Shown here one piece after another: positions 1-64,000 of a stretch of 64,000 nucleotides of DNA. The stretch lies in the NCBI GenBank assembly GCA_008632985.1, contig QPGO01000015.1, positions 187,998 through 251,997 on the forward strand. Reading direction: 5' to 3'. Positions within the stretch are counted from its first letter, which is position 1. Every line of letters begins with the position of its first letter. This DNA is from Psammoneis japonica. Lineage: Eukaryota. Under the pieces are notes generated by a model that saw only the letters and a list, made by a program, of their open reading frames with translations, was not told where the DNA came from and searched no databases. Both the position numbers and the translations under genes were made by a program.

Positions 1-2790
1 CAAGATCGGCACACGGAGCGAAGCCAAGTTCACACAGTCCTGTAGGAGCCGATGCCCCTCTGGCGCCTGACTTCGGTTCGGGTGTCTTGCAGCAGTACAT
101 GTAGTTGTTCAGAAAGGCATCGCTATCTTTGACGGAAACAAACAACCCGCGTGTCCTTGCAGACATTGCACTAGCTTTCGGTGAGTGAGTCGAAAGACGC
201 TTCAGCATGCTTTTCGCTGCGAGATCGAACCTCGTTGCCAGGCTTGATCCACCAGGCTCTGATTTTCCTGCGGAGAAGTGCTTCTTCAGATCCGGCAAAT
301 GAAAACTCGACGCAAAGCTTGGTGCACCAGGTTCTGATGAGATTGCTGTCGCGTTGCGTACCTCGTGCTTGCCGCCAACAATAGTGTGGTCAGAAGAGCC
401 CTTTGGTACGTCGCTCAGTGAAGGGAGGGACATGACTCGGCGTAGACTTCTCCGTCTGTCATTTTTTACCAACTGTTTGTGTGGATCTGCATTGCCAACC
501 GCAGCTGCATCCGAGGTGTAGCTTTCTGCTGTGAAGGCGGGCGCCGCCAAGAATTCACAGGGATTGTATGGCGGGGTCTGCATACATTCGTTCACTTCTT
601 TGCTTCCACTGTCGAAAGATGATGCAACAAAAAGATCGTTGGAGGGGTCCTGATTTTCTGGCTCTGTAAAACGTGGACGGCCATAACATGAATCTTTCTG
701 TGCTGAAGCGCAGCCATTGGATGACATGTTTACATTCGAGGACAAATCGTGGTCGCCCCCTCCCTTTATGAAAACGCCTTCGTGCTGCGCTTCCTCATCA
801 CACGCCTTAGGAATCCTCCGCAATGATCCAGTGATGTCTCCCTCACTCGATAATCCTTGAGATTCTTCCTCTTTGCAAGTTCTAGAGCTGGGGGTCATTC
901 CGCCAGTGACATTTGCGGGGCAAACACCTACATCGTCTTGGGTTCCAACCTCAAAGTCTGAAGTCTCGACAAGATCAGATAAGCCATTCCGTAAAGGTCG
1001 CATGGGCAGGGCAAATGAAGAGGATCCACTGGGTGCAGAAAGGTCCAACAAAGCAATTTTTCTGTCTCCATTTTGGAAAGGAGTATCTTCATGCATAATC
1101 TCCCCATCAGACGAACAGCGTCGGCGCTTTCCTTTTATGCCTTTCAATCGAATTGGTGTCATAAATTCTGTAGTCAAGCCGATTGGTGGGTGTCTTTCTA
1201 CGTCTTCGCACTCTTCTGATGCTCCAGCTAGCTCGGAATCAAGCTGACGGCTTGTTGCCCCGTGCCCAAGACAGGATGATGATGTAGATGATGCAGTAGA
1301 AACGGTCCTGTTATCCATGATGTCAAAGGGAGGTCGAGGTAACTGAGCTTTCTCTTCTCGCATCTGGCTTTCTCCCTCGATATTCGGGATGTGCAATCCG
1401 GACGGAATCCGGATTGGACCACGAGTACGCGGCGGTCCCGAAACTATTTGTTGGGCAAGCACCTTGCCTACGCCTCCCGAATCAAACAGAGAGTACTTGC
1501 TACTTTCGCCATTTAAATTTTCGTGTGATGGCAACTCATTGACAACATCTCTGTCATCATAATCAGCTTCGCCGGAATCGATGAGAGAGTTGGGGGAAAA
1601 CTCAGAATCTTCTTTGAATATTGATCTCTTGGGCGTTAATATCGACATTCTCCTCGATGCTTCTGTGCGAGGGGATAGATATTCCCGTGGGTTTGTATTG
1701 CTGTGACTTCCAATAGTCGTCGCAACCTTTTTTGGGGCGTCTTCATCACGGTCAACCCCCCAAAGCTTCAGCTTCCTCAAGAACGCAATTGACTGCCCCA
1801 TACTGTGTGCAGCGCTAGACGTGTCAGACCCATCCGTGTGCTGAGGACGTTTCCGCCGGTGTGGAAGGAGAGTTTGTTGATCAACGCCGCGCTGAGCCAT
1901 ATGTGATCTTAAGTTTTTGTGGAGAGCTTCCAAGCGAGGGATAACCTCGTTCACATCCCGAAGCGCCACAACCTTAAGTTTCGGCGCTGAGCGAAATGAT
2001 CTCGTTTTTGCCATTAACGATGGCTGCACCAAAGATCCTTCCGTACGATTTCGTTTCAACTTAAGTCTTGGGGGATTCAGAAGCTGATTTGATGTGTCAA
2101 TGTTCGGAGTATCGTCGGCAAAAGTGGACGGTTTCCCAACAAAGAACTTCTCGCCGGCGTCTGCAGCCTTTTCGGCCTCCATGGCAACTTCAAACATTTC
2201 CATTTGCCGAATTTCCGATCGAATCTTCAACCCAGCCTGCTCTAACGCTTCGTCTGAATCAATAGTATCTGCGCTACTTTGGCTTCCTGTTTCGCTGGTT
2301 CGTCTTTTGCTAGCGTCTATCCAGATTGAAGCTTGTGATATCCGTGTTGGACTGCGACAAGGTGTGTAACTGTGCTGGGAAAACGGATTATACGGTGAAG
2401 ATCTGGATGAGTGGGCCTCGGAAAATGATTTGGCTCTGGGTTTTCGAGTCGATGGTTGTGGGGATTGATCATTATGAAGTCGTTCCGTTGGATGCAGTTT
2501 GTCGGCTTTTCCGTCCCGATAACTTGACTCCGCCGTAGTCGCTGTTGCCGAGGACGATCTGCGGCCGTCCCAACATGGTTTCGCTACGCTCTCAGAAAAA
2601 TTACTATGATCCTTCATGAGAGTATCAGAGGTCGAGAAAGAACTCGTTGACTCGTTGTGCATCACGATAACATTCACACTTGTTGTCGGTGGCGTTGACG
2701 GAGCCATAGTTCGGCCATTCGACATCGGATCCAAGTCAGGCGAGCTCAAGCAGGAGATATCTAGAGGAAGTCTGCTTAAAGATGAATCTA
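1..2790 (-). CDS. Large Ser-rich hypothetical protein, 3' end runs off the window
   Basis: The minus-strand frame was open in every segment I translated between ~2790 and 1 (e.g. RSEIRQMEMFEVAMEAEKAA). It is probably absent from the ORF track because no stop lies in the window. The 5' exon structure is uncertain. Confidence 0.65.
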
Positions 2791-3236
2791 CGAACGTCAA
2801 CAGCTTGTATCATGAGCAAGGGCTGCGTGGTTGTAGCATACTAAAGGAGGATATACCTAATACATATGATGGACCCTATCGTCAACAAATAATTCGTTTG
2901 TTCTCGCTGTCGCCCATCCGTTCCCCGCCGTGCCCACGTGCTTGCTCCTCGCGGTCTCTTGGCATGTCGTGCGAAAAGTTTTATATAATTATTCAGAATC
3001 GTAGACATATTTGTGAAATCTGGCGAACCAACGGAATTCGATATAACAGATAGTCTTTAATCCGTTAAGCGTTAGCTAAGCAAAACCGTTATCACTATCA
3101 TGGTTGATGATGAACTCATGCCAATACTGAGCAACATTCAAATTTCCCGCCAGAAAATTCAGTCGGAGTTCAAGTTCGTTTGGGCGCGCCAAGGAGAGCC
3201 TCCTCTCTGGTCCTAGAGCATTTTCCCTCTTCTGAT

Positions 3237-4343
3237 TCATGTACCATCAAAAGGAAGAATAATGTTGGAAAGAAACTCGTAAAGCTCATCTCCGTAGCAC
3301 TGCCAGAGATATGATACGACGACCACAACGAAAACACAAATCATCCATGTTGATGCGTTTTCCGCTCCCATTTGTTGATCCAATTCATCGTCTGGAAGTG
3401 CCAGACTTCTTCTCAATTGCAAGGATTTTCGCATTGCAGTGCCATCTCGGGTATCACCCATATTGTTCTGAATGCGCCAGTAGGTGTGAGCTCGCAGTGC
3501 GAAGCTCGCCAAGTTTCCATTTCCGTTCCACTCGGCACAGGAACGCGACTGAAAGATTCCCTGCGCTGCGTCTGTTTCGGCTTGTTGTTCTAGGCCCAAC
3601 AAGTCTTCCGGATGACAAGATATTATACCAATGGAACTCTTCGATCCCTTACGCTTTCTTCTATCTCGCGACCCGAAGGACACCGCTTGCATGCAGCATT
3701 CCAAGCCAGGAGCTGCCCGAGGGTCATCACTTAACGCGACTGTAACACCCAAAAGCAAACCTCGTAATTCCTCACTAACCGCTACATTCCTTGCAAGCTG
3801 TTCCGCTTCCTTTATGTTAACCTCATAGTGTCGAAGGCGATTCATCTCGTCGGGGTCCTTCTTCTCGAAGGGAACCACCATTTCAACAACAAGGTAAAGT
3901 CGTGTCTTATTGGTCTCTTTCGTATCACCCGCCTTTTGTTTCAAGGCCGAAGGCGTCGTCTCAGATTCAGAATTTGTTTCAACTAGATTCTCTAGTCGCT
4001 TAACAGTATGTTTGACGGGCCCCTCAATGAAGGAGTTCACGCTTGAAAACTCACCCGGTCTCATCAGTAAATAGAGTAAGAGGAAAGGAGGGAAGGTACT
4101 TGAAGGTTCGTAAGACTCAGATGATGCCACCGTATCATTCGTTTTGTCGCAGTCGTCAATATCTGAAAGAAACTGCGTTGCATATCCATGTTGTTCTATT
4201 TCACTCAGCATATAATATCGCTCCGTGCTATACCGTGGCAACATGTGAGTGTTCAGGACGGTCACTGACAGCTGATCACCGTCTGAGGTATCTACCAATG
4301 ATTTTGGCTTTAACATGCAAGACGAAGAGCCTGATCTCCTCAT
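3237..4343 (-). CDS. Hypothetical protein with C-terminal transmembrane helix (368 aa)
   Basis: Long single ORF with a hydrophobic tail WMICVFVVVVVSYLW. Confidence 0.7.
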   Translation of the reverse strand: MRRSGSSSCMLKPKSLVDTSDGDQLSVTVLNTHMLPRYSTERYYMLSEIEQHGYATQFLSDIDDCDKTNDTVASSESYEPSSTFPPFLLLYLLMRPGEFSSVNSFIEGPVKHTVKRLENLVETNSESETTPSALKQKAGDTKETNKTRLYLVVEMVVPFEKKDPDEMNRLRHYEVNIKEAEQLARNVAVSEELRGLLLGVTVALSDDPRAAPGLECCMQAVSFGSRDRRKRKGSKSSIGIISCHPEDLLGLEQQAETDAAQGIFQSRSCAEWNGNGNLASFALRAHTYWRIQNNMGDTRDGTAMRKSLQLRRSLALPDDELDQQMGAENASTWMICVFVVVVVSYLWQCYGDELYEFLSNIILPFDGT

Positions 4344-4605
4344 TTTTGTCTTTATATTCAGTACGGCTTTATGACAAGGTCAGAGAAACGAGCCCAGGTT
4401 AACTTGGGCAACACACTACAGAGGCAATCTCATGCATGAAGAATCATCGTGTCATACTACTTCTACAAGTACAGTAAGAAACGAGAAACGCGCGGTTTTA
4501 GGTTCACCGCACGTCCGATTTTCAATTTTTTGATGACGTCATGGAAGAATTAGGTTTTGAGTTGCGGAGCTTCCCGCCAATTCCGCGCTCATCACTCCCG
4601 TCTAT

Positions 4606-7600
4606 CCCCGTGAAGATTTTCGTCTGTTTTTTGTCCGTTCGTGCCCACAGGGGCACGAAAGGAGGCTACGTAGGACTGTACCAGCAAATCCTGTAGATGC
4701 ACGTTTCCATGCCAACAAGATTCATGAACCTCTCAAACGAAAAGAGACAATGGCGTCGTTCTGGATCAACGCCGTAGTTGCTACGTCTGAAACCGCAGCG
4801 CGCCGCTTTTCTGCTCGTAGACTTGTACGCTGTCCTGGTACAAAGGTCATTGCATGCATAGAGTCTACGATGAGGTCACACTGAAGGAAGAATTCTCGAA
4901 TTTGAATTCTCAGCAATCAACCGAGTTTGTTTACTTTCTATTTTTTTATGCTGCCAACCAAGTCTTACAATCACACATCCCTGATTCTACCTGCATAAGA
5001 CGACACTGAGATTTCAGTCCATACATAAGTTCACTTGCACCAATGGATGAATCGGCGTTGTGCTCGGTGACGACGTCCGAATCAGATTGGGTGGAGTATT
5101 TCAATCCAACAGAGGACTTGAATTTTTGCGACGAGGATCTCCACTTGATTGAGGACAGCTTGATGGATGAGCATGATAGAACCGAGCAGTCAAAGGACCG
5201 TCCAAAATGGAAAGTGGACAATGATGGGAAAGATGTTAAGATTGCCTTTAGCCAAGCTCCCCAAAAGGTGTGGGAGACGGCCAAAGCCGAGATTACAGAG
5301 TGTCAAGGTTATTCAGAATGGTTCCAAGGACGCAAGCATGCATTGACCTCCTCTGGTTCTGATGCTCAAGTTTCAGTTCACCTTAGATTGGACAAAGCGC
5401 GAGAGCAGAGGCAGTCGCATTGGGTGTGCCTTGAGAAGCATCTCGACACGGCATCTGGTGTCGAAGATTTGGTGTGTCAAAATGATGACGATGATACGGC
5501 ACCGGCTCAGAATGACAATAATGATGCCACTGCACAATCCAATCCAATGACTGTTGGTGAAGGGAATGCTGCTGGCTCAGAGGACACCGATGATGATGAC
5601 ATTGTAGATTGGGCTGAGTTGGAAAAACACTTAGATTCAGACATGGAAGAGGAGGAGCGGATTTCTGTTATCGAGAGTCGCCGTTGGGAAGCAAAGGAGG
5701 CGTTGAAGAAAGCAAAGGAAATTCTTAGTGATGCAGTTGACTCCACCAAACGAAATGAGGTGTTGCGAGCCAAACTAATGTCGGAGTTGAAAGCTGGCGA
5801 GCACAAGGATCTCCTGAAGGCGTTCGTCAAACAAATGGGGTGGAAGGTTTGTAAGACGCACAAGGCAAACCTGAAAAACGCAGTTACGTGGCTAGAGTGT
5901 ACCCCCGCCTCTCGACCCTACATCGTGCTGAACAAGGAGCAACTGAAGGTAAGCATGTGTAATTGCTGCTACTGACATTATTTTACTATAGATCTAACCG
6001 AGTCGCTCCGAACCATTATTTGCTGACAAAGGCAAAATACCGAGAATGTATTAACAGCACGATACCGTCGAGTGTGACAAAAAACGATGACTTCATAGCG
6101 ATTCTGAGCGGTGAAGTCTCCGCACCAGTTGCAAGAGATGGCGATAGTGAGCCAAAAACGCCACTGGAAGCAATGGTGAAAACCACTTTTCTTCCACCAC
6201 TCAAAGGTGAGGCGGCGGAGCTCTGTAGATTGGGACATGAGATGGAAGAACAGTGCGGAAAAGATTTTCTTGGTGTTGCAAGCGGCGAAGGAGTGCGACT
6301 CGAAAACAGATCCGTATTTGTTGCAAACAATCTCTTCAGAGCCGGCCTGCTACAGAAGCAAAATCGCCCTTATCAAAAGGACAGTCCAGACTTCCTCTGC
6401 ACTGGAACAATAGACGATAAGCGAATCGTAGCGGTTGTCGAGATGAAGGCGCGTTGCAAATCTACTACCGCCGCCAAGGAGCGTCAGCGCATCTCCGAAG
6501 TTGGTGAATTTTCGTTTGTATCATGTGATTCGCCTGAGTTACGCAAGTTCATACTTAAACGTTCAGAGGCAGTTCAGGTGAGCTGATGCACGGAATAACT
6601 ATTTGATACTGTCGTTGTAACGGTAACTCACCTCAGTCTCCACGACTTCCTCGCTACAGTGCGCTCATCATGCAAGCACCCTTGGAGTCAACCACGTCAT
6701 TCTTGCCACTGGAGACAGAGTAGGCCTTACAGCAATGGTGGTTATTGAGTGCTCCGACGAGTTCCTTGAAAACTACGAAAAGTGCATCAACGACATGTAC
6801 GAGTCGGCATTGAAGTGGGCGTACGAGGAGGGCGTCGACATTCCAACCGAAGAGCTCAAGGCTGCTGTGAAAACTGCACGAGTAAAGGTGGACTATGAGT
6901 CATTTATGAAATCAATTTACTTTTGGAAAGAACTGACGAAGCCTCAGTACTTACCACTCCCACCGTGCGAGAGGATCATTCCCATGCAGGATGCGTACTG
7001 GAACAACACCAAGCATGGGTCGGACGTCAAAACCCAGTACTGCCAAAACCTATCAGCCCCAATTCCTGTCACATCTGCCGGAGCTAAGGCATACGACCGC
7101 ATGCAAATGACAGCACTATCCGACATCCACAAAGGCGCTACCATGTTTATTACCAAGGAAGATCTCAACCAGTGCAATTCCCTTCACGACTTCAGAGACG
7201 ATGCAAAGCACAAGATGAGCTTCAGAAAAGCACTCCTTCGATTGTCTAAGTTTTTCAAGAAGCTGAGCCAGCAAAATCTCCAAAGTGGAATTGGTTCTCC
7301 TTCGTCTTTTACAGGGATCGTTACACCATCACCAGCAACTCCAGTACAGCCGCCGAGGTGGATGCGCGGTGAAATTCAAAAGGAACCAACCAATTTTGTA
7401 GCAAAAGGAACTGGAAAGTCTCCCAAGCGCTCTCACCTAGAAGCTCTACTGAAACCAAAGGACAGTTCTGAAGAGGTCCCTTCCAAGCGATTCAAGAGTT
7501 GTCGGGGTGTACCTGTGTTCAGAGCAAATGAAAACAATGGAAGTAAGAAAGGGAGTGGAGCTTTGGCGCGATGTATCATGTGCGACTCCAAGACACATTG

Positions 7601-8010
7601 GTATTGCTCTGGCTGTCGTCAATGGTATTGTTGCGATAGTCCCGTCCGCAAAGCGCTGGAGTCCCATACTTTCAAGATTCGTCAACGTACCGTGATGGGA
7701 AAAACAGGGATCGACCAATCGCCGGCGTGTACACATGCTTATGCACTGTCACCCATCCATTGTGAACCAGGGATAGTAATATGTATTTGTATTTAGTGAA
7801 TATATCATCTTTTTGACCACCGGCGTAATTGTAGTACTTTGGAATATCATTTGTTGACAAGACGAGCGTTGTGTTGATGCTTTATCAATGAGAGCCGGTG
7901 TTTGTTTTGCACGTACAACTCGGTATGAAACCTACAGGGGCGTCGTTCGTGCCCACAGGAGCACGAACTTTTGCGTTCGTGCCCACACGCGCACGAAACT
8001 ATCACGCGGG
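4606..8010 (+). mobile_element. piggyBac-like DNA transposon with YqaJ-type nuclease domain
   Basis: CTAT|CCCCGTGA at the left end and TCACGCGGG|CTAT at the right (candidate 4-bp TSD, imperfect TIRs). Shared subterminal hairpin TTCGTGCCCACA..GCACGAA at both ends. Internal transposase-like ORFs. Confidence 0.6.
5043..7796 (+). CDS. Spliced, possibly disrupted transposase: PD-(D/E)XK YqaJ-like domain, piggyBac-like third-Asp motif and Cys-rich tail
   Basis: GHEME...SPDF...VEMK...VQ|CAHH, with intron 6578-6659 joining the ORFs in frame. WNNTKHGSDVKTQY resembles piggyBac YNxxKGGVDxxDQ, followed by CIMC..WYCSGC..WYC. The first junction (~5949-5991) does not splice in frame. Confidence 0.55.
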
Positions 8011-8099
8011 CTATCATCATCATCACTCATCCCTTCTATTCTGCCTGATTATTCTTCCGTTGCCTTCGGATTCCTGTGCCGCCAGATACTGAAATACCG

Positions 8100-10157
8100 A
8101 TGAAACAGTCGGAAGCCTCTGACTTGGAAATGAAAAGTGACAACGGCGATTCAGAATTGGGCGCCATTCCCTCATCTGCGGAAGATGAACCTCTGATAAG
8201 TCCGACCAGTGAAGATGAGGCTCTCAGTGATGTTTCCGCTCATTCAGCGGAGCTTTGGCAGGAAATGGAACGGCCGTGGCCTGCAACCTTTGAGCGTTCA
8301 ATATCGCTGTTAGCAAGTCCGATTATAAATGCCTCGAATGTTGACCATTTCACGCGGAGCCCAAAGCCTGGGGCAACACCAATAGGAGTAGCACATGCCA
8401 GGGTGAGAGAATCAAACGCCCCGTTGCAATCTTGCTTTTTTTCTTTTCGCGTACTCATGTACAACTCTTTCCTAGAAGCACCTTCGAGATCTCCAAAGAG
8501 GTTATGGCACACCAGAAACGAGCAAAGTCGTTCTTGCACCACCACGAAACAGCAGTTTTGACATGGGAGTTGCGCGGGTGAAGAGTTTGGATTTTCACTC
8601 GCAGTTTTCGCACACGAAACCTTCTATTGCGTCAGACACGGTGCGGAAACAGGAGCATAGAGCAACTCAAGCAAAGGCCTATCGTGAGAATCTGTTAAAG
8701 CAACAGCCTCAGACACACGCAGACATTATGTCCCCGGGATACCAGCGCGAGAAAATGACTGCTGAAATGGTAAAAGAGCAGCAGAAACAAGCAAGCATAG
8801 AAGCGAAAGCGACTTTCTCCCAAAGCTTGTTTAACATGGCCAACATTCTCATGGTGAGATTATTCTTCACACGTTTCGCAGATATTCTTTTGAGTTTGCG
8901 GCTCATTTTGCAACTTGTTTTGTTCAGGGCGTTGGGATTCTCGGGCTGCCTTATGTATTCAAGGCAAGTGGTTGGCTGGGAGGATTTTTCGTCACGTTCT
9001 TCTTTGCCTTTATAACATGGAGGACGTCCATTTTGATTGGACGGGAATTGAATGGCGACCCTCGTCCCTCTAGCTTCTTCGATGACTCGCCCTTCAAAAG
9101 CCCGTTGATTCCAGGATCTGATCCTCAGGCGCGAATGCGATGGCCGCTCAAATCCTTCCCCGACATTGCTCGTGAAGCTTTTGGAGAAGCTGGGTGTTTC
9201 ATTCTATCGTTGCTCCTCTATTTTGAGCTATTTTCCTGTCTGTCCATCTTCTTTGTATCCCTCGGCGATCATTTGCATTCCTTATTCCCCAGTGTGTCCG
9301 TGACGCAGCATATGGTCACCGTTGCGGCTTTTCTTACCATTCCTACCGCCCTTCTTCGAACTCCACGGCTACTTTCCTATCTTTCAATGGTCGGAACGTT
9401 TGCGACAGTTGCTGTAGTGCTGTCGGTTTTCTTCTCGGCACTGACTCAAGGCGACATGACGGAGCGGTTGGCAGAAAGCCGAGGTGTCCAAGAAAAGGGC
9501 CCCTACCGTGATATTTGGAAAACATCAGGCTTGCCTCTTGCTCTTGGACTAATTGCTTATGCGTTTTCTGGACACGCAATTGTCCCATCAATCTACACTT
9601 CCATGCAGCGGCCCCAGGACTACGAGAGAATGATTGGCGTGACGTTTGTTATTGTTGTCGCTTGCAGTTTGCTCGTAGCATGCAGTGGGTACTACATATT
9701 TGGCTCGTTTGTCGACGACCAAGTAACTATTTCTCTTGCCAAGGTCTCGCTTGGTGGTGGGGCAGACACTGCCATGACAATGCTTACATGGCTGATGGTT
9801 TTGACAGCATTCTCAAAGTTTACTTTGACTATGTTCCCTCTGGCGCTCGGATGCGAGGAAATCGTTGCGCCGTATTTGGGAAGCGACAAAGTGATGGATG
9901 TGGCTGCATCTATTATCAAGCTTCTTCTGATAGTCCTTTCACTTGCAGTGGCAATTTTTGTGCCGTCTTTCAGTTTTCTTTGCTCTCTTGTCGGAATGAT
10001 ATGCACGATGGCAGTGAGCGTTATATTCCCAGCGGCGGCCCACTTAAAACTGTTTGGGAACAAACTCTCTCTTGGCGTTAGGATGTTAGACTGGGCTTTT
10101 GTTATTTTTGGTAGTGTCATGGCAGTAATTGGAACAATTGCAACAGTCAACGTTTGA
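8100..10157 (+). CDS. Amino-acid transporter (Aa_trans/AVT1-like), introns near 8403-8475 and 8854-8927
   Basis: TFSQSLFNMANILM|GVG.LGLPY and GLIAYAFSGHAIVPSIY motifs; many TM helices. Confidence 0.9.
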
Positions 10158-10430
10158 GTTCAACCAGAGTCTTGCATGCCTCCTCTCTTATCCGCAATCT
10201 TAACATAGATGTCATAAAAGGTTCACTACTATGGTTGACATTTGAGTTCCGGCAGACGCTTAGCCTTTTGTAAGCCTCCTCTCTTATCGGCAGTAGCAAC
10301 ATAGATACCAAAGAAGGTTCACCACTATGGTCAGCGTTTGAGTTCTAGTAGACTCTTAGCCTTTAGCATGCCTCCTCTCTATCCGCAATTTTAACATAGA
10401 TGCAATCAAATTTGCACTACTTTGGTAAAG
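10146..10430 (+). repeat. About three diverged tandem copies of a ~92-bp unit spanning the stop codon and 3' UTR
   Basis: The blocks TTTGAGTTC...GCCTCCTCTCT.ATC.GCA...AACATAGAT...CAC.ACT.TGGT recur in order. Confidence 0.85.
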
Positions 10431-11112
10431 CTACCGGCAGTAAAAAGAGAGATGCACGAGATACTCGAAGCTCCACAAACGGTACCCCTTAGGTGCGCTT
10501 CCGATGCCATATCGTAATCTTTTCCGCTGTTCAGGCTACAGCTCCGCGACAACAGCCACTGTCGCAACCCAGTTTCAATTTTCAATGCTCACACTCTCAT
10601 TATTTGCCCTGTCATCCCAGCTTCTGCTTTGGGAGAAGGCACCGAGATTGCTGGTAGAGATGCGAATAGCGAACATCGCCAACGCTAGCTAACTCAGGCC
10701 TGCAGCGCAGGCAGGACCTGCCTACCGGTACCCTACCTGCCTATCCTTGCCTACTCTAGAGCTACCGGTAGCTGCTACCCTCTAGCTAGAGAGTAGAGAG
10801 TAGGGAGAGCCTGCCTTTGCTTTGCAAAGCTTTGATTGATTTGCTCGCTTAGCTTGGTCCTCGAATAGTCTGTAGTGCGCTCGGCTAACCCTGATACGAC
10901 GAAGCCAAAGCACATCCAACGCATTTATCAACAAGGCACAAAGCGAAACGCACTGATCGCTGTAACCTCTGTTCTCTGTTGCGCAACAGGAAAATCTTAG
11001 CTGGTGAATCTATCGTTATTGTTGCGGTATATACTAAGGCTGTGAGCATCTGACCCTTTGTACTAAGCAAATAATATTTTGCACGTTCGCAAGACGACGA
11101 CTCCACGACAGT

Positions 11113-12011
11113 ATGAGCACACGCAGAGATTGGTTTGCAATCACCGCATCCTTCCTTTCAGGTGTGGCCTTGTCGACCGTTCTGAGAGAATGGGGAAAGC
11201 GACGCGGCGTTAGTAGAGAAAATGGTATGTTTTCGAAACAAACGTTGATATCTTATTCAATTTTGCTGTTGATACTGACTCATCATTCTGAATTCCGTTC
11301 ATGACACTGCTCTTGCCCCATTTTCAGCTGGTGCCACAGCTGAAGGCAATGATTTGTCTCTGTTTTATGGTGTTGAGAAAGATTTGACTACTATCTCGCC
11401 GGAAAACAAAATACTGCCGTCCGACTTCTACGGAAAGATGGTTCGTAGCTGCGTTGTGTGCTGTGTGGATTGTCTCTTGGTGAGGTACAACACAACTTTG
11501 CGTAGGAAGGAATGCTTGTTGGTAAAGCGTGGCTCTGAACCAGTCAAGGGTGTGTGGTGGCTTCCGGGTGGTCGCATGTTCAAAGGAGAGACTTTTTTTG
11601 CTGCTGCTGAAAGAAAAGCAAAGCAGGAGACGGGTTTGTCTGAAGTCAGGCCGATTCAAGTGTTGGGAGTTTGGAAGTAGGTCACCCCATTCATTTATTG
11701 TTGCTGCCCCTCACGTTCGTGATGTTACTCTTTATTTTATTGACTGTGTGTTTACCACTATTTTCTGTAGTACATTATTTCCGACGTCAAGTTGGGACAC
11801 GGCCAGTGAGAATGGAACGCAGACTGTGAACCCTATTGTACTTGTCGAAGTTGACCAACCAAACGCCGACGTTGTTCTAGACGACACTAGTGAGCAGTAC
11901 ACTTGGATTGGGCTGGATCCTGATGAAGCAGAAGCTGCAGGCAGAGATAAGTATGTCATCGGCGCTCTCAAACGTCTCAAAGCATGGAATCCTGGATACA
12001 ATTCAAAATGA
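11113..12011 (+). CDS. NUDIX hydrolase (GDP-mannose mannosyl hydrolase-like), 3 exons
   Basis: KRGSEPVKGVWWLPGGRMFKGETFFAAAERKAKQETGL Nudix box; introns ~11225-11327 and ~11678-11770. Confidence 0.85.
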
Positions 12012-12246
12012 AGCGCCATCGACATATACGCATGATCTTCCTTTTTCGGTGGGAGCCGCATCTTATGGTGCAGTGTAGCAAGTCCACCTTGTGTTAGGCA
12101 TTCTGCTTCTAATGGCACCATAAGGATTTTCTTTTAAATAGCTTTCATCTTCTCTAGAGCCTAACGATGCATAAGTCGTCTTCTCTAGTGCTTTCCTGCA
12201 CTCAGAGACTGTATCCAAAGTACAGCACCTTGCTTCACAAAAAGGT

Positions 12247-12843
12247 TCAAGACACCCTGTAGATACGCATCTCGTCTCTAGAATAAACAACGCTGGCGTG
12301 TAGCAAATCTCTTTGAGAAGATGTAGCCAGCGGAAGCTGGAAGCGATACGACAATATATGTGTGCCTGGTTTGCATTCGCGTGCCATCTTCCGACTGATT
12401 TGCTTCATGAGTGGCTTGACACCAAACACCATCACCGTGTCGGCATCGTTGATAGGATAATCAAACATGTCTCCCCACACAAGTTGAGTCCGCTGCCTCT
12501 CATTAGATGATAGCACGAAGCGTCGCCGTATCTTGCCAACAGCAAACATTGAAAAGTTCAGTTCGACTCCGACAATTCGTCCGAATCCCAGTTGCGCCGC
12601 CTGAAGACAGGCTTCTCCGTCGCCGCTCCCTAGATCCACGAACTTCCCTCGAGTTGATAGATGCTTGAGGGCTTTGCGTATTTTCGATCGAGGCGTTGCC
12701 ATATACGGTAATGGGGATTTTGTAAAGACAAACGGAGCCGTAAGAGCCAACGTTCCAACGAAAACTGTTCCAGTCAACAAACCGGCGAGCGTTTTTGGTT
12801 TCCAATCTGAATCATCAGCACTTTGGTATCTAGTACTTGTCAT
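12247..12843 (-). CDS. FAM173/ATPSCKMT-like SAM-dependent protein lysine methyltransferase
   Basis: N-terminal TM segment, PYMATP, FVDLGSGDG motif I, GVELN and SYRF motifs. Confidence 0.8.
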   Translation of the reverse strand: MTSTRYQSADDSDWKPKTLAGLLTGTVFVGTLALTAPFVFTKSPLPYMATPRSKIRKALKHLSTRGKFVDLGSGDGEACLQAAQLGFGRIVGVELNFSMFAVGKIRRRFVLSSNERQRTQLVWGDMFDYPINDADTVMVFGVKPLMKQISRKMARECKPGTHILSYRFQLPLATSSQRDLLHASVVYSRDEMRIYRVS

Positions 12844-13557
12844 TACTCACTTTCATCGTCGAAACACCAAGGGTACGACTGCAAAGCAGATATACTGTAA
12901 GTGCAACGCGTGGGAACAACAACGACAAAAACAACAGCAAACAGCGAAACAAATAATACTGTAAGATGCGGACGATGACGCGAGAAGCGCTCTTGCACAT
13001 GCGGACAGACGTCGGAGGGAGTTTTTGATTTTCAAAATTTATGTCCGTCCGGCGTTGCACGTGAAAAGCTACAAGCACCGACGGCGACCGACAGATGAAC
13101 AGGCACGATCCCGAACCAGAGCACCGCACACGCACACTGTTGAGCTGCTCTCTAGCTAGAGCTGCGTAGAGTCTCTGCCGATGCCAGCACCGTAGGCAGT
13201 GGGATGTCTTTCGGAGCGCAACCCTTGAAAGCTCATAAAAAGAGCTCGATCGCGAGTGCAGATTTTTGGAGCTTTGGATTTGGGGGATGACTCTCCTCGA
13301 TCTGCCTGGACAGCTGCTTGTGCTTTCCACAGGAATTCCGTCCTGCTCCTGTGGAAGCATGAACAAAAAAGATGCTCCAGATTCTGTCCAGGCACTGCTC
13401 TCTGTCTCTGCTCTAGCCCCACAGTGTGCTGGCTCTAGAGCCAGCAGTGGCTCTCTGCTCCTCTTGGGAGAGAGGGTTCATCGAAAATGACCAAAACCCC
13501 CAAAACGCACTGATTGACCAACTGATTTGGTCTCCAGCTAGAGCACAAATTCAGGCA

Positions 13558-16500
13558 GGCAGCGCCGCAGTGCAGGCATTGACAGATGCGTCCAACACCA
13601 TCCGCAGCCTTGAACAGATCGGAGTGCCAACGGCACTCTCCGTTGCAACTTGTTGCCACCCCCATCAAGGCTGCAGCAGCAGCTGCGACACCAGTCTTGC
13701 ATCAAACTTGGGCAAACAGCACCAAGTCTGAGCAACGCCAGTGCTTTGCACATGCCTTGGAGGCCCAAGCCCAAGAACCTGATGCAGCATCTCAAATCGC
13801 CCCTGTTGTCTCCAAGGAACTCTTCAAGATGGTCTTCCAAGGCAAGGTTGCCCCACACGGCACCAAGTCAATGACATGTCTGCCAGCATCTCTCCATTCA
13901 CCTGTGGTTTCTTTGTTGATGGGCAAGGCTCCACGTCCAAGTCAGAGCCAACCATTGCGATCTTTCCCTGCAGGGGAAACCTTGCCTGCACCATGGCAGA
14001 GCAAGAGGAGTTCCAGATCAAGGGTGCACCCTTGCCCTTCTCCACACATCACTGTGGGTGCATGCTCCAGGGCACATGAGTCTCTGGTCCTGGATGTGAT
14101 TCAGGGGGACAATCACCCCCACATGGTGGCGCTCTGCCAATTCTGCTTGTGGGATTGGACTTGTTGGAGCAATCCAGCACCCTGCCAGTTGAGGGAAACG
14201 TCCTGCCACACATCTGCCATGAGGCACAGACACTCATGGTTGTGCACGGACTGCACCGCAATCACCCACAAGGTCCTTTACAGTCAGTTCTCCCTGCTTG
14301 CCCAGCTGCCTCGTCACCTGCTTGGCCAACCTGCGAAAGCAGCGGAGAACCCACGCAGTCAGTTGACACTGAAGACGGTGGATGCAGAGGATCTAAAAGG
14401 GGCACCAGGCACAATCCTGGTGCTGCCATCATGAATCCCAGCCTGGTTTGGTCCTGGTTGACAGCCTTTGTGCAAGCGGGGGTCCGTCTGGCCACAGCGT
14501 GACATTTTGCACCGCGCACTGCCAACTCTGGCGGCACTCTGTGTGAGGTGTGTCTGTCCTGTACTTGAAGGGCACATGCTTTGTGAACTGCGAGCATTCT
14601 GGGACACACAGAAACTTGTCTTCCAAGGGAAAGGACACCCATGAGTGCCTTTGTGCAGGAACACCTTCCCAATCCCCAAGACGGGGGTGTGCCTGCACCG
14701 GCACCCATGCCGGCGGCCACCACCTGAAGACCTGGGCCGGCCAGTCCCAGGTCTGGCCTGCAGCCTGCCTCTGCCAACTTGCAGGACCTGCATCAGCAGC
14801 ACCCCTGCAGTGACGAGCCAGGTGAGTTAGCGAAGGAACAGGTTGATCTCTTGCATCAGCCAGGCTGGCCCCAGTTTGTCACACACTTGTGCGGGGAACC
14901 ATGTCTGGCAGAGAACGCAGGCCAGCTGCCCCATCCAGCTGCCAAGCCACCACTGAAAAGTCTCCGCAACAATGGAGCACCTGTCCAGTTCACCACCCCA
15001 GACCGGATGCCAGCCCAGATCCAGATGGCCACCGACCGCAGCAGCCATCCATTTGCATGCAAGCATCTGGGCTTCCTCAAGGCTGACATGGCAGACATGA
15101 TCCACAAGCACTGCTGGACTGTCCTGCCAAGTGCGCAGTGTGTGATTGGCTGTTGCCGGTGGTGCAGGCCTCCTGTCGAACTTGCAGCACTCCCTTGCCA
15201 AGTCTCGCAATCCCGCATGAAGATCAACCGGCATGCCCAGTGCCACCAGCTGCAAGACCTCCATGTGCTGGTGGTTGACATCACGTTGCAACCCACAAGG
15301 TTTGCAGAACTGTTCCCTGCCACCAACGGGCACTGCTGCAGTGCTTGCGATGCAGCCAAACCTGGGTTCGGCAGCGTGCTGCTTCCAGGGCCTGCCGACC
15401 CCCCCATGGTGTGGCAGGTGCCACTGCCACCAGATCTCCAAGCATCCATTGTTTTGGATGACAACCCAACGGGCACCATCACCAACTCAGATCTGAAACT
15501 CTCAGGCACTGTCATGCACAAAGGCAGCAGTTGTCGGCCACACCATTGACGTCTGCAAGCAAACGGTCCACACATGCGGCAACAACACCCCGTCAATCTC
15601 CCACTGCAGAAAAGGCTCCATCACCACCAACGGCCTCGGCGCCAACATCCTCAGAACTGGCAGTCTCCAGCAATGCCATCTCCAACACGTCTCCCAGCTG
15701 CACTGCATGCCCGGGCCAGCCAACCTGTTGGCAGACACGTGCTCTCACAAATTTTCCATGCACTCTCACCTGCTTGCCACTCTGACCCACCTTGCTCCGC
15801 AGATGAAACCTTGGCAAATGCTGTGCCCACTGCATGACATCATTTCCTCACTGATCTCTGCCTTGCAGAGGCAAAAGCCAAGCAAGCTGTCACTCGAGAG
15901 CACGCCCAGACCATGGACACTGTGCAGGCAAAGTGCTGGCTCCCGTTCCTGTCTGACATTGGTGTCAAAGACCCTCTCCTCACCGGTGTCTGTGACAAAA
16001 TCCTGATGCTCCAAGTCTTTGCCCATTGCCTTGGGGATGGACACCTTGGCTGCAGTGGCAACCCAATCACAGCTGTGCACATTTGTGATGAAGTCCTTCA
16101 CATCGTGAAGACGTTCACTGAATTGGGGGCCCCAGATCCAAGACTGACCACACACAGCACCATGGACCCATGACTCTCCTGCCCGCACATCACATGCACC
16201 AAAGATGATCCACTGCCCAACCACGTCAAGCCCCTGCCAATGCAAATCATGTGCCATGCGCAGGCTCTCATCGATGCACATGCAACGCCGCTGGACAGCA
16301 CCATCATCGACATGTCCTGGATCGGACTTTTCCACCTGCTGCATCCCGGTGAGCACTGCAAAGCCAAGGACAATGACCCCCTCATGCCAGCCGATGTCAA
16401 GTTGCTCATTGGCCAACATGCCCTTGACCACCTGTCCTGCCCACTCTGTCAACTTTTCCTGGCAACCCACAGCAGCATCACGTTTGACACACAGAAGAGC

Positions 16501-17443
16501 CGTGAACATGGCGAAGTTGTTGGCCAGGCTTGCAGCTCACACTCCAAAGCATGCCCAGTCCCAGCAATCATGGACCAAGTCCATTGCCTCCATTCTTGCA
16601 GTGCCAACACCCGCACCCCACTGTGTGCAGTTTGTGTCGGCGCGCATTTGGACACATGTCGCCAGCTGCGCGATCACGAAAACTTCTTGCCCAAGGATGA
16701 CATGTCTCGCAGCCTCCACACCGGTGGTGCTGTGGCCTCACTGTGTGCCAAAGTCAACATGGACATCACATGCCTTGTCGGATGATGGAAATGAGATGCC
16801 ATGTTCCGACACTTGCGCGCACAAGCTCTCCCGTGTTGATTGCCGAGCTTTCAACAAAAGTTCCACACACTGTGGAAACTTCACTTTGTTGCCCAGTGCC
16901 AAAGTCCCGCCTGTCACACAAAATCTCATCAATCAAGCCGAGGCTCCTGCCACCCCAGCAAATCCTCGGCAAAACCCGCCCTCAGCTGCGCTTCTTGCCC
17001 CCACCCCTTTTTGCTCGTCGGCACTCCCAAGAGTGGTGGTGGGAGGCGGTTCTGGTGCACCAGGGAGTCACAGCAAAAACCCCAGCAAAGCACTGACACC
17101 ACCAGCCACTGCCTCCCAACTGTGGCAGGACGCAGCCCCCAGCAGCATTGGTGGCGAACAGCCATTGCAGCAGCAAAGTGGCAAGGACAGACGCGCCCAA
17201 CACCATCCGCAGCCTTGAACGGATCGGAGTGCAAACGGCATTCTCTGCCATTGCAACTCATCACCGCCTGTCGAGGCCACAGCAGCAGTTGTAATTTGAC
17301 CCACCACTCCCACCCAGGCCGCCTAGCAGGAGGCGGTTCCGGTGCTGGAGAGAGGGAGTCACGGCACAAACCCTGGTACAGTAAAGCGCTGATGCCACCA
17401 GCCACGTGCAGCCCCCAGCAGCGTTGCTTGGTGGCGAAGAGCC
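13558..17443 (+). mobile_element. Degenerate Ngaro/DIRS-group tyrosine-recombinase retrotransposon
   Basis: Split direct repeats A1 (13581-13690)...B1 (17042-17163) A2 (17186-17292) B2 (17329-17443). RT relic FLKADMADMIHKHCWTVLP, RNase H relic GTITNSDLKLSG, YR relic SLHTGGAVASLCAKVNMDITCLVG*WK*DAMFRHL. Confidence 0.85.
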
Positions 17444-17590
17444 ACGTCCGTCCCCCACCCCCGACGCACGCAGATCGCAGCGAGTAGCAATCCAAATCTG
17501 AAATCATCAATCCATTGATGCACTTGCTTTTGCAATGGTGATTGCAATTGAAACTAGCAATTGCAGAGCACCGAAGAAAAGCACACGTCA

Positions 17591-20500
17591 ATGTCGGCAA
17601 AAGCAGTGAGAGAGTACCACGGCAAGAAATTGCTTGCGAAACATGTACAGGAGTTTTCGAATGGCGCTCACATCATCGACGATCGGTCTGTACTCATTAC
17701 GCCTTCCAGTGACATGGAGAGCATAACTGAAGACGAACCGTGGGTTGCAAGTGAATCGCTTGTGAGTGACAAGCAGGGCGTGGTTGCAAAGAAGTGCTGA
17801 CCTTTCTTTCTAACCTTTTGGATCGATTCCCTTCTTCTTTCTTGTAATCACCGCATCAACTAGGTCGTCAAACCTGATCAGTTGATCAAGCGGCGTGGGA
17901 AAGCTGGATTGGTGGGTATAAATCTTGATTGGTCACAGGTACAACAGTGGATTGCCGAACGCATGAACAAGGAAATAAAGGTGGAGTCCACCACGGGCGC
18001 TCTCGATCATTTCATAGTCGAACCATTCGTTCCGCACGCTCAGTCGGACGAATACTATGTTTGTATCCAAAGTGACCGCGAAGGAGAGGAGATTCTGTTT
18101 TACGCGCAAGGTGGAGTTGATGTCGGAGATGTCGACGCTAAGGCGTCCCGCTTGCACGTTGCCATCGATGATAACACGACTTCTTCATCGCAAATCCTCG
18201 CCTCATCTCTTCTTTCGGGTGTCCCTGATTATCGACGGGCGTCGTTGTCGTCTTTCGTGGTTACGCTTTTCAAGGTCTACCGGGCCTTAAACTTCACGTA
18301 TATGGAGATCAATCCCGTCGTTGTAACAGATGATGGTGTCATTGTGCCCCTGGACCTGGCGGCGAAGATTGACGAGACAGCAGCCTTTCTTAACTCTTCC
18401 GATTGGGGACACTTGGACTTTCCAGCGCCCTTTGGGAGGAAGGAATTTCCGGAAGAAGCGTACATCCGCGAGCTTGATTCAAAGACAGGGGCATCCCTGA
18501 AGCTCACGATCCTGAACCACACTGGACGCATCTGGACAATGGTGGCTGGTGGCGGGGCGAGTGTTGTCTACGCGGATACTATTTCCGATTTAGGCTTTGG
18601 ACACGAGGTCAGTGTTAAGACATAAGCTATGTTGCTGATTGCCTCTCGTTGGTACATCTTGCTCTCGATCTAACCGGTTAGTGCGTCCCTGATTCGTGCT
18701 TCTCCAAAACAAAAGCTGAGCAACTACGGCGAATATTCCGGAGCCCCCAGCGCAGAACACACCTATGAGTACGCCAAGACACTGATTGGTCTCATGACAC
18801 GAGAAAAAGATCCAAGAGGAAAGATATTCATTGTTGGAGGCGGAATAGCGAATTTTACAGATGTCGCTGCCACATTCACTGGCTTGATCAAAGCGATAAA
18901 TTCCTTTCGGGAGGAGTTGAAGTCTCATAAGGTTAAGATTTGGATTCGTCGGGCTGGTCCTAACTATCAAGAAGGGCTGCGCTTGATGCGTGCTACAGCA
19001 GAGGAAACACATCTTCCCATTCATATCTACGGGCCCGAAACTCACATCACTGCGATAGTACCTCTCGCCCTTGGACTCGAAAAACCCGAAGACTTCCCCG
19101 AATTCGACGACGAAAGCCATGAGCGCAAACAGACCTCCCGCAAAGGACATGGACAGAAAGATAGCCCGTTAAAACCCCAAGAATGCGACCATGAAGCAGA
19201 TCACAAAGTTGAGAACTTCAGCTCAGCTACACGATGCGTTGTGTATGGTCTCCAGCATCGCGCTGTTCAGGGAATGTTGGATTTTGACTTCATGTGTAAA
19301 CGCGAGAAACCCTCCGTTGCGGCAATGATTTTTCCTTTCAGCGCGAATCATTTCATCAAGGTACGTCACATACACTTGTACGTTTGGCGCATTGCTCATG
19401 CCGTTTTTTCACTGACTTCTTTAATCTCTCTTGATCATCCCCGATAGTTTTATTGGGGCACAGAAGAAATCCTTGTTCCGGTTTATCAAAAGATGCGGGA
19501 GGCTTTCGAGAAACATGCCGATGTTACTGTTGTCGTGAACTTCGCCTCGTTTCGCTCGGTTTTCTCGTCGGTGATGGAAATCCTTGAGTTCTCCCAGCAA
19601 ATCAAAACGATTGCTATAATCGCTGAAGGCGTCCCAGAGTCGCAAACTAGAAAATTTATAAAAGCGGCGAGCGCGAAAGGTGTGGGAATAATAGGTCCTG
19701 CGACAGTGGGTGGCATAAAGGTGGGTAATGAACGAATGTGTCTACACGTAGCAAACGTGATGTCTTCCTTATACTGATCTGTCTGCATCGTGTCGCAATA
19801 ACAGCCGGGGTGCTTTAGGATCGGCAACACCGGTGGCATGCTGGACAATATCGTCCTATCTAAATTGTACCGCCCTGGTAGCGTCGCATACGTATCCAGA
19901 TCTGGAGGAATGTCGAATGAACTCAACAACATTATCTGCCGGAATTCAGATGGTGTGTACGAGGGTGTCGCAATCGGTGGGGATCACTATCCTGGCTCTC
20001 GTTTTATCGACCATCTTCTACGCTATAACGACAACCCTTCTGTACACATGCTGGTATTGTTAGGTGAAGTTGGCGGTACTGATGAGTATGAAATATGCAG
20101 TGCCGTGAGGTCCGGGCGTATTAGTAAGCCGCTTGTTGCGTGGTGCATTGGTACATGTGCTAGTATCTTTCCGTACGAGGTCCAGTTCGGACACGCCGGA
20201 GCTTTGGCAAAAGGTGACATGGAGACCGCTCGTGCCAAGAACCAAGCGTTGAAGGAAGCTGGTGCACACGTACCAAAAAACTTTTTCGAATTCGGAAATA
20301 TGATTCGGGAAGTCTACGACAGTTTGGTTGAAGCGGGGACGCTTATCCCAGCACCTGAGCCCGAAACACCAAAAATTCCGATGGACTACACGTGGGCGAA
20401 GAGCCTTGGTCTCGTGCGAAAGCCCGCGAATTTTATCTCGTCTATCTCCGATGATCGCGGGGATGAACTGGAATACAGCGGTATGCCGATCAGTGAAGTT

Positions 20501-21217
20501 TTTGAGAGGGATGTGGGCATTGGTGGGGTGGTATCTTTGCTTTGGTTTCGGCGGCAGCTCCCACCTTACGCGACGAAGTTTGTTGAAATGATCTTAATGG
20601 TAACCGCAGATCATGGTCCAGCCGTGTCTGGAGCCCACAATACTATTGTTTGTGCTAGGGCAGGGAAAGACCTAGTTTCTTCGTTGACAAGTGGACTTTT
20701 GACAATCGGCCCAAGATTCGGTGGTGCGCTGGATGAGGCAGCTGCCATGTTTTCGGAAGCAAGCGATAGCGGATTGGCTGCTGATCAGTTTGTTAAAGAT
20801 ATGCGTAAAGCGAACAAACTGATAATGGGCATTGGCCATAAAATCAAGTCACTTGCCAACCCAGACAAACGCGTCGAAATCATCAAGGAATATGCGTTGA
20901 AGAACTTCGCGGACAACACAGTCCTAAAATTTGCGCTAGCTGTCGAGCAGGTCACTACCAAGAAGAAAGAGAATCTTATCCTCAATGTGGATGGATGTAT
21001 TGCTGTTTGTTTCGTGGACATGATGCGAAGCTGTGGTGCATTCACCAAAGAAGAGGCTGCTGAACTTGTTAGCAATGGCTGTTTAAATGGATTATTTGTA
21101 TTGGGTCGGAGCGTGGGATTCATCGGTCATTATCTGGACCAGAAGCGCCTAAAGCAAGGGTTGTACCGACACCCAATTGACGACATCTCCTATTTGTCCT
21201 CAGATATAAATACCTAA
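17591..21217 (+). CDS. ACLY: ATP-citrate lyase (single fused polypeptide), ~5 exons
   Basis: [73 protein letters not shown] motifs; GT-AG introns. Confidence 0.97.
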
Positions 21218-21829
21218 GCGCAGAATGTGTTCCTCCTGTGCGTGAAAGAGTAGCTCTAACACACTACACTACTAGTAGCCTAGATTCGCTGTTTTAGATC
21301 GGGAAACGTGCATGCGTGAAGAAAAAATCTATCTGCTCCACTTACTTTGTGGTTGTTGTGTTGTGTGGCAACACGGCAAAAGAAATCTATCTACTCACTC
21401 TCTAGCTAAAATCTATCTACTCACTTGGTCTGTGGGGCCGAAGGACGAAACCTCTGGGGGGTCTCTAAGTAGGCCCTCTCTATACTCCTTTAGTACGGTA
21501 GCTACTCTCTAGAGTAGAGAGTGAGTCTCTCTAGCTAGCTAGGACTACTGTGCTGACAACACACCAGTGCCCTACTCTAGCTAGTAGAGTAGCTCTCTCT
21601 AGAGCTACTTCTACTCTCTCTAGAGAGAGAGGGCGGGCACGCACTGGCACATATACGTACGTACGCCGTACGGTACAATGTGGCCTATCTTGCGATTGCA
21701 TGAACTGGAAATAACTGGAGATGGGGATCGGTGATTGGATTTCGATTGTGTGTTGTGTGAAAAGTAGTGAACAAGAGTACTTCTGCTTAACACGAAGCAG
21801 AGAAAACCAGGTAAAAGGCAAACAAATTT

Positions 21830-23045
21830 ATGGGGATGATGCGATCACTTTTCTTTTTATTTCCGGCATTCGCCGTACTTCCTAGGTCGTTTGCCAGGCG
21901 AGGAGGATTGTTTGCAAGTACCATTGCGAGGCCAGCTATTGTTACCCGCCGAGGTGATATTTCTCGTAATGCTTACAGAAGGTATAAAACGCATGACGCC
22001 TTAGCGTTTCTAGAAGACGAAAGTGACGACACTTCCGATGTTGAGCTTTGCCAGGTATGTGTATTGTGTGCATCGGCAAGAGGTGGGGCGATTCGGTTTC
22101 TTACGCCTCTTGATCGTCCTATCGTAGGCTGTGTCATCAGGAGTTGCAAAGAATTTGCTCCGCGGGGCTTTCCTTCGTGTTGCTTCAGACTTGTCAGGCG
22201 GAACGCCTCTGGAGTCAATCAAATGTAGAGTTACTGGCACGATGGATGGGCCAATTCAAGCGACTAAGAACATCATAAAGGAAAGTGGGTTTCTCGGACT
22301 TTGGACAGGCACGCCCTCTCGTACCGTTGAAGGTGCACTACTTGGTGCTATTTTTATCTTGGGTTCTGCTACCACTAAAAGACAGGTTCTCGCAATGGGG
22401 GGATCGCCTACTCTCGCCGCTCTTTCAGGTGGAATAGTTGGTATGTTTTCCGTTTTTCAATGGCTTGGGCGATTTACAATGTAGGATTGCATTGTTCTGA
22501 TTTGTTGTCGCACCGTACTTTTCTACTGTTCCTTTCGTCAGGTGGAGTTGCACAGAGTATCGTGATGACTCCAGCAGGAATGATTTTCACAAGTTTGAAC
22601 TTGAATCGCGGCAAAAAGGGTACGAAAACGACAATGCCTTTACGGTGTGCAAGCGCATCATCAAAGAGAAGGGTATCCTAGGATTGTACTATGGAAATGG
22701 CCCAATGTGTATCAGGCAAGCCAGTAATTGGGCAAGCAGAAGCGGGTTCACCGAGATTTGCCGCAGCACTTTGAAGATGTCTCAGTATGGACTGCTCGGC
22801 GAGATCGGCTCTGGTGTCATTGGCGGCGTCGGCAGCTGCTGGAATACCCCCATTGAAACCATTCGTGTAGTAATGCAGGAGATGTAAGTGCCGGTCGTCC
22901 GGCAAAGACAACTGGTGAATATTGGAATCAAATAGTGGAAGAGCAAGGATATCAGGGCCTGTTTCGCGGAGTAACTCCTCGTGCTATTCAAGCTATCTGG
23001 CAGACAGTGTTTATGGTTGTTTTCCCCAATATGCTGGGGATCTGA
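21830..23045 (+). CDS. Mitochondrial-carrier (SLC25) family protein with N-terminal signal-like peptide
   Basis: PLESIKCR and PIETIRVV signature motifs; two introns; apparent 1-nt frameshifts near 22620 and 22885. Confidence 0.8.
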
Positions 23046-23807
23046 AGAGAGCTGGTAGGAACTTCGAAATGTTTGTCTGTTGTGTTCGGCGTTGACTCTC
23101 GACGACGTACTAGAATCTACTATAAAGTTTTTTGTAGTTGCGGCGCGTACATGGCCCTACTGATACTTGCAGTTGTACAAGCAGAAGACCATCTCTTGAC
23201 AGCTTTCGAAGCGAATCATCGATATTCTTTGAGTAATAGGGCCCTACCGTAAGGCCTAGCTACTAGAGAGGCTCTAAGATAAGAGTGGACGTCGATCGAA
23301 GAAGAAGCAAGCTGGCGGCTGTCGGCTGAGGACCATCTCAGAAGACGGACGCAGTAAGGACGAGGAGAAAGCTGCTACCCACCGTCCATTTTTCGCGCGG
23401 TTGTTGTACTGAGCATGCTACGTAGCTTCTACGGATAAATCGCTGTGCGGTCATCAAGTGCACGAGAATCCAGCGAAACTCATCAGTTCATTACCCATTC
23501 GACCCGTCGTGTTTGCAAGAACGGGAAAACGACAAGATGGTGAGCTTAGCGAGCCGGAGATGATCGTTCGGAGGGTGTCTATGCTGTCGTTGTGCCTTGT
23601 GATGTGCGGAGAATGCTGCGACGAGAAGCCGCTGGATCCGGATTGACCGCACAATGACCACACGCCGTGTTTTCCTTTACTAGAAGTTTTCGTAGTATGT
23701 TTTCTACGGAGAGTCACGTGTGCGAGCTTTCTGCAAAGCCTTCTTCCAACGCAACGATGGTCGTCCCTTGTTTGCACCGAGAACGTCACGCAGGGTTGTT
23801 TTGAGTC

Positions 23808-26510
23808 ATGGTGGTGGGACTCTAACTCTCTGGTGAAAAAAGCAGAAGCAAACCGGTTTAGTCTCTTGTTCCCTCGAGAAATCTAATCCTCTTTTCTCGT
23901 CTGACTGAATCTCGCTTTTTAGGTGAACTTTACCGTCGATCAGATGCGGGCCATTATGGACCTGAAGCATAACATTCGGTCCATGTCCGTGATTGCCCAC
24001 GTGGACCACGGAAAGACCACCCTTACGGATTCCCTCGTCCAGAAAGCTGGTATTATTTCCGCCAAGGCCGCTGGTGGAGCTCGTTATACCGACACTCGTG
24101 CCGATGAAGCTGAGCGTGGTATCACGATCAAGTCTACTGGTATTTCCATGTTTTTCGAGTACGACATGAAGGCCGGAGAAGTCGCTGGACTCTCTGCCGA
24201 GGAACAGGCTGCTCAGGATCAGGCCCTCAAGGACAAGCAGGAAGCAGAGTCCAACGTCACCATCACGGAGAATTCTTACCTCATCAACCTTATTGACTCT
24301 CCAGGTCACGTTGATTTTTCTTCTGAGGTCACTGCCGCTCTTCGTGTTACCGATGGAGCTCTTGTCGTTGTTGATACCATCGATGGTGTGTGCGTCCAAA
24401 CGGAGACCGTGCTCCGCCAGGCTATCGGCGAGCGTGTCAAGCCCGTTCTCATGGTTAACAAGGTTGACCGTGCTCTTCTCGAGCTTCAGCTCCCAGCCGA
24501 GGAGCTCTACCAGGCTTTCTGCCGTTCCATTGAGTCTGTCAACGTGATTGTTTCCATGTACAACGATGAGTCTCTTGGTGACATCCAGGTCGACCCATGC
24601 AAGGGAACGGTTGCCTTCGGATCTGGTCTGCACCAATGGGCTTTTACCCTCAAGCGTTTCGCAAAGACCTACGGTGCCAAGTTCGGCGTCCCTGAGGACA
24701 AGATGATGAGCAAGCTTTGGGGTGATTGGTATTTTGATGCCTCGCGTAAGGTGTGGACCACGAACGACAAGGGAGGCTCCCTCGAGCGTGCGTTCTGTCA
24801 ATTCATCGCAACTCCCATCACTACCCTCTTCGAGGCCATTATGGCCGACAAGACGAAGAAGGTTGCCAACATGCTCAAGGCTATCGGTGTTGAACTCAAG
24901 GGTGATGAGAAGGAGCTTACCGGAAAGGCCCTTCTCAAGCGTGTGATGCAGAAGTGGTTGCCCGCTGGAGACACCGTTCTTGAGATGATTGTGCTCCATC
25001 TCCCATCTCCTGCCGCTGCCCAGACTTACCGTGTTGATACTCTCTACAACGGCCCACTTGATGACAAGACTGCCACCGCTATCCGCACGTGCGATACCTC
25101 TGAGGGTGCCCCACTTTGTATGTACATTTCAAAGATGGTTCCTACCTCTGATAAGGGACGTTTCTACGCCTTTGGACGTGTTTTCTCTGGAAAGATCGCT
25201 ACTGGCCAAAAGGTTCGCATCATGGGACCCAACTACGTTGCCGGCAAGAAGTCCGAGCTTTGGGTAAAGAACATTCAGCGTACTGTCATTATGATGGGTC
25301 GTTACACCGAGCAGGTCGCGGATGTCCCCGCCGGAAACACGTGTGCGCTTGTCGGAGTTGATCAGTACCTCCTCAAATCCGGTACCATCTGTACCGAAGA
25401 CGATGCCCACACTATCAAGACCATGAAGTTCTCTGTGTCTCCTGTAGTGCGTTGCGCCGTCGAACCCAAGAACTCTGCGGACCTCCCCAAGCTTGTGGAG
25501 GGTATGAAGCGTTTGGCCAAGTCAGACCCTATGGTTTTGTGCTACACGGAGGAGTCTGGAGAACACATTATCGCCGCCTCCGGAGAGCTACACCTTGAGA
25601 TTTGCCTCCAGGATCTCCAGAACGATTTCATGGGAACCGAAGTGAAGGTCTCAGACCCAGTTGTGTCCTTCCGCGAGACATGTACCACCAATCGTCGGAG
25701 ACGGCCCTCGCCAAGTCGGCGAACAAGCACAACCGTCTGTTTGTTGAGGCCGAGCCACTCGGACCCGAGCTTTGTAAGGCTATTGACGACGGCGAGGTGA
25801 AGGCCGGAGCCGAAGCCAAGGCCCAGGGAAGGCTCCTCGCTGACAACTATGGCTGGGATGTATCCGAAGCCCGTAAGATCTGGGCTTTCGGACCCGAGGG
25901 GACTGGACCCAACATGTTCGTTGACACCACAAAGGGTGTTAACTACTTGCTTGAGATCAAGGAATCCGTCGTTGGTGGTTTCGCCTGGGCTACCCAGAAT
26001 GGTCCACTTTGTGAGGAGCAGATGCGTGGTTGCCGCTTTAACCTAATGGATGTCGTCCTTCACGCTGATGCCATCCACCGTGGTATGGGACAGATCATGC
26101 CCACGTCTCGCCGCGTATGCTTTTCGTCTATGATGTTGGCAGAACCCGGTCTTCTTGAGCCGGTTTACCTTTGCAACATTTCCGTTCCCCAGGACGCCAT
26201 GGGTAACGTGTACGGCGTCCTCACCCGCCGTCGTGGCCACGTTTTCTCCGAGGAACAGAGGCCCGGAACCCCGCAGATGACCCTCCTTGCTTACCTTCCC
26301 GTTATGGAGTCGTTTGGTTTCACTGCTGATCTCCGCTCAAACACCGGAGGAAAGGCGTTTCCACAGTGCTCGTTTGATCACTGGGAGGCTATGTCTGGAA
26401 ACCCGTTTGAAGCGGGCAACAAGGCGAACGAGACCATCTGCGCTGTCAGGAAGCGTAAGGGTCTTCCTGAAGGAGTTCCAGAAAAGAACAAGTACCTCGA
26501 CAAGCTCTAA
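23808..26510 (+). CDS. EEF2: Translation elongation factor 2
   Basis: ATG|intron 23811-23922|[38 protein letters not shown]. One apparent frameshift at ~25690. Confidence 0.98.
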
Positions 26511-27218
26511 GTCTGTTGACTATAGTGACGAAGGAAGTTGTTGCCGGGTTTTAATCATTTGGGAGTTATCATGATGTTTTCTTGTCTTCATAATATGAGG
26601 GTATGAATGGTGTACGGCGGAATAGCAGATAGCTTTCTAAAATATCAGTAGACACATCAATATTTGGATATGATCCCTTCGCTAATCTCCTTCACCGGTT
26701 GCTTTCATTCGGGAGATCAACTCTCTTTAGCCAGCAAGTACTTCTACCCGGTGAGCCACGGGCCCCGAGCTACTCTACTCTAGAGAGTAGCTACCGGTAG
26801 CGACCGAGCCGATCGATTTCGCTCGCTCGACTGCGCTCGCACGCACGAAAATCTTTGGCTTTCGAAGCACGCTAAACTAATGAGAATAAAAAAGGCGCGC
26901 TTCAGCATAAGGCCGCCCTACTGTACTTCACGTAGGAATTGGCCGTATGTAAAATAGCACGTAGAACTTGAATTGCCCTCCTTGTTGACACAAGCCATGC
27001 CATGAATAGTATAAATACTTATATTATTTAAAGGTTTCAATATATATAACGCGAACCGGTAGTCTAATTGCGTCACGCGGCTGAAACTCGGTGGGGGGTT
27101 GTTGAGACGCAGCAGCGCGGGACGTCGCCGCCTTTGAGTAAGAAACGATCCTTTTCAACACCCATCATCTGATGCGTAGCTAAAGTTTTTGACGTGCATA
27201 AGAACATTGTTGTTGCCA

Positions 27219-30200
27219 ATGCAATCGACCAGGAGAAAGAGAGATAGAGCCGAACACGACGACGAAGGTGCATCCGCTGCAGCATCGTCGCGCACACGGA
27301 GATCGCGCGGTGCTGCGCACAAGAGGCTTCACGCGCAACAAGCAGGAGACAACAACAAAAATGGCACCTCCATTTCAGTTGACGAAGACTTGGCGATGAG
27401 CGAAAAGAGCGTGGTGCGACAAGGTAGTACAGCAAGCAATAGCGAGACGCAGAGAATAAACAATGAGAATTTTGCCAATGATGATGCCGAACACAGAAAC
27501 AAAGAATTGTCGACGTCCATGGAATCCAACTCTGGCTCGGAAGATACGGGTTCTAAAGAGGGCCAACGTCACGGAATACAGTCTGGGAATCAGCAGGATA
27601 AATTATCAGAGGTAAATACTGCGGATGGTGCGAATGGAGATGGCCGTGAGAAACAAATAGCGGCGTTACTTTCCCACAGGCGTGCGGTCCTTGACCGAAT
27701 AAAGAAATGTCGAGCAGCTGCTCAAACTAGGCTTGGGGAAACACAGGACGAGCATGGTTCAGCCGTAAACGTGGTCGATGTTGAAAGTGGAAAGTCATCA
27801 GACGAAGAGGAAATTGCTGCTTTCTTAGAACTCTCAAGAAGTGCAATACACGCCGCGAAGAAACAACGATCGGATGCGACGTCAGAGGGGCCGCCTCACA
27901 GAACCGTGCACCGATATCCCTCAGACGTGGCTCCTCTGTAGGCAAACGCATGAGTATTGCTTTATCTTCTCTTGCTAAGAATGCGGTCGGGTGCCGCCAT
28001 CGTCGACAGGGGAATCAGAAACGCTACCCCTTCACGAACAAATTGCACAATCTTCCTCGTCGATTTCTGCAGCAGAGGGCGTGGTGTCTTCGAAGAGCCG
28101 CGGGGGCTCAACTGTCCATCCATTGGGGTCATCAGCTCAAGTTAGTAAGAGCACTTCAAACAAGCAATTCTCGGCACCAGCTTCAGTCGCATCGTTGCAA
28201 GGGGCACAGCGAGTTAGAGCAGGAGCTGGATCTGCCGCATCACAAAAGATAAAGCGCAGCGGCAGCCAGAAAAATGTCAAGTCTTACGGGCATAAGTCTA
28301 GAGGGTCGGTGACAACAACTTCAGAGCACCAGCATCGATGCAGCCTCTGCATGCAGGGATAGGTGGGAATTCCTTACCCACGAATCTATTGGCGCAACCG
28401 TCGGCGGTGTACCCGGAGTCAATGGCACTACGAGAGCGCCGGAATTCAATCCGTTCCAGATTAGCGTCGCTGTTGTATGAACGACAGAAGAGAATAGAAG
28501 AAGGAGAGACGAAGCCTTTGAGCTCGAGACAAAATTTTCCTACGACTTTTCAACTGAATCGCCAGGACAAGGCTCGACCTACTTCCTTTGCGTCAGTTGC
28601 GGCTAAACAACGCGGGCCGGGCGAGCCACCATTGTTGCCTCGACGTCGAAAGACGCAATGGGATTATCTTCTCGAGGAAATGAGATGGTTGGCGACAGAC
28701 TTTATTGAAGAACGGAAATGGAAAGCATCTTGCGCGAGAACCATGTCTTCTGCTGTTGTTGCAGTTGGTAGAACCTGCATTTCTCCGATGAAGGCATATC
28801 CACCGGAAACTGCTCACACAGTAAATGGCAAACAGGCACCTGTAGATCGAGGGAAGAAATCTGTCGAATGTGAAGCGAAACCCAACGAAGATAGACATGC
28901 CAATGTTGATGCCAGAAAAGGAAGAGTGGCGGGCCGACAATATGTACCAGCGACTTCGTCAGATATAAAATCATCTCGCGAAGTTTCAACCATAATGTCT
29001 GACATGATAGCAGAACTGTGGGATGTGTCAGTGGACGCTGGCGCAATGGCGGCTCCAGACGCATCCAAGGACGCCTCGCTAAAACGACATTTAAAGTTAC
29101 GACAAAAACTGCGCAAGGAGAACTCTTTGGGTTCCAACGTCGGCGCTGACGAGATAGGCGGTAGATCCACTGTCAACGATTCATCGGCGATGCCAAAATC
29201 TGGTTGCGGAGCACGTTCTGAAGATGGAAATGATGATTCACAAGGCGACTCAAAATCTGGAAGTCGCCGTATCCAGCCTGAGGAACTGTCTTATGAACAG
29301 ATATCCGCGCGCCTCGAAGTTTATATACAAAGCGCAGAGACGAGAATGGATACGGAAGACCTACAGGAGGGTGGAAGCGATGACATGGCACCGTCGCATG
29401 TCGCCGCGAGCGACTTTATCGAGTGGTTATGGGGAGATAATGCCTTAGGTGGTGCAATACTTGACGGGCCGTCAGGAAGCGGAAAAACGACCACTGCATG
29501 TTCGCTCCTGTGGAAATGTCGTGACGGAGGACCTCAGCTCATTATTTGTCCACCGGCGCGACTGGTAAGCTTTTCCGTCCGTGTGCTGTGAGTTCATATT
29601 CGTGGAAACGATGATAGCTTCTGACTTCGCTTCTTTTTGTCTCGAATGTTCCTCTCGGATTACCTGCAGTTTCGGTGGAGGCACGAACTCGCTAAACTCA
29701 GAGATTTAAGGGTTCGAACCTTAGGTTTATCTTGTGGGATAAGTGGCCCGGAACTCGCGAGCAATGACAGCTCAACATATGAGCTCGGGGACGTTGTCTT
29801 GTGCGAGTTGTCTTCTACACTGATCATTGATGGCGGGCTAGATGTTTCCGCTTTTAGCACAATTATCTTGGACTGCCGTTTTCAATCAGCTACAACGTTT
29901 GGCACCGGCGATCCATCAGGAGTAGATAGATCTCCCGTCCCAAAAGAACTTGTTTCTCATTCTTGGTGGCTTTCGTTGCTGGATTCTTTGGCTGCCATGC
30001 AATCCAGACGGTTACTTATCGAAACTTACGGGCACCGGTCTAACCAAGACGAGAGTATGTTTGGTTGTTCCTACCTGGAGGATCGACAAGGGGTAGAAAG
30101 TCTTGCTTCTAAAATGGCGTTTCTCGTTGGACCGGCACTTTTCTACTCGAAGAGACGAGCATGCACAAAAAAGGTCTTGTCCTGGACGAAGCGGCGGGTG

Positions 30201-33200
30201 AACATAGAAGTCGAGAGCGGGGTAAATGCGAGTGAAAAGCTGATGGAAATGAAAAGGTTCCTTTTTCAAGTCATGAAGAAGTTTTCCTTCTCTTTGCATG
30301 CAACCCCTGGGAAACGCAAGTTTGATGGCGCTCTCACATGTGTGAACTTTCTGAACAACAGCGGACTGAGTACGATAGATGTTGCTTTGAAGTGAGAGGA
30401 GCTCTATCTTTCGGGGGTGTCGAAAATGGCCTGTCTGGCGATTCGCCTGACGAATGTCGCGTTGCTGCGGTGCGGGCGCTGCTGCGTCTAAGGCAGGTCT
30501 GTTTTCACCCGAGAATGCAGAATCTCGTGTCTCGTCATTTTGGTTCCAGCTCATCGATCCTAGCTCATTCACTGTCCAAGAATGAAACGACTGAGCCTCC
30601 CGATGTCCCAGTTTGGGGAAGGGGGTGTTTTAACAGGGTTGTGTCCAAAAGTTCTTCGCAGCCAGATATTTCATTGGCGTTAGAGATACTGAGATCTTCG
30701 GCGAAACTGAGAGAGCTCTTGATGATTCTACGCTCGGAAGGCGGCTATCACATTCAGGGCGACGACGTCATTGGTGCCGAGATAGAAAATGTGCGTCTCC
30801 CAAAGAAAAAGGAGAATAAGGGCGTCCGGGCGAGCGTAACCTGTCGGAAGGTGGTAATTTTGGCGTCTCTACCCGAAGCTCAGCTTGTCACTTCCCTTTT
30901 GTTAAATGCCGTTGGCATTACACACGAATTGTTAATGAGGTCACCTTCTTCGCGAGATCGTCTCCTGATCCCTTCAGCTCACGCCATCAAGATAGATCTA
31001 CTTCCCTGACCGTCCATCCCGCTCCTGTCCTGTCTTGGATTGAATGCCAGCATGCGTTAGCAAGATTTAATACTTCTTTGGGGCAGAGCTTATCGAAAGA
31101 CGAAAGCCAAACCAGAAATTCCAGCGTCAACGTGGTTGTGGCTTCGCCTGTTTCGGTTGCGCATTTGAGTGGCGGCGTTGGAGTGTCTTCAGCAGATTTG
31201 ATTGTTTTGCTAGACGAAGATTGGAGTGGTAGGAGCGAGCGAATCTCGATGTCAATTGTGACGTCTAGTCAGCGAAAACCTCGAGCTGGCTCTAAGCGGA
31301 AAGACGCTGAATGTGATTGTATCAGATTGATATGCAGAAACACTTGCGAAGAGAAGTTTCTCTTGTCAGAGGGAGGAAAGAGTCACGCAACTGACCCCCG
31401 TGGCCAATGGACGCCTTTGGGTATTTAAGTTTGCCAGATCAAACAATTTCGCGGCCGATATAAGGAATGCAGCGGATGGCCACCCGATACGGTCCGCTTC
31501 GCAAGGCATCTTTTCATTCCCTGGTACCAATATCTCAACGTTTCAAGATTCGGACTTGTCTTTGGTTCTGTGCTCAGATGACCTCCCCCCTGATTTTGCG
31601 ACAGGTACTCAAGCAAGCTTTCTACCCGCCGATGCATTGCAAGGAAGCTGTCAGGCATCAGAGTACGCCTCATTTGTGCAATCTTTGATAGATTTCGAAG
31701 CTGCTTCTTGCCCGTTAACTACCAAGCAAGACTCCGTGTGTGAAGCGGGCGACGGCGAGCCGGACATTCGATATTTTGCCATTGCACCACCTCTTGCGGC
31801 GGACATGCCTCCCATGGTTGTGACTCGTCGTGACGTGCTCTCGCTATCTTCACGGTTGTACATCGAGATGTTTGGAAAATCTTTTGTTTTGGATAGCTTG
31901 GGTTCCGTGTCTGCTGCTCCCTCAAACTTGCTGCCCGTGCAGCCGGAAAACTCTTTTTTGATGGGCCCGTCGGACGAAAACACAGAGCTAGTTGATGTGT
32001 GGCATAAAAGTGGTCTAAGCTCCAACCCAGATGATCTTGCCAAGTCGCTTCTGGTGTACGACTACGCAAATGTCGATGGTATGCCCCAACCGCTGGCCTC
32101 TCCGGCTCACAATCCGATGAAACTAGTGTCGCTGCAGCAAGAGTTCTGTTTCGACTGATTGTCGGAGAAACACGTATTCGTTGAGCTTCAGCTTATCTCG
32201 TACCGGTCAGTATACGGCTATCCGTGATGGCAACCAAGGATGTGAACCAAAGGTGTATTTTCCACCTCTTTTTCCCACTTTACAGTTGGGTTGCGATTTG
32301 GCGAAGGCCGATATTCTTGGTTTAAACCACCTGGGCTTGCACAGATCGTCCCTGAAAAATGAAAGCAGCACCGGACGCCTTTCATCTGCAGTAACCGCTC
32401 GCGACGGCGAGAGCGGGAAAAAACGAAAGGCTGCAGCGTCGGAGGCTCCTCGAAGTGGAAAGCGACCAAGAATTCAGCATGCTTCTCAAGTTGCAACCTC
32501 CGATTTGATGGGTGAGACTTCAACCGAGGCATCCGGTCAAGTTCAGACGCTTTCTTCACCCCAAGGAACCACTTCATCTGTCCCTAATTCGGAAAGTGAT
32601 GCGTCAAGGCTTGTCGGTGCCACTGATACTTCTGGTGTCGACGCAGTTCACTCGTTGCACCGTAAGGAAGATTTTGGGTTGGTTGGCATCGGCGCCCTCG
32701 CACACCCCTCCGCTTCAGCATTGGCCTCTGCCATGGAGTCGGTAGATGTCTCGACTTACACGGATTGGAAAGATCAGTTTGAATCAAACACCGCAGATCA
32801 AGATTACTTTTCACATGGTCTTGTTTGTGATTCGGAAGAAGCAGATACTCTTACGACGAGGAGCTCTGAAAATGCTCAGCTTGACGCCATGCTACTCTTT
32901 GTCGCAAAAAAGAGCTTGGTGGCATGGATTACAGGTGGTGCCCAATACCTTCCTACCGCAAAAGCCGGTGTGGGAGGCACGCAAGGAACAATGGCAGCTT
33001 GGGCATCATCTGCGAACGCGGGAACAGTGACGGGGTCCTTGGCTGCGGGTGTCATTGGAAATGGTGGTCTGAATGGCTCCGCTTCTTCCAAGAAGAAGAA
33101 GAAAGTACACCAGAATACGGTATCTACTGGTGCTTCGGCATTCTCTCGAATACCACATGCGGGGTTCTCTGGCGGAAGCCAACTTATGAATAACTACGCG

Positions 33201-34614
33201 GCATCTGGTGCAAGGGCAAGAGATGGTTCCAAAAGCAAGATAATCTCGCGACAAAGGAGACAAGGCTTGTCTCTGTTTGATTATTCTTCATTCAGACTCG
33301 CGTTTGTGCGTCTCCGTAACCGAGTGTCAGACCGCGTAGCGCAGTCGTCCCTAGAATGGAGTGAGTCTTCTGGCGTCGGAACTGGGGTCCCTTTGATCTT
33401 GCTGAAAGGGGACACATCACTTGCTCAACAGTTGAGTCAAGGAGTACAGGGATATGGAACATCCGTTGGAGGATGGACAGGCATTGTTACCCAGGCTTCT
33501 TCTGATGGCGAAAGGCTTGAAGCGCAGACGGCGACAGTGGCTGATTGGAGCTCGCCAAATCGCTCGGTGGAAGCACCGTCACGCGTTGATTTTGGACCTT
33601 TTCAAGCTGGATATCTTTCTTCGTCATCGGCACTGACGGCGGTCACTCCGCCTAGCCCTAGAGTAGGGGTGTCACTTCCGATGGGGGTCAAGATTCCTTT
33701 TCACCGAAGGGAACAGCAAGCATCGCCTTGGACGACCGACGAGGACGACGTATTGCGAAAGTGTGTATCAAGATTTGGGCCCAATTTTCAGCTAGCAGCT
33801 TTCTTGGTCAGCAAGACGCAATATCTGCTCCAACGTCGTTTTCGGATGAGGAGATAACTCGTTCAGCAAGGCAATGCCGTGAACGATGGAGCTACTTGAC
33901 GAGTTCCCAACCGTCACTGGCAAGGACGTTCAGCAGCTAGAGCAATCTTTCATGGAGAAAGGCTTTATGAATCCTGATCAAATAGTACACTCCTTTCACA
34001 GTGTAACCAGCAGAGTCTTCTGTTATCTCAGGCTGAGACCGCCGCGGATCAGGCAAACCTGATCTCGGCCCGATTCGGTAGCGAAGACGTGTTGCTTCCC
34101 TCACACTGTGTTTTCGAGCGAGGAGACGCCCTTCTACTACCCAAGAGTCTGCCGAAGACAAAGACGAAAGCGGCGATGTTGTAATGAAAGAGTCTACGAA
34201 TGACGGATCGGAGCCCACGGTTTCAAAGACAAAAAGGTCCTTTATCGCTTCCGGGGCGCTGCGTTGCTGAAACAGGAGGTGCCCCTTGCAATCCCTGGCT
34301 CGACCAGCAGTGACACTGCTGTGCCAGCGCTAGTTGCTTCACACCCCTCTCATATGCAATCTGTCCAGGCAGCAGTTTCTCGATCTCCGACGGCGAGCAG
34401 CCGTGACATGTGGCCCCTTCAGATGTTAGGTATTGCTGACAAGCAACGCGGGATGATGTCTGGAAGGACGGCATCGCAAGGGTCCGCTGCGGCGTCTTCA
34501 CCTAGTCGAAGCCCTGGAAGCGCTCAGCAAGGCGCCCGGTCCAACGGGCCACCCACACCGCAGTCAAATTCAACAGCACGTCAGCAGCAGTCGGCGTCGT
34601 CGCCATATAAGTAG
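27219..34614 (+). CDS. Large chromatin protein: HSA domain, degenerate SNF2-like ATPase and SANT/Myb (EAF1/p400/Domino-like)
   Basis: [25 protein letters not shown] (HSA); [68 protein letters not shown]. Several frame breaks. Confidence 0.75.
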
Positions 34615-34920
34615 TATAACATCGGTTCGCTACAAAGCAGCCTCCGAGTTTGATGGGTCGGCTTGGCGGTGAGGGCATGGTTTCTAAATCAGCCAAATAC
34701 TGTAGTTCTGTTTCGAAAGACTCGATTACACCACTGCTATTCATAGAGTTTGGTATAAGAATAGACTGCCACGAATCATCCAGCTCCTCCACACATTTTG
34801 AACAGTGCAACTTCTATATTAACTACAACTGACGAGTGTCTGAATCTTATTGTTTTTCAGTGTTGCGATGCGACGTACTCATATAAGTAGAGATGATTCC
34901 ATTACCAAAAAGCCAGACTC

Positions 34921-35523
34921 CTAGTCCCATTTCGGTTCTGATCCACCGAGTCCAGTGGACCCTGGGGGAACTCCATAAACACGGGAAGTTACATTGCTGC
35001 CCTTCTCCCTCGATGTAGCACCCTCATCCAATTGCCCACACGACTGTACGATGAATATTAATGACACAATGCTGCACGCTAGCAACATTACAGAAGTTCC
35101 AGCCGACATATTGACGGGTGCCTCCTCTACCCACTCATATCTTACACGAAAAGACCCATAATCTCCATTCGTGCTATAACTTGTTTCGCTGTATATCGAG
35201 TGAATGGCTCCCTCGCCACTTTTCGAAAAGACAAAGGTCACTGAAAGTTCGTCAAGGCTACGTCCTTTGCTATCTTGAACATCAATCCACGGAAGCGGGC
35301 GTCCGCCATCCTCAAAGGTAAGTGAAAAGCGAGTTGCGTCCTCTTGAAACTTGGTGAATGTGGGCACTCCGAACAAGGGCATTTGATGCCTAAGCGCGTC
35401 CATGGATTCTGAGGGAGTACGATAGATAACGTCAACCGCGTCGCCAATTCGATATGCGGTACTCTGGAAGCATAACGACAAGAACACTGTCAACACGCAA
35501 CAGAAATCCATCCTTTTGTCCAT
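34921..35523 (-). CDS. Hypothetical protein with signal peptide and one TM segment
   Basis: Signal-like CVLTVFLSLCFQSTA|YRIGD and a C-terminal hydrophobic helix. Confidence 0.7.
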   Translation of the reverse strand: MDKRMDFCCVLTVFLSLCFQSTAYRIGDAVDVIYRTPSESMDALRHQMPLFGVPTFTKFQEDATRFSLTFEDGGRPLPWIDVQDSKGRSLDELSVTFVFSKSGEGAIHSIYSETSYSTNGDYGSFRVRYEWVEEAPVNMSAGTSVMLLACSIVSLIFIVQSCGQLDEGATSREKGSNVTSRVYGVPPGSTGLGGSEPKWD

Positions 35524-35828
35524 TCTTGTCGTCAAGAGAAGCGCCGTGTTCAATGTTGTTTCGCGGCGGCCGGTAATCCCATCATTGTCGTTCGTCCGTC
35601 GCTCGCCGCGATTTTCCAAAAGTTATAGATGTATTAAAATCCGAATGCCTTTCATGTTCCAGGAAACATACCGCCAACATTAGGTTAAAATATATGCAGT
35701 ATCGAATATATTTTTAAATACGCGTTGGCGGCACCTCAAGCTGTTCGCTTCTTCGCCGTTGCGTAGAGATTAGTACAGAACCAACGTGGCAGATCATCAC
35801 GATCATCAGAGCAAGCCGCCGCCGCGCC

Positions 35829-37433
35829 GTGCGTTCAACGAACGTGCCGATTTGTTCGCTGGACGAGGCACACACAAATTCGATTCAGTGGACAATGACG
35901 GCCCGTACAGTCCTGTCCGTATCGGCGGGAACATCGCCTCCGAATCTCAGGCGTCGATCCTCACCCAAGACCGTATCTCGAAAAGCCCAAGATGATGCCG
36001 AAAATTCGGAAAGCGAGAAGCGTCAGCTGATGAAGATTGGAAACGACTGGTATGACGTAGGCGACTTTGCTCCTAAGCATCCCGGAGGAGACATTATCCT
36101 CGACTTTGTTGGAAAAGACGCCACCGACGCTTTCTACGCCTTTCACTTTCGTCCTCGTGCCGTATTAAAGCGGGTGAGAAAGGTGAGCGGCGGTACGACG
36201 GGCAGTGACGACGCTTCAGCGCAAGAAGAAGAGGAGTTCTCGTTGGATCTTCGCGCGATGATTGAAGATATGGAGTCTGAGGGATACTTTGAATTGGATT
36301 TTTGGTTCTTCTTCTTCAAGATCGCAATTGTCTTTGCCTTCTTTGCTGTCGGTTGGGGTTTAGCCTTTGCCGGAACGGCTGAAGCTCGAGCTCAGAACGA
36401 CGCTTCGCTTATCGAGTGGACTTCGCGTCTCGTGCCTGCCGCAGGGTGTATTGCGCTTTTTCTGCAGCAATCGGGCTTTCTCATGCACGATTTCATGCAT
36501 AACTCGGTTACCCACAAACGGAAGCTGGATCAGATTTTTGGGCGCTTCTTTGGAACGCTTTGTCTGGGAATCTCCGCCACATGGTGGAGAGACGAGCACT
36601 TTATTCACCACGCCTTTACCAACACACTCGAGAGCGGCAAGGGGAGCAAGGATGTTCAAATGATGGAAGATGTATGGTCGCAAAACGAAAAGCTTGTCCA
36701 ATTCTTTGATGGATCGGTTCTCCCTCGACGAATGAAGGGCGTTCCTCTCATTATTGCCAATTGGATGCTCAACTTTCAGGCCTTTTTGTGGCTCCCGATC
36801 TGTGTGGGAGTTGGTAGGGTTGGAATCATGCTGGCGTCCTTTCAGCGAGAACATCGGCTTCAGGAACGTGCCCTCCAGCTCTGCCATGTTGCTTGGATGG
36901 CTGCAATGATTTGGGCGGCATTCCCGACACCCCTGACGGCACTTGGATTCTACGGTATGATCAGTCTCGGACAAGGTGTCTTGCATGTTCAGTTGCTCGT
37001 TAGTCACTACGCCAAGCCATGGAGGGATGATGTTGACTACCAGAACGGAAGTCCGTCCTGGGAAGCATGGCACAAGTGGCAAGTCGCTGCCACGATGAAT
37101 ATCGCTCCGTTCTTATCCACCCGGCCTTGGCGAAAGGCAGACGATGGAACTTACCTGATTGAATCCAAGGCTCTTGACTACTGGGACGATCAGATTGCCC
37201 CAATCTTTGATGACTGGTTTCACGGTGGACTCAATCTTCATATCGAACACCACTCGTTCCCTACGCTGCCTAGAAACGCCTTGAGAGAATGCGCTCGTCG
37301 CATCCGACCCATTTGTGAAAAACACGGGCTCTGCTATGATGAGCGACACTTTTTCCAGGCAGTGAGGGATACTTTGATTCAGATGCACAAGGTTGGATGG
37401 AAAATTGATTTCATGGAAGCTGCCATGGCGTAA
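35829..37433 (+). CDS. Front-end fatty-acid/sphingolipid desaturase with cytochrome b5 domain (start uncertain)
   Basis: HPGG heme motif; His boxes HDFMH, HFIHH and HIEHH. Confidence 0.92.
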   Translation: MRSTNVPICSLDEAHTNSIQWTMTARTVLSVSAGTSPPNLRRRSSPKTVSRKAQDDAENSESEKRQLMKIGNDWYDVGDFAPKHPGGDIILDFVGKDATDAFYAFHFRPRAVLKRVRKVSGGTTGSDDASAQEEEEFSLDLRAMIEDMESEGYFELDFWFFFFKIAIVFAFFAVGWGLAFAGTAEARAQNDASLIEWTSRLVPAAGCIALFLQQSGFLMHDFMHNSVTHKRKLDQIFGRFFGTLCLGISATWWRDEHFIHHAFTNTLESGKGSKDVQMMEDVWSQNEKLVQFFDGSVLPRRMKGVPLIIANWMLNFQAFLWLPICVGVGRVGIMLASFQREHRLQERALQLCHVAWMAAMIWAAFPTPLTALGFYGMISLGQGVLHVQLLVSHYAKPWRDDVDYQNGSPSWEAWHKWQVAATMNIAPFLSTRPWRKADDGTYLIESKALDYWDDQIAPIFDDWFHGGLNLHIEHHSFPTLPRNALRECARRIRPICEKHGLCYDERHFFQAVRDTLIQMHKVGWKIDFMEAAMA

Positions 37434-37629
37434 GGCTCTGTGCCACTTGGAAGTAGAGTGGGTGAGGTTTTTCATCGCGAAGTTTCGTGTCGTCTTTCGC
37501 TGCACCGATTTTAAAAGCATCCTCTAGTTAGGCTGTTGTGGTCGACAACTAGTTTCTATGAAAATTAATGTGACTTTTTAGTCGAATTCTCACGGTCTGT
37601 CAGATTTTAAAATCTTTACACGGATTTAA

Positions 37630-38990
37630 GGGACTAAAGTAGGAAACGCATTCATTAACAAAAAAACGCTCTCATCATCGAATGGCAGTGTCAACGGGAA
37701 AAATGCAGTCCTCTTCGCGTGCGAAAAAGAGACGAGCAAACGGAGAGAAAAAGAGCAGAGAAGAAGGAAAGAAATTAATGATGCTGACCCAAAATAAAAT
37801 TTGCGGACCAGCCAACACTCGTCTTTGTGCCCCCACAAACATGTGTGGTGCCATGCTGCACCCAGGGTCGTGGCATTTTCAGGCACACCACTTCTCATGG
37901 CTTTTTGGTTGGCAAGAAAATTTGGTGAATGGGTTCACAGTTGTTGGTGGTGTGGATGCATTGCAGAAAAAGGGCTTTTGCCACAGCATGCCAAAAGGGG
38001 ACAAATTGTGCCACATGGGCAGAAGAAAAGCAGCGACTTCTTGGCCCACCCCTTTTCCAGCTGGGACCCCAAATGTCTTGGATGTCATTCTTTGAAAAAT
38101 GGCCACCAACAGAAAGTGGCAATGTGGAGTGTGTGACTTCATTCAAGCCCACACCTCCAACAAAGTGCCAGTGTGCAGCATGTCAGCTGCTGCGCTGCTG
38201 TGGTGGCAACAGGTTCAATGTCTCTTTGCTTTCTGCTCACCCCCTTCTCATGTCAAGTGCTGCCTGGCCAGCAAGTGCAAAATTTTTGCAGATGCCAAAG
38301 CTGCTGCTCTCCTTTTGAGGGCAAAAAAAATCGCGACAGCAAGAGAAAGCAACGCCGCGCCTCCAACAAAGTGCCAGTGTGCAGCATGTCAGCTGCTGCT
38401 GCCGCTGCTGTGGTGGCAACAGGCTCAATGTCTCTTTGCTTTCTGCTCACCCCCTTCTCATGTCAAGTGCTGTCTGGCCAGCAAGTGCAAAATTTTTGCA
38501 GATGCCAAAGCCGCTGCTCCTTTCAATGGCAAAAAAAATCGTGACAGCAAGAGAAAGCAGCGCTGCTCAAACACTCGTGCTGAATTTCCAGCTGGGGCTG
38601 GCTCTCCTGCTGCTGCAGTGACCCAAAAAAGCCAGTGGTGTGCAGGGAGAAATGAGCAGCAGGCATCCCAGCACTTCTTCTCTGTGTCAATGTGCGCCCT
38701 CGCTTTGCTGCCCTTCTCCCATCTTGGCTGCTCTGACTTTCAGCGCTGACAAAAATGAAAAAAGCAAAACAAAAAAAAAGCAGTGCCAGAGCTTTGCCAT
38801 GGCCACCCTTTGCTTTTTGCCATCACCAAGTTTTGCAAATGAGGCTGGCACAACTTGAACACGCAGCGCGTGCTGGCGGCACTTTGGCGGCCCGGAGCAC
38901 CCAGCGTACACATGCAAAAAAGAAAAAAGAGAGGCTTTGGTGCTTGGTGCCACCCGACCCACTTCAAGCAATGTCGTCGCAAATCCTGCG
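37630..38990. mobile_element. TpA-depleted repeat relic of unknown family
   Basis: Almost no TA between ~37810 and 38880; internal tandem duplication; no recognisable protein. Confidence 0.5.
38154..38560 (+). repeat. Two tandem copies of a ~206-bp unit
   Basis: CCTCCAACAAAGTGCCAGTGTGCAGCATGTCAGC... starts at 38154 and again at 38360. Confidence 0.95.
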
Positions 38991-39206
38991 CACAAATCAA
39001 AAAAGTCATAGTCATAGATTCTTCCTGTAAGAATGACTTCAAAATGCCCGAATGTCTCGGTCATAGTTCACAACCTAAATAATTGTAGTAGTTTCTCCGT
39101 CATGGTCATTGTGAAGAATGTCCCCAAAGACGAGGCACATTATTTTCGCCACAAAACCAAAGAACCATAAAGCGCACCACTCTCTGGTATCACGAAACTG
39201 AAGACC

Positions 39207-40163
39207 ATGAAAAGTACTCAGCGTCTAACAGCAACATCTCCTTCTGTCAGAGAGACTTCAAAGATAGATAAAGATGAAATCTTGGTTCGTCTCAAGGTCA
39301 TGCAATCACAGGAAGAATCAGCGACATATCGCTCCGCTGACTACCTTGGAGAAAACATGTTTTCGTCCAAATTTCGAGTAGACGAAGTTTGCCGTCTAAA
39401 AATGTGCCAATGGTGCTATCAGATTGTGAATCAGTGCAATCTTCAACGTGAAACTGTTGCTTTTGCCATGTCATACCTGGATCGATACCTGAGTACGCCA
39501 TCTGGAAGACACGTTTTATTTCAGGTTCGTCTATACCAACTTGCAGCTATGACTTCGCTTTATACTGCAATCAAGCTTCACGAGCCAATTGCCTTAGAGC
39601 CATCGGTGTTGGTAGATATAAGTCATGGTCACTACATGCTGGAAGAGATTGAAGAGATGGAGACCAGGATGCTCTTTTCGTTGAATTGGTTTGTGAACGA
39701 TCCTACCCCACAAGGCTTTGCAAGACTGATACTGTCACTTTTTCCAGACACGGTCGAGCTAGAATTGAAGGACGAGATTCATCGGAATACAATCTATCAG
39801 TTAGAACTTGCTGTTGCTCACTACGCCCTGTCGGGTACGAAGCCGTCGTCCATTGCTGTTGCTGCCGTTGCGAACGCCCTTGAAAGCGTTGAAAATGAAA
39901 AGATGAATTCAAGTATGAAGGAAGCGTTCTTGATCAGGCTCCAACAACAGTTCGAATTCGAGTTGAAGAGCCTGTCATATGTTAAAGCATCGCTAGGGCT
40001 GATTCTCCGCGGTGCTCAAAGTGATTTCGTTGACCAGACCAACTTTTGTCTATCTCCTCCTATCTCCAACCAAAGCGACATGTCTGGTTGTACTGGCGAG
40101 GCACTAGCCTCGAATACTTCAAGCCCTGTCTGTGTGCTGCGGGGTAGGCGAACACCCCAATGA
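39207..40163 (+). CDS. Cyclin (diatom-specific cyclin-like)
   Basis: Cyclin box CRLKMCQWCYQIV..LQRETVAFAMSYLDRYL..YQLAAMTSLYTAIKLHE..ME..ML..L.W..N.PTP. Confidence 0.93.
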   Translation: MKSTQRLTATSPSVRETSKIDKDEILVRLKVMQSQEESATYRSADYLGENMFSSKFRVDEVCRLKMCQWCYQIVNQCNLQRETVAFAMSYLDRYLSTPSGRHVLFQVRLYQLAAMTSLYTAIKLHEPIALEPSVLVDISHGHYMLEEIEEMETRMLFSLNWFVNDPTPQGFARLILSLFPDTVELELKDEIHRNTIYQLELAVAHYALSGTKPSSIAVAAVANALESVENEKMNSSMKEAFLIRLQQQFEFELKSLSYVKASLGLILRGAQSDFVDQTNFCLSPPISNQSDMSGCTGEALASNTSSPVCVLRGRRTPQ

Positions 40164-40435
40164 ATGATCTGTCATTCCCGGTTTCCTCAACATCGCTGTC
40201 AGATGAAAATCTGTACCTATTGCATAACTGATCATAAATCAAAGTCAATCAAATACAGTATTTCTACTGGGTCGTTTCAGATACACACATTCCAGCAACG
40301 ACAGAAAGCTCTGTCCGTTTTGCTGTTACGCACAAGCAAACGTTTCCATTCACAGTCCATACGGTAAACCGGCATGTCCTAATCTAATAAAGAGATCAAG
40401 GAACTTGAAAGCAACGCCGTTCGCGTTCTCGTCTT

Positions 40436-41098
40436 CTACTCGGCCCGAGATTTAGTTTTACTTGCCTTGAACTTTGGCCTCTTCGACCTCCTGGTGGTCA
40501 CTCGTTATGGTCCCTCTAGAGTAAGTTCCACGTCTTGAGTTTCCTCAGCTTGATTGGACAGAGTTTCTTCACCCGGGGGTTCATCAAAGGAATCTACAAT
40601 CTCCTCCAGGTGCGTTTCCATGTCTTGTTCAGGCGAAGGCTGCTGTGGTGGAGGAAGAGAGGTCTGAGACGATGCACTCTGCTCCGATTCACGAGACGTA
40701 TTTTCCGGTTGATCTGTCGACGACGAAGCCCCGACTTGTACTTTGAATACGGACAAATCTAAAACGACAAAAACAATAGAAATACCCATTCTTGTTAGCT
40801 CGGTCATGCTGATCAAGAATGAAGTCACTTTTCATCAGGATCTCACCTAGGGGGACCTTTGACTTTGGATCCAGCGCAAGAGCTACCAAATGCGGATGCT
40901 TTGAATTCTCCGATTGATATTTTCGTTTAAGCTGCTTCCTGCTGCGACTCTCAAAAAAGGACGCCATCGTCGCAAAGTCGGTACCAACCTGTCGCAATGC
41001 GTGGTAGAACAGTTTTGTCTCTTCTACAGTCCAGTGTTGCGGTGCCCGTCTAGAAACAAATGAATGATGAGAGGCTCCCACAACCGCAGTGTGTGATT
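40436..41098 (-). pseudogene. 5'-truncated duplicate of the BDP1-like gene
   Basis: Near-identical to 54882-55558 but breaks at 41098; premature stop near 40506. Confidence 0.85.
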
Positions 41099-44000
41099 GT
41101 TGCCGGCATTTTCTTATTCGTGATGACTTGATGTAATTCGACATGGTACTGTATGGAAACGTCGAAAATACCGTAGAGGTTTCGGTATGTGTCGTGGAGG
41201 ATTGCAATTATTGTTGATAAGGCAGTAGAAAGAAGAGAAGCAACTCCAAACTGCATTGTTGTTCGTTTCCAAGTACAGTGCTGTACTGCATGTGTGTCTG
41301 TGTGTACCGTATTACTCTAATAGTCTAATCTAGCATCCCCTTCGGTCGGCATTCTGATTAGTCTAACTTTTCGCGCCTCGTGATTTTCGCGTTGTTGAGT
41401 CAATCGCTGTGTCTCGGATAAAGAAACCAGCATGTTTTGGAACGCTTGTCTCTTACTTCAGTGGCACTTGGTTAATTGTTTAGAACATTGCGATGTCACT
41501 GAGATTGTGGTGGGTCACCAGCCCAATCACACTGGCAACCACTGTTTTCTGACACTCACCAGATGATTCAGCCTGGGGCAGCTTGCAATTTTGTCACTGG
41601 TGGTTTTGTGTGAAAGGATTTTTGACTGAACTTTGTCACTGCTTGTCAGCAGACTCTATCTGCTTACATTCCACCTGAGGCATCACTCTAAAAAGGACAT
41701 CCAGGTGATGCACTGGTGAGGCACTCGGAGCTCAGCTCAAGCTCCTTCCTCGAGCTGCAGCTGGTGGCGGTGTCACCTCACCCAGTTGAGTTAACCTGAC
41801 ACATTCAAGCCTTCACTTGGGGATGCCCAGACTGCTTGCAGAGCAAATGTCCACCACTCTGATTCTGTCAGTGCAAGAATCTGAAATTGCATCCAGCGCA
41901 AAGTTCGAGAGAGCTCCCCCCCAAGAGCTGGCTCCGCCAGCTGACTTTGAACAACATCTGCTGGTTCCGCCAGAAGACTGACCACCAGGTTTTCCAGTCT
42001 GCCCCTTGTGCCACCATCTTGGGCTCTGCACCACCCTGCAGCCCTTTTGAGACCCAAGAGAGCTCTTTGAGCTCACTTGTCCCAGCTGTAGATGACACGT
42101 TGGCCTGGTTCGACAGCATCGAGTGACCTGCTGGCAGCCATGGCTGGCCCAATCCTGTCAAGAGCCAGCCTCCACCGCAAGATCCTCTGCCTCCCCAGGA
42201 CAACAAGGGCACAGTCAGCTCTTCTGGGCTGCTCCCATGTGCCCACAATGATGATGAGGATGAGTCGTCTGATGATGAATCTGATGACGAGGGCTCCATG
42301 TGACCAGCTGACCGCTGTGCCATGCAATGCATGGCCACCATTTTTGCCATGGCACAATGCCCAAGACCAAGCCCAAGATCTTCAAGCCCAAGTCTCCCAA
42401 TGCAGGAGAAGTTGTCATTGCCAGCTCTGTGAAACAGGTGGCTTGGTCCAGGGGCAAGCCCAAGGCCAGCTGGTGTGGACTCAACCCCGCTGTTGCCACC
42501 ACTGCTCCCATGTCACACAATCAGCACCGCTCTTGCCATGTCCCAATCACACTCAAAGAAAAGCAAAAACTGTCAAACTGCTGGATTTTTTGCCAAGTTT
42601 GCATGCAAGGGAGATCTGTCAGTCTTTGAGAAGAGCAGAGCAGATCATTTGAAGGACTGCAGTGTGGATGCAGTCACTTGGCTCAACCCAAACAACTTGC
42701 TCCATCACAGGCACCCAACATGTGCTCCAAGTCCAGCACAGCTGAGCTGGTGGCTCCACAGCTTGCCAAGTGCAACAGCCGTGCAGCACTGCCAATGATG
42801 AGAACACAACAACTGTGTTCCTCACAAACTTGATTGAACTGGATTGGGTCACCTGGCTCAACTTGAAAATTGAAGACTCGGACCCATTCCCAAAAGTTTG
42901 AGAGAGCACTCATTGTCATTCTCCAAAGCCTGTCATCATGTGCTTCAAGGGTTCAATCCCCCACAAGCCCTCACAGTTCTTGGGACAAGACCTTCATGAG
43001 AGCTCCCAAAAAGGAGTTTGAGGTTGTCACAAAGGAGTTGGATGTCACTGGGTGGTGCAACAACAAATTGATGCTGACTCTTGTCAGCTCATGTTTGGAA
43101 GCTGAAGGCTTTGGCAAAAATGTTCAGCAGCTCAAGCACATGCTGCAAACTTTGAAAGAATGGCTTGACAACATGTCACTTGCAATTTCTTGCAAGTCCA
43201 AGTCTGACACTGAGCACATTGCCTTGCATGTTGATTCTTGATGCAAGCAACAAAGGAGACCCCAGTTGAGCAGCAAAAGTGCTGGTTGAGCTTTCAACCA
43301 ATCTCCCAGTTGGGCGGGCCTGCTGTGCAAGTCTGGCAAGTCAACAAATTTGTGAAGTGTTTTGGCTGACTCCAACGACAATGTTGAGTGACAACCTCAA
43401 TCTCTCACCTGCTGAAAAGGAGCCACTTAATTGGTGCTGTGGCCTTGGACACTTGACCTTTGAAAAGGTGCAATTTTTGACATGTGCTGGTGTTTTGGCC
43501 AAGTCTGAAAGTGTCTGTCATCTCCACAAAAGACTCTGTCAGCTTGATCATCCTTCTCTCTTTGCACTGCTTCCCACATCATCATTTGAGATCAAGAAGG
43601 AAGGAGCCTTGAAGAAAGAGCAGCTGCCCCCCCCTGAAAATGGCACCCACCACTGATCACTTTGTTTGTTCTGTGTGCTTTTTTGTCTGAAGCACACCTT
43701 TGGAAAAGAGGACACAAAGCATCAGCACTCAAGTGGTGCTGCTGTCTTTGTGGCCATGTGCCAGGTGCACAAATGTTTGACATTGAACTGACCTTAATTT
43801 CCATGAGACACTTCAAGCCACAAAATGGATTTTGAGGCCCATCATTGTGGCTTTGGCATCATTCCCCAAGCACATTTGAGCAAAATGACAGAAAGGCTCT
43901 CACTTTAGCTGATTTTTGCCAAGTCCACCTTGAATCTTTCACTGAAGTGTCAAGGTGCATCAGCACTGGAGCCCACCACCACAAAAACCAAGTGTTGCTG

Positions 44001-47000
44001 AATGTGCCACACATGCTGTCATGTCCATCACAAGGAGTGTGGATGCTGCCCTGTGGCCATTTGCCATCAACCACATGCTGTCCTGCTTTGCAGCACCATG
44101 CCTGGCCCTTCTGCTGATTGAGTCCCCAGGACATCTTTGCCAAGATGCAATTGCCAAGTGCTTTCAGGGCTGTCATGTTTTTGAGGTCACCCCCAGTTTG
44201 TGTTCTGGACAACAAAGTTGGCAATGGTGGCAGAAAGAAGTTGCCTGAATGGTGCAGCCCTGCACAAGCTGGCATGTCTGTGTGGGACTCAGCTCCAAGC
44301 ATGCATTGTCAGCCCCACCAGTCTTGAGTCTTGAAACTGGGGGCATCTCTCCACTGTTTCACACCATTTTTGACAATTTGTTTGCTGCTGTTCCTGTTGA
44401 GATCCAGACTCTCTCCCTGCCATTGGATCTCTAAAACAGACCACTTCCTTTGGAGACAGCACACATCAAGCAATGCATGCTGTGGACAAGGAAGACCAAG
44501 CAGAACAAGGAAGACCAAGCAGAAGTGAGTGCAAGTGTTGTGTTCTTGGGGAGTTGCAGATGCCACCACCCCACAGTTGCCGCTGGAGAACCTCTTTGAA
44601 TGGCTCCTTTGGCAAGCCAGGCTTCACCATCTCCACCCAGCCCACACCCAGTCCTCCTTTGGCATTGCCTGCACCCATGGAAAGAACCAACTCTCACCTT
44701 TGTTGGAGTCTTCTGCTGATCCTGCCATCTCAGACAATTTGCCTCAGAAGGAGAATGATTTGTGGGCCCTGCAATGTCTCCAAGTCCACAGAGGGAGCCT
44801 TCTGCCCCTCAAAATCTTTTCTCTCAACTCAGTCAAGAGAGGGAGGAGTTCCCTGCTGCACACCTCAACAGAGGGAGCAATGCCCCTCTCTCCCATTCTT
44901 CATGTCATTCAACCCAACAAAATCCCACTGCTCCCCAGCACCGTGGGTGCAATGGAACACAAGGAAGCAGACAAATCATGGCTCACTTTGCCAGTTTTCA
45001 TTGTGTCCACAAGTTTGATCATGGCTGCAACATTTCCATGCCCCCACTCCTTTGGCACTTGAGCCTTTGGTTGGCACCACACAAAATCAAGAATCTGCTG
45101 GGTGCCTTGTCATGAAAAGACAAAGCTGTGCAAAGCCCCAATTGCAAGAAGTGGCTTGACTTGGCCAAGATGGAGGTTGGCTGCACTGCCCTTGTCCATC
45201 AAGGAATGTGGTGGGCTGAAGCACCCACATCCAAAGCCAAACCAAGATTCTCCCCAACACTTGAGCATTTTGTTGCAAACTGTTGCCATCGGCTGAGATC
45301 AAGAAACTCAAGAAGGCTTGCTGTTGCTGTCATGGTGATCTTCAAGAAGAGGGAGTCTCCCCAATGCTTGTGCTCCTGTGGCTGCTGCATTGAGTGCTGT
45401 GCATTTGTTCCTTGTCTTGGTTGAGGAGTCTAATCTTGAGCTGGTCCACAGCACTGGCAGATTTTCAGCTTGGATTCATCAAGTCTGCCAAAGGTCTCAG
45501 AGTTTGTCTCAAGCTTGTCAAGAGTCTCTGTGAACTCTCCCACTCTGCCCCAAAATTGTTGTGTGAGCATTGTCCACGAGCCTTCCTTGACACCTGGAAT
45601 TTGTCCAGAGCAAGCATGATCTGCACCTCCTGCTCTGATCTATGATTGCCTTGTTGTGTGCATGCAGGTCAACAACTGTGGCATCATTGCAGTGCAAGAG
45701 CCCACCATCAATCAAGTGATCTTGCAGCTGTGGAGCAAAGGACTCAATCAAGAAAAAGACAATTGGTTTTTCATCAAGTTGTTGTGGGTTGATTGAGAAG
45801 ATCCTCTCAGCCACAGGAATGAAAGAGACTGCAGGCCCAATCTGCTTCCTGCTGCTGCTTGTCTGCAACATGTTTCTGTGCTTGACAAGAGCAGACCTTG
45901 TCAATTTAAAAAAAAAATTGCATGCTTGCCAATTGTTTCCACAGATCTTCAATTTACACAATTGTCAATTTTGTTTCTTGTCAGTTGTTGAGTTTGCCAG
46001 TTTTAAGTTGCCTGTGTGACTTGTTTTGTCATGCATTTTACAAACTTAAGTCTTTGTGCATTTTTTCTCTTTTCCTCACATTTGTGAGCTCTTTCCCTTT
46101 TGTTTTGCTCTGCTTCTGCCACATCTGTCCTTTTTTCCCACTGCACACCTCACAACCCATCCTCCAATCTAACACTTGGCAAATGGCAATGGCACGCCAT
46201 TGTCATGATCCACTCTGTCCCGGTTGGATGTCTGACAACAACAACCAGTGCACTCTCCACCGACATTTTCAAAGGTGTCCCCAGTGTTCTTCTTTCCTCC
46301 ATTTTGGCCTCAACAATGCATCTCCTTCTCCTGACCACTCCCTGAGCAACAGCGGTGCCTCCAGCTCTCTTGATGCATCAGGGCCTCTCCATCATTTCCT
46401 TGATTCAAGCACCAAAGGATCAATGTCCCTGTCTCTCCAGGATGGTGATTTGTCACACCTTTTTCCATTTCCTCCTGCCAGTGATCAATCCCAATGAACT
46501 GGGGGGGAGATTCCCCCTTTAATGACAACGTTGTTGATGCACATCACTCGCTGGATGTGGAAGAAGTTGGTGCTGGCTCTCTTGCTTGAGACCCACCCGA
46601 TGATCATTTCTGCTGTGACAATGTCCTTTTTCTGGAGGAGGAGTTCAATCTTCTCTCAGCACATCATTCTCACTCATCTTCTTCCCTCTCTGACAAGGAC
46701 AACATCAACAATCATGATGATGATGGGCTTGCACTGCTTTGATCCACTGGATTTGGAGGAGATGGAAGAAGCTCAACTGCTGGAACCTCCATGCATTTGT
46801 GAAACCAACACCACCAAAAAGCTTCACCCAGTGGAGGAAGAGCAGGTTAGGATGACAAAGAAGCATCATCTGTCTCACGGTTTGTGCAAGGATTTTCTTT
46901 CCTTGGCCAAATGCGCCAAGGAGAGTGGCTGTGAGCACAAGTCTTTGTCTGGCTCCACGGCCTTGTGATGCATGAAAACAAAGCATGCCAATTGTGTGGG

Positions 47001-49599
47001 CCTGGAGCACCCATTGTTTGCTCCACTGTGCATGTTGGACCCGTGTTCCCCCCAGCACATGTGTGCAGATTTTCCTTTCTGCATTGTGTGAGAAGGCTGT
47101 TCTGCAATCCCGAGGTTGTCCAGCAGCGTCAGTGGTCATGCCATAAAAAGTGCTGCCCCAAAACAAACAAGTGCATTGGCAACTCCCTTGACACTGGAGA
47201 CTGGTGGAAGCAAGCTTGGTGTGATCTCAAATGTTCCCTTGCTGATTTTGGCAATGGCTGCTCTTTTGGGTCTCACTTTGTTGGCCCAGTTGTGTGCTGT
47301 TTGACAATTCCACCCCATGTGACAACACAGGTCATCTGCGAGCACAACCCGTCCTTGCAACATTGGGCAATTTGAGTGATGAGAGTTGCTGCAGCCACTC
47401 CCTTGGCCAACACTTGGAATGGTGCTGCCACACCCAAAGACAAGCAATGAGTGCACCTGCTGCTGACCATCAGCCAAAGCTTGGACAGGAGACATGCATC
47501 AAGTTCCACCACAGCATGTTGTGGGAGACATTGACCAAGTTGCTTCAACTGTCAAAGCAAAAGACTGGTTTCCCAATTGTGATGCCATCTCTTGGCTTTG
47601 TCCATCTTCACTTTTGATTGTGCATGACAGTTGGCAATGCAAAAGGTCACAATGACATGGCTTGTCACTGCAACTCCCAGCATTCTGGCAACACATCTCA
47701 GACAAATGGGGGCTGTGACATGCTCAACACTTTGGTGACAATCCCTTGTTTGGCTGCAATTTGGTGGAAAAAGATGGCATCCAGGGGACAGCGGAGGCTG
47801 CCATGACAGCCATGGAGGAAAGGCACCACAGCAAAGTGACTGCAGCTTGTGAATGGTGCAAGGACATTTCACAGAACTTGGCTCATCCTGTGTTTTGGGA
47901 CCTCCCTCATGGTGGAGGACAGCATGGCACATTTGGCATGCTGCCCTGGGAACTGTTGCACGCCCTTTGCTTGAGCCTTTGCAAGCACCTCCTTCATGCC
48001 TTCTTCAACCTGTGCCAAGACCCAGAAAACAAGTTGTCATGGCATCATGACCTTTTGGTGATGAGGAATGCACAATGGATGACTGACTGTCTGGCACACT
48101 CAAGGAGCTTCCCAAGCCATTTGACAAAGCTGAGTTTGAGAGATGATTCAGAGTTGCCACACATGCATCCAGGAGGCAAAGTGATTGGAGTGAGCAAAGA
48201 ACTCCATTTGAGAATGGAGTTGCCAACCAGACTCATCCGTCTGGCCAAGAGCATGTCTTTGGAACTGGATGTGGCATTGTCCCTGTCATCAAACAAGGAA
48301 ATCCTTCTCACTCGGCTGCAGAAATGCATTCTCAAGCATCTGCAATTGTTTCAATTTGTTGTCGGCCCATTCTGAGAGTGTTGTTCTTGGTCTGGACTTT
48401 GTGCATCCAAGCTCCATGGCTTTTTGCACTTTCTGTTTTACACCCATCAGTGCGGCAATGCCAACAATTTTTTGGGGGGGTTTCTGTGAAGCTCTTCTTG
48501 GGACACTTCAGAAACAACCTGCTAAAAAACCAGTCATTGGCTAGATGGGATTGGCCTTGATGTGATGAATCATTGCTGTGAGGAGGACCTTGTTGCAAGG
48601 GAATCAGAAAAGGATTTGTTGGATGCAGGTTGGCTGCATGAAAAAGATGATCAGGCTCCTGCACCCCAGCCATCAAATCATGGATGCACAGACCCTGTCA
48701 CAGGATTCAAACCACTCAAATCTGCAATGACAGCCACTCGGGCCACAGACGCATCTGGCAACAATGCCGCATGGTCTGCAAAATGTGGAGATGAACAGCT
48801 GCAGAGACCTTCACATCCCTGTTTGTTCCAGGCAATTGTGGCAATGAGTGGGTGGCATCTTTGCTCCATCATGCAGAACATGATGATGCCTTCCCCGCTG
48901 AGCTTGTGAACTTTCACTTTGGACATGATGCTCCGGGCCCTGGGGATGATGAACATTGCATTTGCTCCAACAAGATGCCACCCAAACTTTCACTCACATT
49001 CCATGGAAATGAAGGAGTTGGCACAACTGGGCACCACAGTGAAGTGGGATGAGGAGCAAATGAGCTGTTCGGTCACAGCTCGTGTGTTGTGGGTGACCTT
49101 AGAAGATCAAATGATGGAACAAAAATCTGCAGTTTTTGCAATTCAATCACTTCAGAGCTTCACCCCCAACAAAGATTCTCTCTTGACCTTTTTCATGGGC
49201 AATGAAATGGAGTCAGAAATCAGAGTTGTTGATGCCAGGGACATGTTGTCTGCCACCTTTGTTCTTCCGTCAAACAAGGTTGCCACCATGAAAATGTGGG
49301 ACACAAGGTGAGGCACAAGAAGAGAAAGAGGAAATGAGTGTCAGATGCACAGAGCATGGAGCTCGGGCTGACAATGCAAATGACTGGCATTTTTGCGAAT
49401 CTTTGCACACAGACATTGTGATGCATGCTGAGGCAAAAAGGGAGATGGGCAGCAGGGGCGGCACAAAGGTGAGTGGAAACAGTGTGAGAAACAAGCCATT
49501 TGGAAACAGAAGAGATGCAAAACTCTGGTCAATCGTGTGCTGTTTTCTCTTGTTGCAGGCAATGCTTTGGCCACCAAATGGGAAAAATGAAAGAGAGGC

Positions 49600-49692
49600 T
49601 GCAGCCTGGAATGGACACTCTTGGAAAGAGCTTGTGTGAACAGAGATTGCAGCCTGGAATGGACACCCCTGGAAAGAGCTTGTGCAGAGAGT
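49600..49692 (+). repeat. Two copies of a ~48-bp tandem repeat
   Basis: TGCAGCCTGGAATGGACAC.C.TGGAAAGAGCTTGTG occurs twice. Confidence 0.9.
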
Positions 49693-50195
49693 GACAGCAA
49701 CCACAAGGGAGGACACCATCATGACCAAAACACCAGGACACAATCATGCATGGATTGCAGAGGACAAAGGGGAACTGGTGGGATGTGCAAGAGAAAAACA
49801 AGAGTGGGGAACAGGAACCAAAAGAGCATCATTCAGTGCCAAAACAAGATGACAAAACCAGTGCAAACAAGCAGCACACAGCCACTGCACAACAAGGTCA
49901 ACACGGCTGATGCACATCATTGTTGTCAGACCTGAACAAATGCGCACTTGTTGAGAAAGACACAATTGCAAATCACAGGTTTCATTTGTTGTTGTTTCCC
50001 ACTTGGAAGGTCAGTTTGAACATGAACAGAAACACAACTGTTGTTAGAATGAGCAGCAATGGGGAATTGTCAAGATTGCACACACAATGAGACTGATTTA
50101 TTTTGAGCATTAAATCCCACTTGGAAGGTTAAAACAAGGGTTGAAGACCCTTCACACACAATCAATTGGCACTTGTTAACCTTTCAACCACCACA

Positions 50196-50659
50196 GAGCA
50201 AATCTCCATAGGTGGAGATTAGCTCCACTTGAGGAATTGTGATGTGTCAGCAATTCACATGATGATGCAATGAGCACAGCACAAAAATGTCACATCATGC
50301 ACAATCTGCACAAAATGCACCACATGCACTTGCTCATTGTGAGCAAATCTCCAGTGGTGGAGATTTGCTCCAAGGGTGTGGCACTTTTTGCTCTGTTGCA
50401 ATGACAGCTCATCACAAACTGGGTTGTCACAGGTTGAGATGCAGTTCCTCTCTGTTCACAGATGAAGCATGCAAAAAACCCGGTGTCAAAAGTTGACATT
50501 GAACTTTCAAAATTGCAAGAATGGTCCCCCAGTGCTCTTTCTGCAAATGCTCGTTCAAAACAAAATTGTGCAAAAATGTTTGCCGTGCATGTCCAAAAAT
50601 GTTTCATTTTGCACATTTGTGATGCAAGCAAGCAAATGTCCATGGGTGGAGATTTGCTC
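50196..50659. repeat. Three copies of a 30-bp palindrome
   Basis: GAGCAAATCTCCA-N4-TGGAGATTTGCTC at 50196, 50341 (perfect) and 50630. Confidence 0.9.
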
Positions 50660-53429
50660 AAGTCCGGTGGTTGAAGGGTTAAGAAAATGGGGTTCTCATT
50701 GAGTGCACATGAATTCTGAACAAGAGCCACACTGTTTTCCAGATGCTGGCCCTTCAAAATGGGAATGCTCTTGTGCCTGTCTGCTGACACTTACCCTGAC
50801 ATGTCTGTTGCCATCAACCAGATCACACAGCCCAACTCACCACCAAAACAGGTGCACGGCACTGTGTCCAAGACTCTGATTTGACACCTCAAGAGGACTT
50901 GCAACCAGAAAATGCCTCTGTCTCCCATGGGTCTTCTTGAACTTGACCTTCAGTGGATGCTGATTTTGCCAGCCCATTTCTCAGTGAGCCAGACACAGAT
51001 CTCAGTCTGGTGTGGTTGCACACCAGATGCTTGGTCACTCCAAGTGGCTGCCAGTTGGTCTGGAATTCACAGCTTCAGACAGCCTCTGTGTTCTCAACTC
51101 TTGAAGCTGAATGTCAAGCTGCATCCTGCACTCTTTGGACTCTCTTCCCATTGAAGAACATGCTCCTCTCAGAGGTGGTTTCTGTCCTTTTTTGTCTCCC
51201 AAGATCTCAGGACCCCTCTGTCTGTGCCTGAGTTTTCAAAGACAACCAAAGAGCCTTTTCTGTCTCGCTGCCAATTGCCACACTGCCAACCACACCAAGC
51301 ACTTCTCACCAAGCCATGCTGGTTGTGGGCTCACTGCAACGAGTTTGTGGTGTGGTCAAGGTGGAGTTGGCTGGCCAACTTGAGCAACTGATTGAAGAAG
51401 GCTGCTTCTCATGTTTGTTGCATGCTGTGGCTTGAGTCATGATGCAAGAGCTGTGCTCTGAATTTGTGCCAATTGTGCAAGAAGCTTCTTCATTTTTGCA
51501 AATTTTCAGTCAGTTGCTGGAATCTGTGAGTGAGAGGGAGAGATGTGGGCCCATTCACACATTTGTCCAGCAACCAAGTCTGCCCATGTGTCTGCTGCAC
51601 ACTTCCGTTGTTGGCCAGAGCTCAAACCAAAATTTTTTTGCACCACATTGACCCCATCATTGAGTTGGTCACTGTGTCTTGGTTGAGAGACCAGCACATG
51701 CTGAAACACTCATTTCTTGCTTCAGCAGTGCTTGGCCAATTATTTGGAACATTGTTGTCACTGGTGAGATTGTGCTGGGTTGCCAGCGCAGTGTTGCTCG
51801 CTGCATGAGCAACAATTGTTTTTTTCTGACACTCACTGGATTCAGTCCACATGGCTGACAACTGGTGACTGGCAGTTTTGTGAAAGGATTTTTGACTGAA
51901 CTTTGTCGCTGTTTGTTGGCAGACTCAATCCACTTGTGTTCTGCCTGATGCATTGCACTGGAGCAGACATCCAGGTGATGTGCTGGCAAGGTGCTTGGAG
52001 CCCCCCCCCCCCACACAGACAGACAGACAGACACACACACACACAAGCTTCAACTCACGGTGGTGAGCAGCAAGGTGCCACATTAAAACGCACACCAGCA
52101 GTGCTCTCACATCTGGCATCCAGCATGTCCAGCATCGGCACACTGCAACTGGACTGCAGCAGGCTGTCTCTGGAGAGCAAAGGCATGCATCATGCAACAT
52201 GGTCGGCCCTGTGAGAGGATGGCTCAGCTGCCCCACACAGTCTTTGCTGTTTGGCGCACTGGTGATGATGGATTCTTCTGGATGTGTGATCTGGACAACT
52301 GTGCACCGGCAACCAAAGAGCAAAAAAATGTGCCTGAAAGAAACTTGAGCAGGAAAATTCAAAAGAAATGACCCTTGACCCACCATTTTGAAATCATGGT
52401 GCAGACTTTCATGTGCAACAGAAAAGGGGAAAAGAGACGCCCTTCTTTTTGACTCCCTGGGCTGGTTCAACAGCTGGGCATGACTGGCTTTGCCTCAACA
52501 ACCACCACATGGGGGGTTTCTCTGTGCAAGCAACTTCACTCAATCAGCCAGGCTTCTGTTTCTGTCTCACAACAAGGCACTGCTGTCTCCTGCCTTTTGG
52601 GTCACCTGTCATTCTCTTGACAATCTTTGTCATCTCCTTTTGTTGTTGCTGTTGCCTGGCAACTGATGTCTGTTGATGCAATGCAACAGCAGCTTCAGAC
52701 CCAGGTTCTTGAGGTTTGTCTCAAGAGTCACCACCACAATCTTGCTCTGGCAGGGCACCCTTGACTGAGACTCAAGCAAGTCATGTCAAGCGTGCCGCAA
52801 AAGAGCCCAACTTGCAAATTTTTCAATCCACTCAAAATGTGTTTGAAAGATTTGTTGCTGTTGTCATCACATGCTTGTTTTGTGCTCCACAAACCAGTGA
52901 CAGGGCTGACCTTGTTGAGGGCAAACAGCAACCTGCCAAGGCTGAAGCAATGCAGGCCTTGAACAAACCAGCATGGTTGCACCACACCAGCCAGAAAAGT
53001 CACAAACTTGCTGAGGGATCTTTTGTTTTTGCCTTTTTGCACTGTTGTTTGAAGACACAACACAAACTTGGCCACACAAGCAAGAGGCACAATCATGGAG
53101 TTTTTTCCACCAACATTTGAGCTTGAGAAGCTCTGCAGTTAAAAAAGGAGCCAGCACTGCTCTTAAAAAACAAGTTGAGGTGCCAAGCAGAAAGAAAGAC
53201 AAAGGTGGCTCTTGCAATGAGATGCCAGCCAACAACAATGAAGTTGGAAAAACAGGTTGTTTGAGCTGCCATCTTTCTTGATTCTTTTCTTTGGCAACAG
53301 GTTGAAGGTGGGCTGGGCTGGGAAATGCAAAATCCAAAAAAACAGCCCACAAAGAACTGCGCCACAGATTCACAAGAAAACGTCAAAATGATGCCATCAT
53401 GGTGGCCAGGGAGCTTTGCACCACCTGCG

Positions 53430-54603
53430 TTCCTGCAAGAGCAACTTCAAAATGCCCCAATGTCTTGGTCTTGGCTCCTCATGCCCTGAACAACAGCCGC
53501 AATTTCTCTGCAATGGTCACTGTGAGCAATGCCCCAAGAGGCACATGTCATTTTTGCTGCAAAATCAACAGAGCCACAAAAGTGCACCATCCAACTCTGT
53601 GGCATTACAAAATTGAAAACAATGAAATGCACCCAGCAGCATCTGACATTGACAATGTCAACATCTCCTCCTTGTGTCCAAGAGACTTCACAGACAAAGT
53701 TGAAACTTGGCTCTTCTCAATTTTGCACTGTCAAAGGAAGAATCAACAACATGTTGCTCTGCTGGCTGCTGAGTGACTTGGAGAAAACATCTTTTCTTCC
53801 AAAGTTTGAGCAGACAGAGCTTGTCATCTAAAAATGTGCCAGTGGTGCTGTCAGATTGCAGGTCAGTGCAATCTTCAATGTGGAGCTGTTGTGGTTGCTG
53901 AGTCACACTTGGATCAATGCCTGAGTGTGCCACCTGGCAGACCTCATGTTCTGTTTCAGGTTCATCTGTTCCAACTTTGTAACTCACTTCACACTGCAAT
54001 CAAGCTTCATGAGCTAATTGCCTTGCAGCCATTGGTGTTGGCAGAAATCAGTCTCATGGTCACTGCATGCTGGAGAGAAGAGATTGAAGAGATGGAGAAC
54101 AGCTCACGCCCTTTTCTCTCAATTGGTGTGCAAACAACCCTGCCCCACACGGCATTGCAAGCCTGATGCTGTCACTTTTCCCAGACACAGTCGAGCTGGA
54201 ATTGAAGGATGAGATTTGTTGGATCACGAACTGTCAGTCAGAGATTGCTCTTGCTCACTGCGCTCTGTCGGGTGCGAGGTCGTCGTCCATTGTGCTGTTG
54301 CTGCCATTGTGAACCCCCTTGAAAGCATTGAAAACGAAAACATGAATCAAGCACAAAGGAAGCGTTCTTACTCAGGCTCCAACAACAGCTCGAATTCGAG
54401 TTGAAGAGATGTCACATGTTAAAGCATTGCCAGTTGGGCTGATTCTCCACCGTGCTCAAAGTGATTTCGATCACCAGACCAACTTCTATTTATCTCCTCC
54501 AATCTCCAACCAATTCGACATGTCTGGTTGTATTGGCGAGGCACTATTATCGAACACTTCAAACCCAGTCTGTGTGATGCGGTGTAGGCGAACACCCCAA
54601 TGA
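53430..54603 (+). pseudogene. Hypermutated cyclin duplicate, including upstream sequence
   Basis: Collinear with 39020-40163; has frameshifts and systematic TA and CG changes. Confidence 0.93.
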
Positions 54604-54881
54604 ATGATCTGTCATTCCTGGTTCCTCTGGGAAGGCATGTATATCGCAGTCAAATGAAAATCTTTAGCTATAACTACTCACAAATCAAAGTCAATCAAAT
54701 ACAGTATTTCTACTGGGTCGTTTCAGATACACACATTCCAGCAACGACAGAAAGCTCTGTCCGTTTTGCTGTTACGCACAAGCAAACGTTTACAACACAG
54801 TCCATACGGTAAACCGGCATGTCCTAATCTACCAAAGTGATGAAGGAACTTGCAAACAACGCCGTTCGCCGTTCCCGTCTT

Positions 54882-56220
54882 CTACTTGGCCCGAAATTTA
54901 GTTTTACTTGCCTTGAACTTTGGCCTCTTCGACCTTCTGGTGTTCGTTCGTTTTGGTCCCTCTAGAGTAAGTTCAACGTCTTGAGTTTCCTCAGCTTGAT
55001 TGGACAGAGTTTCTTCACCCGGGGGTTCATCAAAGGAATCTACAATCTCCTCCAGGTGCGTTTCCATGTCTTGTCCAGGCGAAGGCTGCTGTGATGGAGG
55101 AAGAGAGGTCTGAGACGATGCAGTCTGAGACGATGCACTCTGCTCCAATTCACGAGACGTATTTTCCGGCTGATCTGTCGACGACGAAGCCCCGACTTGT
55201 ACTTTGAATACGGACAAATCTTAAACGACAAAGACAATAGAAATACCCATTCTTGTTAGCTCGGTCATGCTGATCAAGAATGGAGTCACTTTTCATCAGG
55301 ATCTCACCTAGGGGGACCTTTGACTTTGGATCCAGCGCAAGAGCTACCAAATGCGGATGCTTTGAATTCTCCGCTTGATATTTTCGTTTAAGCTGCTTCC
55401 TGCTGCGACTCTCAAAAAAGGACGCCATCGTCACAAAGTCGGTACCAACCTGTCGCAATGCGTGGTAGAACAGTTTTGTCTCTTCTACAGTCCAGTGTTG
55501 CGGTGCCCGTCTAGAAACAAAGGAATGATAAGAGGCACCCACAACCGCGGTGTGCGATTCTTCTTCCACCACATGCTGGAATTCCTCTTCCACTTCTTGA
55601 ACTGGGACCCGTGCACCCGGGACAACCATACTGGACTCCTGTAACACAATTTCTCCATTGATAACCTGCACAACCGGCCCACTTGAAGTTACTGCAGCTT
55701 CTGCTTGAGCTGCGTCTGGAACCGGCTCGGCGGCCGCGTTCTCCTTTTGCTTCTGACGTTTCTCCTTCGAACGGAACTTGCTACAAAAAGCCTGTAATGT
55801 GTTTTGACCAGGTAAGGCTGAGGGAACATCAGGCTCCGGAACGACAGACGGTTGCGCAACAGCAGTTCCATCCTCTTGTGCGACTTCTTCATCGTGCTCT
55901 CGTACCGGACGAGAGACACCAATGGCCACCCCGGTTGACGCCTTGCGCTTTTTCCCTCCGCTTCGCCGCGGCGCTTTCGCCAGTGAAGAATCATTTGTAA
56001 CATTAGAGCTTACATCTTGATCTTCCGAATCTGGAGGTTGTTCGTTTGATGTATCTTGATTATTCGAGAGTACTGATGCTTCCTCCTCAACGTCCTCGCT
56101 GGGAGGTGGAGGGGCAGCGGTGACCACAGAAGTGGGAGGATTTCTGGGTTTTCGTTGGTTGGCGGGGCGGAACGTCGGTCGACCTTTCCTGCTACTTTTG
56201 TTCGATCTGTTGCTAGACAT
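54882..56220 (-). CDS. BDP1: TFIIIB B'' subunit (SANT-like domain), intron 55220-55307
   Basis: GPVVQVINGEIVLQESS, WTVEETKLFYHALRQVGTDF..M..FF..RSRKQLKRKY..E. Confidence 0.85.
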
Positions 56221-56436
56221 TATAGCTCTCTACAGATCCTCAGCCTCAGTGCAGAATACCGGGCAGCATCATTGTGGATTTTGCGTTTTGCGGCGTCGGC
56301 TTGTCGGCTGAAGCACTGCGATGTGGCGGCCGGGCGGCCGGCCGGCATCGCGTGCGTCGTTGCGCGTGTTGCGGCGCGCTTCGCCACGATCTACTGTTTG
56401 CCGTCCCAGCTCCATGATGCCACGTGTAAAAATTAA

Positions 56437-58870
56437 CCCCCCGTTTTTAAGGCATTCGCAGAACGAAGGGGTGTAGGCACGACAATTTGATTTTTCAGGA
56501 TTTTCTACTGTACGAGAAACGCGTAGCGCGATACGCGCCTCGTCACCAAAAACAGGCGACGTGACGGTGGTGCGTTGTCGCAACGACAGCGATGACAGCG
56601 ACGTGCCCCAGAGTCTTTTGTCGTTGTGGACATTTGGTTCATTGAGTTTACGAACGTGTTCAGTCATGAAAGTCCCCGGGAGCAACCTCTGTTCGAAAGC
56701 AAAATGTCACACCAACAAGGAGCTCTGTTTTTCGACGATCGTTCAATGCACTCGATTGTCGAACGACTGTGAGTTCGTGCGGGGGACTTTCTTTGCATGT
56801 GTGTGTTCTCCACAGTGCAATTGATTAATGTGTCAAGTGCCTGTTGCAAAGTCGTCCTCTGTCAGCATCTGAAAATTGTCATCGTCATCGTCGGCGTCGA
56901 CGGCAATTTGTCGCGCAAATCGCAAAAAATGCACGAGACAGTCGTCTGGCTGACACTGCGCTGCTGTGCGCTCGTTGTGCACATGCCTCAACCAAACACC
57001 CACCTCGATCGACTAACAGCATGCAGATGCGAAGTTCAGCACCCTTTTTGGGGCCTAGAATGGGGGTGGACGTCAGTCACTTGCCAATCACTGAACATTG
57101 ACTCTCACACTTGCCCGTGTGACAAAGGTGCTCCACGAAAAGTCAGCTCTATTTTGAAATGCCAGATGCCATGAACAATACACACTGTACCTATTACATT
57201 CTCGCAAGACATCGGTTTAAAGAGCATGAGACCGATGATGCTCATATCTTGAGCATTTTATGGCTCTACTAGCGGGGGTCAAAGTCTAGCTAATTCTTCC
57301 AAAAAACTCGAGTCGAGTGGGTCATGCGGGATTCAAGACACGTGACTCACCGTACGTGAATTAGATGATAACATCAACACAAGACCTATTTCATGGCTAT
57401 ATGGAGTTACGACTAGCACAATGTGAACTGTAAAAAACGTCCCGAACACTCGTATCGCATTTTTTGTACATCGATATTTAACGATAACGGCTTTTAGCAA
57501 ATAATTAGGGCATTTTTACAGATGTAACCCATACAATTTGTAGTCAAAAATGGATACTTGTAACACAATTAGAAGATTTTTTAAATGTTTCCTATTCAAA
57601 TTCAGACTCAAATTTTGATATTACTTTTTCAACTCCGACTGCTTCATAATCAATAAACAAGTTCGGATGTTTTATTAAAAGACGTGGCCGGCGTTTCGGT
57701 CCATTTTGGCGGCTACGACATTTGAATTTACTTAACACCAGACATTTCTATAGGGCTTCAGTTCGTAGAGCAATAAATACGTAGACTGGTACAAATTCTA
57801 CAGCAGGAGTCATGTGCAGTCATTTTACATACCAATCATTCAGACATTTACTATATATTTAAATACAAAGTATTCAGTTTGTAATAGTCTATTTTGCACA
57901 TTGTGCTAGTCGTAGCCTCACATTCTATTCTCTAATCCATGGCTGGCCTCGTGACAACTATATTTGACCTTTTTCATGCTATGGATGGGCTAAGTAATCC
58001 ATAAAAACTCAACACAAGCAGCACACTTCTGTTTTCACATTTGACATTTGTGTCTTTGCGATCAATCTAGAGCAGATGCAAGCCAGGGAGGAGCTCCACT
58101 CACTGACATTTATGACCCCACAGAAAAACATCATCAGAACAATTTTGTCAACATTGTTTGACTGCTTTTTTGTTGAACCATGCGCCAGCATCATTCTTCA
58201 TTTTCACTCCAATCCGCCCGACTCTCTCCTGTTCAAGAACACTTGGCTGAATGCATTGCAGCTGCTTTGTCAAAGTCTCACAAATGTTCGTCTGTTCAAT
58301 GCCGTTGGTCAAATGGGATAGATGATGTGACAACGACGTTGGATTCGTTCATGTGCTCATGCTGGGAAAGACAACAAGAATTGGCTGCGGCGGCAAGAAA
58401 GTTGAGTGAGACAACAAGTGGTGAGCCTTGGACACATTGGCAACACAATTTTGATTTTAAATTTACTTGCCTTTTTACAAACTCGGACTTTAACACATCG
58501 GGTTCCGAAAATCCGGCAAATGGTGAGTTGGTGCGTCCTCTGCATGCAACATGGCGTCACGACAAAGCGAAGCGGTGTGTTTCAACATTTCTCGCCAAAC
58601 TGTGCGTCTCCGAATGGATGATTACAACGGTACATCGATGAGGGTCTAATAGAGCTTCTATTGTAATGGTCCAAAAAACGACGAATGTTTAGACACCTTA
58701 TCTACCGCGTCAATGTCATCGTCGGCTCCGGCGGATTTTTGACAATTTCTCCGTGTTGTCACCACGGGGATGGTCTGTACGCTCAACCGGAGCGCGCCGG
58801 CCATGTCAGCTTGAAGTTACTTAAGGCCTGGGTCTCATAACTGTATGGCACGACTCGTGAAATGCGGCCG
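56437..58870. mobile_element. Mosaic repeat region: TpA-depleted patches (~56655-57150 and ~58010-58620) around an AT-rich unconverted segment
   Basis: Begins TTAA|CCCCCCG, like a piggyBac end. No credible host ORF. Confidence 0.4.
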
Positions 58871-59581
58871 TAACCTTACTTACTACTGTTGAGGCATCCT
58901 AAAAAGAGTCGAGTAAGTAGAGCGAGAGGAGATAGTCTATCTCTGGAGTAGAGAGTACGGTAGAGAGGGCCCTAAATATCGATCGCGATCGATAGATTCG
59001 ATAGATGGGTAGCATAGATAGATCGGTCGGTAGGTAGGTAAGTAGTGCCTATGTAAGGTTCCCGCCCTATTATGATAGTCGTACAGGGCCTTCTAGTACT
59101 AGCTAGTGGTGTAGTTAGTTAGTTGTGCAGTGTGCAATGACGCTATGTAATTACAGTAGACTGTTTGTAACACTCCTACGAAGTCTTGATTTTAAAAAGA
59201 ATCTTCATCTCGTTTTATGTCGCGGACCGAAACTTTTTCCTACACAGCTTTTCTTCCAATGTCGTCTAGCTCACGAGGGCGCCAATTCTTTACGTTAAGA
59301 AACAACAGACACAGACAAACACATGCTTCAGTCGATACAAACTGCCAAAGTCACTCTCTGGTGTTCCTTGATTTCGAATCCTTGTTTTCGTCGGGTGGCA
59401 GAAACAGCCCACGTCGAATGAAGCACTTGCAATCCTTGTGGGAAGAACACTCATCCACATCTTTTACATCTCCCCGGACAAAGCATCCGAAGAATTAATG
59501 TCTTTCCTCGACGCAATTTTCTTTGTCTGCAGTCGCATCTGCTTCCTTTGATTTGCCGCAGTCGTCTTTTTCCGCGCCATT

Positions 59582-59863
59582 TTAGCTCTTCTTTTCCTTC
59601 TTGGTGGCGTCTGATTGTGTTTCTCCCACCTCTTCTCGTAGTTGTTGCTCCCGCCAGTGACGTTCGGCACGTGATAAAAGACCAACAACAACGGTGGATA
59701 TCAACGCAACAATGCGCGAAGAGGGCGGAAAAGGATCAAACACAAACAAAAGAACACAGAGAATCAATGTCGATTTCGCAACGTACTCAAAAGGTACGTA
59801 AGAAAAGATCGCCAAGAGACTTGCGATTGCAACGTTTGTTCCTCGAGCACGAGACGCCGACAT
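59582..59863 (-). CDS. Small membrane protein (93 aa)
   Basis: Hydrophobic segments followed by a charged tail; normal dinucleotide composition. Confidence 0.55.
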   Translation of the reverse strand: MSASRARGTNVAIASLLAIFSYVPFEYVAKSTLILCVLLFVFDPFPPSSRIVALISTVVVGLLSRAERHWREQQLREEVGETQSDATKKEKKS

Positions 59864-60855
59864 GAGATGAACTTGCTACAGAATGCAAGAAGCACAAAAA
59901 ACCAAACCGCAGTTCGTGAGCTCTTGCAATAGGCAAGGTGACAGAATTCGGGTCTCTATGGTCGATGCGGCCTCTACAGTAGAGTAGTAGCTAGGAACTA
60001 CTACCGGTACGGTACCTCGGCGAAGTTTTTTGGGATTTCGAAAATTCTGATTTGAGTCCCGTCTAAAAATGAATCGCACGAAGAATAAAATCAAAAAATG
60101 ACCGCCATTGTTTGTGATTGTTTCTGAGTTTTTCAAGTTATTCAGTCCTGAATAGCATAAACCATCACGACAAAATTTCAGTTAATAGGAATTATTCAGG
60201 CTTTAAAATACATAGCACATCAATATTCAATGCAGTATGTTTTACAATGACAGTTCCGACAAATTTTTGATGCGGCAGAGTGTGTTATTGAACATATTCA
60301 CATTCTTTTAAAATGATGAAGTTTTATTTATTTACTATCAAGCAAAGACATGATGCTACTTTATTCAAGTGTGACTTCTAAAAATATTATTGAACTAGTT
60401 CATACTGTGATGATTGATATGTAAGATTATGTGTCAGTTGGTCAGCTCTAAACGACTCGCCAGTTTCTGATACTACAACGATCAATTTAGAATTATCGCA
60501 ATAAAGTTTGTATACAAATGAAATATGTTTTATCCTCATATTTAGGTATGATATTAGTGAGTCAACGGCCTGGGCCGTCGTGGTAGGGAGGAGTTGAAAT
60601 GGGCCGTATAACTCAGTACAAGAACATCGTAGGAACAAAAGGGATCGTTGCAAAAAAAGACGAGACAGTTGGTATCATTTCTACGTAGAATCTACGAGAA
60701 TAGTCAATCACGAACGCAACAACTCCACAACATCGGTCGCACTTTTTAGATGAGCGACCCGCCGGTACCCGAGTCGTATCAAAAGTCACGTGCTTCCCGT
60801 TTGTCAAAGACCGCGACCTTCTAATTCTTCCTGCAACCACGACATTGTTTCGACG

Positions 60856-62387
60856 ATGATAGCTTCAGATTCATCATCATCATTGTCTTCGCTTGACTTA
60901 CTCGAGGCCGAAGTAACCAACGATGTCCCTGCACGAAAGCTCACGCGGTCCTTCAGCTCGAGTAGCTCCAGTACAAGTTCTACGCAAACAGCAGCAGGTT
61001 CTCCCCCCAGCCCAAGCAACAGCAGTCAAATGTATCTGCGACGTCGAGATACGGGATTGGAAGAGCCCCCATTACCATCAATGTCCTCAGATGGTTCACC
61101 TGCACCTATGGAGCCCGGGCTGATGAGTCGTTTTTTGTTGGGACCCCATAACTTTGACCCAAACCCTCCCGTACTTCGTGTGCGCAAGGAGAGCGATTTT
61201 GATGCTGGTAAGCTTCCATTTCCGCCCTCAACCACCACAGAGACCGTCACAGCCGTAAGATCTCGAGAGGAAATTGTCGTTCACTTTCTGATGGAGCTTA
61301 TGATGCTACGCAGAGACGCCTTTGTGATATTTATGGGAGTCATGTTTCAGTGGATGCACAGCATCTTCACCAATATTGCATACTACTACCACGCGAAGCT
61401 CACCGCAGCCCAACGCGTTCCTCTAAGCGACGCATTCTTTGATGTCCTCCCCACCATGTCGGGAGCGTGGTGGATAGCTTCGGAGTTCCTTGTATATGGC
61501 ATGATTTTCACTTCGATCGCTACCATTGTTTCCATACTCTTCGTCCGTTGGAAGCCGCCTCACGGTAGACCTCTTTACTGTGTCCCCATTGCGAAAAGGA
61601 TACTTGTCACTGTTGGTGCTTGTCAGGCGCTCCGGATCGTTAGCTTCCTGATTACGACCCTGCCAGGACCTTCGAGACAATGCCTCTACCATGTGCCGGA
61701 AGATATGACGAGAGATGAAATGTTGAACGGACCCGCGGATGATCGGGGCAACCCTGAAGGATGGATGCCACCAACTACAACGTATGACATTATCTGGAGA
61801 ATGGATGCGACTAACGGCTGCGGCGATCTTATGTTTTCCAGTCACACGATCTTCACAATGATGTTTGTGTGCGTCGGCTTTATCTATTTCAACTGGAGAT
61901 TTTACAAGTGGACAATGGTTGCAATTCAAGTAAGCGCAGGCTGTTCTGGCGATATTCAATGGGTACCTCTTTTGCTTCGTGTCTCATCACTAACAATTTT
62001 GTCCTCTCATTTTGCCTGTCTCAGATCTTTACGATTCCTTTTATTCTGGCTGCTCATAAACATTATTCAGTTGACGTTTTCACAGCGCTGTACGTCACCC
62101 CGCTTGTGAGCGAGATGCTCAGACTCAAGCTTCCTGATAAAGATATCAACTCCGCAGATATGGCTCGCCACTATGGGCTGCGCTTTTATCTTGCAAGGGG
62201 TGCAAGTTCATATGTGGTAGCAATGTGGGGCAAGGAGTTTTATGTTGAACCTCACGATCTGCCGATGGACATGCAAGAAGCTCACAACAATCTCAACCAA
62301 AGATATCCATCCAAAGGATATCCATCCAAAGGATGGGGGACAGAAACGGGCAATGAACTCATGGAACTGGACCCAATGATTGTATAG
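60856..62387 (+). CDS. Inositol-phosphorylceramide/sphingomyelin synthase-like protein, intron 61930-62024
   Basis: LRIVSFLITTLPGP, CGDLMFSSHT and HKHYSVDV catalytic motifs. Confidence 0.92.
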
Positions 62388-63689
62388 CAAAACACGAGCC
62401 GTGAAGCAAGTTAATATCACGTCGGCTATTCGATGTGCTGTGACGCCAACGGTCTCAATAATGAATAGGTTTTTGCTTTTTTCCTCAACAGAACAATTCT
62501 CTGACCATTTGGTGACGGAGCATCTAGAGTACAGCAAAGGCGTTATGGGGTGGAATAGCTCTTTACTTTCATCTTATCAACGTGCTTTACCGCCAGAGCG
62601 GACGCGGAAGCTGAGGGTACCCTAATGGACAAAACATTCTGAAGCCAGAGCCTCCTGCCTCTAGGGCTAGTAGCCTGTTGCTGGTGAGTTTCCGAAGAAG
62701 TCTACGTGTTGAAATGTCAACGTGATTACATACCATGCCGGACTCGGTATCGATTTTTGGCGCAATTAAGTCCATCCGATCGATAGTTGGGAAGGAGACG
62801 AGGCTACAGTACCCTCTAGCTAGTAGGTACAGTACTGTCCAGGTTATCGCTGACGCGGAGGAAATGCGAAAACGTGATTTAACAGTCGCCAGTCAATCCC
62901 AGTATGATGGGATCCGATTGCTCCCATCCTTTGAGAGATCTGTTTGCATCTTGGGAGAGTCGAGCTTCTTGACCACCTGACGAGTCCTCAGAGGAGGAAG
63001 ACTTCAGCAGAACAGTTGTTTGCTGCAAGACCCTGAAGGCGCCATGGGTAACGCGCATGGGTATAGGGATACTAGGGAAACTTTGACACCAGTTTGGCTG
63101 ACTGTGATCGTGCAGTTTGTTTTCGCTGAAGTGACTCTATGAAAGGATGATTCGAGTACAATATGGACGTGTGGAGGTGCTCGTGGTTTTCATTCTTCAG
63201 TGCTAGTAATGCACTTTTGATCATTTGTGGAAATGTCATTCACGCCACTCCCTTACTACTCGCCGTTGCAAGGCTTCCTACTCGAAACCAAGACCTGTGC
63301 TTGGCTCGATAAACCACTGTTGCTGCTCCAGCGTTTAACGGCTTGCTTGCATGCATGCAATCTTCGACAAAGCCATTGTTACTAGTCCAGCGTTTCACAG
63401 CTTGCTTGCATGCAATCTTCATGGCAATTCGAAGCTGCATAAGGTATTGCACAACAATTCAAGCTCCAGCATGGCCCTCTAGTCAGATACTGTGAGCTGG
63501 GGAGTTTACCCAATAGCTAACAAAACGAGCCCGATTACCATTCTGACGCATCAACTGAAGCAGTAGACCATCAAACTAACTCATATCTATCGTTTCTATT
63601 GTGCTGATTTGTTTTCGGTTTTAGCCTAGAAAGTCGAAACACATTGGGACTCGTATATCATATGGTACATCCATTGGAATCCCTCATGA

Positions 63690-64000
63690 CTAGAGGAACC
63701 CCATTGCTGTTAGCTCTTGCTTTGAAATGATAATAAGCTGTGCGAGAAAGACAACCTGAAGGATGCTAAGGCCCGTAAGGCAAAGTTTGACGATTTTAAT
63801 CACAGTCCTTCTCGACTTGGCGTGAGGGCTGTCGCCATTGAGAGCAAGAGCACAATCATTGGTGCAGTAGTAGCCAGCGATAGGCCACATGAAAACTCTG
63901 CAAATGAAGAAAGCGATCACGAAGCACACACCAATTGCAGCCTTGTGATTCGGGAATGCTTCGCCAAGCCCAGGGACGCCGTGCTGATTATCAAAATTCG
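63690..64000 (-). CDS. 3' end of a TLC-domain (TMEM56-like) membrane protein, partial
   Basis: GVCFVIAFFICRVFMWP and LTGLSILQVVFL; the frame extends past the window end. Confidence 0.6.
   Translation of the reverse strand, partial: NFDNQHGVPGLGEAFPNHKAAIGVCFVIAFFICRVFMWPIAGYYCTNDCALALNGDSPHAKSRRTVIKIVKLCLTGLSILQVVFLAQLIIISKQELTAMGFL

Follow-up and report, generated by a model that had tools for sequence, protein, structure and literature searches.

Positions 4606-8010 of the window, by which we mean the whole 64,000-nucleotide stretch of the Psammoneis japonica genome analysed here, form a sharply bounded repeat with many copies, as seen in contigs assembled from public read runs, and encode a single gene of 862 amino acids whose frame is joined from three open reading frames, the exons of Table 1. 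Contig breakpoints of the public runs fall exactly at 4606 and 8011, with a 13.3-kb read-derived contig terminating at the former and a 6.8-kb read-derived contig beginning at the latter, and the k-mer depth of the element is about 13 times that of its flanks (783 for the run X1 exact-match contig 4606-4910 versus 60 for the flank contigs). The 213 contig pieces that could be placed on the element span a range of identities, 64 being at 99% or above, 67 at 95-99%, 58 at 90-95% and 24 below 90%, while a search for a second copy within the 64-kb window found none and no Rfam family was matched in 4000-8600. An empty site is also represented, in that one contig fuses 4601 to 8011, skipping 3409 nt and retaining a single CTAT(C); this joint is seen in one contig, whose shorter side measures 25 letters and in which five letters are compatible with either side, and the runs that give it are probably from the window's own sample. 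Another copy (run X2, loose end at 8013, 179 nt) has the identical right tip and a different flank. The site itself lies between two host genes of divergent orientation, where the insertion is polymorphic, which suggests that the family is currently or recently active in the host organism.

The element begins CCCC at 4606 and terminates GGG at 8010, and CTATC is common to both flanks. A reading made earlier from the sequence alone had described the ends as CCC...GGG flanked by CTAT and not by TTAA, a description borne out by the sequence and by the empty-site contig, and the duplication may be 5 bp (CTATC) instead of 4. The duplication is documented for one insertion, the sole copy seen on both sides; at the right side of a second copy, a read contig gives CTAA(T). 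The terminal inverted repeat is imperfect, about 18 nt long and starts CCC, with a score that 12 of 5000 pairs drawn at random from the window also reached. Inside the tips, a 22-nt palindrome, TTCGTGCCCACAGGGGCACGAA, occurs three times with up to two mismatches and is confined to the two ends, where 0.00 occurrences were expected from 100 shuffles.

Table 1. Features of the transposon-like element and its flanks, in window coordinates.
Feature	Position	Strand	Evidence
Left target-site duplication CTAT (CTATC counting 4606)	4602-4605	.	Sequence; empty-site joint 4601 to 8011
Left terminal inverted repeat CCCCGTGAAGATTTTCGT, imperfect	4606-4623	+	Alignment to reverse complement of right end
Left subterminal 22-nt palindrome (8-nt arms, 6-nt spacer)	4638-4659	.	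Motif count against shuffles
Exon 1: conserved N-terminal segment (5199-5249), deletion junction, YqaJ N-terminal motif, acidic spacer	5043-5948	+	Open reading frame
Deletion junction, in frame	5292/5293	+	blastp to P0151, P0152 and P0162; read contigs
Nuclease N-terminal motif QGYSEWFQGRKHALTSSGS	5304-5360	+	QG..WF..R.FS.TSST kept in 20 full-length relatives
SAP-like segment, starting in exon 1	5913-6115, spans intron 1	+	SAP and Rho_N Pfam matches, each in 1 of 20 relatives
Intron 1 (GT..AG, 83 nt, phase 0)	5949-6031	+	Sequence; X2 contig; relatives' alignment
Exon 2: PD-(D/E)XK nuclease core	6032-6577	+	Motifs LGHEME, KDSPDF, VVEMKAR
LGHEME	6230-6247	+	Exon 2
KDSPDF	6377-6394	+	Exon 2
VVEMKAR	6434-6454	+	Exon 2
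Intron 2 (GT..AG, 82 nt, phase 0), interrupting the Q..HHA motif	6578-6659	+	Sequence; relatives' alignment
EAVQ/CAHHAS	Split by intron 2	+	Sequence
Exon 3 as assembled: nuclease end, three helices, third Asp motif, all-helical region, linker, Cys-rich domain	6660-7796	+
Third catalytic Asp motif RIIPMQDAYWNNTKHGSD (contains WNNTKHGSD)	6972-7037	+	Exon 3; alignment of relatives
Cys cluster	from 7572	+	Exon 3
Two right subterminal palindromes (7946-7967, 7976-7997)	7946-7997	.	Motif count against shuffles
Right terminal inverted repeat, reverse complement CCCGCGTGATAGTTTCGT	7993-8010	-	Alignment to left end
Right target-site duplication CTAT (CTATC with 8015)	8011-8014	.	Sequence; empty-site contig

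The in-frame splice proposed in the sequence-only reading withstands comparison with relatives: 149 of 150 HMMER matches hit the spliced protein, 75 of these 149 align contiguously over the exon junctions, and the blastp alignments of relatives are continuous over both. Removal of intron 1 is seen directly in one contig of run X2 (5949 runs on into the start of exon 2, on the sense strand); for intron 2, no sense-strand spliced read was seen in the public runs. None of these runs is registered as RNA, and X2 is taken as RNA-like because a neighbouring gene shows a GT..AG joint in it. Two other skips in X2, 6873-6955 and 7508-7687, were considered as deletions in another copy and rejected, since both have CT..AC ends and are therefore attributed to introns of an antisense transcript.

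All of the motifs that had been picked out by eye (GHEME, SPDF, EMK and Q, WNNTKHGSD and the Cys-rich tail) are present where they had been placed. The first of these belong to a nuclease, for which the window protein carries the catalytic pattern of the lambda exonuclease family, D ... ExK followed by Q...H/Y; in an alignment of 60 relatives, E121, K123 and Q166 never vary, while D104 is conserved in at least 90% of the sequences. Foldseek returned lambda exonuclease and LHK-Exo as the best matches of the nuclease (probability 0.96-1.0), and its fold, as modelled, is of the lambda-exonuclease/YqaJ type within the PD-(D/E)XK superfamily. The QG..WF..R.FS.TSST motif at its N-terminus is one that we take to be typical of YqaJ. 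The YqaJ profile of Pfam, PF09588, matched none of the three window exons, the domain being split by an intron, and one of 20 full-length relatives at an E-value of 0.017, under the curated cut-off; this was the one YqaJ match in all the Pfam scans, which also covered sets of 25 and of six relatives.

The remainder of the protein is best understood through its full-length relatives, which are about 1200 residues long and, upstream of the nuclease, have two conserved Asp motifs, LDDDK and DRGY...GT.KR. Across 20 such relatives, LDDDK is at least 90% conserved, and the Asp of DRGY, the T and R of GT.KR and the N, K and D of WN..K..SD are all invariant. One relative, the transcript P0152, is without the nuclease, keeps all three Asp motifs and has 44% identity to window exon 3. 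When P0152 was searched against the ESM Atlas by features, the PF13843 (DDE_Tnp_1_7) set made up 20 of 30 hits (score 0.90, 181-186 shared features); by structure, rows 2-4 were PF13843 clusters (TM 0.47-0.52 over 382-415 residues), these three rows being the ones that reach the naming bar of the tool, and IS4-, ISAs1- and IS1380-type bacterial transposases scored similarly. This Atlas result is a single source, derived from P0152 and not from the window copy, with an Atlas model of mean pLDDT 0.53. Because of the upstream Asp motifs and the resemblance of P0152 to piggyBac, WNxxKGGSD is read as the third of the catalytic Asp motifs, which places the nuclease, as a nested domain, between the second and the third. 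The earlier impression that WNNTKHGSD and the Cys-rich tail are piggyBac-like is in this way upheld by the full-length relatives and by the Atlas neighbours of P0152.

Other searches set bounds on this assignment. The PF13843 model matched none of the three window exons and none of the 20 full-length relatives at E<=10, nor any of 25 relatives at E<=0.01 or of six further relatives, and window exon 3 gave no usable match in the ESM Atlas. The structures PDB 6X67 and 6X68 are, we assume, those of the Trichoplusia ni piggyBac transposase; a piggyBac chain was not reached by profile searches of PDB sequences with two family alignments, which gave only zinc-finger matches, nor found in the PDB by structure search with the exon-3 model. 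Precomputed Pfam domains are absent from 15 proteins retrieved by a profile search with the alignment of full-length relatives, so that this search gave no stepping stone to annotated piggyBac proteins. For YqaJ and DDE_Tnp_1_7 alike, similarity is thus missing at the level of Pfam HMMs and seen only in fold, in language-model features and in the order of motifs.

The window copy itself retains only the third Asp motif of the DDD triad, whereas full-length relatives carry all three. In blastp alignments, window residues 9-84 correspond to residues 25-103 of the relative P0151, and window residues 86-786 to its residues 478-1129, so that about 374 residues are missing, the stretch in which full-length relatives have Asp 1 (LDDDK) and Asp 2 (DRGY...GT.KR). 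The same position is marked by reads: three X1 contigs part from the window sequence exactly upstream of 5293, and hand translation of the 22 letters that precede 5293 in these other copies gives, in frame, ..LNVDHV, which aligns with ..PIDHTV of P0151, immediately before its QG..WF motif. An internal deletion near 5300 that removed the first two catalytic Asp regions, as suspected from the sequence, is thereby confirmed by both blastp and the X1 contigs. With Asp 1 and Asp 2 lost, the window copy should be catalytically unable to transpose itself and must owe its mobilisation to fuller copies, which appear to be present in the same genome and could act in trans.

A Cys-rich tail, also anticipated, is present in exon 3, with a pattern C..C...T.W.C.GC....C ... 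C....H that is conserved in relatives, but its last part is out of frame in the assembled window owing to two frame changes. Relative to the assembly, read contigs have an extra C after 7640 and an extra T after 7738, and the homologous frame of the tail runs through 7640-7738 and then 7741-7776, with a stop at 7774-7776. For this domain, the profile searches of PDB sequences gave extended-PHD fingers at E 0.003, and a chain named as a DDE_Tnp_1_7 domain-containing protein at E 1.4 only.

The piggyBac superfamily (PF13843) is defined by its TTAA target duplication, and its transposase core is an RNase H-like domain with an insertion domain, flanked by an all-helical domain. PiggyBac itself, which serves as a model of seamless cut-and-paste transposition and is in wide use for genome engineering, employs one DDD site and a hairpin intermediate. 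The element, taken with its full-length relatives, shares with it a single transposase gene, short inverted tips of the form C...G, asymmetric subterminal palindromic repeats, a short duplication with a central TA, three Asp in matching order, the last of them on a helix preceded by GG, and, past Asp 3, an all-helical region followed by a Cys-rich, putatively zinc-binding C-terminal domain. It differs in having a lambda-exonuclease-type module, about 500 residues long, placed between Asp 2 and Asp 3, a gene with introns, no Pfam match, Thr at the position of the fourth Asp, and CTAT(C), with CTAA(T) at one other copy, in place of TTAA. In passages of the structural account, helices alpha9 and alpha10 of piggyBac are linked by G444-G445, alpha10 bears D447 and is followed by an all-helical and a Cys-rich domain, and the latter binds a 19-bp palindromic internal repeat (PMC7351741). 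In its helix layout around D122, the AF2 model of window exon 3 (mean pLDDT 76.0) agrees with the D447 region as given in those passages (PMC7351741): W114-N115 close helix 109-117, D122 lies just ahead of helix 123-130, and helices alone follow. The ends match likewise, since piggyBac terminal inverted repeats are described in an excerpt of PMC5381638 as 12-19 bp long, starting with C and often accompanied by subterminal repeats, and the element has its roughly 18-nt CCC repeat and subterminal palindromes, one on the left and two on the right.

Probably, then, 4606-8010 is a recent, non-autonomous copy of a multi-copy cut-and-paste transposon from a very divergent piggyBac-like lineage that occurs in diatoms. 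The full-length transposase of this lineage would consist of an N-terminal helical region, Asp 1 (LDDDK), Asp 2 (DRGY...GT.KR), a roughly 500-residue nested module and Asp 3, followed by an all-helical region and then a C-terminal Cys-rich zinc domain. The nested module would be a YqaJ/lambda-exonuclease-type PD-(D/E)XK nuclease, interrupted by an acidic spacer and the SAP-like segment, and would occupy the place of the piggyBac insertion domain, after the beta-strands that follow Asp 2 and before the helix of Asp 3; Asp 3 (WNxxKGGSD) would be formed by two helices with a GG link between them, the second of which bears the Asp. By analogy with piggyBac, the Cys-rich domains may bind the 22-nt subterminal palindromes, and the DDD site may cut the 3' ends at the CCC/GGG tips and join them to the target with a 4-nt (or 5-nt) stagger, which would give the CTAT(C) duplication. 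The nested nuclease, we infer, most likely has the other strand or the 5' ends as its substrate, working by cleavage or by 5'-3' resection. The data show the boundaries, the many copies, the empty site, the gene structure, the nuclease fold, the order of motifs and the deletion, whereas the chemistry and the parts played by the palindromes and the nuclease are inferences.

A bolder version of this last step makes the nested nuclease a second active site that cuts or resects the non-transferred 5' strand, so that the protein would be a single-chain eukaryotic counterpart of TnsA/TnsB with no hairpin step; we put this forward tentatively, as possible but doubtful. Such a change of chemistry could have accompanied the loss of TTAA specificity. 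In Tn7, TnsB is a DDE transposase and TnsA an endonuclease of PD-(D/E)XK fold that cuts the other strand at the ends, and the pair offers what may be the best functional analogy for a two-nuclease transposase. It differs in being bacterial, in using two proteins, and in having a TnsA that is restriction-enzyme-like and not lambda-exonuclease-like, and no sequence relation between the two systems is known.

The same data could be read as a separate DDE/D superfamily within a broad IS4/piggyBac clan, with the features at issue (the GG-linked Asp 3 motif, the Cys-rich tail, the CCC/GGG tips and the palindromic subterminal repeats) being traits of the clan or the product of convergence. The failure of PF13843 on all members scanned, a duplication that differs from TTAA, and structural neighbours of P0152 in the Atlas that include bacterial ISAs1, IS4 and IS1380 transposases and a giant-virus IS4 cluster, at TM 0.60-0.72 by row, all lean in this direction, as does a conserved Thr in the family where an excerpt of PMC5381638 gives piggyBac a fourth Asp, D450. 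Against these stand the 20 of 30 Atlas feature hits to the PF13843 set, the fact that all three name-worthy structure rows are PF13843, and a domain order past Asp 3 that is as in piggyBac, and on balance we consider a separate superfamily unlikely.

Inverted tips together with a short duplication are characteristic of DDE/D strand transfer, and they count against a scheme in which the nuclease is the sole recombinase, moving the element by a PD-(D/E)XK-based or homing-like route while the Asp motifs of longer relatives are non-catalytic. What gives this scheme some appeal is that the window copy, with an intact nuclease and without Asp 1 and Asp 2, is nonetheless a recent polymorphic insertion, and that the catalytic residues of the nuclease are invariant; yet the Asp motifs are conserved as strongly as the nuclease motifs in the 20 full-length relatives, the P0152 transcript has three Asp motifs and no nuclease, and fuller copies, apparently in the same genome, make action in trans possible, so that we judge it highly improbable. 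Hardly credible at all is a domesticated or ordinary host gene and no transposon, which would suit the long open frame, the sense-strand splicing and the position between host genes, but is contradicted by the roughly 13-fold k-mer depth, the diverged copies, the contig breaks at both tips, the empty site in what is probably the same sample and the different flank at another copy.

The evidence supports treating the element as a variant of the piggyBac kind in which the novelty is a lambda-exonuclease-type nuclease inside a piggyBac-type transposase; the unusual transposon family proposed by the sequence-only reading is likewise supported. A search of literature titles and abstract openings, with Repbase and subscription journals outside its scope, found no description of the piggyBac-YqaJ combination. 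Comparable in content is ISL2EU (PIF/Harbinger-ISL2EU-Spy), also a eukaryotic DDE transposon encoding a YqaJ-type exonuclease; in the excerpted account its YqaJ is a separate second open reading frame that accompanies a Harbinger-type DDE transposase carrying THAP and HTH domains, and its inferred target is A|AT|T (PMC4482050). Here, by contrast, a single gene has the nuclease nested in a piggyBac-like transposase, and no DDE_Tnp_4 or THAP Pfam matches were found in the window exons or the 20 full-length relatives. KolobokP provides another eukaryotic DDD/E lineage with an acquired extra nuclease and a composite-like architecture, but it is described, in an excerpt of PMC9587614, as belonging to the Kolobok superfamily and carrying a His-Me finger homing endonuclease.

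The position of the nuclease at the insertion domain and the non-TTAA duplication raise the question of how second-strand cleavage or end processing is accomplished, and the lineage raises that of whether the target choice of a transposase can be changed. With ISL2EU encoding its YqaJ in a separate gene, it may also be asked whether eukaryotic transposases have recruited YqaJ-type nucleases more than once. The family is large: 425 representative proteins match at E<=1e-3 and, under the stricter cut-off of E<=1e-10, 179. It is expressed in diatoms, with transcripts of diatom transcriptome sets among its members; a profile search for related loci gave one 1252-nt metagenome locus, with the element ends outside it, and none in viral contigs. 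Because Pfam is blind to the family, its elements in algal genomes probably carry annotations as hypothetical genes or unclassified repeats. If the reading of the nuclease as a second active site were true, these 425 clusters with no Pfam model would constitute a large branch of eukaryotic DNA transposons, at superfamily level, that has gone unrecognised. The PiggyBac-class repeats of diatoms, compared by description only, may be the same or a related group; domain architecture, nuclease and target duplication are absent from the excerpted descriptions (PMC2806351, PMC5859163), the first of which speaks of diatom elements 'weakly related to piggyBac' (PMC2806351), while the second gives 65 PiggyBac-class copies for Phaeodactylum tricornutum (PMC5859163, Table 2).

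The element (window positions 4606–8010) represents a family of piggyBac-like transposons that carry a nested YqaJ-type nuclease and generate a target duplication other than TTAA. Its tips read CCCC from 4606 and GGG up to 8010, both flanked by CTAT, in fact CTATC, and its two ends, ~18 nt each, are imperfect inverted repeats of one another, with an alignment score that 12 of 5000 random window pairs also reach. A 22-nt palindrome, TTCGTGCCCACAGGGGCACGAA, has one copy close to the left tip (4638) and two close to the right tip (7946 and 7976), and is absent from the rest of the 64 kb (expected matches 0.00).

No second copy was found inside the 64-kb window, and the evidence for copies comes from contigs of two public sequencing runs that contain window DNA, X1 and the RNA-like X2, which probably derive from the same sample as the assembly. 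In X1, 213 contig pieces lie on the element (64 at 99% identity or above, 67 at 95–99%, 58 at 90–95% and 24 below 90%), and word depth rises from ~60 in flank contigs to 783 in the contig exactly matching 4606–4910, summed contig depths not being equivalent to copy numbers. A 13.3-kb contig stops at 4606 and a 6.8-kb contig starts at 8011, the latter carrying 25 left-flank letters that create a joint, 4601 to 8011, skipping 3409 nt. This joint, seen at one contig end and with five letters that fit both sides, is an empty site with a single CTAT(C), so the insertion is 3405 nt long with a duplication of 4 nt, or 3404 nt long with one of 5 nt; the CCC...GGG ends and CTAT flanks proposed by the sequence-only reading are thus confirmed. 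In X2, a contig reading across the right tip of the element enters a flank unlike the window's (CTA then ATAAG...), which places another copy elsewhere. Taken together, the sharp breaks at the tips, the excess depth, the diverged copies, the empty site and the second flank leave a mobile, recently active repeat as the only reasonable reading.

The element holds a single plus-strand gene whose three open frames join into a product of 862 aa (see table). By blastp, 149 of 150 HMMER hits match this spliced protein, 75 of the 149 extending upstream of residue 440 in single alignments through the exon junctions, and the alignment with one long relative, P0151, is unbroken over residues 86–786. Splicing is therefore supported by homologous alignments across the junctions and, for intron 1, also by an X2 contig that passes from 5949 into the opening letters of exon 2. 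Every motif named by the sequence-only reading lies where it had been placed.

Features of the element and of the surrounding window
Feature	Position	Strand	Remark
Unknown ORF	3237–4379	-	host gene on one side of the element
Open frames (exons 1–3)	5043–5948, 6032–6577, 6660–7796	+	joined in frame
Introns 1 and 2	5949–6031, 6578–6659	+	GT..AG, both phase 0
Nuclease N-terminal motif QG..WF..R.FS.TSST	5304–5360	+	far upstream domain start
Amino-acid transporter	8101–10157	+	Aa_trans, E 7.6e-53; host gene on the other side
Long ORF	14728–15549	+	high-G+C region
Long ORF	14856–15620	-	high-G+C region
Long ORF	15766–16536	-	high-G+C region
Long ORF	16148–17218	+	high-G+C region; no Pfam match

Searches with exon 3 recovered 425 representative proteins at E<=1e-3, of which 179 reach E<=1e-10 and 9 reach E<=1e-30; the closest relatives are just 48–50% identical. 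An alignment of 60 relatives is dominated by the motifs GH.LE, KDS.DF, E.K and ER.Q.LHHA; of the nuclease residues, E, K and Q never vary in it and D reaches at least 90% conservation. All of these motifs are present in the window protein. The domain is split by an acidic low-complexity spacer and a SAP-like segment (the Pfam SAP and Rho_N models each match one of 20 full-length relatives). For the relative P0001, 44% identical over the core, an AF2 model (mean pLDDT 74.5) gave lambda exonuclease, LHK-Exo and Cas4 SSO0001 as top Foldseek matches (probability 0.96–1.0, E 0.008–0.03), with no match at E<=0.001. Pfam returned nothing for the window exons or the initially scanned relatives (25 and 6), and its YqaJ model matched one of the 20 full-length relatives (E 0.017). 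The YqaJ-type nuclease thus stands by motifs and modelled fold but not by Pfam, and we consider the nested domain to be YqaJ/lambda-exonuclease-like yet too divergent for the HMM.

The link to piggyBac surfaced only through long relatives. The three catalytic aspartates of piggyBac lie in contexts resembling those of the present family: a hydrophobic strand ending in DE, then D-N-W-F-T-S ... GT.R.NK, then YN..KGGVD. Across 20 aligned full-length proteins (719–1382 aa), LDDDK (Asp 1) is at least 90% conserved upstream of the nuclease, followed ~85 residues later by DRGY (Asp 2), with the Asp invariant, and by G....GT.KR, with T and R invariant; downstream of the nuclease comes R.IP...A.WN..KGGSDT.TK (Asp 3), with N, K and D invariant. 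The AF2 model of exon 3 (mean pLDDT 76.0), which has helices only after the nuclease part, places a helix (109–117) ending at W114-N115, a K-H-G-S loop, D122 directly before helix 123–130, helices to residue 208, a low-confidence linker and a small beta-rich Cys domain; a PDB search with it found nothing. In the published piggyBac structure, alpha9 and alpha10 are joined by G444-G445 with D447 on alpha10, residues 457–535 belong to an all-helical DNA-binding domain, and after a linker a Cys-rich domain binds a 19-bp palindromic internal repeat, the ends being asymmetric (PMC7351741); the helix pair with its Asp, the helical part, the linker and the Cys domain all have counterparts in the exon-3 model.

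An independent pointer to piggyBac is P0152, a transcript-derived relative of 719 aa that is flagged as a complete ORF and shares 44% identity with exon 3. It retains all three Asp motifs and the Cys-rich tail without the entire nuclease module, and represents either an alternatively spliced form or a copy with a different deletion. In the ESM Atlas, the PF13843 set accounts for 20 of its 30 feature hits (score 0.90, 181–186 shared features), and its structural neighbours include three PF13843 clusters (TM 0.47–0.52 over 382–415 residues, which meets the tool's naming bar) as well as bacterial IS4-type transposases. Against these motifs, helices and neighbours, the PF13843 model itself matches none of the 3 window exons and none of the 25, 6 and 20 relatives scanned, profile searches of the PDB did not reach piggyBac, and the element does not duplicate TTAA, the hallmark of the superfamily (PMC5381638). 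For these reasons we call the element piggyBac-like, within the IS4/piggyBac clan, rather than a proven member of the superfamily.

The nuclease module starts at the QG..WF motif, ends immediately ahead of R.IP...A.WN and has a length of ~500 residues in the window protein; it sits between the strands after Asp 2 and the helix pair with Asp 3. The same topological position is occupied in piggyBac by the insertion domain, residues 372–433, after the fifth strand of a catalytic domain spanning 263–457 (PMC7351741). Among the titles and abstract openings covered, no description was found of a lambda-exonuclease-type nuclease nested there; the nearest precedent is ISL2EU, whose YqaJ protein is encoded by a second ORF of its own next to that of a Harbinger-type transposase (PMC4482050). 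Repeats described in diatoms as 'weakly related to piggyBac' (PMC2806351) and a PiggyBac class of 65 copies in one diatom genome (PMC5859163), for which the passages covered give no architecture, may be the same family. The unusual transposon family first proposed is, overall, supported.

By analogy with piggyBac, the Cys-rich domains would bind the subterminal palindromes, and the DDD site would nick the 3' ends at the CCC/GGG tips and join them to a staggered target, whose repair would yield the CTAT(C) duplication; the central TA of CTAT is common to TTAA and to the CTAA at another copy. Since its motifs are invariant, the nested nuclease is expected to be active. Enzymes of the lambda-exonuclease type work 5'-3' on DNA ends; the most economical role here would be to cut or resect the non-transferred strand, comparable to TnsA in Tn7, with processing of the donor break for homologous repair as an alternative.

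The window copy itself is defective. Its residues 9–84 match P0151 25–103 and residues 86–786 match 478–1129, with the same gap pattern against P0152 and P0162, so that ~374 residues including Asp 1 and Asp 2 are missing at an in-frame junction (5292/5293). Three X1 contigs are the same as the window from 5293 on and differ upstream, where 22 letters, translated by hand, read in frame as ..LNVDHV and align with ..PIDHTV just ahead of the QG..WF motif of P0151. The deletion predicted near 5300 is thereby borne out, and the same genome seems to contain copies that reach into the missing region and could provide transposase in trans. The window copy retains the nuclease, Asp 3 and the DNA-binding parts; lacking Asp 1 and Asp 2, its protein, if translated, could do no more than bind ends or interfere.

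In the window as assembled, the Cys-rich domain is affected as well. The tail proposed from sequence holds as homology in frame 7640–7738 (P0161, E 1.7e-5; P0160, E 2e-4) and weakly in 7741–7776 (MHCHP..., E 0.02), but not in the assembled frame, which matches nothing. Relative to the window, read contigs have one more base at two homopolymer runs, and both differences break the frame of the domain: a C after 7640, at full depth, and a T after 7738, with 633 of 851 in X1 and the full depth in X2; a further homopolymer C follows 4605 (depth 28.7 of 89.1). These extra bases could be assembly errors or real differences of the copy.

An X2 contig of 1183 nt (depth 339) covers 6752–6873, 6955–7508 and 7687–8013 and continues for 179 nt into a flank other than the window's. 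The two segments it skips are bounded by CT..AC, which reads GT..AG on the minus strand, and the contig resembles a spliced antisense transcript that reads through from outside into another copy. Of two X2 loose ends within 6481–6643, worked out by hand, the joint 6555 to 6632 (CT..AC) would be a further antisense intron, and 6481 to 6539, with non-canonical ends, may reflect an in-frame loss of 57 nt from another copy.

The window is gene-dense eukaryote DNA with short GT..AG introns, and its genes include, besides the transporter, an ATP-citrate-lyase-like gene, an EF-G-like GTPase, a cyclin and a desaturase; ORFs 2–2809 (minus strand, 936 aa, open at the window start) and 32127–33857 (plus strand, 576 aa) match no Pfam family at E<=0.001. 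The element lies in a short spacer, only ~300 nt without it, between two divergently oriented host genes, and the first intron of the transporter gene (8403–8475) is spliced in X2. Between 14001 and 18000, G+C reaches 0.55–0.58 (elsewhere ~0.47–0.50), GC skew is strongly negative and long ORFs overlap on both strands.

Follow-up and report, generated by a model that had tools for sequence, protein, structure and literature searches.

In a 64-kb stretch of DNA from Psammoneis japonica, analysed here as a whole and called the window, a block of 12,951 nt (41450–54400) has lost almost all of its TpA dinucleotides. The loss is specific to TA, has a polarity fixed by an intact gene copy, depends on the flanking bases, affects both strands symmetrically, took place in situ and is separable from a loss of CpG in the same DNA. 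We consider it probable that these patterns reflect DNA-level, domain-limited hypermutation in which silenced repeat DNA has its TpA changed to TpG or CpA on both strands, with adenine deamination as the probable route. Two further blocks in the window are converted as well (Table 1); across the three, observed/expected ratios are 0–0.19 for TA and 1.5–1.95 for TG+CA, compared with 0.4–1.0 and 0.9–1.3 elsewhere.

Table 1. Coordinates of converted blocks, borders, repeats and reference genes in the 64-kb window
Feature	Position	Strand	Observations
Second converted block	13300..17290	.	TA saturated (7 TA; none in 14829–17291), CpG only ~half lost
Third converted block	37800..38900	.	Immediately upstream of cyclin copy A; 0 TA in 1.1 kb
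Duplicate A, unconverted	39022..41100	.	Cyclin and 3' fragment of Myb/Bdp1-like gene (40689–41207, minus); converted DNA on either side
Intact cyclin gene, copy A, unconverted	39171..40163	+	Open 330-aa frame; Cyclin_N E = 8.4e-16, Cyclin_C E = 2e-4
Left border	41390..41800	.	~300-bp gradient within left copy of 330-bp direct repeat
Direct repeat, left copy (330 bp, LTR-like)	41404..41735	+	Repeat pair flanks ~10 kb of block
Main converted block	41482..54400	.	TpA and CpG almost gone, TpG and CpA ~1.6-fold up
High-copy repeat family part of block	45312..51170	.	Summed contig depth 117–1500 vs ~60 elsewhere
Direct repeat, right copy, fully converted	51668..52000	+	Purine/pyrimidine (RY) space match to left copy
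Cyclin pseudogene, copy B, converted section of 2-kb duplication	53430..54670	+	RY-space match and alignment
Right border	54190..54700	.	Gradient within duplicated cyclin copy; CpG and TpA borders unequal
Unconverted rest of duplicate B	54670..55521	.	96% identical to A at non-target sites; 27 differences/710
Full Myb_DNA-bind_7 (TFIIIB B''/Bdp1-like) gene adjoining block	55150..56229	-	E = 5e-22

TpA loss and its flank dependence

Block 41450–54400 contains 45 TA (3.47/kb), compared with 1821 in 44,547 nt (40.9/kb) of unconverted DNA in the window, and per kilobase the observed/expected TA ratio of the main block is 0.02–0.12, indicating that conversion is near saturation. TG and CA are raised to 1439 occurrences each, or 111/kb, against 72.5/kb (TG) and 67.3/kb (CA) in unconverted DNA. 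This equality agrees with the claim of a sequence-only reading of the window that both strands are acted on, and a runs test showed no strand-coordinated clustering of TG and CA outcomes (17 runs vs 19.5 ± 3.0 expected).

The TA that still stand occupy a narrow range of contexts. T or C precedes 41 of the 45 (TTA 31, CTA 10, ATA 2, GTA 2), and A or G follows 33 (A 24, G 9, C 8, T 4). Grouped by both flanks, 29 are YTAR (TTAA 15, CTAA 7, TTAG 6, CTAG 1), 12 YTAY, 4 RTAR and none RTAY, much as the sequence-only reading had described them: mostly in TTA/CTA and/or TAA/TAG contexts, with RTAY (GTAC, ATAT, ATAC, GTAT) absent from the block. YTAR also makes up five of the seven TA standing in block 13300–17290.

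Unequal depletion of the NTAN classes after correction for composition had likewise been proposed, and equal depletion is rejected on two baselines. The first takes, from unconverted window DNA, the fraction of N-YR-N sites occupied by TA, and presumes that the block was formerly like the remainder of the window; it predicts that the block once held 522 TA, with survival at 0.086 overall. On this baseline, uniform depletion gives G = 93.1, a value reached in 0 of 200,000 multinomial simulations, with RTAY at 0 against 11.6 expected (P = 9e-6) and YTAR at 29 against 9.1. The second baseline treats standing TA as re-created from the one-step precursors NCAN and NTGN, of which 29/731 are now TA in YTAR, 16/1517 in the mixed classes and 0/630 in RTAY (Fisher 2e-8, RTAY vs YTAR). 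Resolved by 3' base, the survival factor of TA in the block is 0.81 for A, 0.27 for G, 0.11 for C and 0.07 for T, so that a split into R and Y is too coarse, a 3' A protecting far more than a 3' G; the base at +2 likewise influences persistence. Thus, the flank-specific part of the earlier claim of an enzyme-like signature, as opposed to drift, is upheld; the enzyme itself is something that we infer.

Polarised change in a cyclin duplication

The direction of change can be read from a 2-kb duplication whose homology begins abruptly at 39022/53430. Copy A keeps an intact Cyclin_N frame, which fixes the polarity and makes it the ancestral reference, and because the duplication runs unbroken from 96% identity into the converted state, the change is one of DNA in place. 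The converted cyclin part has lost 42 of its 43 TA (up to 54352) and all 27 of its CG (up to 54188). From 54192 onwards CG is mostly retained, while TA is mixed in 54415–54681 (5 changed, 7 kept, 1 gap) and retained at 29/32 sites past 54700, the flank having changed at 3/32 TA and 4/54 CG. Among 40 aligned TA (columns 120–1000), 18 became TG, 14 became CA and one was retained, and dinucleotides other than TA were 60–90% retained in the alignment. A>G changes affected 18/40 TA, compared with 10/72 AA, 7/64 CA and 8/63 GA; those outside TpA were also common (25 of the 43 A>G changes).

Outcomes (TG:CA) differed with the flanks, at 8:2 for YTAY, 1:8 for RTAR, 5:8 for RTAY and 4:2 for YTAR. The 8:2 preference of YTAY for YTGY, together with the 8:1 preference of RTAR for RCAR, identifies the changing base as the A before a pyrimidine (T, C > G >> A), and at this single locus the rule is obeyed at 16/19 polarised sites (two-sided binomial p = 0.0044). 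Across the whole block, the product ratio (YTGY+RCAR)/(RTGR+YCAY) is 895/620 = 1.44, where the prediction is 1.41 if the 0.84 share from the cyclin pair is applied and 1.11 if direction follows no rule. Cyclin-pair polarity and product ratio are both independent of the count of standing TA, and the direction rule rests on these two lines. The sequence-only reading had named the same base and had seen YTAY mostly become YTGY and GTAR become GCAR; at GTAR, T changed to C in 5/5 cyclin sites, four giving CA and one CC. Its description of the remaining TA as surviving fared less well: their rarity is real, but four of the five TA that stand in the converted cyclin part, the only locus with readable ancestry, were newly created. 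Standing TA are thus largely re-created, and their number reflects persistence rather than simple survival.

The converted cyclin part has also changed at non-target sites, where 126 of 676 positions differ (78 transitions, 48 transversions), with a further 58 gap columns. Taken zone by zone, non-target divergence falls from 18.6% (converted part) through 10.6% (transition zone) to 3.8% (flank, 27/710), a ~5-fold difference between converted part and flank. A pure adenine deaminase fails to explain these other changes.

CpG is depleted too, to 97 sites in block 41450–54400 (7.5/kb vs 58/kb), but its loss is a second process, separable from that of TpA. Of 32 CG in the cyclin alignment, 13 became TG, 11 became CA and 4 were retained, so that 24 of the 28 lost are now TG or CA. 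Flank dependence is weak, with relative NCGN densities of 0.07–0.28. At the right border TA loss reaches 150–300 bp past CpG loss: TA was lost at 7/7 sites in 54197–54352, while CG was kept at 6/8 sites in 54192–54284. Block 13300–17290 has only 0–4 TA/kb, yet its CG observed/expected ratio is 0.3–0.5 and ~40% of CpG is left. Putative deamination of 5-methylcytosine would account for the CpG loss most simply.

Borders, repeats and content of the converted DNA

At the left border, TA and CG stay at normal levels as far as 41481; seven TA lie in 41454–41792, and thereafter the density is ~1/kb. The right copy of the direct repeat is converted at sites homologous to those of this border. The two copies share 69% nucleotide identity compared with 91% purine/pyrimidine identity, and 16 TG<->CA double differences stand against 30 concordant TG/CA. 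Since the copies differ mostly by TG<->CA, each must have resolved the same YR sites independently after the duplication.

The ends of block 41482–54400 are single copy, at a contig depth of 63–70, the same as the flanking genes, whereas the depth of the high-copy part (45312–51170) is far greater, and 355 of the 704 aligned contigs are 90–95% alike. Among sequencing runs, this DNA occurs in DNA contigs of a single sample, and no RNA run was listed as containing it. Contigs from an independent run (X1) span both block borders with 0–1 differences at single-copy depth, and another bridges the right border of the third block (38482–40173). Because X1 contigs reproduce both borders, the sequence is not an assembly or base-calling artefact. 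To judge from the sequence, the borders appear to act as edges of chromatin domains, across which conversion has spilled into a host gene copy.

The three converted blocks showed no homology to one another with 24-mer purine/pyrimidine seeds, and RY local alignment with strict scoring, for which a positive control worked, found nothing above shuffles; a first scoring scheme was too lax to inform. Block 13300–17290 holds an RY repeat of its own (13581–13689 = 17186–17294). No transposon or viral domain was found by Pfam in 148 stop-to-stop frames of at least 70 aa from the three blocks, the best matches, gag_pre-integrase (E = 0.026) and OTT_1508_deam (E = 0.0097), being at chance level for that number of frames; apart from the latter, the window gave no deaminase-like match. 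Translating six whole frames with their stops written as X yielded 0 Pfam families, and twelve 500-aa read-through segments from 41.8–46.9 kb gave nothing relevant at E ≤ 1. With no significant transposon or viral domain, the suggestion of a foreign or selfish target comes only from copy number and the LTR-like repeats.

By eye, the frame 43270–43653 reads W-C-C-G-L-G-H, a lead rather than a result; copia integrases have W-H-R-R-L-GH, and CGN-to-TGN changes would give rise to such a difference. In a metagenome scan, a hairpin motif of 19 bases taken from the high-copy part matched five loci, none of converted composition, and these were set aside as chance matches. With TAA and TAG gone, converted blocks carry long false open frames; they lose all protein homology and would escape both repeat and gene finders in annotation.

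Mechanism, alternatives and known systems

The mechanism we favour would rewrite chromosomal DNA in place, both a repeat-family element with LTR-like flanks and adjoining host sequence, by A:T to G:C transitions turning TpA into TpG or CpA on either strand. The strand hit would be set by the adenine's 3' neighbour (fast for T and C, slower for G, much slower for A), and a second A, at +2, would protect further. From this dependence it follows that YTAY would become YTGY and RTAR RCAR, that RTAY, which can go either way, would vanish fastest, and that YTAR, above all TTAA, would persist or re-accumulate. The likeliest chemistry would be that adenine in DNA is turned into hypoxanthine, the enzyme being a polynucleotide adenine deaminase requiring a 5' T. 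We infer that such a deaminase may be aimed at chromatin that is silenced or made of repeats, its edges blurred over ~300 bp, and may serve in defence; a ~5-fold raised background of other substitutions and indels goes with TpA and CpG loss.

Sequence alone cannot separate a T-A-Y event centred on A from an R-T-A event, on the opposite strand, centred on T. This symmetry of the data admits an enzyme that modifies T in R-T-A within silenced DNA, for example a TET/JBP-type dioxygenase that oxidises it to 5-hydroxymethyl- or 5-formyluracil, which mispairs with G and leads to T-to-C changes. In dinoflagellates, TpA sites of the DNA are enriched in 5-hydroxymethyluracil, base J occurs at TpA of kinetoplastid telomere repeats, and 5-formyluracil does mispair with G; we nevertheless judge a thymine-centred event unlikely, as the authors of the sole experimental TpA precedent, in Bigelowiella natans, read it as adenine deamination, itself a proposal. 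More doubtful still is a by-product of repair, in which T:G mismatches from 5-methylcytosine deamination recruit long-patch or mismatch repair and an error-prone Pol eta-like polymerase introduces A-to-G changes at TA. Loss of CpG in the same domains, the ~5-fold rise in transversions and indels, and the gradient edges would fit, but the Pol eta signature is a WA hotspot with A>G at both TA and AA, and here A>G at AA (10/72) is no higher than at CA or GA, against 18/40 at TA. TA loss also extends 150–300 bp beyond CpG loss and is saturated in 13300–17290 with ~40% of CpG left, and the TpA mutations of B. natans lack C>T in the published counts (1 non-AT>GC change in 231).

The stepwise non-target divergence (18.6/10.6/3.8%) is what one would expect at the boundary of a gene-conversion tract, so the converted cyclin half might merely be older, gene conversion having kept the right-hand 850 bp like copy A while a long, weak TA/CG bias acted elsewhere with no burst. 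We find this slightly less credible again: age alone does not strip 42/43 TA with other dinucleotides 60–90% kept, nor does it account for the flank-dependent direction or for 0 TA in 2.5 kb of block 13300–17290, and a TA-specific process would still be needed, the inferred rate being altered and not the motif. It is very improbable that no mutation is involved at all, and that the pattern reflects either a foreign element natively avoiding TA and CG or errors of assembly or base calling where bases are modified. The many copies of the 45.3–51.2 kb part, 90–95% alike, must be TA-poor too, where independent conversion of identical copies would leave ~91% identity (an estimate from block densities), and modified DNA can give systematic long-read miscalls; however, a host cyclin paralogue is converted, and k-mer contigs from the independent run match across both borders with 0–1 differences. 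It is equally improbable that a double-stranded transcript underwent ADAR-like hyper-editing and was then reverse-transcribed and inserted in its edited form. ADARs, known to our knowledge from animals only, act on dsRNA and prefer a 3' G, whereas 3' G is disfavoured here (survival 0.27 vs 0.07–0.11 for T/C). Clustered A-to-G change on both strands with a 5' U preference does resemble hyper-editing (for the 5' U, bioRxiv 10.64898/2026.01.13.699255), and the LTR-like repeats suggest a retroelement; here, however, the change is at the DNA level and in place, passing from the element into a host gene copy and unbroken into unconverted sequence, both borders are gradients, and the repeat copies were resolved independently.

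Fungal repeat-induced point mutation (RIP), a C-to-T mutation, provides a parallel in form: in ascomycetes it also acts domain by domain through dinucleotide-directed transitions in repeats, leaks into single-copy sequence and destroys genes. Its polarity is opposite. RIP acts mainly at CpA, creating TpA and raising A+T, whereas here TpA is destroyed and CpA/TpG created, with TA of the intact cyclin gene standing as TG or CA in the pseudogene; the AT enrichment typical of RIP is not seen, the GC of block 41450–54400 being 0.44–0.53 with no lowering. CpG decay of methylated transposons likewise turns CG into TG and CA, but accounts only for the CpG half of the present pattern.

The tRNA adenosine deaminases TadA and ADAT2-ADAT3, with their DNA-active forms, act on an A that follows U or T. 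Their natural site is U33-A34 in anticodon loops, and the signature here (5' T, 3' pyrimidine) is TadA/ADAT2-like, a likeness of signature only. It is possible, although we put this forward tentatively, that Stramenopiles and Rhizaria share an old DNA-editing defence in which a descendant of the tRNA A34 deaminase, with its U-A-pyrimidine site, rewrites TAY in silenced chromatin. Every TAY would then be rewritten on both strands until the element became unreadable, ~1 kb of spill-over could kill neighbouring host genes such as the cyclin copy, and the flank rule would be a biochemical fingerprint for identifying the enzyme. The TadA-8e A48E editor is described as preferring 'YAC' (PMC13109818), in keeping with a T-A-pyrimidine target. 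BjADAT2, in the sources consulted here the only ADAT2 whose action on DNA has been characterised by experiment, favoured GAA when editing A and TCG when editing C on expression in E. coli, rather than TA (PMC10354150), which speaks against a TA-type match.

TpA-directed hypermutation has so far appeared in one report, a 2026 preprint on a chlorarachniophyte. In mutation-accumulation lines of B. natans, two integrated viral regions gained 231 mutations, of which 230 were A>G or T>C, and every such GC-biased mutation lay at TpA; the targets were integrated giant-virus and virophage DNA, the raised de novo rate was seen in some lines only, and the authors suggested that the enzyme is an ADAT2 homologue (Mettrop et al., bioRxiv 10.64898/2026.01.13.699255). 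Common to that account and to P. japonica, a stramenopile and probably a diatom, is the change of TpA to TpG/CpA on both strands in discrete regions, and the long-term footprint described for B. natans (TpA down, CpA+TpG up in clustered 1-kb windows and transposon-like genes) matches ours. For the placement of the present DNA, an ACL search gave a Bacillariaceae MAG as the best named relative (84%), ahead of Ectocarpus (78%), Fibrocapsa (77%) and Phytophthora (74%); a desaturase search yielded only remote diatom hits among named ones, at 32%. Depletion is deeper here, with TA observed/expected at 0.02–0.12 per kb compared with a TpA Rho of 0.45 reported for the B. natans NCLDV region. As to the target, our block has a high-copy part and 330-bp flanking direct repeats but no significant transposon or viral domain, and host cyclin sequence is converted too, unlike the B. 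natans case as published. CpG is co-depleted here, whereas the B. natans main text does not mention CpG (0 occurrences). The reported spectrum of 230/231 is pure, whereas other substitutions and indels are raised here, although a short experiment may be a poor measure of long-term decay.

The flank rule (TAY > TAG >> TAA), the separation from CpG decay and the apparently domain-like borders with host-gene spill-over are additions that make the mechanism testable, the B. natans main text being silent on context, flanks and trinucleotides. Any candidate enzyme must reproduce the rule on oligonucleotides (T-A-T/C fast, T-A-G slower, T-A-A slow). If the signature holds in a stramenopile, the process first reported in B. 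natans is not one alga's curiosity and may be widespread in SAR lineages.

Composition of the converted blocks

The window is eukaryotic and intron-poor, with genes for ATP-citrate lyase, EF-2, an amino-acid transporter, a cytochrome-b5 desaturase, a cyclin, and a Myb/Bdp1-like protein. The best named match of the ATP-citrate lyase frame is a Bacillariaceae MAG (84%), followed by Ectocarpus (78%), Fibrocapsa (77%), and Phytophthora (74%), a ranking that points to a stramenopile and probably a diatom. In three converted blocks (see table), TA observed/expected falls to 0–0.19 and TG+CA rises to 1.5–1.95. The main block (41450–54400) contains 45 TA in 12,951 nt against 40.9 per kb over the other 44,547 nt, bearing out the overall observation of the sequence-only reading, and 97 CG (7.5 against 58 per kb); TG and CA counts are identical, at exactly 1439.

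Features of the window, in order of position
Feature	Position	Description
Converted blocks	13.3–17.3 kb; 37.8–38.9 kb; 41.48–54.4 kb	Delimited in a 1-kb dinucleotide profile
Long false open frames	13583–17218, both strands	283, 273, 254, 256, and 356 aa
OTT_1508-like frame	16174–16782 (+)	In the 13.3–17.3 kb block; has S-C-P-L-C
Tandem duplication	38149–38564	In the small block; period ~206 bp; 137 shared 24-mers, seen in purine/pyrimidine coding only
Unconverted island	39000–41480	2.5 kb, converted DNA either side (37.8–38.9 and 41.48–54.4 kb)
First cyclin duplicate (copy A)	39022–41060	Intact cyclin and 3′ fragment of Myb gene
Duplicated Myb/Bdp1-like fragment	40689–41207 (−)	Open 172-aa frame without the N-terminal half; full-scoring Myb_DNA-bind_7 (E = 1.5e-22)
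330-bp direct repeat	41404–41735; 51668–52000	Either side of ~10 kb of the main block
Frame with presumed copia likeness	43270–43653 (+)	Reads ...PLNWCCGLGHLTF...
High-copy part	45.3–51.2 kb	Summed contig depth 117–1500
Hairpin-forming motif	50190–50670	Three copies, GCAAATCTCCA..TGGAGATTTGC-like, in the highest-copy part
Low-complexity tract	51997–52055	End of right repeat copy; C-run, then (ACAG)n/(AC)n; contigs break there
Second cyclin duplicate (copy B)	53430–55521	Cyclin pseudogene and full Myb gene

By flanking bases (Y, pyrimidine; R, purine), the 45 TA comprise 29 YTAR (TTAA 15, CTAA 7, TTAG 6, CTAG 1), 12 YTAY, and 4 RTAR; as the earlier reading had noted, RTAY (GTAC, ATAT, ATAC, GTAT) is absent. 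Taking the TA share among N-YR-N sites of unconverted DNA as a first baseline, 522 original TA are expected, 11.6 of them RTAY. Equal depletion of all NTAN classes, which that reading had named as the outcome contrary to its claim, is rejected on this baseline (G = 93.1; 0 of 200,000 simulations). A per-strand multiplicative model (likelihood ratio 73.3, 3 df) gives survival of 0.81, 0.27, 0.11, and 0.07 where the base 3′ of the adenine is A, G, C, and T, respectively; it underestimates TTAC (8 observed vs 2.8; its reverse complement GTAA, 1). At the +2 position A is enriched too (0.47 vs 0.26, both strands pooled). Block 13300–17290 holds seven TA (three CTAG and one each of CTAA, TTAG, TTAC, and GTAC), and block 37800–38900 none.

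The loss of TAA and TAG leaves long false open frames in the first block; no Pfam family matches any of them, and gene finders would probably call them as genes. In one frame of this block an OTT_1508-like deaminase is matched weakly (E = 0.0097 among 148 frames), no better than chance would give for converted frames rich in Cys and His; a deaminase relic inside a converted block would be notable, if true.

Site-by-site changes in the cyclin duplication

Self-comparison in a purine/pyrimidine alphabet, which hides transitions, pairs the two cyclin duplicates, with homology starting sharply at 39022/53430. Copy A preserves a 330-aa Cyclin_N/Cyclin_C frame and thus represents the ancestral state. 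In copy B, 42 of 43 TA are lost up to 54352; at 54415–54681, five are changed, seven kept, and one gapped, and past 54700, 29 of 32 are kept. For CG, all 27 are lost up to 54188, 6/8 are kept in 54192–54284, 3/10 up to 54450, and 50/54 past that. These counts describe a ~300-bp gradient at the right border, with TA loss extending 150–300 bp past CG loss. Over alignment columns 120–1000, 40 TA yield TG (18), CA (14), other states (7), or are kept (1), and 32 CG yield TG (13), CA (11), others (4), or are kept (4).

We tallied flanks for all lost TA with a TG or CA outcome, leaving out kept sites, six other outcomes (CC twice, GC, TC, TT, and AA), and three gap sites. TG:CA outcomes are 8:2 for YTAY, 1:8 for RTAR, 5:8 for RTAY, and 4:2 for YTAR. 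Across the informative classes, YTAY and RTAR, the adenine before a pyrimidine is altered in 16/19 sites (p = 0.0044), in agreement with the sequence-only reading, which had named this adenine as the base that changes; its narrower statements, that YTAY mostly becomes YTGY and that the T of GTAR is altered (5/5 GTAR sites of the converted part), hold as well. No strand-coordinated runs were found among outcomes along the cyclin copy. This flank rule predicts product build-up block-wide: (YTGY+RCAR)/(RTGR+YCAY) is 895/620 = 1.44, where 1.11 is predicted without a direction rule and 1.41 with the 0.84 share taken from the cyclin pair.

The fully converted cyclin part contains five TA, of which only CTAA at 53829 is ancestral, the other four (TTAC twice, CTAA, and GTAA) having arisen from CA, TG, or GA; standing TA is thus largely a steady state of re-creation against destruction. 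The earlier description of these sites as surviving therefore fits only in part. Counted against one-step precursors in the block (NCAN+NTGN), TA amounts to 29/731 for YTAR, 16/1517 for the mixed classes, and 0/630 for RTAY (Fisher 2e-8 and 2e-5), so the ranking holds on this baseline, yet means persistence, not escape. Protection of YTAR is relative, and 6/7 YTAR sites were lost in the cyclin part. New CpG also appear at 53428–54451 (e.g. TG to CG at 54107 and 54335, CA to CG at 54227), along with ten CA↔TG double changes, so that YR steps seem to pass repeatedly through unstable TA/CG states.

Within the unconverted island lie the intact cyclin, a fragment of the Myb gene that is not functional, and a TA-rich spacer of ~380 bp. 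Fragment and spacer show no obvious selection, yet are unconverted; the island either came in after conversion or was shielded by something.

Repeats and borders of the main block

Copies of the 330-bp direct repeat share 69% nucleotide and 91% purine/pyrimidine identity. Between them, TG↔CA double differences number 16 and concordant pairs 30, so each copy resolved the shared YR sites on its own once duplication had taken place. The left border falls within the left copy, where TA and CG lost in the right copy are kept over the first ~90 bp, followed by 300 bp in a half-converted state. Contigs from an independent run span both borders (41105–45889 with one difference; 50656–54613 with none) at a depth of 55–77, like that of adjoining genes, so neither a chimera nor miscalling of modified bases can account for the sequence.

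In the high-copy part, 355 of 704 contigs are 90–95% alike; together with the depth, this indicates a repeat family with TA-poor sequence in its other copies too. By a rough estimate from site densities, identical copies converted independently would end ~91% alike. In the highest-copy part, where the hairpin motif lies, summed depth reaches ~1500, and 6348 at position 50494; the motif may be a MITE-like element nested within the block. The frame at 43270–43653 resembles the copia integrase zinc-finger region W-H-R-R-L-G-H, with Arg CGN turned to Cys TGN; the one statistical match bearing on this is gag_pre-integrase (E = 0.026).

Mechanism and comparison with known systems

The pattern is best explained by an enzyme-like activity with a 5′ T requirement and a preference for a 3′ pyrimidine, working on either DNA strand and confined to domains whose edges are fuzzy on the scale of a nucleosome; this supports, with refinements, the earlier interpretation of an enzyme-like signature rather than compositional drift. 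Deamination of adenine to inosine, which is read as G, would be the simplest chemistry, and modification of the thymine in R-T-A would formally leave the same data. An origin as a by-product of mismatch repair with a Pol eta-like enzyme is less favoured, given that AA is not targeted (10/72 vs 18/40 at TA) and that TA loss outreaches CG loss. Unbroken continuity with host sequence excludes RNA editing with subsequent retro-insertion.

CpG loss is a separate component, because its border differs from that of TA, because CG observed/expected is still 0.3–0.5 in block 13300–17290, which has lost all TA for 2.5 kb, and because NCGN classes are depleted fairly evenly (0.07–0.28). Non-TA/CG sites of the converted cyclin part differ at 126/676 positions (11.5% transitions, 7.1% transversions; 58 gap columns), compared with 33/312 in the transition zone and 27/710 in the flank, and this excess does not fit a clean deaminase. 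It may reflect a general mutagenic effect of the process or of the repair of its lesions, or else a greater age of the converted half of the duplicate, with gene conversion having kept the flank homogeneous; both readings still need a TA-specific, flank-dependent process.

Among papers with open full text in PubMed Central and bioRxiv, a single report describes TpA-directed hypermutation, and none does so for a diatom or any other stramenopile. According to the main text of that report, on Bigelowiella natans (Mettrop et al. 2026, bioRxiv 10.64898/2026.01.13.699255), 230 of 231 mutations in integrated NCLDV and virophage sequences are A>G or T>C, those all on TpA, and TpA-poor, CpA+TpG-rich windows form 124 clusters; adenine deamination is proposed for this sole precedent, with an ADAT2 homologue as candidate enzyme. 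The terms CpG, context, flanking, and trinucleotide are absent from that main text, and its supplements may give flanks. BjADAT2, a DNA-active ADAT2 cited there, has GAA and TCG as its preferred contexts in E. coli (PMC10354150), so on present data an ADAT2 is a poor fit to the 5′ T. A TadA variant described with a ‘YAC’ preference (PMC13109818) indicates that the TadA fold is able to read such a context. Fungal repeat-induced point mutation is a functional analogue of opposite polarity. The process in the window is of the same kind as that described only in 2026 for B. natans, here in a different eukaryotic supergroup, and the window extends that case with a flank rule, with a CpG decay that can be separated from it, with borders that behave as domain edges, and with a host gene copy lost as collateral damage.

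Follow-up and report, generated by a model that had tools for sequence, protein, structure and literature searches.

What process removes almost every TpA dinucleotide from one part of a diatom gene copy and leaves the rest of the same duplication unchanged? The question is raised by a decayed cyclin copy lying in the 64-kb window, by which we mean the whole stretch of DNA analysed. An initial annotation, made from the letters alone, had described this copy as the product of a 'reverse RIP' located at 53430..54450, a hypermutation of repeat-associated DNA in which TpA is converted to TpG or CpA.

Domains depleted in TpA and CpG

Analysis of dinucleotide composition revealed three domains in the window (13.5-17.3, 37.8-38.9 and 41.8-54.0 kb) with an observed/expected ratio (o/e) of 0.00-0.04 for TpA and 0.11-0.40 for CpG, compared with 0.62 and 0.99, respectively, in the remaining 43.3 kb:

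13540..17292, no strand assigned: domain D1, 3.75 kb, 4 TpA, TpA o/e 0.02, CpG o/e 0.40
37796..38906, no strand assigned: domain D2, 1.1 kb, 0 TpA, CpG o/e 0.34
41793..54014, no strand assigned: domain D3, 12.2 kb, TpA o/e 0.04 (36 sites), CpG o/e 0.11 (80 sites)

Their summed length is about 17 kb. Each of the three TpA-poor domains is also CpG-poor, counting windows elsewhere all keep a ratio of at least 0.3 (TpA) and 0.5 (CpG), and D3 is enriched in TG (1.86) and CA (1.73). The restriction to particular DNA that had been proposed is borne out by these discrete domains in an otherwise ordinary window; the effect is indeed present at the location first given, but it is not confined there.

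The longest TpA-free run in the window measures 2,464 bp, for which the probability by chance is about e^-101. Genic diatom DNA was represented by 16 metagenome contigs (126,405 bp), in which TpA-free gaps did not exceed 244 bp and no TpA-free island was found, a result that serves as a genic control only: repeats are poorly represented in assemblies, and the absence of islands from these contigs therefore carries no weight. These contigs are the 16 loci of at least 2.5 kb among 80 around cyclin relatives, the other 64, all of 2.1 kb or less, being left out; the loci were drawn from 215 pattern matches, 182 of which were confirmed.

A duplication straddling the domain edge

A recent duplicate that straddles the right-hand edge of D3 constitutes a natural polarised experiment. 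Its parts and the neighbouring genes are as follows:

38966..41098, + strand: copy A, an island of normal composition with an intact cyclin and a truncated Myb copy
39207-40163, + strand: intact diatom-specific cyclin in copy A (Pfam Cyclin_N, E 8e-16)
40689-41207, - strand: truncated Myb copy in copy A
53375..54460, + strand: left part of copy B, situated at D3's right margin, a hypermutated cyclin pseudogene
54461..55562, + strand: right part of copy B, the unmutated rest of the duplication, used as internal control
55150-56220, - strand: full Myb-like gene (Pfam Myb_DNA-bind_7, E 5e-22), its 3' part overlapped by the right part of copy B

The duplication, of about 2.1 kb, was aligned computationally (A 39022-41101 versus B 53430-55562). 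In its in-domain part (A 39022-39940 / B 53430-54378; 904 aligned bases, 78.3% identity), only one of the 39 TpA sites of copy A is kept in copy B, while 18 have become TG, 15 CA and 5 something else. The 39 CpG sites of the same part show a similar fate, with 7 kept, 14 changed to TG, 13 to CA and 5 to other dinucleotides. In the right-hand control (A 40241-41095; 854 bases, 96.4% identity), by contrast, 29/32 TpA and 43/46 CpG are kept, and the difference in retention is significant for both dinucleotides (Fisher p = 2e-15 for TpA and 3e-13 for CpG). The computed alignment, in which 38/39 TpA are altered (33 to TG or CA) and 27/39 CpG are converted to TpG or CpA, thus agrees with the initial annotation on both kinds of change. 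Its manual count of about 24 of some 31 TpA sites captured the same effect as the computed 33/39 but was an undercount, and the two surviving TpA that it named (CTAA and TTAA) were correctly identified. The left part of copy B also carries two in-frame TGA stops and several indels.

The direction of change had been read from the intact cyclin, and comparison with 60 diatom cyclin homologues supports this reading. At 99 assessable amino-acid differences, the homologues favour the state of copy A in 63 cases, that of copy B in 11 and neither in 25, and seven conserved tyrosine (TAY) codons read cysteine or histidine in copy B. The ancestral state, judged by these homologues, is therefore that of copy A.

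At the right edge of the mutated zone, CpG loss stops near 54.2 kb, and TpA loss continues for about 200-250 bp more, to near 54.4-54.46 kb. Over the in-domain stretch, the computed rate of TpA loss is about 16 times the level of A>G outside TpA and about twice that of CpG loss. Other changes are raised as well, non-TpA transitions reaching about 11% and transversions about 6%, both about five times the right-hand control, which means that the process is not purely TpA-specific, that heterochromatin is generally more mutable, or that the right part was homogenised by conversion. If gene conversion did homogenise the right part, the left part would simply be older, which would lower the rate ratios but not the context specificity.

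These counts refute the view that no special process is at work, namely neutral decay of an old pseudogene and of similarly old repeats under CpG methylation, with TpA lost by chance or through selection on composition. CpG decay alone would be ordinary in methylated DNA, but here TpA was lost faster than CpG, the right part of the same duplication remains nearly identical to its counterpart, and a TpA-free run of the length seen is neither expected by chance nor approached in the 126 kb of diatom contigs; we give this view practically no credence.

The idea of a process triggered by duplication, which the term 'reverse RIP' suggests, is not supported either. Only one copy is mutated, and only where it is continuous with the 12-kb domain, the other ~1.1 kb being intact in both copies. 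The mutated zone follows domains that seem to be centred on elements and not the duplicated segment, and the process is thus not RIP-like.

Sequence context and strand symmetry

The comparison set beforehand, A>G at TpA against other contexts, gave 34/76 versus 46/417 strand-sites (p = 6e-11), as the initial annotation had predicted. The other contexts differ little from one another, with 17/148 at ApA, 14/133 at CpA and 15/136 at GpA. C>T changes show an excess at CpG (27/77 strand-sites versus 28/304 elsewhere); outside CpG they are flat over the 5' neighbours (0.13-0.16), and CpA, with 15/132, is no higher than the other non-CpG contexts.

The base on the 3' side also matters. The mutated fraction of strand-sites is 16/23 for TAC, 10/23 for TAT, 5/12 for TAA and 3/18 for TAG, and A>G outside TpA likewise favours a 3' pyrimidine (32/185 versus 14/234). 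Surviving TpA sites are YTAR in 26/40 cases, compared with a background of 326/1780 (odds ratio 8.3, p = 2e-10), and where T-A-Y is present on one strand only, the strand carrying it was mutated 14 times and the other 3 times (p = 0.013). The favoured site is 5'-T-A-Y, and ApA is not elevated. The outcomes are balanced between strands (18 TG versus 17 CA) and follow one another in 17 runs against 18.5 expected, indicating that both strands are hit without clustering.

This context bears on error-prone repair synthesis of the Pol-eta type (WA>WG), one of the mechanisms first suggested, which would operate in heterochromatin subject to repeated damage or deamination. TpA is the strongest Pol-eta hotspot, and the raised transversions and other transitions in the domain would suit such a polymerase. 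However, ApA, the second half of the WA motif, is mutated no more often than CpA or GpA, and the WA rule is not known to include a 3'-pyrimidine preference such as that found here, which makes this source very improbable.

Repeats and elements within the domains

Self-comparison and open-frame searches identified the following features in and around the domains:

13552-13697 and 17155-17302: direct repeats of about 150 bp bounding D1, found by self-comparison
38149-38358 / 38355-38566: tandem duplication in D2, units of about 206 bp
41342..41735, + strand: left LTR-like direct repeat of the D3 element, only partly mutated
43270..43653, + strand: open frame with a weak Ty1/copia GAG-pre-integrase match (PF13976, E 0.026, 14.8 bits against a cut-off of 28.4), a lead only
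51611..52005, + strand: right LTR-like direct repeat of the D3 element, fully mutated

The two D3 repeats differ by 94 transitions and 32 transversions over 382 aligned bases, and are 88% identical in purine/pyrimidine coding versus 66% in plain letters. Between them, 23 TG<->CA double flips were counted against 2.9 expected, a number reached in 0/2000 shuffles; these flips are independent mutations of one ancestral site in two repeat copies. The tandem units of D2 agree in their TG/CA state (21 TG=TG, 22 CA=CA and a single flip), and the tandem duplication thus postdates the mutation. In D1, depletion begins 13 bp upstream of the left repeat and stops 10 bp short of the end of the right one. 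By summed contig depth, D3 is multi-copy at 45.7-48.3 and 49.7-51.0 kb. Self-comparison in purine/pyrimidine coding detected no homology between domains beyond the pairs reported, with a reversed-sequence control scoring up to 135.

Pfam searches with 101 stop-to-stop frames (90 aa or longer) and with 141 frames from 41735-53400 (55 aa or longer) yielded no match above the cut-off, blanks that weigh little, given that a frame with about 80 residues of the copy B cyclin box (53810-54163) was also missed. Sub-threshold rows were obtained for 25 of the 141 frames, and PF13976 is the sole mobile-element family in them. Three chance-level rows at E 0.006-0.01, an OTT_1508-like deaminase included, were recorded among the 101 frames. 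Judged by direct repeats and, in D3, by depth, and with no Pfam domain above threshold, D1 and the D3 core look like regions centred on decayed mobile elements.

The LTR-like repeats that bound D1 and the D3 core would suit an origin in RNA, in which retroelement transcripts hyper-edited from A to I by an ADAR-like enzyme were reverse-transcribed and integrated. Under such editing, A>G should be limited to the strand that is transcribed and to the element, whereas TG and CA outcomes are balanced without strand runs, the two terminal repeats of one insertion diverge, and the mutated zone continues for 2.4 kb, into a host gene copy at its flank. ApA, moreover, is not raised, contrary to what the weaker neighbour rules of ADAR would lead one to expect. 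We consider this origin extremely improbable.

Read support

Contigs built from exact 31-letter words of one sequencing run, with a word depth of about 55-70, matched 41105-45889 with one differing letter and 50656-54613 with none, and bridged every domain edge; the run may be the source of the assembly itself, and its library type is unrecorded. That the reads back these bases, as the initial annotation had asked, follows from these contigs, which reproduce the sequence at about 60x. They also bear on the possibility that modified DNA was miscalled in a long-read assembly, with 5mC read as T and modified A as G. Long-read consensus miscalls at methylated motifs are transitions of this very type, and TG and CA outcomes would be about equal, as found. 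But noisy long reads would not give exact-word contigs reproducing the domain and its edges, the domain also contains indels and transversions, its old repeats differ by the 23 double flips, and the tandem duplication that arose later in D2 copied the TG/CA states. An artefact is thus already largely refuted and very improbable.

Proposed mechanism

We consider it probable, though by no means certain, that the domains are silenced, element-centred chromatin in which chromatin-targeted adenine deamination at TpA acts together with 5mC deamination at CpG. Two context-specific transition processes would then have run nearly to completion inside silenced, mobile-element-centred chromatin of the diatom nucleus. 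The unusual one, TpA to TpG/CpA, would act on the A of 5'-T-A-Y-3' on either strand, at single sites and over many generations. Adenine in DNA would be converted enzymatically to hypoxanthine, which is copied as G, and the candidate enzyme would be a nucleic-acid deaminase, TadA/ADAT2-like or of another kind, that is brought to repressed chromatin. The second, ordinary process would be deamination of 5-methylcytosine at CpG, a mark that in diatoms is carried by the same kind of DNA. The extent of a domain would be set by position and not by sequence duplication, with direct-repeat-bounded elements at its centre and a spread into the surrounding DNA that reaches about 2.4 kb at most; in this way one cyclin copy would have been destroyed, and its counterpart and the Myb-like gene next to it left untouched. 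Island A and the left repeat of D3 are separated by 240 bp, yet the island is unmutated, an observation that this explanation does not account for and that counts against it.

A modified base at TpA in silenced chromatin, either 5-hydroxymethyluracil or a J-like base on T, or N6-methyl on A, could also mispair or be mis-repaired to give T>C and A>G on both strands. The initial annotation had named a modified A or T base as well as a TadA-like adenine deaminase, and both are still candidates. As TpA is self-complementary, a maintenance-type mark could occupy both strands, as 5mC does at CpG, and the mutated sites are symmetric between strands. The same pattern would be expected, yet the T-A-Y preference outside TpA is easier to explain by an enzyme that reads the neighbours of A, and we know of no T modification of the 5-hydroxymethyluracil or J-like type in diatoms. 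This source appears rather unlikely.

Under the adenine deamination that we favour, a broader proposal can be offered tentatively: a DNA adenine deaminase that is guided by chromatin and specific for 5'-T-A-Y may exist in diatoms and, in view of the Bigelowiella case, perhaps in SAR protists at large. Together with 5mC, this enzyme would bring about the irreversible destruction of mobile or foreign DNA that has been silenced. Such a defence would be the A-side counterpart of fungal RIP, set by chromatin domains instead of recognising repeats, and its enzyme a natural adenine editor of double-stranded chromosomal DNA, able to pseudogenise neighbouring host genes.

TpA-poor domains are invisible to protein-homology annotation, and the loss of tyrosine codons and of TAA and TAG stops produces long spurious open frames. 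Because they can kill adjacent genes and mislead annotation, such domains are relevant to diatom genome annotation, transposable-element dating and mutation modelling. Some diatoms are genetically tractable, and candidate deaminases would be directly testable if those species show the signature. Such candidates would include extra TadA/ADAT2 paralogues and two deaminase families that Iyer et al. 2011 name for stramenopiles, one Rossmann-fused and LmjF36.5940-like, the other of deaminase-SAM-Tudor architecture.

Comparison with known systems

In ascomycete fungi, RIP converts C to T at CpA and so makes TpA; it is triggered by duplication, and both copies are marked over the duplicated length. 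The present case resembles it in the dense transitions that inactivate repeated or mobile DNA, leak into adjacent genes and leave a dinucleotide signature. It differs in that TpA is destroyed and not created, and in that one copy is mutated only where it adjoins the domain while copy A is unmutated. Vertebrate APOBEC enzymes are likewise host deaminases whose hypermutation of mobile DNA is visible in the genome, but they convert C to U on single-stranded cDNA with strand bias and clustering, whereas non-CpG C>T is flat here and the changes are strand-symmetric.

The conversion of CpG to TpG/CpA at 27/39 domain sites matches ordinary 5mC decay. Diatom 5mC is described in two papers (PMC9998398, PMC12344493) as occurring for the most part in transposable elements that also carry H3K9me and H3K27me3, and by analogy the present domains are probably cytosine-methylated. 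Such decay accounts for the CpG half only, TpA loss being faster and reaching further at the edge.

Among adenine deaminases, the available text of PMC10027721 reports that TadA-dependent editing in E. coli occurs at UACG and recodes tyrosine UAC to cysteine UGC in bacterial sites, that fungal editing attributed to ADAT2/3 requires U at -1 and prefers A or G at +1, and that ADAR has a weak neighbour preference only. The likeness of our sites to those of TadA and ADAT2-ADAT3 is one of site preference only, with a strict 5' U/T before the edited A and TAC as the best site here; the tyrosine-to-cysteine recoding also recalls the changes in copy B. Those enzymes, however, edit RNA hairpin loops, and the A/G preference of the fungal activity is the opposite of the 3' pyrimidine found here. 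According to the work cited in a recent preprint (10.64898/2026.01.13.699255), the only one of them reported to act on chromosomal DNA is ADAT2, in amphioxus and trypanosomes.

That preprint (Mettrop et al., bioRxiv) describes the closest parallel. In mutation-accumulation lines of Bigelowiella natans, integrated giant-virus and virophage DNA undergoes A>G/T>C hypermutation at TpA only, with de novo mutations that arise in culture at about 1e-7 per site and generation and for which adenine deamination is proposed; the accessible portion makes no mention of diatoms or CpG. As far as our searches reach, it is the single prior report of local, context-specific A:T>G:C hypermutation of nuclear DNA. 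The initial annotation knew of no description in diatoms; the TpA signature itself has now been described, but the literature searched contained no report of TpA hypermutation in a diatom.

The evidence differs in kind, being de novo mutation in lines there and historical comparison in one window here, and a chlorarachniophyte belongs to another branch of the supergroup than a diatom. The targets in B. natans are recognisable viral inserts, compared with what seem to be decayed LTR-type elements and flanking host DNA in our window, and the TpA rho of 0.45 in its viral region compares with 0.00-0.04, a near-total depletion, here. The diatom domains are further distinguished by CpG loss in the same DNA, the 3'-pyrimidine preference and a lower level of other changes accompanying those at TpA. 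Both systems nevertheless share A>G/T>C changes almost only at TpA, giving TpG/CpA, confinement to particular regions of the nuclear genome, and mutated clusters poor in TpA and rich in CpA and TpG. To this, the diatom case adds a process near completion, centred on what seem to be repeat-bounded elements, with coincident CpG decay and a defined T-A-Y preference, and the recurrence of the signature in a diatom suggests that a process of genome defence is more widespread.

Three domains depleted of TpA and CpG

Analysis of the dinucleotide composition in sliding 1-kb windows revealed three zones in which TpA and CpG are nearly absent, while TpG/CpA reach about 1.7-1.9 times their expectation. 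The limits of these domains were set from TpA-free gaps.

Depleted domains (o/e, observed/expected)
13540-17292: D1, 3,753 bp, 4 TpA (o/e 0.02), CpG o/e 0.40
37796-38906: D2, 1,111 bp, 0 TpA sites, CpG o/e 0.34
41793-54014: D3, 12,222 bp, 36 TpA (o/e 0.04), 80 CpG (o/e 0.11)

The rest of the window, defined as the window minus the domains and 600 bp on each side (43,314 bp), showed o/e values of 0.62 for TpA, 0.99 for CpG, 1.11 for TG and 1.12 for CA, and the remaining twelve dinucleotides stayed between 0.80 and 1.23 in D1 and D3. The longest stretch without TpA measures 2,464 bp, which has a chance of about e^-101 at the background TpA frequency. As a control, 16 diatom metagenome contigs surrounding cyclin genes, each 2.5 kb or longer (126,405 bp in all), gave TpA o/e values of 0.49-0.86, with no TpA-free run longer than 244 bp.

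In D1-D3, TAA and TAG are erased and TGA is the sole remaining stop, so that long spurious open frames arise on either strand (such as one of 356 aa at 16148-17215); they lack Tyr and are over-rich in Cys, His, Trp and Gln. Such domains are a trap for gene callers. A match to an OTT_1508-like deaminase in D1 (16174-16782, + strand; E 0.0097, 16.3 bits, cut-off 27) is at chance level for the 101 frames scanned, and its frame lies in stop-poor hypermutated DNA.

A duplicated cyclin locus polarizes the changes

The Pfam families found in its long open frames mark the window as a eukaryotic nuclear region: matches include an ATP-citrate lyase, an EF-2-like GTPase, an HSA-domain protein, a cytochrome-b5 fatty-acid desaturase, an amino-acid transporter, a Myb_DNA-bind_7 protein and a cyclin. 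The transporter open frame ends in imperfect tandem repeats with a unit of about 95 bp (10077-10426, 78-82% identity). The cyclin belongs to copy A of a duplication whose copy B carries a cyclin pseudogene.

39207-40163: cyclin of copy A, by Pfam and 199 relatives at 31-49% identity (120 listed)

Named relatives among the matches listed are diatom proteins, including the 'diatom-specific cyclin' of Seminavis robusta. This one large duplication, detected by self-BLAST (A 39022-41101, B 53430-55562; 84.3% over 2,159 columns), lengthens under purine/pyrimidine coding to 38966-41098 and 53375-55559 (91.5%). Since the Myb-like gene is complete in B (356 aa) and cut to 172 aa in A, the segment at A is probably the derived duplicate, though it is A that retained the working cyclin.

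To polarize the differences, B was translated codon by codon in the frame of A, and A was aligned with 60 homologues (P0001-P0060 of the 120 relatives listed). The copies differ at 103 of 318 residues, 99 of them assessable; the homologues back the A residue at 63, the B residue at 11 and neither at 25. B contains two in-frame TGA stops, and Tyr 41, 46, 71, 90, 94, 119 and 143 (92-100% conserved) have become Cys or His through TAY to TGY or CAY changes. The support for A residues and the loss of conserved tyrosines thus establish TpA as the ancestral state and TG/CA as the derived one, the direction that the initial annotation had proposed for 53430-54450; in this outgroup comparison the homologues do not make TG/CA ancestral.

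The left part of the alignment, where B lies in D3 (A 39022-39940; 904 aligned bases, 78.3% identity, 139 transitions, 57 transversions), bears out this proposal, which now extends to three domains. Only one of 39 TpA sites of A is kept in B, the others being 18 TG, 15 CA and 5 other; the accompanying CpG to TpG/CpA change, also noted initially, is seen at 27 of 39 CpG sites (14 TG, 13 CA), with 7 kept and 5 other. The middle part (A 39941-40240) keeps 7/12 TpA and 9/13 CpG, and the right part, our internal control (A 40241-41095; 854 bases, 96.4% identity), keeps 29/32 and 43/46, so that retention differs between left and right with p = 2e-15 for TpA and 3e-13 for CpG. The change is graded along the duplication, other transitions dropping from 17.5% in the leftmost part to 0-3% on the right (150-column bins); CpG retention sets in near B 54.2 kb and TpA retention near B 54.4-54.46 kb. 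Relative to A, B also carries a 15-bp tandem insertion (55108-55122) immediately 3' of the Myb-like stop codon.

The computed alignment upholds the TpA enrichment: in the left part, A>G per strand-site amounts to 34/76 after T, 17/148 after A, 14/133 after C and 15/136 after G. Among the mutators initially suggested, Pol-eta-type repair is disfavored because ApA is not raised, leaving a deaminase and a modified base as candidates. C>T per strand-site amounts to 27/77 before G, 15/132 before A, 4/63 before C and 9/109 before T; an APOBEC-like action is disfavored, since non-CpG C>T is flat over the 5' neighbors (0.13-0.16).

The process acts on both strands, in context and by position

Over A 39022-40000, TpA sites resolved into 18 TG and 17 CA and CpG sites into 15 and 13, with 17 runs against 18.5 expected for TpA and 15 against 14.9 for CpG. 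The process therefore acts independently on both strands, and this strand balance, with runs at expectation, excludes a single strand-specific event as well as editing of RNA or of a single-stranded intermediate. One ancestral site can also be resolved independently in two copies: the D3 terminal repeats show 23 TG<->CA double differences against 2.9 by column shuffling (0/2,000 shuffles reach 23), and the left A/B part 11 against 2.6, with none in the right part.

The process has an extended sequence context favoring T-A-Y. YTAR accounts for 26 of 40 surviving TpA sites, whereas 326 of 1,780 background sites have this form (odds ratio 8.3, p = 2e-10); TTAA is 7.2-fold over-represented among survivors, while ATAT and ATAC are absent. 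As an independent check, at sites with T-A-Y on one strand only, that strand was the one changed in 14 of 17 cases (p = 0.013). By strand-site, A>G reached 16/23 in TAC, 10/23 in TAT, 5/12 in TAA and 3/18 in TAG, and outside TpA a 3' pyrimidine was again preferred (32/185 versus 14/234, p = 3e-4).

TpA is lost faster than CpG, as indicated by retention in B-left (1/39 versus 7/39) and by o/e values in D1 (0.02 versus 0.40). Calculated by us as -ln(kept fraction), the TpA loss rate is about twice that of CpG and, per adenine, about 16 times that of A>G outside TpA in this stretch; a comparison with the right-hand control would raise this factor, although gene conversion may have affected that baseline. 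Non-TpA transitions and transversions are also raised about five-fold in the domain. A relaxed specificity of one and the same enzyme may account for this, as may repair of the lesions it leaves, a generally high mutability of heterochromatin, or gene conversion that homogenized the right part.

The initial name 'reverse-RIP' implied a trigger by duplication, which does not hold. Copy A is unmutated, as is the right part in both copies, and the mutated stretch of B joins D3 and stops about 2.4 kb past its right terminal repeat; the process is thus positional. Island A keeps a normal composition although D2 is only about 100 bp away and the left D3 repeat 240 bp; possible reasons are a barrier, selection, or that the island arrived recently.

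D1 and the core of D3 as probable decayed LTR-type elements

Direct repeats associated with D1 and D3
13552-13697 / 17155-17302: D1, frame the depleted zone almost exactly
41342-41735 / 51611-52005: D3, 66% identity in plain letters, 88% in purine/pyrimidine coding

The D3 pair (382 aligned bases, 94 transitions, 32 transversions) encloses 9.9 kb in the manner of LTR-element terminal repeats. A summed contig depth of about 345-530 at 45.7-48.3 kb, and of about 2,400 at 50.3-51.0 kb, shows that parts of D3 belong to repeat families. In neither set of frames (101 of 90 aa or longer, 141 of 55 aa or longer) did a Pfam family exceed its threshold, a negative of little weight since the B cyclin fragment escaped detection as well; the sole mobile-element match, to GAG-pre-integrase, is weak (43270-43653, E 0.026), plausible in place and orientation. 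We consider with moderate confidence that D1 and the D3 core are decayed LTR-type elements. D2 contains a 206-bp tandem duplication whose units agree in their TG/CA states (21 TG and 22 CA in common, 1 flip), which places the duplication after the mutation.

Directly after the right D3 repeat comes a C-run, then (CAGA)n and (CA)n microsatellites (52006-52050); DNA made rich in CA/TG by hypermutation may give rise to such repeats. The AT-rich stretch 56344-57000 (GC about 0.39-0.48), only some 2 kb away from D3, is a high-copy repeat: its summed contig depth is about 2,840, where single-copy DNA has about 60. Its TpA is normal and it is not hypermutated, so high copy number alone does not attract the process.

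Read-derived contigs reproduce the domains

Sequencing run X1 contains 92% of the words sampled from 46500-56400; two smaller runs come from the same sample. Contigs were compared over 37001-57000, those of X1, built from exact words (mean depth about 55-70), showing 1 differing letter and 2 gaps against 41105-45889 and 0 differing letters and 2 gaps against 50656-54613; further pieces span 37001-38183 and 38482-40173. All domain edges there are bridged at single-copy depth, which argues strongly against a long-read base-calling artefact. The bases first noted are reproduced by these contigs, with the caveat that X1, of unrecorded library type, may be the assembly's own source run.

Where contig copies depart from the window, the change is mostly a transition (208 places, versus 78 for transversions). 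Just after 54409, where B is one base shorter than A, an X1 contig has one C more than the window, and one apparent B frameshift may be an assembly or haplotype difference. Contigs read TG where the window has CA at 38047-38048 (D2), 47056-47057 and 47536-47537. The first, at single-copy depth, could be a haplotype with the same ancestral site resolved on the other strand, and would then hint at recent activity.

Proposed mechanism

These observations agree with a site-specific process that turns A into G in double-stranded chromosomal DNA and is confined to domains that also lose CpG. As diatom 5mC is largely limited to transposable elements co-marked by H3K9me2/3 and H3K27me3 (PMC9998398, PMC12344493), the CpG loss would most simply be 5mC deamination and the domains most simply heterochromatin.

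For TpA, we favor an enzymatic deamination of adenine to hypoxanthine; the main rival would be a base modification, on the T or the A of the palindromic TpA, that causes mispairing. The strict 5' T and the TAC best site resemble TadA/ADAT2-type enzymes. Their natural tRNA target, A34, comes after the universal U33. E. coli TadA edits UACG, recoding Tyr (UAC) as Cys (UGC), and the fungal editing ascribed to ADAT2/3 requires U at -1, whereas ADAR shows only a weak preference for particular neighbors (PMC10027721). Stramenopile-specific deaminase families have been suggested to be RNA editors or DNA mutators (Iyer et al. 2011, PMC3239186). We judge it very likely that this is a real and locally targeted signature; with chromatin targeting and deamination included, the full statement is somewhat favored.

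Comparison with known systems

Full-text literature searches, with most subscription journals outside their coverage, returned no diatom report of a TpA signature. Term searches of Maumus et al. 2009 (PMC2806351) and of a 2025 diatom transposable-element preprint (10.1101/2025.10.24.684338) gave no mention of deamination, RIP or dinucleotide bias. The complete novelty first envisaged has nevertheless been overtaken by one 2026 preprint, Mettrop et al. (10.64898/2026.01.13.699255), whose B. natans mutation-accumulation lines are the closest known case. There, 231 of 302 nuclear single-nucleotide mutations fell in two integrated viral regions, nearly all being A>G or T>C, every one of which lies on TpA, with a rate of about 6e-7 per site per generation, and the genome holds 124 window clusters poor in TpA and rich in CpA+TpG (10.64898/2026.01.13.699255). 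'Diatom', 'stramenopile' and 'CpG' do not occur in its main text.

Fungal RIP is a functional analogue, from which our domains differ in its two defining tests, direction and duplication dependence. Compared with the B. natans preprint, near-complete erasure, coupling to CpG loss, the T-A-Y preference, domains that are probably element-centered and the spread into a host gene are unreported there. We rate the diatom signature as belonging to a very recently described kind, with features beyond those of the preprint.

What the first reader, a model, noticed from the sequence alone, without database searches (positions are those of the whole stretch)
54180..54700. Mutation gradient at the block edge, with TpA loss reaching farther than CpG loss
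Seen: in the pseudogene's 5' part both CG and TA are gone. At 54190-54440 TAs are converted but many CGs remain (CTACGCCCTGTCGGGTACGA -> CTGCGCTCTGTCGGGTGCGA). Beyond ~54480 both mostly survive, and the rest of the duplication is near-identical. Inference: the trigger is proximity to the TE block (spreading) rather than duplication itself, since the partner copy at 39.2-40.2 kb is untouched. The spreading stops before BDP1.
Basis: partly seen in the sequence, partly recalled or inferred. Interest (0 to 1): 0.75.

Follow-up and report, generated by a model that had tools for sequence, protein, structure and literature searches.

The report
Hypermutation border inside a duplicated diatom gene
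In what looks like a diatom genome, a mutation process that erases every TA and CG step from a silenced repeat block has also run about 1 kb into a spare copy of a neighbouring cyclin gene and stops abruptly, which shows it acts on DNA in place and follows a domain border rather than foreign or repeated sequence as such.

Summary
Copy B of a 2.1-kb duplication (53430-55562) was compared with its intact partner A (39022-41101). Up to 54415, B has lost 41 of 42 TpA sites. Up to 54188, it has lost 26 of 26 CpG sites. Nearly all became TG or CA.

Between 54190 and 54450, TpA is lost at 9 of 10 sites but CpG at only 9 of 18. Beyond 54450 both survive.

TpA loss ends as a step (54415|54420), not a gradient. 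CpG loss in the last 260 bp is patchy. "TpA reaches farther" is only marginal here: Fisher p=0.048, chosen post hoc; label permutation 287 of 2000.

The border is not an assembly join, because an independently built unitig spans it. It is not the end of a gene-conversion tract either, because background divergence is continuous across it (8.9% vs 7.2%).

Best reading:
- An adenine-directed A>G process centred on TpA acts within a chromatin domain. The only description found in print is in Bigelowiella natans.
- Ordinary CpG decay acts in the same domain.
- Both extended from the block into the redundant gene copy.

Proximity alone is not sufficient, because copy A touches hypermutated blocks at both ends and is untouched. 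The "TE" label is unverified.

The parts
53430..54189 (+). Fully converted 5' part of cyclin pseudogene copy B. It is homologous to the upstream region and N-terminal two thirds of the cyclin in copy A.
   Evidence: TA kept 1 of 34; CG kept 0 of 26; most became TG/CA. Frame is broken. No Pfam hit is left.
54190..54450 (+). Transition zone. TpA is still converted, with the last converted site at 54415 and the first kept at 54420. CpG is half converted, in alternating patches.
   Evidence: TA lost 9 of 10; CG lost 9 of 18. Per-site list.
54451..54881 (+). Unconverted 3' end of the cyclin copy plus the intergenic stretch up to the BDP1 stop codon.
   Evidence: YR-type changes 7 of 418 columns against 88 of 969 in the converted zone (p=4e-8). 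Other divergence is 7.2% against 8.9% (p=0.34).
54882..56220 (-). BDP1-like gene (Myb_DNA-bind_7 domain) with an 88-nt intron at 55220-55307. This is the intact copy.
   Evidence: ORFs. Pfam PF15963 E=5.3e-22. A contig of run X2 skips 55220-55307, with GT..AG on the minus strand.
39022..41101 (+). Partner copy A: intact cyclin gene (ORF 39207-40163) plus a truncated 3' fragment of the BDP1-like gene. Not converted.
   Evidence: TA and CG o/e are normal.
41492..53429 (.). Large hypermutated block B3. TA o/e 0.05, CG o/e 0.12, CA o/e 1.73 and TG o/e 1.84.
37796..39008 (.). Hypermutated block B2, ending 13 bp before copy A. TA o/e 0.01, CG o/e 0.36. CpGs return from 38862, about 145 bp before TpAs do.
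13540..17291 (.). Hypermutated block B1. TA o/e 0.02, CG only down to 0.40. It is bounded by a direct repeat of about 110 bp (13575-13685 / 17180-17291).
41395..41731 (+). Left copy of a direct repeat of about 340 bp. Its first roughly 95 bp (to 41491) are unconverted and the rest is converted. The left border of block B3 therefore runs through it.
51660..52001 (+). Right copy of the same repeat, fully converted. It differs from the left copy mainly by TG<->CA swaps.
   Evidence: 14 of 22 adjacent double mismatches are CA<->TG.

Best explanation
Two mutation processes act in place on the DNA of a silenced domain. The domain covers the 12-kb block at 41.5-53.4 kb, and it has come to include the adjoining, redundant cyclin copy B.

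Process 1 changes adenine to guanine, overwhelmingly at TpA (TA>TG or TA>CA depending on strand).
- It has a weaker side activity on other adenines.
- It is fast enough to saturate, so its footprint ends as a sharp step at 54415/54420.

Process 2 is C>T strictly at CpG.
- This is the signature of deamination of methylated cytosine.
- It is slower, or weaker at the rim of the domain. It is complete to 54188 and about half complete in the last 260 bp.

On this reading, the apparent "TpA reaches farther" is a difference in saturation within one shared domain, not a difference in reach.

The domain stops about 430 bp short of the 3' end of the expressed BDP1-like gene. It does not enter the functional cyclin copy A, although A touches converted DNA on both sides. 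The border is therefore set by an active-gene chromatin barrier, by purifying selection, or by both.

What is shown and what is inferred:
- Shown: the substitution spectra, the borders, and the in-place origin.
- Inferred: the enzyme (an ADAT/TadA-like adenine deaminase, as proposed for Bigelowiella natans), the involvement of methylation, and what sets the border.
For: SPECTRUM (A to B)
- In 53430-54450, per-strand A>G at TpA is 37 of 86 and C>T at CpG is 29 of 88.
- Converted zone against the adjacent 54451-54881:
  - non-TpA A>G: 35 of 440 against 2 of 187 (p=3e-4)
  - non-CpG C>T: 24 of 323 against 9 of 149 (p=0.70)
  - transversions: 43 of 937 against 21 of 414 (p=0.68)

BLOCK COMPOSITION
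- Only four dinucleotides deviate in the blocks. TA and CG are down; TG and CA are up to 1.55-1.96.

IN-PLACE, INDEPENDENT EVENTS
- Two repeat pairs differ mainly by TG<->CA swaps: 14 of 22 and 3 of 4 adjacent double mismatches.
- Strand outcomes in copy B are random: 35 TG, 30 CA, runs z=-0.08.

POLARITY
- At conserved cyclin positions A equals seven homologues and B is derived.

NOT AN ARTEFACT
- One unitig covers 52056-54613 with 0 other letters at even depth 69.5.
- Non-YR divergence is continuous across the border, 8.9% against 7.2%, p=0.34.

TpA LOSS MORE COMPLETE THAN CpG LOSS ELSEWHERE
- B1 has TA o/e 0.02 with CG 0.40. B2 has TA 0.01 with CG 0.36.
- At the right edge of B2, CpGs return at 38862 but TpAs only at 38907/39009.
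- At the left edge of B2, the last TpA is at 37795 and CpGs continue to 37869.

PRECEDENT
- TpA>TpG/CpA hypermutation of integrated viral DNA was measured in mutation-accumulation lines of B. natans.
- There, 210 of 211 single-nucleotide mutations in the NCLDV region were A>G or T>C.
- That genome also has TpA-poor, CpA+TpG-rich clusters, and the authors propose an ADAT2-like candidate (bioRxiv 10.64898/2026.01.13.699255; Results and Discussion read).
- Diatom TEs are controlled by DNMT5a-dependent methylation (PMC9998398, abstract and passages).
Against: - This is a single locus. There is no outgroup at DNA level; the best cyclin relative is 44% identical.
- The TpA-versus-CpG difference at this edge is marginal: p=0.048 post hoc, permutation 287 of 2000.
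- At the left border of B3, TpA and CpG stop together (41481 and 41491). The offset is therefore not universal.
- No methylation, chromatin or expression data exist for the two cyclin copies.
- The blocks could not be shown to be TEs or viruses.
- In B. natans all hypermutations fell on TpA and no CpG component is mentioned. The non-TpA A>G excess and the CpG loss seen here have no counterpart there.
- The patchy CpG pattern is not a monotonic decline.
Confidence: 0.6

Rival explanations
1. One process with a distance-dependent dose. A single machinery, for example a deaminase able to act on both A and C, spreads outward from the block. It converts TpA more efficiently than CpG, so CpG conversion fades first as the dose falls.
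For: - Both signatures share the same blocks, and at the left border of B3 they share the same end within 10 bp.
- Both produce TG/CA.
- The B. natans preprint cites ADAT2 enzymes reported to edit both A and C in DNA.
Against: - C>T is strictly CpG-limited, whereas A>G leaks to other contexts. That pattern fits two chemistries.
- Blocks B1 and B2 have TpA fully gone with 36-40% of the expected CpG left along their whole length, not only at their rims.
- The B. natans process shows no C>T component.
- TpA loss shows no dose tail. It is a step.
Confidence: 0.15
2. No spreading. The first ~1 kb of copy B was itself part of the targeted unit. It might have been co-transcribed with the block, covered by its small RNAs, or recognised as a repeat in the way RIP recognises repeats. 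The border would then be the end of that unit.
For: - The converted part starts exactly at the duplication breakpoint, continuous with the block.
- TpA loss ends as a step, as an element boundary would.
- RIP-type systems do target duplicates (PMC7296669, passages).
Against: - The partner copy is unconverted, and so is the remaining 1.08 kb of shared sequence (94.5% identical) in both copies.
- No sequence feature marks 54415-54450 in either copy.
- At the other side of the block, the border cuts through a repeat copy instead of following its end.
Confidence: 0.12
3. Selection alone draws the borders. The process strikes broadly around blocks. Only lineages in which the functional cyclin A, its promoter and the BDP1 3' region escaped have survived.
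For: - Converted DNA stops about 200 bp upstream of the ATG of cyclin A.
- It stops 430 bp downstream of the BDP1 stop codon.
- The one host segment that was hit is a redundant copy.
Against: - About 1.3 kb of apparently functionless DNA right of cyclin A is also unconverted, although it adjoins the block. This stretch holds the truncated BDP1 fragment 40400-41101 and the unique sequence 41102-41481.
- The borders are sharp to within 5-10 bp.
Confidence: 0.1
4. Artefact: the step is an assembly join, or the end of a recent gene-conversion tract that restored the right part of copy B from copy A.
For: - Identity rises to 97-98.7% at the far right of the duplication.
- Read depth doubles where the two copies are near-identical.
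Against: - A Logan unitig of 3958 nt covers 52056-54613 with no other letters and one 1-nt insertion. The run may be the assembly's own source, but the unitig was built independently.
- Divergence other than TA/CG changes is 8.9% left of the border and 7.2% right of it (p=0.34). It drops only at the BDP1 coding part, to 2.3% (p=1e-4).
Confidence: 0.03

Closest known systems
Localised TpA>TpG/CpA hypermutation of integrated viral DNA in Bigelowiella natans (Mettrop et al., bioRxiv 10.64898/2026.01.13.699255, 2026)
   Same: - A>G/T>C changes centred on TpA.
- The long-term footprint is clusters that are TpA-poor and CpA+TpG-rich.
- The changes are confined to discrete regions of a nuclear genome.
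- The targets are silent or unannotatable DNA.
   Different: - Different supergroup branch. The window's ATP-citrate lyase is closest to diatom/ochrophyte sequences and its cyclin to diatom-specific cyclins.
- Here TpA loss is essentially complete (o/e 0.01-0.07, against Rho 0.45 for the B. natans NCLDV region).
- Here it is accompanied by CpG loss and by an 8% A>G rate at other adenines.
- Here it demonstrably covers host-derived DNA, a cyclin duplicate.
- The preprint's text holds no occurrence of CpG, diatom, flanking, boundary or border. Its supplements were not seen.
Leakage of fungal repeat-induced point mutation (RIP) into flanking single-copy DNA
   Same: A genome-defence-like hypermutation runs out of its target into neighbouring sequence and can destroy a nearby gene. 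[quoted passage not shown]
   Different: - RIP is C>T at CpA and so creates TpA. The process here destroys TpA.
- RIP is triggered by duplication and hits both copies. Here the partner copy and the shared remainder are untouched.
- RID and premeiotic timing could not be tested. Diatom DNMT4 is related to RID but its function is unknown (PMC9998398).
CpG decay by deamination of 5-methylcytosine in methylated repeats
   Same: C>T is restricted to CpG inside the blocks. CpG is normal (o/e 0.99) in the gene-rich remainder of the window. This fits methylation confined to repeats, as reported for diatoms (PMC9998398, abstract).
   Different: It explains only the CpG half of the signature. Methylation itself was not measured.
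ADAR/ADAT-type adenosine deaminases (5'-neighbour preference U>A>C>G; the preference order is recalled and is also stated for U in the preprint's Discussion)
   Same: The observed A>G rates by 5' neighbour follow the same order: T 0.45 > A 0.10 > C 0.08 > G 0.06.
   Different: - The substrate here must be genomic DNA in place.
- The differences among A, C and G are not significant.
- No enzyme was identified, because no genome is held for this window.

Membership tests
B. natans-type TpA hypermutation | Transitions A>G/T>C that fall on TpA, giving TpG or CpA | tested here: met
   36 of 42 TA sites up to 54415 became TG or CA. The per-strand rate at TpA is 0.45 against 0.06-0.10 at other adenines. 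Specificity is not absolute: non-TpA A>G is 35 of 440.
B. natans-type TpA hypermutation | Clusters of TpA-depleted, CpA+TpG-enriched sequence at kb scale | tested here: met
   Blocks of 3.75, 1.2 and 12.9 kb have TA o/e 0.01-0.07 and TG+CA o/e about 1.6-1.95.
B. natans-type TpA hypermutation | Targets are integrated viral, transposon or other foreign DNA | tested here: inconclusive
   No Pfam family was found in ORFs or in read-through frames of the blocks: all six frames of each block, over 41500-53430 for B3. The converted cyclin copy, a known gene, also gives none, so the test is blind here. Two direct-repeat pairs exist. About 1 kb of host-derived DNA is included.
B. natans-type TpA hypermutation | Currently elevated mutation rate (about 1e-7 to 1e-6 per site per generation) in some lines | not testable with these tools
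   This needs mutation-accumulation lines or population resequencing.
Fungal RIP | C>T mainly at CpA, enriching TpA | tested here: not met
   TpA is eliminated. C>T at CpA is 13 of 137 in the converted part 53430-54415, no higher than the other non-CpG contexts there (0.06-0.09), against 0.33 at CpG. Non-CpG C>T as a whole does not differ from the adjacent zone (24 of 323 against 9 of 149, p=0.70).
Fungal RIP | Triggered by sequence duplication and mutates both copies | tested here: not met
   Copy A is unconverted. The 1084 aligned columns still 94.5% identical are unconverted in both copies.
Fungal RIP | Leaks into adjacent non-repeated sequence | tested here: met
   This is an analogous behaviour. 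The converted zone runs 986-1020 bp into the cyclin duplicate. It shows a resemblance in behaviour only, not membership.
5mC-deamination CpG decay | C>T confined to CpG | tested here: met
   CpG 29 of 88. Non-CpG 24 of 323 against 9 of 149 in the adjacent control (p=0.70).
5mC-deamination CpG decay | The region is cytosine-methylated | not testable with these tools
   No bisulfite or methylation-aware run was available. Only three coded runs of one sample were listed.

The most novel reading that the evidence does not exclude
Diatoms have a genome-defence hypermutation of the kind so far described in print only for a chlorarachniophyte: adenine deamination at TpA in genomic DNA.
- It is addressed by chromatin domain, not by sequence. 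The domain is the same one that carries CpG methylation.
- It therefore engulfs any DNA that falls into the domain, including host genes, and it halts at active genes.
- If so, the system would be shared across the SAR supergroup.
- It would also be a previously unrecognised way in which gene duplicates next to repeats are killed in diatoms.
Probability: 0.4. Interest if true: 0.85.

Novelty: new variant of a known kind. Interest (0 to 1): 0.66.

Why it matters
A natural paired comparison, with an intact copy beside a converted copy of the same 2 kb, gives per-site resolution that bulk composition cannot give. It shows four things:
- The TpA-erasing process acts on chromosomal DNA in place.
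- It is not restricted to foreign or repeated sequence.
- It has a border sharp to a few bases.
- It shares that border, to within 260 bp, with CpG decay.

This turns the open question raised by the B. natans work, namely how the target is chosen, into a testable one: map 5mC and heterochromatin across 37-57 kb and see whether the border sits at 54.2-54.45 kb.

It also extends the signature to what appears to be a diatom. My searches of the paper library found no RIP-like mutation process reported for that group.

Tried and rejected
- WHOLE GENOME. None is held for this window. No genome-wide edge metaprofile and no search for deaminase or DNMT genes could be done.
- EARLIER NOTES OF THIS SCAN. 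There is nothing on this genome and nothing similar by sequence. The word searches returned only unrelated phage cases.
- PFAM ON THE BLOCKS.
  - 76 ORFs of blocks B3 and B1 gave only two sub-threshold hits: DUF3299 at 16.9 bits and OTT_1508_deam at 16.3 bits against a cut-off of 27.
  - Six read-through frames each of B3, B1 and B2 gave 0 families.
  - I reject this as evidence against a TE or viral origin, because the converted cyclin copy also scores nothing.
- HOMOLOGY LEFT OF THE DUPLICATION BREAKPOINTS. Transition-tolerant local alignment scored 147, against 121-167 for shuffled sequence and 143 for reversed sequence. There is none.
- SECOND-NEIGHBOUR PREFERENCE. In copy B the changed adenine lay on the strand with C two bases upstream in 15 of 17 informative sites (p=0.002). 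Trinucleotide composition of the blocks did not reproduce this (F(C) 0.49-0.51 against 0.50 expected). It is an unreplicated lead.
- tRNA AND RFAM SCANS OF THE WINDOW. 0 hits. No RNA-gene barrier is apparent at the borders.
- EXPRESSION. No RNA holder is listed. Contigs of run X2 lie only on 54802-56292, and one of them is spliced. The lack of cover on the cyclin copy is not evidence of silence.
- LTR-RETROTRANSPOSON READING OF THE PAIR 41395-41731 / 51660-52001. I saw no clear termini or target-site duplication by eye, so I left them as "direct repeats".
- LITERATURE. Five searches for a TpA/CpG hypermutation or a RIP-like process in diatoms returned only the B. natans preprint and the diatom DNMT paper.
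Full report
WHAT IS THERE

The window is gene-dense eukaryotic DNA.
- Its ATP-citrate lyase is 88% identical to unnamed environmental proteins. Among named organisms it is 83% identical to a Bacillariaceae MAG and 74-78% to a raphidophyte, Ectocarpus and Phytophthora.
- The cyclin discussed here is nearest to diatom-specific cyclins, best 44%.
- I therefore treat the organism as a diatom or close ochrophyte. No genome is held for it.

Four stretches have almost no TpA and reduced CpG, with TG and CA raised to 1.55-1.96 times expectation. All other dinucleotides and the base composition are ordinary.
- B1, 13540-17291: TA o/e 0.02, CG o/e 0.40.
- B2, 37796-39008: TA o/e 0.01, CG o/e 0.36.
- B3, 41492-53429: TA o/e 0.05, CG o/e 0.12.
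- A weak patch at 58003-58457.

THE DUPLICATION

Segment A (39022-41101) and segment B (53430-55562) are direct copies (aligned).
- A carries an intact 318-aa cyclin (39207-40163; Cyclin_N E=7.7e-16) and a truncated 3' piece of a BDP1-like gene.
- B carries a broken cyclin and the complete BDP1-like gene on the minus strand (54882-56220; Myb_DNA-bind_7 E=5.3e-22).
- The BDP1-like gene has an 88-nt intron that a contig of run X2 splices out.
- No homology continues to the left of either breakpoint, even with transition-tolerant scoring.

CHECKING THE OBSERVATION

I took each TA and CG of copy A and read its state in copy B.

| Zone in B | TA kept | TA to TG/CA | CG kept | CG to TG/CA |
|---|---|---|---|---|
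| 53430-54189 | 1 of 34 | 28 | 0 of 26 | 22 |
| 54190-54450 | 1 of 10 | 8 | 9 of 18 | 7 |
| 54451-55560 | 35 of 42 | 3 | 50 of 54 | 4 |

- In the unconverted zone the reverse differences are as frequent: 7 sites where B has TA or CG and A has TG or CA. There is no tail beyond 54450.
- The best step model puts the TpA border at 54415|54420 and the CpG border at 54188|54192.
- TpA loss is therefore a step, not a gradient.
- CpG loss after 54188 alternates in patches of kept and lost sites.
- The claim that TpA loss reaches farther is marginal at this edge. Fisher gives p=0.048 on a zone defined after the fact. When TA/CG labels are shuffled among sites, 287 of 2000 shuffles give a change-point offset at least as large as the observed 227 bp.

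IS B THE DERIVED COPY?

Yes.
- At cyclin positions conserved in seven homologues, copy A agrees with them and copy B does not. One example is MSYLDRYL in A and in all homologues, against ESHLDQCL in B.
- Pfam no longer recognises B at all.

ARTEFACTS

- A Logan unitig of 3958 nt from run X1 covers 52056-54613. It has no differing letters, one inserted base, and even depth 69.5.
- Depth roughly doubles from 54567, where the two copies become nearly identical.
- X1 may be the sample behind the assembly. Even so, the unitig was built independently, so the border is not an assembly join.
- Gene conversion fails as well.
  - Differences that are not TA/CG/TG/CA interchanges make up 8.9% of columns (86 of 969) in the converted zone and 7.2% (30 of 418) just right of it (p=0.34).
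  - They fall to 2.3% (15 of 666) only in the BDP1 coding part (p=1e-4).
  - The interchange-type differences drop from 88 of 969 to 7 of 418 at the border (p=4e-8).

THE MUTATION SPECTRUM

Within the converted zone, three classes of change are in excess over the adjacent zone.

| Class | Converted zone | Adjacent zone | p |
|---|---|---|---|
| A>G at TpA (per-strand) | 37 of 86 | 3 of 39 | not computed |
| C>T at CpG (per-strand) | 29 of 88 | 1 of 39 | not computed |
| A>G at other adenines | 35 of 440 | 2 of 187 | 3e-4 |
| C>T outside CpG | 24 of 323 | 9 of 149 | 0.70 |
| Transversions | 43 of 937 | 21 of 414 | 0.68 |

(All.)
- By 5' neighbour, the A>G rate runs T 0.45, A 0.10, C 0.08, G 0.06.
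- Which strand is hit is random from site to site: 35 TG and 30 CA outcomes, runs z=-0.08. The events were therefore independent, not strand-coordinated bursts.
- The simplest reading is two chemistries. One is directed at adenine, with a strong but not absolute TpA preference. The other is CpG-limited, as expected for deamination of methylated cytosine.

THE BLOCKS WERE CONVERTED IN PLACE TOO

- The direct repeats 41395-41731 / 51660-52001 and 13575-13685 / 17180-17291 differ chiefly by TG<->CA swaps: 14 of 22 and 3 of 4 adjacent double mismatches.
- Such swaps are what independent resolution of the same ancestral TA or CG in two copies would leave.
- What the blocks once were is unknown. Pfam finds nothing in ORFs or in read-through frames, but the converted cyclin shows that this test has no power here.

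BORDERS ELSEWHERE

- The left border of B3 runs through the repeat copy. 41395-41491 is unconverted against its converted partner. TpA and CpG stop together there, at 41481 and 41491.
- At the right edge of B2, CpGs are back at normal density from 38862, but TpAs return only at 38907/39009.
- At the left edge of B2, the last TpA is at 37795 and CpGs continue to 37869.
- B1 and B2 have no TpA but keep 36-40% of expected CpG throughout.
- I saw no edge with the opposite order.
- The general statement "TpA loss is more complete than CpG loss" therefore holds across the window. It looks like a difference in rate or saturation rather than in spatial reach.

WHAT DECIDES WHERE IT STOPS

- Copy A lies between B2 (13 bp away) and B3 (its flank ends at 41481). 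It is untouched, including about 1.3 kb with no evident function.
- Copy B is converted for about 1 kb. The conversion ends 430 bp beyond the BDP1 stop codon.
- Proximity to a block is therefore not enough, and duplication is not the trigger.
- My inference is that the processes follow a silenced chromatin domain whose limits are set by active genes, with purifying selection possibly sharpening them.
- This step is inferred, not shown.

COMPARISON WITH WHAT IS KNOWN

- The TpA half matches the hypermutation measured in Bigelowiella natans mutation-accumulation lines.
  - In that study the changes were TpA>TpG/CpA in an integrated giant-virus region and a virophage region.
  - The authors describe genome-wide TpA-poor, CpA+TpG-rich clusters and propose an ADAT2-like deaminase (bioRxiv 10.64898/2026.01.13.699255; Results and Discussion read).
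  - The preprint's text has no occurrence of CpG, diatom, flanking, boundary or border.
- Fungal RIP resembles this only in leaking into flanks (PMC7296669, passage). Its chemistry and its duplication trigger were tested here and not met.
- Diatoms encode RID-related DNMT4 of unknown function. They silence TEs through DNMT5a-dependent methylation (PMC9998398, abstract and passages).
- Five library searches found no report of such a process in diatoms.

VERDICT

- The finding is real in substance, and it is more interesting for what it implies than for the claimed gradient.
- The paired copies show a TpA-erasing process working on chromosomal DNA in place. It overruns host DNA, stops at a border sharp to a few bases, and shares its domain with CpG decay.
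- The specific claim that TpA loss reaches farther is weakly supported at this edge. It is better read as faster saturation.

Noticed in passing
window 56650-57013: A 364-bp stretch with a single TpA (at 56826) but abundant CpG (29 sites, o/e 1.17-1.31) and TG+CA o/e 1.41-1.59. It lies upstream of the BDP1-like gene. It may be TpA loss without CpG loss, or it may be an unrelated compositional feature.
   Followed up: partly
window 56379-56500: Word depth in run X1 jumps to about 2943, against about 58-70 for neighbouring unique DNA, and many loose ends start here. A short element here is therefore very high-copy in that run. There is no tRNA or Rfam match.
   Followed up: partly
window 58003-58457: A small patch with 3 TpA in 455 bp, CG o/e about 0.58 and TG+CA o/e 1.65. 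It is a weaker version of the block signature.
   Followed up: no
window 38154-38566: A tandem duplication of about 205 bp inside block B2. The copies are 95.6% identical and differ by three CG/TG sites and one TG<->CA swap. Part of the conversion therefore came after this duplication.
   Followed up: partly
window 16174-16782 (+): An ORF inside block B1 gives a sub-threshold Pfam hit to OTT_1508-like deaminase (16.3 bits, cut-off 27) over a CPLC-containing stretch. It is probably spurious, because conversion to TG makes cysteine codons abundant.
   Followed up: partly
window 53442-54354: There are eight TG<->CA swaps between copies A and B. All lie inside the converted zone and none lies outside it. 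From the 7% background loss in copy A, I estimated by hand that about 3 would be expected. The excess hints either at repeated re-resolution of newly arising TA/CG in the domain or at light conversion of copy A.
   Followed up: partly
window 54409: The run's unitig carries one extra C behind 54409 relative to the window. This is a possible 1-nt assembly error or polymorphism inside the pseudogene.
   Followed up: no

Follow-up and report, generated by a model that had tools for sequence, protein, structure and literature searches.

Mettrop et al. (bioRxiv 10.64898/2026.01.13.699255) described, in Bigelowiella natans, a hypermutation that is specific for TpA and strikes integrated DNA of viral or foreign origin. 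This 2026 preprint is so far the one report of a natural TpA-specific A:T>G:C process in chosen nuclear stretches. In the chlorarachniophyte, TpA changes to TpG or CpA at ~6e-7 per site per generation, and A>G or T>C accounted for 210 of 211 and for 20 of 20 mutations; the de novo rate in living lines lies about 1000-fold above background. A paper on TpA hypermutation in diatoms was not found within the literature searched. Fungal repeat-induced point mutation (RIP) likewise acts regionally, makes transitions only and destroys mobile elements, and it may leak into adjoining DNA; it proceeds C:G>T:A, mostly as CpA>TpA, creating TpA, and strikes both copies of a duplication. Methylation-driven decay turns CG into TG or CA. 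ADAR-type A-to-I hyper-editing targets repeat RNA, with a preference for a 5' U and, on the 3' side, for G.

The locus described here lies in a stretch of 64,000 nucleotides, analysed as a whole and referred to as the window, from a gene-dense stramenopile that is diatom-like by its best named hits and probably a diatom, whereas B. natans is a rhizarian. As far as the main text of the preprint goes, the two share TpA>TpG/CpA transitions on both strands that are confined to regions, a long-term depletion of TpA with an excess of CpA+TpG, transposon-type genes among the targets and, for the 0.6-kb patch considered below, a lack of accompanying C>T. Measured against the same text, erasure in the window is essentially complete across 1-13 kb, the large targets are CpG-depleted as well (the word 'CpG' is absent from that text), a 3'-pyrimidine preference with YTAR survivors is seen (the words 'context' and 'flanking' are likewise absent from it), and the affected DNA includes the pseudogene of a host gene at the border of a zone and a patch of 0.6 kb, shorter than the B. 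natans clusters of at least three 1-kb windows (10.64898/2026.01.13.699255). The direction is opposite to that of RIP, as TpA is destroyed, and only one copy of a 2.1-kb duplication is mutated, copy A being untouched. Methylation-driven CpG decay would match the CG>TG/CA changes of three zones, but leaves the TA loss unexplained and is not seen in the patch. ADAR shares the preference for an A after U/T and the targeting of repeats; it acts on RNA, however, and is heritable only via reverse transcription, whereas the changes in the window were made in place, on both strands, in each of two LTRs independently and in a host pseudogene alongside, and a pyrimidine takes the position of the 3' G.

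Features of the window, with positions counted from its first letter
Feature	Position	Strand	Basis or remark
Zone 1, TA-free, tyrosine-recombinase (Cre-fold) mobile-element gene relic	13257..17291	.	TA o/e 0.04, CG o/e 0.39
Zone 2, TA-free, adjoins copy A	37802..39008	.	1 TA in 1207 bp, CG o/e 0.36
Zone 3, TA-free, CpG-poor, LTR-flanked element and adjoining DNA	41486..54355	.	TA o/e 0.05, CG o/e 0.13
Copy B of segmental duplication (2.1 kb; copy A = 39022-41101)	53430..55562	+	hypermutated cyclin pseudogene in its left part
Zone 3 edge, TA fully converted, most CG surviving	54190..54419	.	copy B compared with copy A
Bdp1-like (TFIIIB B'') gene; patch in its upstream region	55150..56229	-	Pfam Myb_DNA-bind_7 E 5.4e-22, ORF
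Multi-copy, apparently non-coding repeat with the patch	56430..58840 (ends approximate)	.	contig word depth
TA-erased, CpG-retaining patch, full extent	56544..57145	.	low-TA segment scan, score 16.1
Nested TA-rich element with 27-nt terminal inverted repeats	57398..57922	.	inverted repeat, contig joints
Second small TA-erased patch, partial CpG loss, same repeat copy	58113..58453	.	segment score 15.0

Direction and context of TpA loss in the transposon-derived zones

Three zones derived from transposons stand out from the window by a TA o/e of 0.01-0.05, compared with 0.46 over the whole window and ~0.6 in its normal parts, and by a CG o/e of 0.13-0.39. Their CpA+TpG o/e reaches about 1.5-1.96 in 500-bp bins, they are without 60-87% of the CpG relative to an o/e of 1, and the CG that survive in them are enriched in G/C-flanked contexts.

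The direction of change was read from the segmental duplication at the edge of zone 3, in which copy A retains an intact cyclin ORF. The two copies are 84% identical overall; identity is 98% on the right (96-98% over the right-hand 900 bp) and drops leftwards to 71%. Within 53430-54350, 32 of the 38 TA of copy A are TG (18) or CA (14) in copy B and one is kept; likewise, 27 of the 38 CG of copy A have become TG (14) or CA (13), with six kept. Polarised in this way, the changes at TpA in copy B are A:T>G:C, giving TpG or CpA. Among the polarised changes, RTAR sites went to CA six times and to TG once, and YTAY sites to TG eight times and to CA twice (Fisher p 0.015). A purine 5' of the T had been considered as the determinant; this is refuted by the direction data, according to which the neighbour that counts is the one 3' of the edited A. 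The TA left in the zones follow the same context: TAA 53, TAG 26, TAC 13 and TAT 6 survive, versus 813, 892, 1057 and 978 in normal DNA, and 30 of the 48 surviving sites are YTAR (TTAA 14, CTAA 8, TTAG 6, CTAG 2), a class that makes up ~19% of the TA in normal sequence. The TA process acts preferentially on TA with a pyrimidine on its 3' side and leaves YTAR sites standing.

For the zone 1 ORF at 16174-16782 (+), a full HMMER search returned 534 relatives at E<=1e-3 (best 6e-37), while a word-indexed protein search, and a profile run against PDB sequences and NCBIfam, gave no match. The model of a relative matches Cre recombinase (Foldseek E 1.6e-5) and other tyrosine recombinases. Compared with 24 relatives, the ORF has lost 10 of 11 consensus Arg, five of them to His, and contains zero Tyr. 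An OTT_1508-like deaminase (HxE...PCxxC) was considered for the same ORF, where the Pfam score is only 16.3 bits (E 0.0097, cut-off 27), and was rejected, as the relatives have no Pfam match and the model of the relative shows a Cre-type tyrosine-recombinase fold. Zone 2 contains an internal tandem duplication (38149-38358 and 38355-38566). Zone 3 carries direct repeats at 41390-41733 and 51655-52003, which share 70% identity (90% when spelled in purine/pyrimidine letters), and a weak gag_pre-integrs hint (E 0.026). In this LTR pair, 100 of 336 aligned bases differ, 79 by transitions and with 22 CA-versus-TG discordant sites, which argues for action on DNA in place. The targets are thus foreign or mobile (the Cre-fold relic, the LTR pair and the patch in a repeat), with a duplicated host gene at the zone 3 edge in addition. 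The 140 zone and repeat ORFs gave weak Pfam hits only, and 139 of them none at E<=0.005; in transposons struck by the TpA process all Tyr and most Arg codons are gone, and domain searches miss them.

A TpA-poor patch with normal CpG level in a multi-copy repeat

The sequence-only reading had singled out 56655-57150 (496 bp) as a part of a repeat in which TA is erased while CG is abundant. The stretch contains three TA (o/e 0.10) and 32 CG (o/e 1.00), among them the CG-rich strings quoted at the time, as well as 47 CA (o/e 1.51) and 48 TG (o/e 1.56). The scarcity of TA is thereby confirmed; 'abundant' here stands for a normal CpG level, with an o/e of about 1.0-1.1, and not for an excess. With a background TA/(TA+CA+TG) of 0.224, taken from the window outside the TA-free zones, the probability of at most three TA among 98 TA+CA+TG steps is 6.6e-8. 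The full extent given by the segment scan (602 bp) holds four TA and 43 CG, with o/e values of 0.11 for TA, 1.10 for CG and 1.53 for CA+TG; a regional depletion of TpA with enrichment of CpA+TpG is found in the patch as in the zones. The interval 56655-57150 lies inside 56544-57145 except for its final 5 bases.

The three TA remaining in 56655-57150 are at 56826 (TTAA), 57014 (CTAA) and 57056 (CTAG), and their earlier assignment to a resistant class agrees with the YTAR predominance among zone survivors. Counted on both strands of the patch, the survivors are TAA 4, TAG 3, TAC 1 and TAT 0, seven of eight being TAR. At T[A/G]Y, one TA is found versus 72 TG (expected TA share 0.39, p 6e-15), and at T[A/G]R seven versus 43 (expected 0.35, p 7e-4), a depletion of ~35-fold for TAY and of only ~2.5-fold for TAR. 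TGY makes up 72 of 115 (0.626) versus 0.501 in normal sequence (p 0.009).

The repeat nature of the patch, also proposed from the letters, is borne out by contig word depth, which sums to 1200-3560 per bin compared with ~58-70 in the flanking single-copy contigs (20-55x single-copy); the latter end at 56430 and resume at 58812. No Pfam match at curated level was obtained for the seven repeat ORFs of at least 75 aa, no Rfam match at gathering level in the repeat (SIB_RNA at 58041-58170 being sub-threshold, with 21.4 bits versus 56), and none in a tRNA search; a search of the 2.4-kb repeat for terminal repeats came back empty. Comparing the window with itself, in ordinary and in purine/pyrimidine letters, revealed no relative of the patch elsewhere in it. 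Two patterns taken from the repeat gave 0 matches in metagenome contigs, and one gave 0 in viral contigs. The repeat is probably a non-autonomous mobile element. Its nested element (inverted repeat 57399-57425 / 57897-57923, 85% complementary; TA o/e 0.93) is missing from other repeat copies, in which several contigs join 57397/8 directly to 57919-57927. The second small patch has one TA and ten CG (o/e 0.04 for TA, 0.59 for CG, 1.76 for CA+TG). The flanks at 56450-56543 and 57146-57397, which belong to the same repeat copy, have TA at the normal level, so that a hit producing the patch would need sharp bounds.

Other copies of the repeat were compared at their loose contig ends and joints, which cover only a few sites of the patch region (56997-57015 and 57155-57168). 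At 57160-57168 this copy reads ATGCC and other copies ATACC, twice; at ~56997 it has CA versus TG in the others, and near 58285-58303 TG versus TA. Conversely, CTAA is kept at 57014, where other copies have CTGA, and at 57239-57269 the other copies are TA-poorer than this one; the repeat family as a whole thus appears partly converted, and part of the TA poverty of the patch may have come down from a source copy that had been edited before. Among the copy differences listed, none of the top-supported ones falls within 56450-57150. Taken with the context signature, the two to three informative sites in other copies suggest that the patch underwent the same A:T>G:C change as copy B, probably within this copy's own lineage; for the body of the patch, this loss is read from composition and context rather than from aligned ancestors.

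The repeat segment could instead have been TA-poor all along, through function, origin or selection, with no hypermutation in this lineage. In line with this, the genome is generally short of TA, the other copies are TA-poor as well at 56997-57015, and the comparison with them covers a handful of sites only. A native composition would, however, leave aside the selective depletion of TAY over TAR, which matches the polarised process, as well as the TGY excess, the TAC of other copies that faces TGC at the right edge and the CA/TG discordance between copies. The segment score is approached neither by the remaining normal sequence (best 7.02) nor by 300 second-order Markov simulations of normal sequence (mean 7.48, sd 1.13, max 11.35; 0 of 300 at 15 or above), and the repeat holds no ORF with a Pfam match at curated level and no Rfam family at gathering score that could account for constraint. 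We regard a native composition as unlikely.

Relation between TpA loss and CpG loss

Four lines of evidence support the sequence-only reading in its proposal that TpA converts faster than CpG decays, or independently of it, and that the TpA loss is no by-product of the CpG decay. The patch has the TpA context signature of the window with CpG at the normal level; depletion of CpG with gain of TpG/CpA, as in methylation-type decay, is found in the zones and not in the patch. At the polarised zone 3 edge (54190-54419), 8 of 8 TA have been converted, and of the 15 CG nine are kept, five converted and one changed otherwise (Fisher p 0.007, for an interval chosen after the data had been seen), so the two decays are uncoupled. 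The TA/CG o/e ratio is not fixed, with values of 0.05/0.13 in zone 3, 0.04/0.39 in zone 1, 0.01/0.36 in zone 2, 0.04/0.59 in the second small patch and 0.11/1.10 in the patch. Finally, TpA hypermutation in the mutation-accumulation lines of B. natans comes, in the main text of the preprint, with almost no G:C>A:T (10.64898/2026.01.13.699255). Such changes are absent from the patch and largely from the zone 3 edge, but not from the three zones, whose CpG loss is attributed to a second process. The patch suggests that methylation-type CG decay and the TA-to-TG/CA hypermutation of the nearby transposons are separate processes.

We consider it fairly probable that the patch is the footprint of an in-place, TpA-directed A:T>G:C hypermutation in the repeat copy, with CpG loss as a separate process. 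The TpA process would have struck a tract of ~600 bp within a single copy of the multi-copy repeat, in intergenic DNA upstream of the Bdp1-like gene, and would be the same that took essentially every TA from the three transposon-derived zones. It would turn 5'-TA-3' into TG or CA, depending on the strand struck, with a strong preference for an edited A followed by a pyrimidine (TAY, or RTA on the other strand), so that YTAR sites (TTAA, CTAA, TTAG, CTAG) would persist longest. A DNA-acting adenine deaminase, for example, may be the enzyme responsible. The CpG loss of the zones would most simply be due to deamination of methylated cytosine in silenced elements, methylation presumably driving this arm, and would lag the TpA loss or have a shorter reach. 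That the CpG process has left the patch alone would reflect either a recent hit or a lack of methylation in this promoter-proximal DNA. The patch, earlier taken for an early-stage target, could equally well be an old hit with CpGs that were never methylated, because it is located 315-916 bp upstream of the start of the Bdp1-like gene, which is of an essential type.

Alternatively, a single coupled process, be it a dual-specificity enzyme or one chromatin state, would turn both TA and CG into TG/CA, the patch representing its faster arm. TA and CG loss do coincide in the three large zones and in the mutated part of copy B, the changes of both end at TG/CA, and the preprint cites reports of ADAT2-type deaminases acting on A and C in DNA (10.64898/2026.01.13.699255). 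On the other hand, the patch combines a CG o/e of 1.10 with a TA o/e of 0.11, the zone 3 edge has every TA converted with most CG kept, the decay ratio is not constant, editing of A behind T and of C ahead of G involves different contexts, and the hypermutable regions of B. natans show almost no gain of G:C>A:T in the main text of that source (10.64898/2026.01.13.699255). Coupling of this kind is distinctly improbable. An artefact, in which modified bases of silenced DNA led base-calling or polishing to put TG/CA in place of TA and CG, is very hard to credit: although the read evidence comes from one sample of one study (three run entries, none listed as RNA), with the library type not on record, and is possibly the assembly's own data, independent Logan contigs reproduce zone 3 (4787 bp with one other letter and 3958 bp with none), the mutated paralogue has indels and transversions as well, the zone 1 relic has matching amino-acid changes relative to its 24 relatives, and the same signature was obtained from Illumina data in another organism, B. 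natans, according to the main text of the preprint (10.64898/2026.01.13.699255).

Possible TpA editing in stramenopiles

Relative to the chlorarachniophyte case, the window adds a flanking rule (TAY lost first, YTAR last), a polarised paralogue pair and the separability of TpA and CpG loss; finding this signature in a stramenopile would extend the phenomenon to a further lineage and add a new preference for the bases around the site. Separability argues for a dedicated adenine- or thymine-directed activity rather than a side effect of methylation, and predicts that a methylome and mutation-accumulation lines would distinguish the TpA and CpG processes. Tentatively, we propose that diatom-like stramenopiles, like Bigelowiella, might possess an enzyme-driven defence that edits TpA at a TAY/RTA motif in nuclear DNA, independently of cytosine methylation and in sharply bounded tracts down to a few nucleosomes, reaching host genes and promoter-proximal DNA. 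If this is true, TpA editing would be an old defence, either SAR-wide (stramenopile-alveolate-rhizarian) or repeatedly evolved, and could add to the TpA scarcity of these genomes.

TA poverty of the patch and the repeat that holds it

Dinucleotides were counted in 56655-57150, where the sequence-only reading had reported only three TA amid abundant CpG. The counts (TA 3, CG 32, CA 47, TG 48; observed/expected ratios, o/e, of 0.10, 1.00, 1.51 and 1.56, respectively) agree as to the TA, and CG is indeed retained, at a normal level and not in excess. With the TA share of TA+CA+TG steps at 0.224 in the window outside the TA-free zones, three or fewer TA among 98 such steps have a probability of 6.6e-8. 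In a maximal-segment scan, the low-TA stretch extended over 602 bp (the patch) with 4 TA, 43 CG and a score of 16.1; a second such stretch (the second patch) scored 15.0 and the top segment of the remaining normal sequence 7.02, with 300 second-order Markov simulations as the null yielding a mean of 7.48 and a maximum of 11.35. The TA poverty of the patch is genuine, and chance is ruled out.

Features of the window with their TA and CG o/e
Feature	Position	TA o/e	CG o/e	Remark
Zone 1	13257-17291	0.04	0.39	
Zone 1 direct repeats, ~110 bp	13581-13689; 17186-17295			80% identity (95% purine/pyrimidine letters)
Zone 1 ORF	16174-16782 (+)			
Zone 2	37802-39008	0.01	0.36	
Zone 2 tandem duplication, ~210 bp	38149-38358; 38355-38566			93% identity (97% purine/pyrimidine letters)
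Zone 3	41486-54355	0.05	0.13	
Zone 3 direct repeats	41390-41733; 51655-52003			70% identity; 90% by purine/pyrimidine score only
Segmental duplication, 2.1 kb	39022-41101 (copy A); 53430-55562 (copy B)			
The patch	56544-57145	0.11	1.10	
Surviving TA in 56655-57150	56826; 57014; 57056			TTAA; CTAA; CTAG
TA-rich insert, 525 bp	57398-57922	0.93		27-nt terminal inverted repeats
Second patch	58113-58453	0.04	0.59	

The window is gene-dense eukaryotic DNA with long open exons and Pfam matches to an amino-acid transporter, ATP-citrate lyase, an EF-2-like GTPase, an HSA-domain protein, a cytochrome-b5 desaturase, a cyclin and a Bdp1-like protein, the patch lying 315-916 bp upstream of the start codon of the last. 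For the citrate-lyase ORF, the closest named matches are from Bacillariaceae sp. (84%), Ectocarpus (78%) and Phytophthora (74%), with other matches up to 88%. These place the source among the stramenopiles, most likely the diatoms.

The patch lies within a repeat, as had been supposed from the sequence, since single-copy Logan contigs of sequencing run X1 (depth 58-70) end at 56430 and restart at 58812, and the summed contig depth between these points, which is not a strict copy number, is far higher (1200-3560 per bin; 754 at 56935). The segment 58394-58459 is far commoner than the rest of the repeat (summed depth 5000-12700 vs ~65 for single-copy sequence). Some copies join ~56450 straight to ~56990. 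The TA-rich insert, absent from several other copies, either postdates the hypermutation or is not targeted by it. Inter-copy letters were compared at few sites, among the differences listed (in and beside the patch, 56997-57015 and 57155-57168); at these sites the copies differ precisely where the process would act, and in both directions. Other copies carry ATACC twice at 57160-57168 (ATGCC in the window copy), CA at 57155 (TG), TG at ~56997 (CA) and CTGA at 57014 (CTAA kept), and at ~58285-58303 some have TA where the window copy and others have TG. Sequence patterns from the repeat gave no match in the public collections scanned (metagenome and viral contigs).

TA-free zones and the direction of change

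In the three TA-free zones, CA+TG o/e is ~1.5-1.96 (500-bp bins), and the density of pyrimidine-purine steps is alike inside and outside (~234/kb vs ~240/kb), the expected outcome of pure transitions. Changes were polarised on the segmental duplication, whose copies are 96-98% identical at the right and drop to 71-77% at the left, where B is mutated and A serves as ancestor. The cyclin gene is intact in copy A, and copy B extends from zone 3 into the Bdp1-like gene. Within B 53430-54350, the 38 TA of copy A became TG (18) or CA (14), with 1 kept, and its 38 CG likewise became TG (14) or CA (13), with 6 kept. The zones are therefore the result of in-place TA>TG/CA and CG>TG/CA changes, which extended into a duplicated host gene. 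Each copy holds one working gene (A, cyclin plus a Bdp1-like 3' fragment; B, the entire Bdp1-like gene plus a broken, hypermutated cyclin), and TA-free DNA adjoins the left side of both. At the edge of copy B, where conversion is partial (54350-54700), TA conversions were 5/5 to CA and 0 to TG; these very small numbers hint at one-strand coordination of editing.

Between the direct repeats bounding zone 3, 336 bases align and 100 differ (79 by transitions), and at 22 sites CA in one faces TG in the other, which fits LTRs that were each hit independently after insertion. The outer ~100 bp of the left LTR (41390-41485) retain CG and TA and the right LTR is converted, placing the zone boundary inside the element and not at its end. 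Contigs of X1, possibly the assembly's own sample, match zone 3 over 4787 bp with 1 differing letter and over 3958 bp with 0. Among the CpGs surviving across the three zones (n=243), G/C-flanked contexts are enriched (CCGC 29, GCGC 27) and A/T-flanked ones depleted (ACGA 7, GCGT 8).

The zone 1 ORF has 534 relatives at E<=1e-3 in a representative library (best 6e-37), and none of the 13 scanned that align over its domain had a Pfam match. A relative modelled from a 30-sequence alignment (pLDDT 80.5) resembles Cre and other tyrosine recombinases (Foldseek E 1.6e-5, probability 1.0). Compared with 24 relatives, the ORF lacks 10 of the 11 consensus Arg (replaced by His in 5 cases, by Cys in 1 and by Gln in 1) and contains no Tyr, with Cys at 7.4% vs 2.0% and His at 8.4% vs 3.9%. 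It is a hypermutated remnant of a tyrosine-recombinase (Cre-fold) gene of a large family. A weak Pfam match to an OTT_1508 deaminase was rejected as a false lead because of the Cre-like fold of the relative. The zone 1 element is presumably a Crypton-like mobile element.

Flanking bases and CpG decay

Among sites of established direction, RTAR went to CA in 6 cases and to TG in 1, and YTAY to TG in 8 and to CA in 2 (Fisher p 0.015), so that a 3' pyrimidine is favoured beside the edited A. The edited motif is TAY (RTA on the opposite strand), and the chemically attacked base may be the A or its paired T. On both strands, zone survivors comprise TAA 53, TAG 26, TAC 13 and TAT 6, vs 813, 892, 1057 and 978 in normal DNA. 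With YTAR at 30 of 48 surviving TA in the zones, the earlier assignment of TTAA, CTAA and CTAG to a resistant class holds.

The flanking-base signature of the zones is present in the patch: T[A/G]Y contexts comprise 1 TA and 72 TG (expected TA share 0.39, p 6e-15), T[A/G]R contexts 7 TA and 43 TG (expected 0.35, p 7e-4), TGY makes up 62.6% of TG contexts vs 50.1% in normal sequence (p 0.009), and TAR accounts for 7 of the 8 contexts in which TA survives.

At the polarised zone 3 edge (54190-54419), 8/8 TA were converted, and of 15 CG 9 were kept, 5 converted and 1 changed otherwise (Fisher p 0.007, for an interval chosen after the data were seen). Together with the varying o/e pairs of the targets, this indicates that TA loss precedes and outreaches CG loss in no fixed ratio, and supports the earlier proposal that TpA conversion is faster than, or independent of, CpG decay. 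The preferred reading of the patch is a footprint of TpA hypermutation without CpG decay, perhaps because the hit was recent or perhaps because this DNA upstream of the Bdp1-like start is unmethylated. An enzyme would be the agent of the TpA change, and the role of methylation is likewise putative.

Relation to known TpA hypermutation

In mutation-accumulation lines of Bigelowiella natans, two integrated viral regions mutate ~1000-fold faster than the remaining genome, with 210/211 and 20/20 changes being A>G or T>C and all falling at TpA; across the genome there are 124 clusters poor in TpA and rich in CpA+TpG, and the agent proposed is an ADAT2-like deaminase (10.64898/2026.01.13.699255). 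The main text of that preprint makes no mention of CpG, flanking bases or context (10.64898/2026.01.13.699255). Within the literature searched, no report of TpA hypermutation in diatoms was found. The window shows the same kind of TpA process in a different lineage, and relative to the main text of the preprint, the TAY rule would be new, as would the relation to CpG decay.
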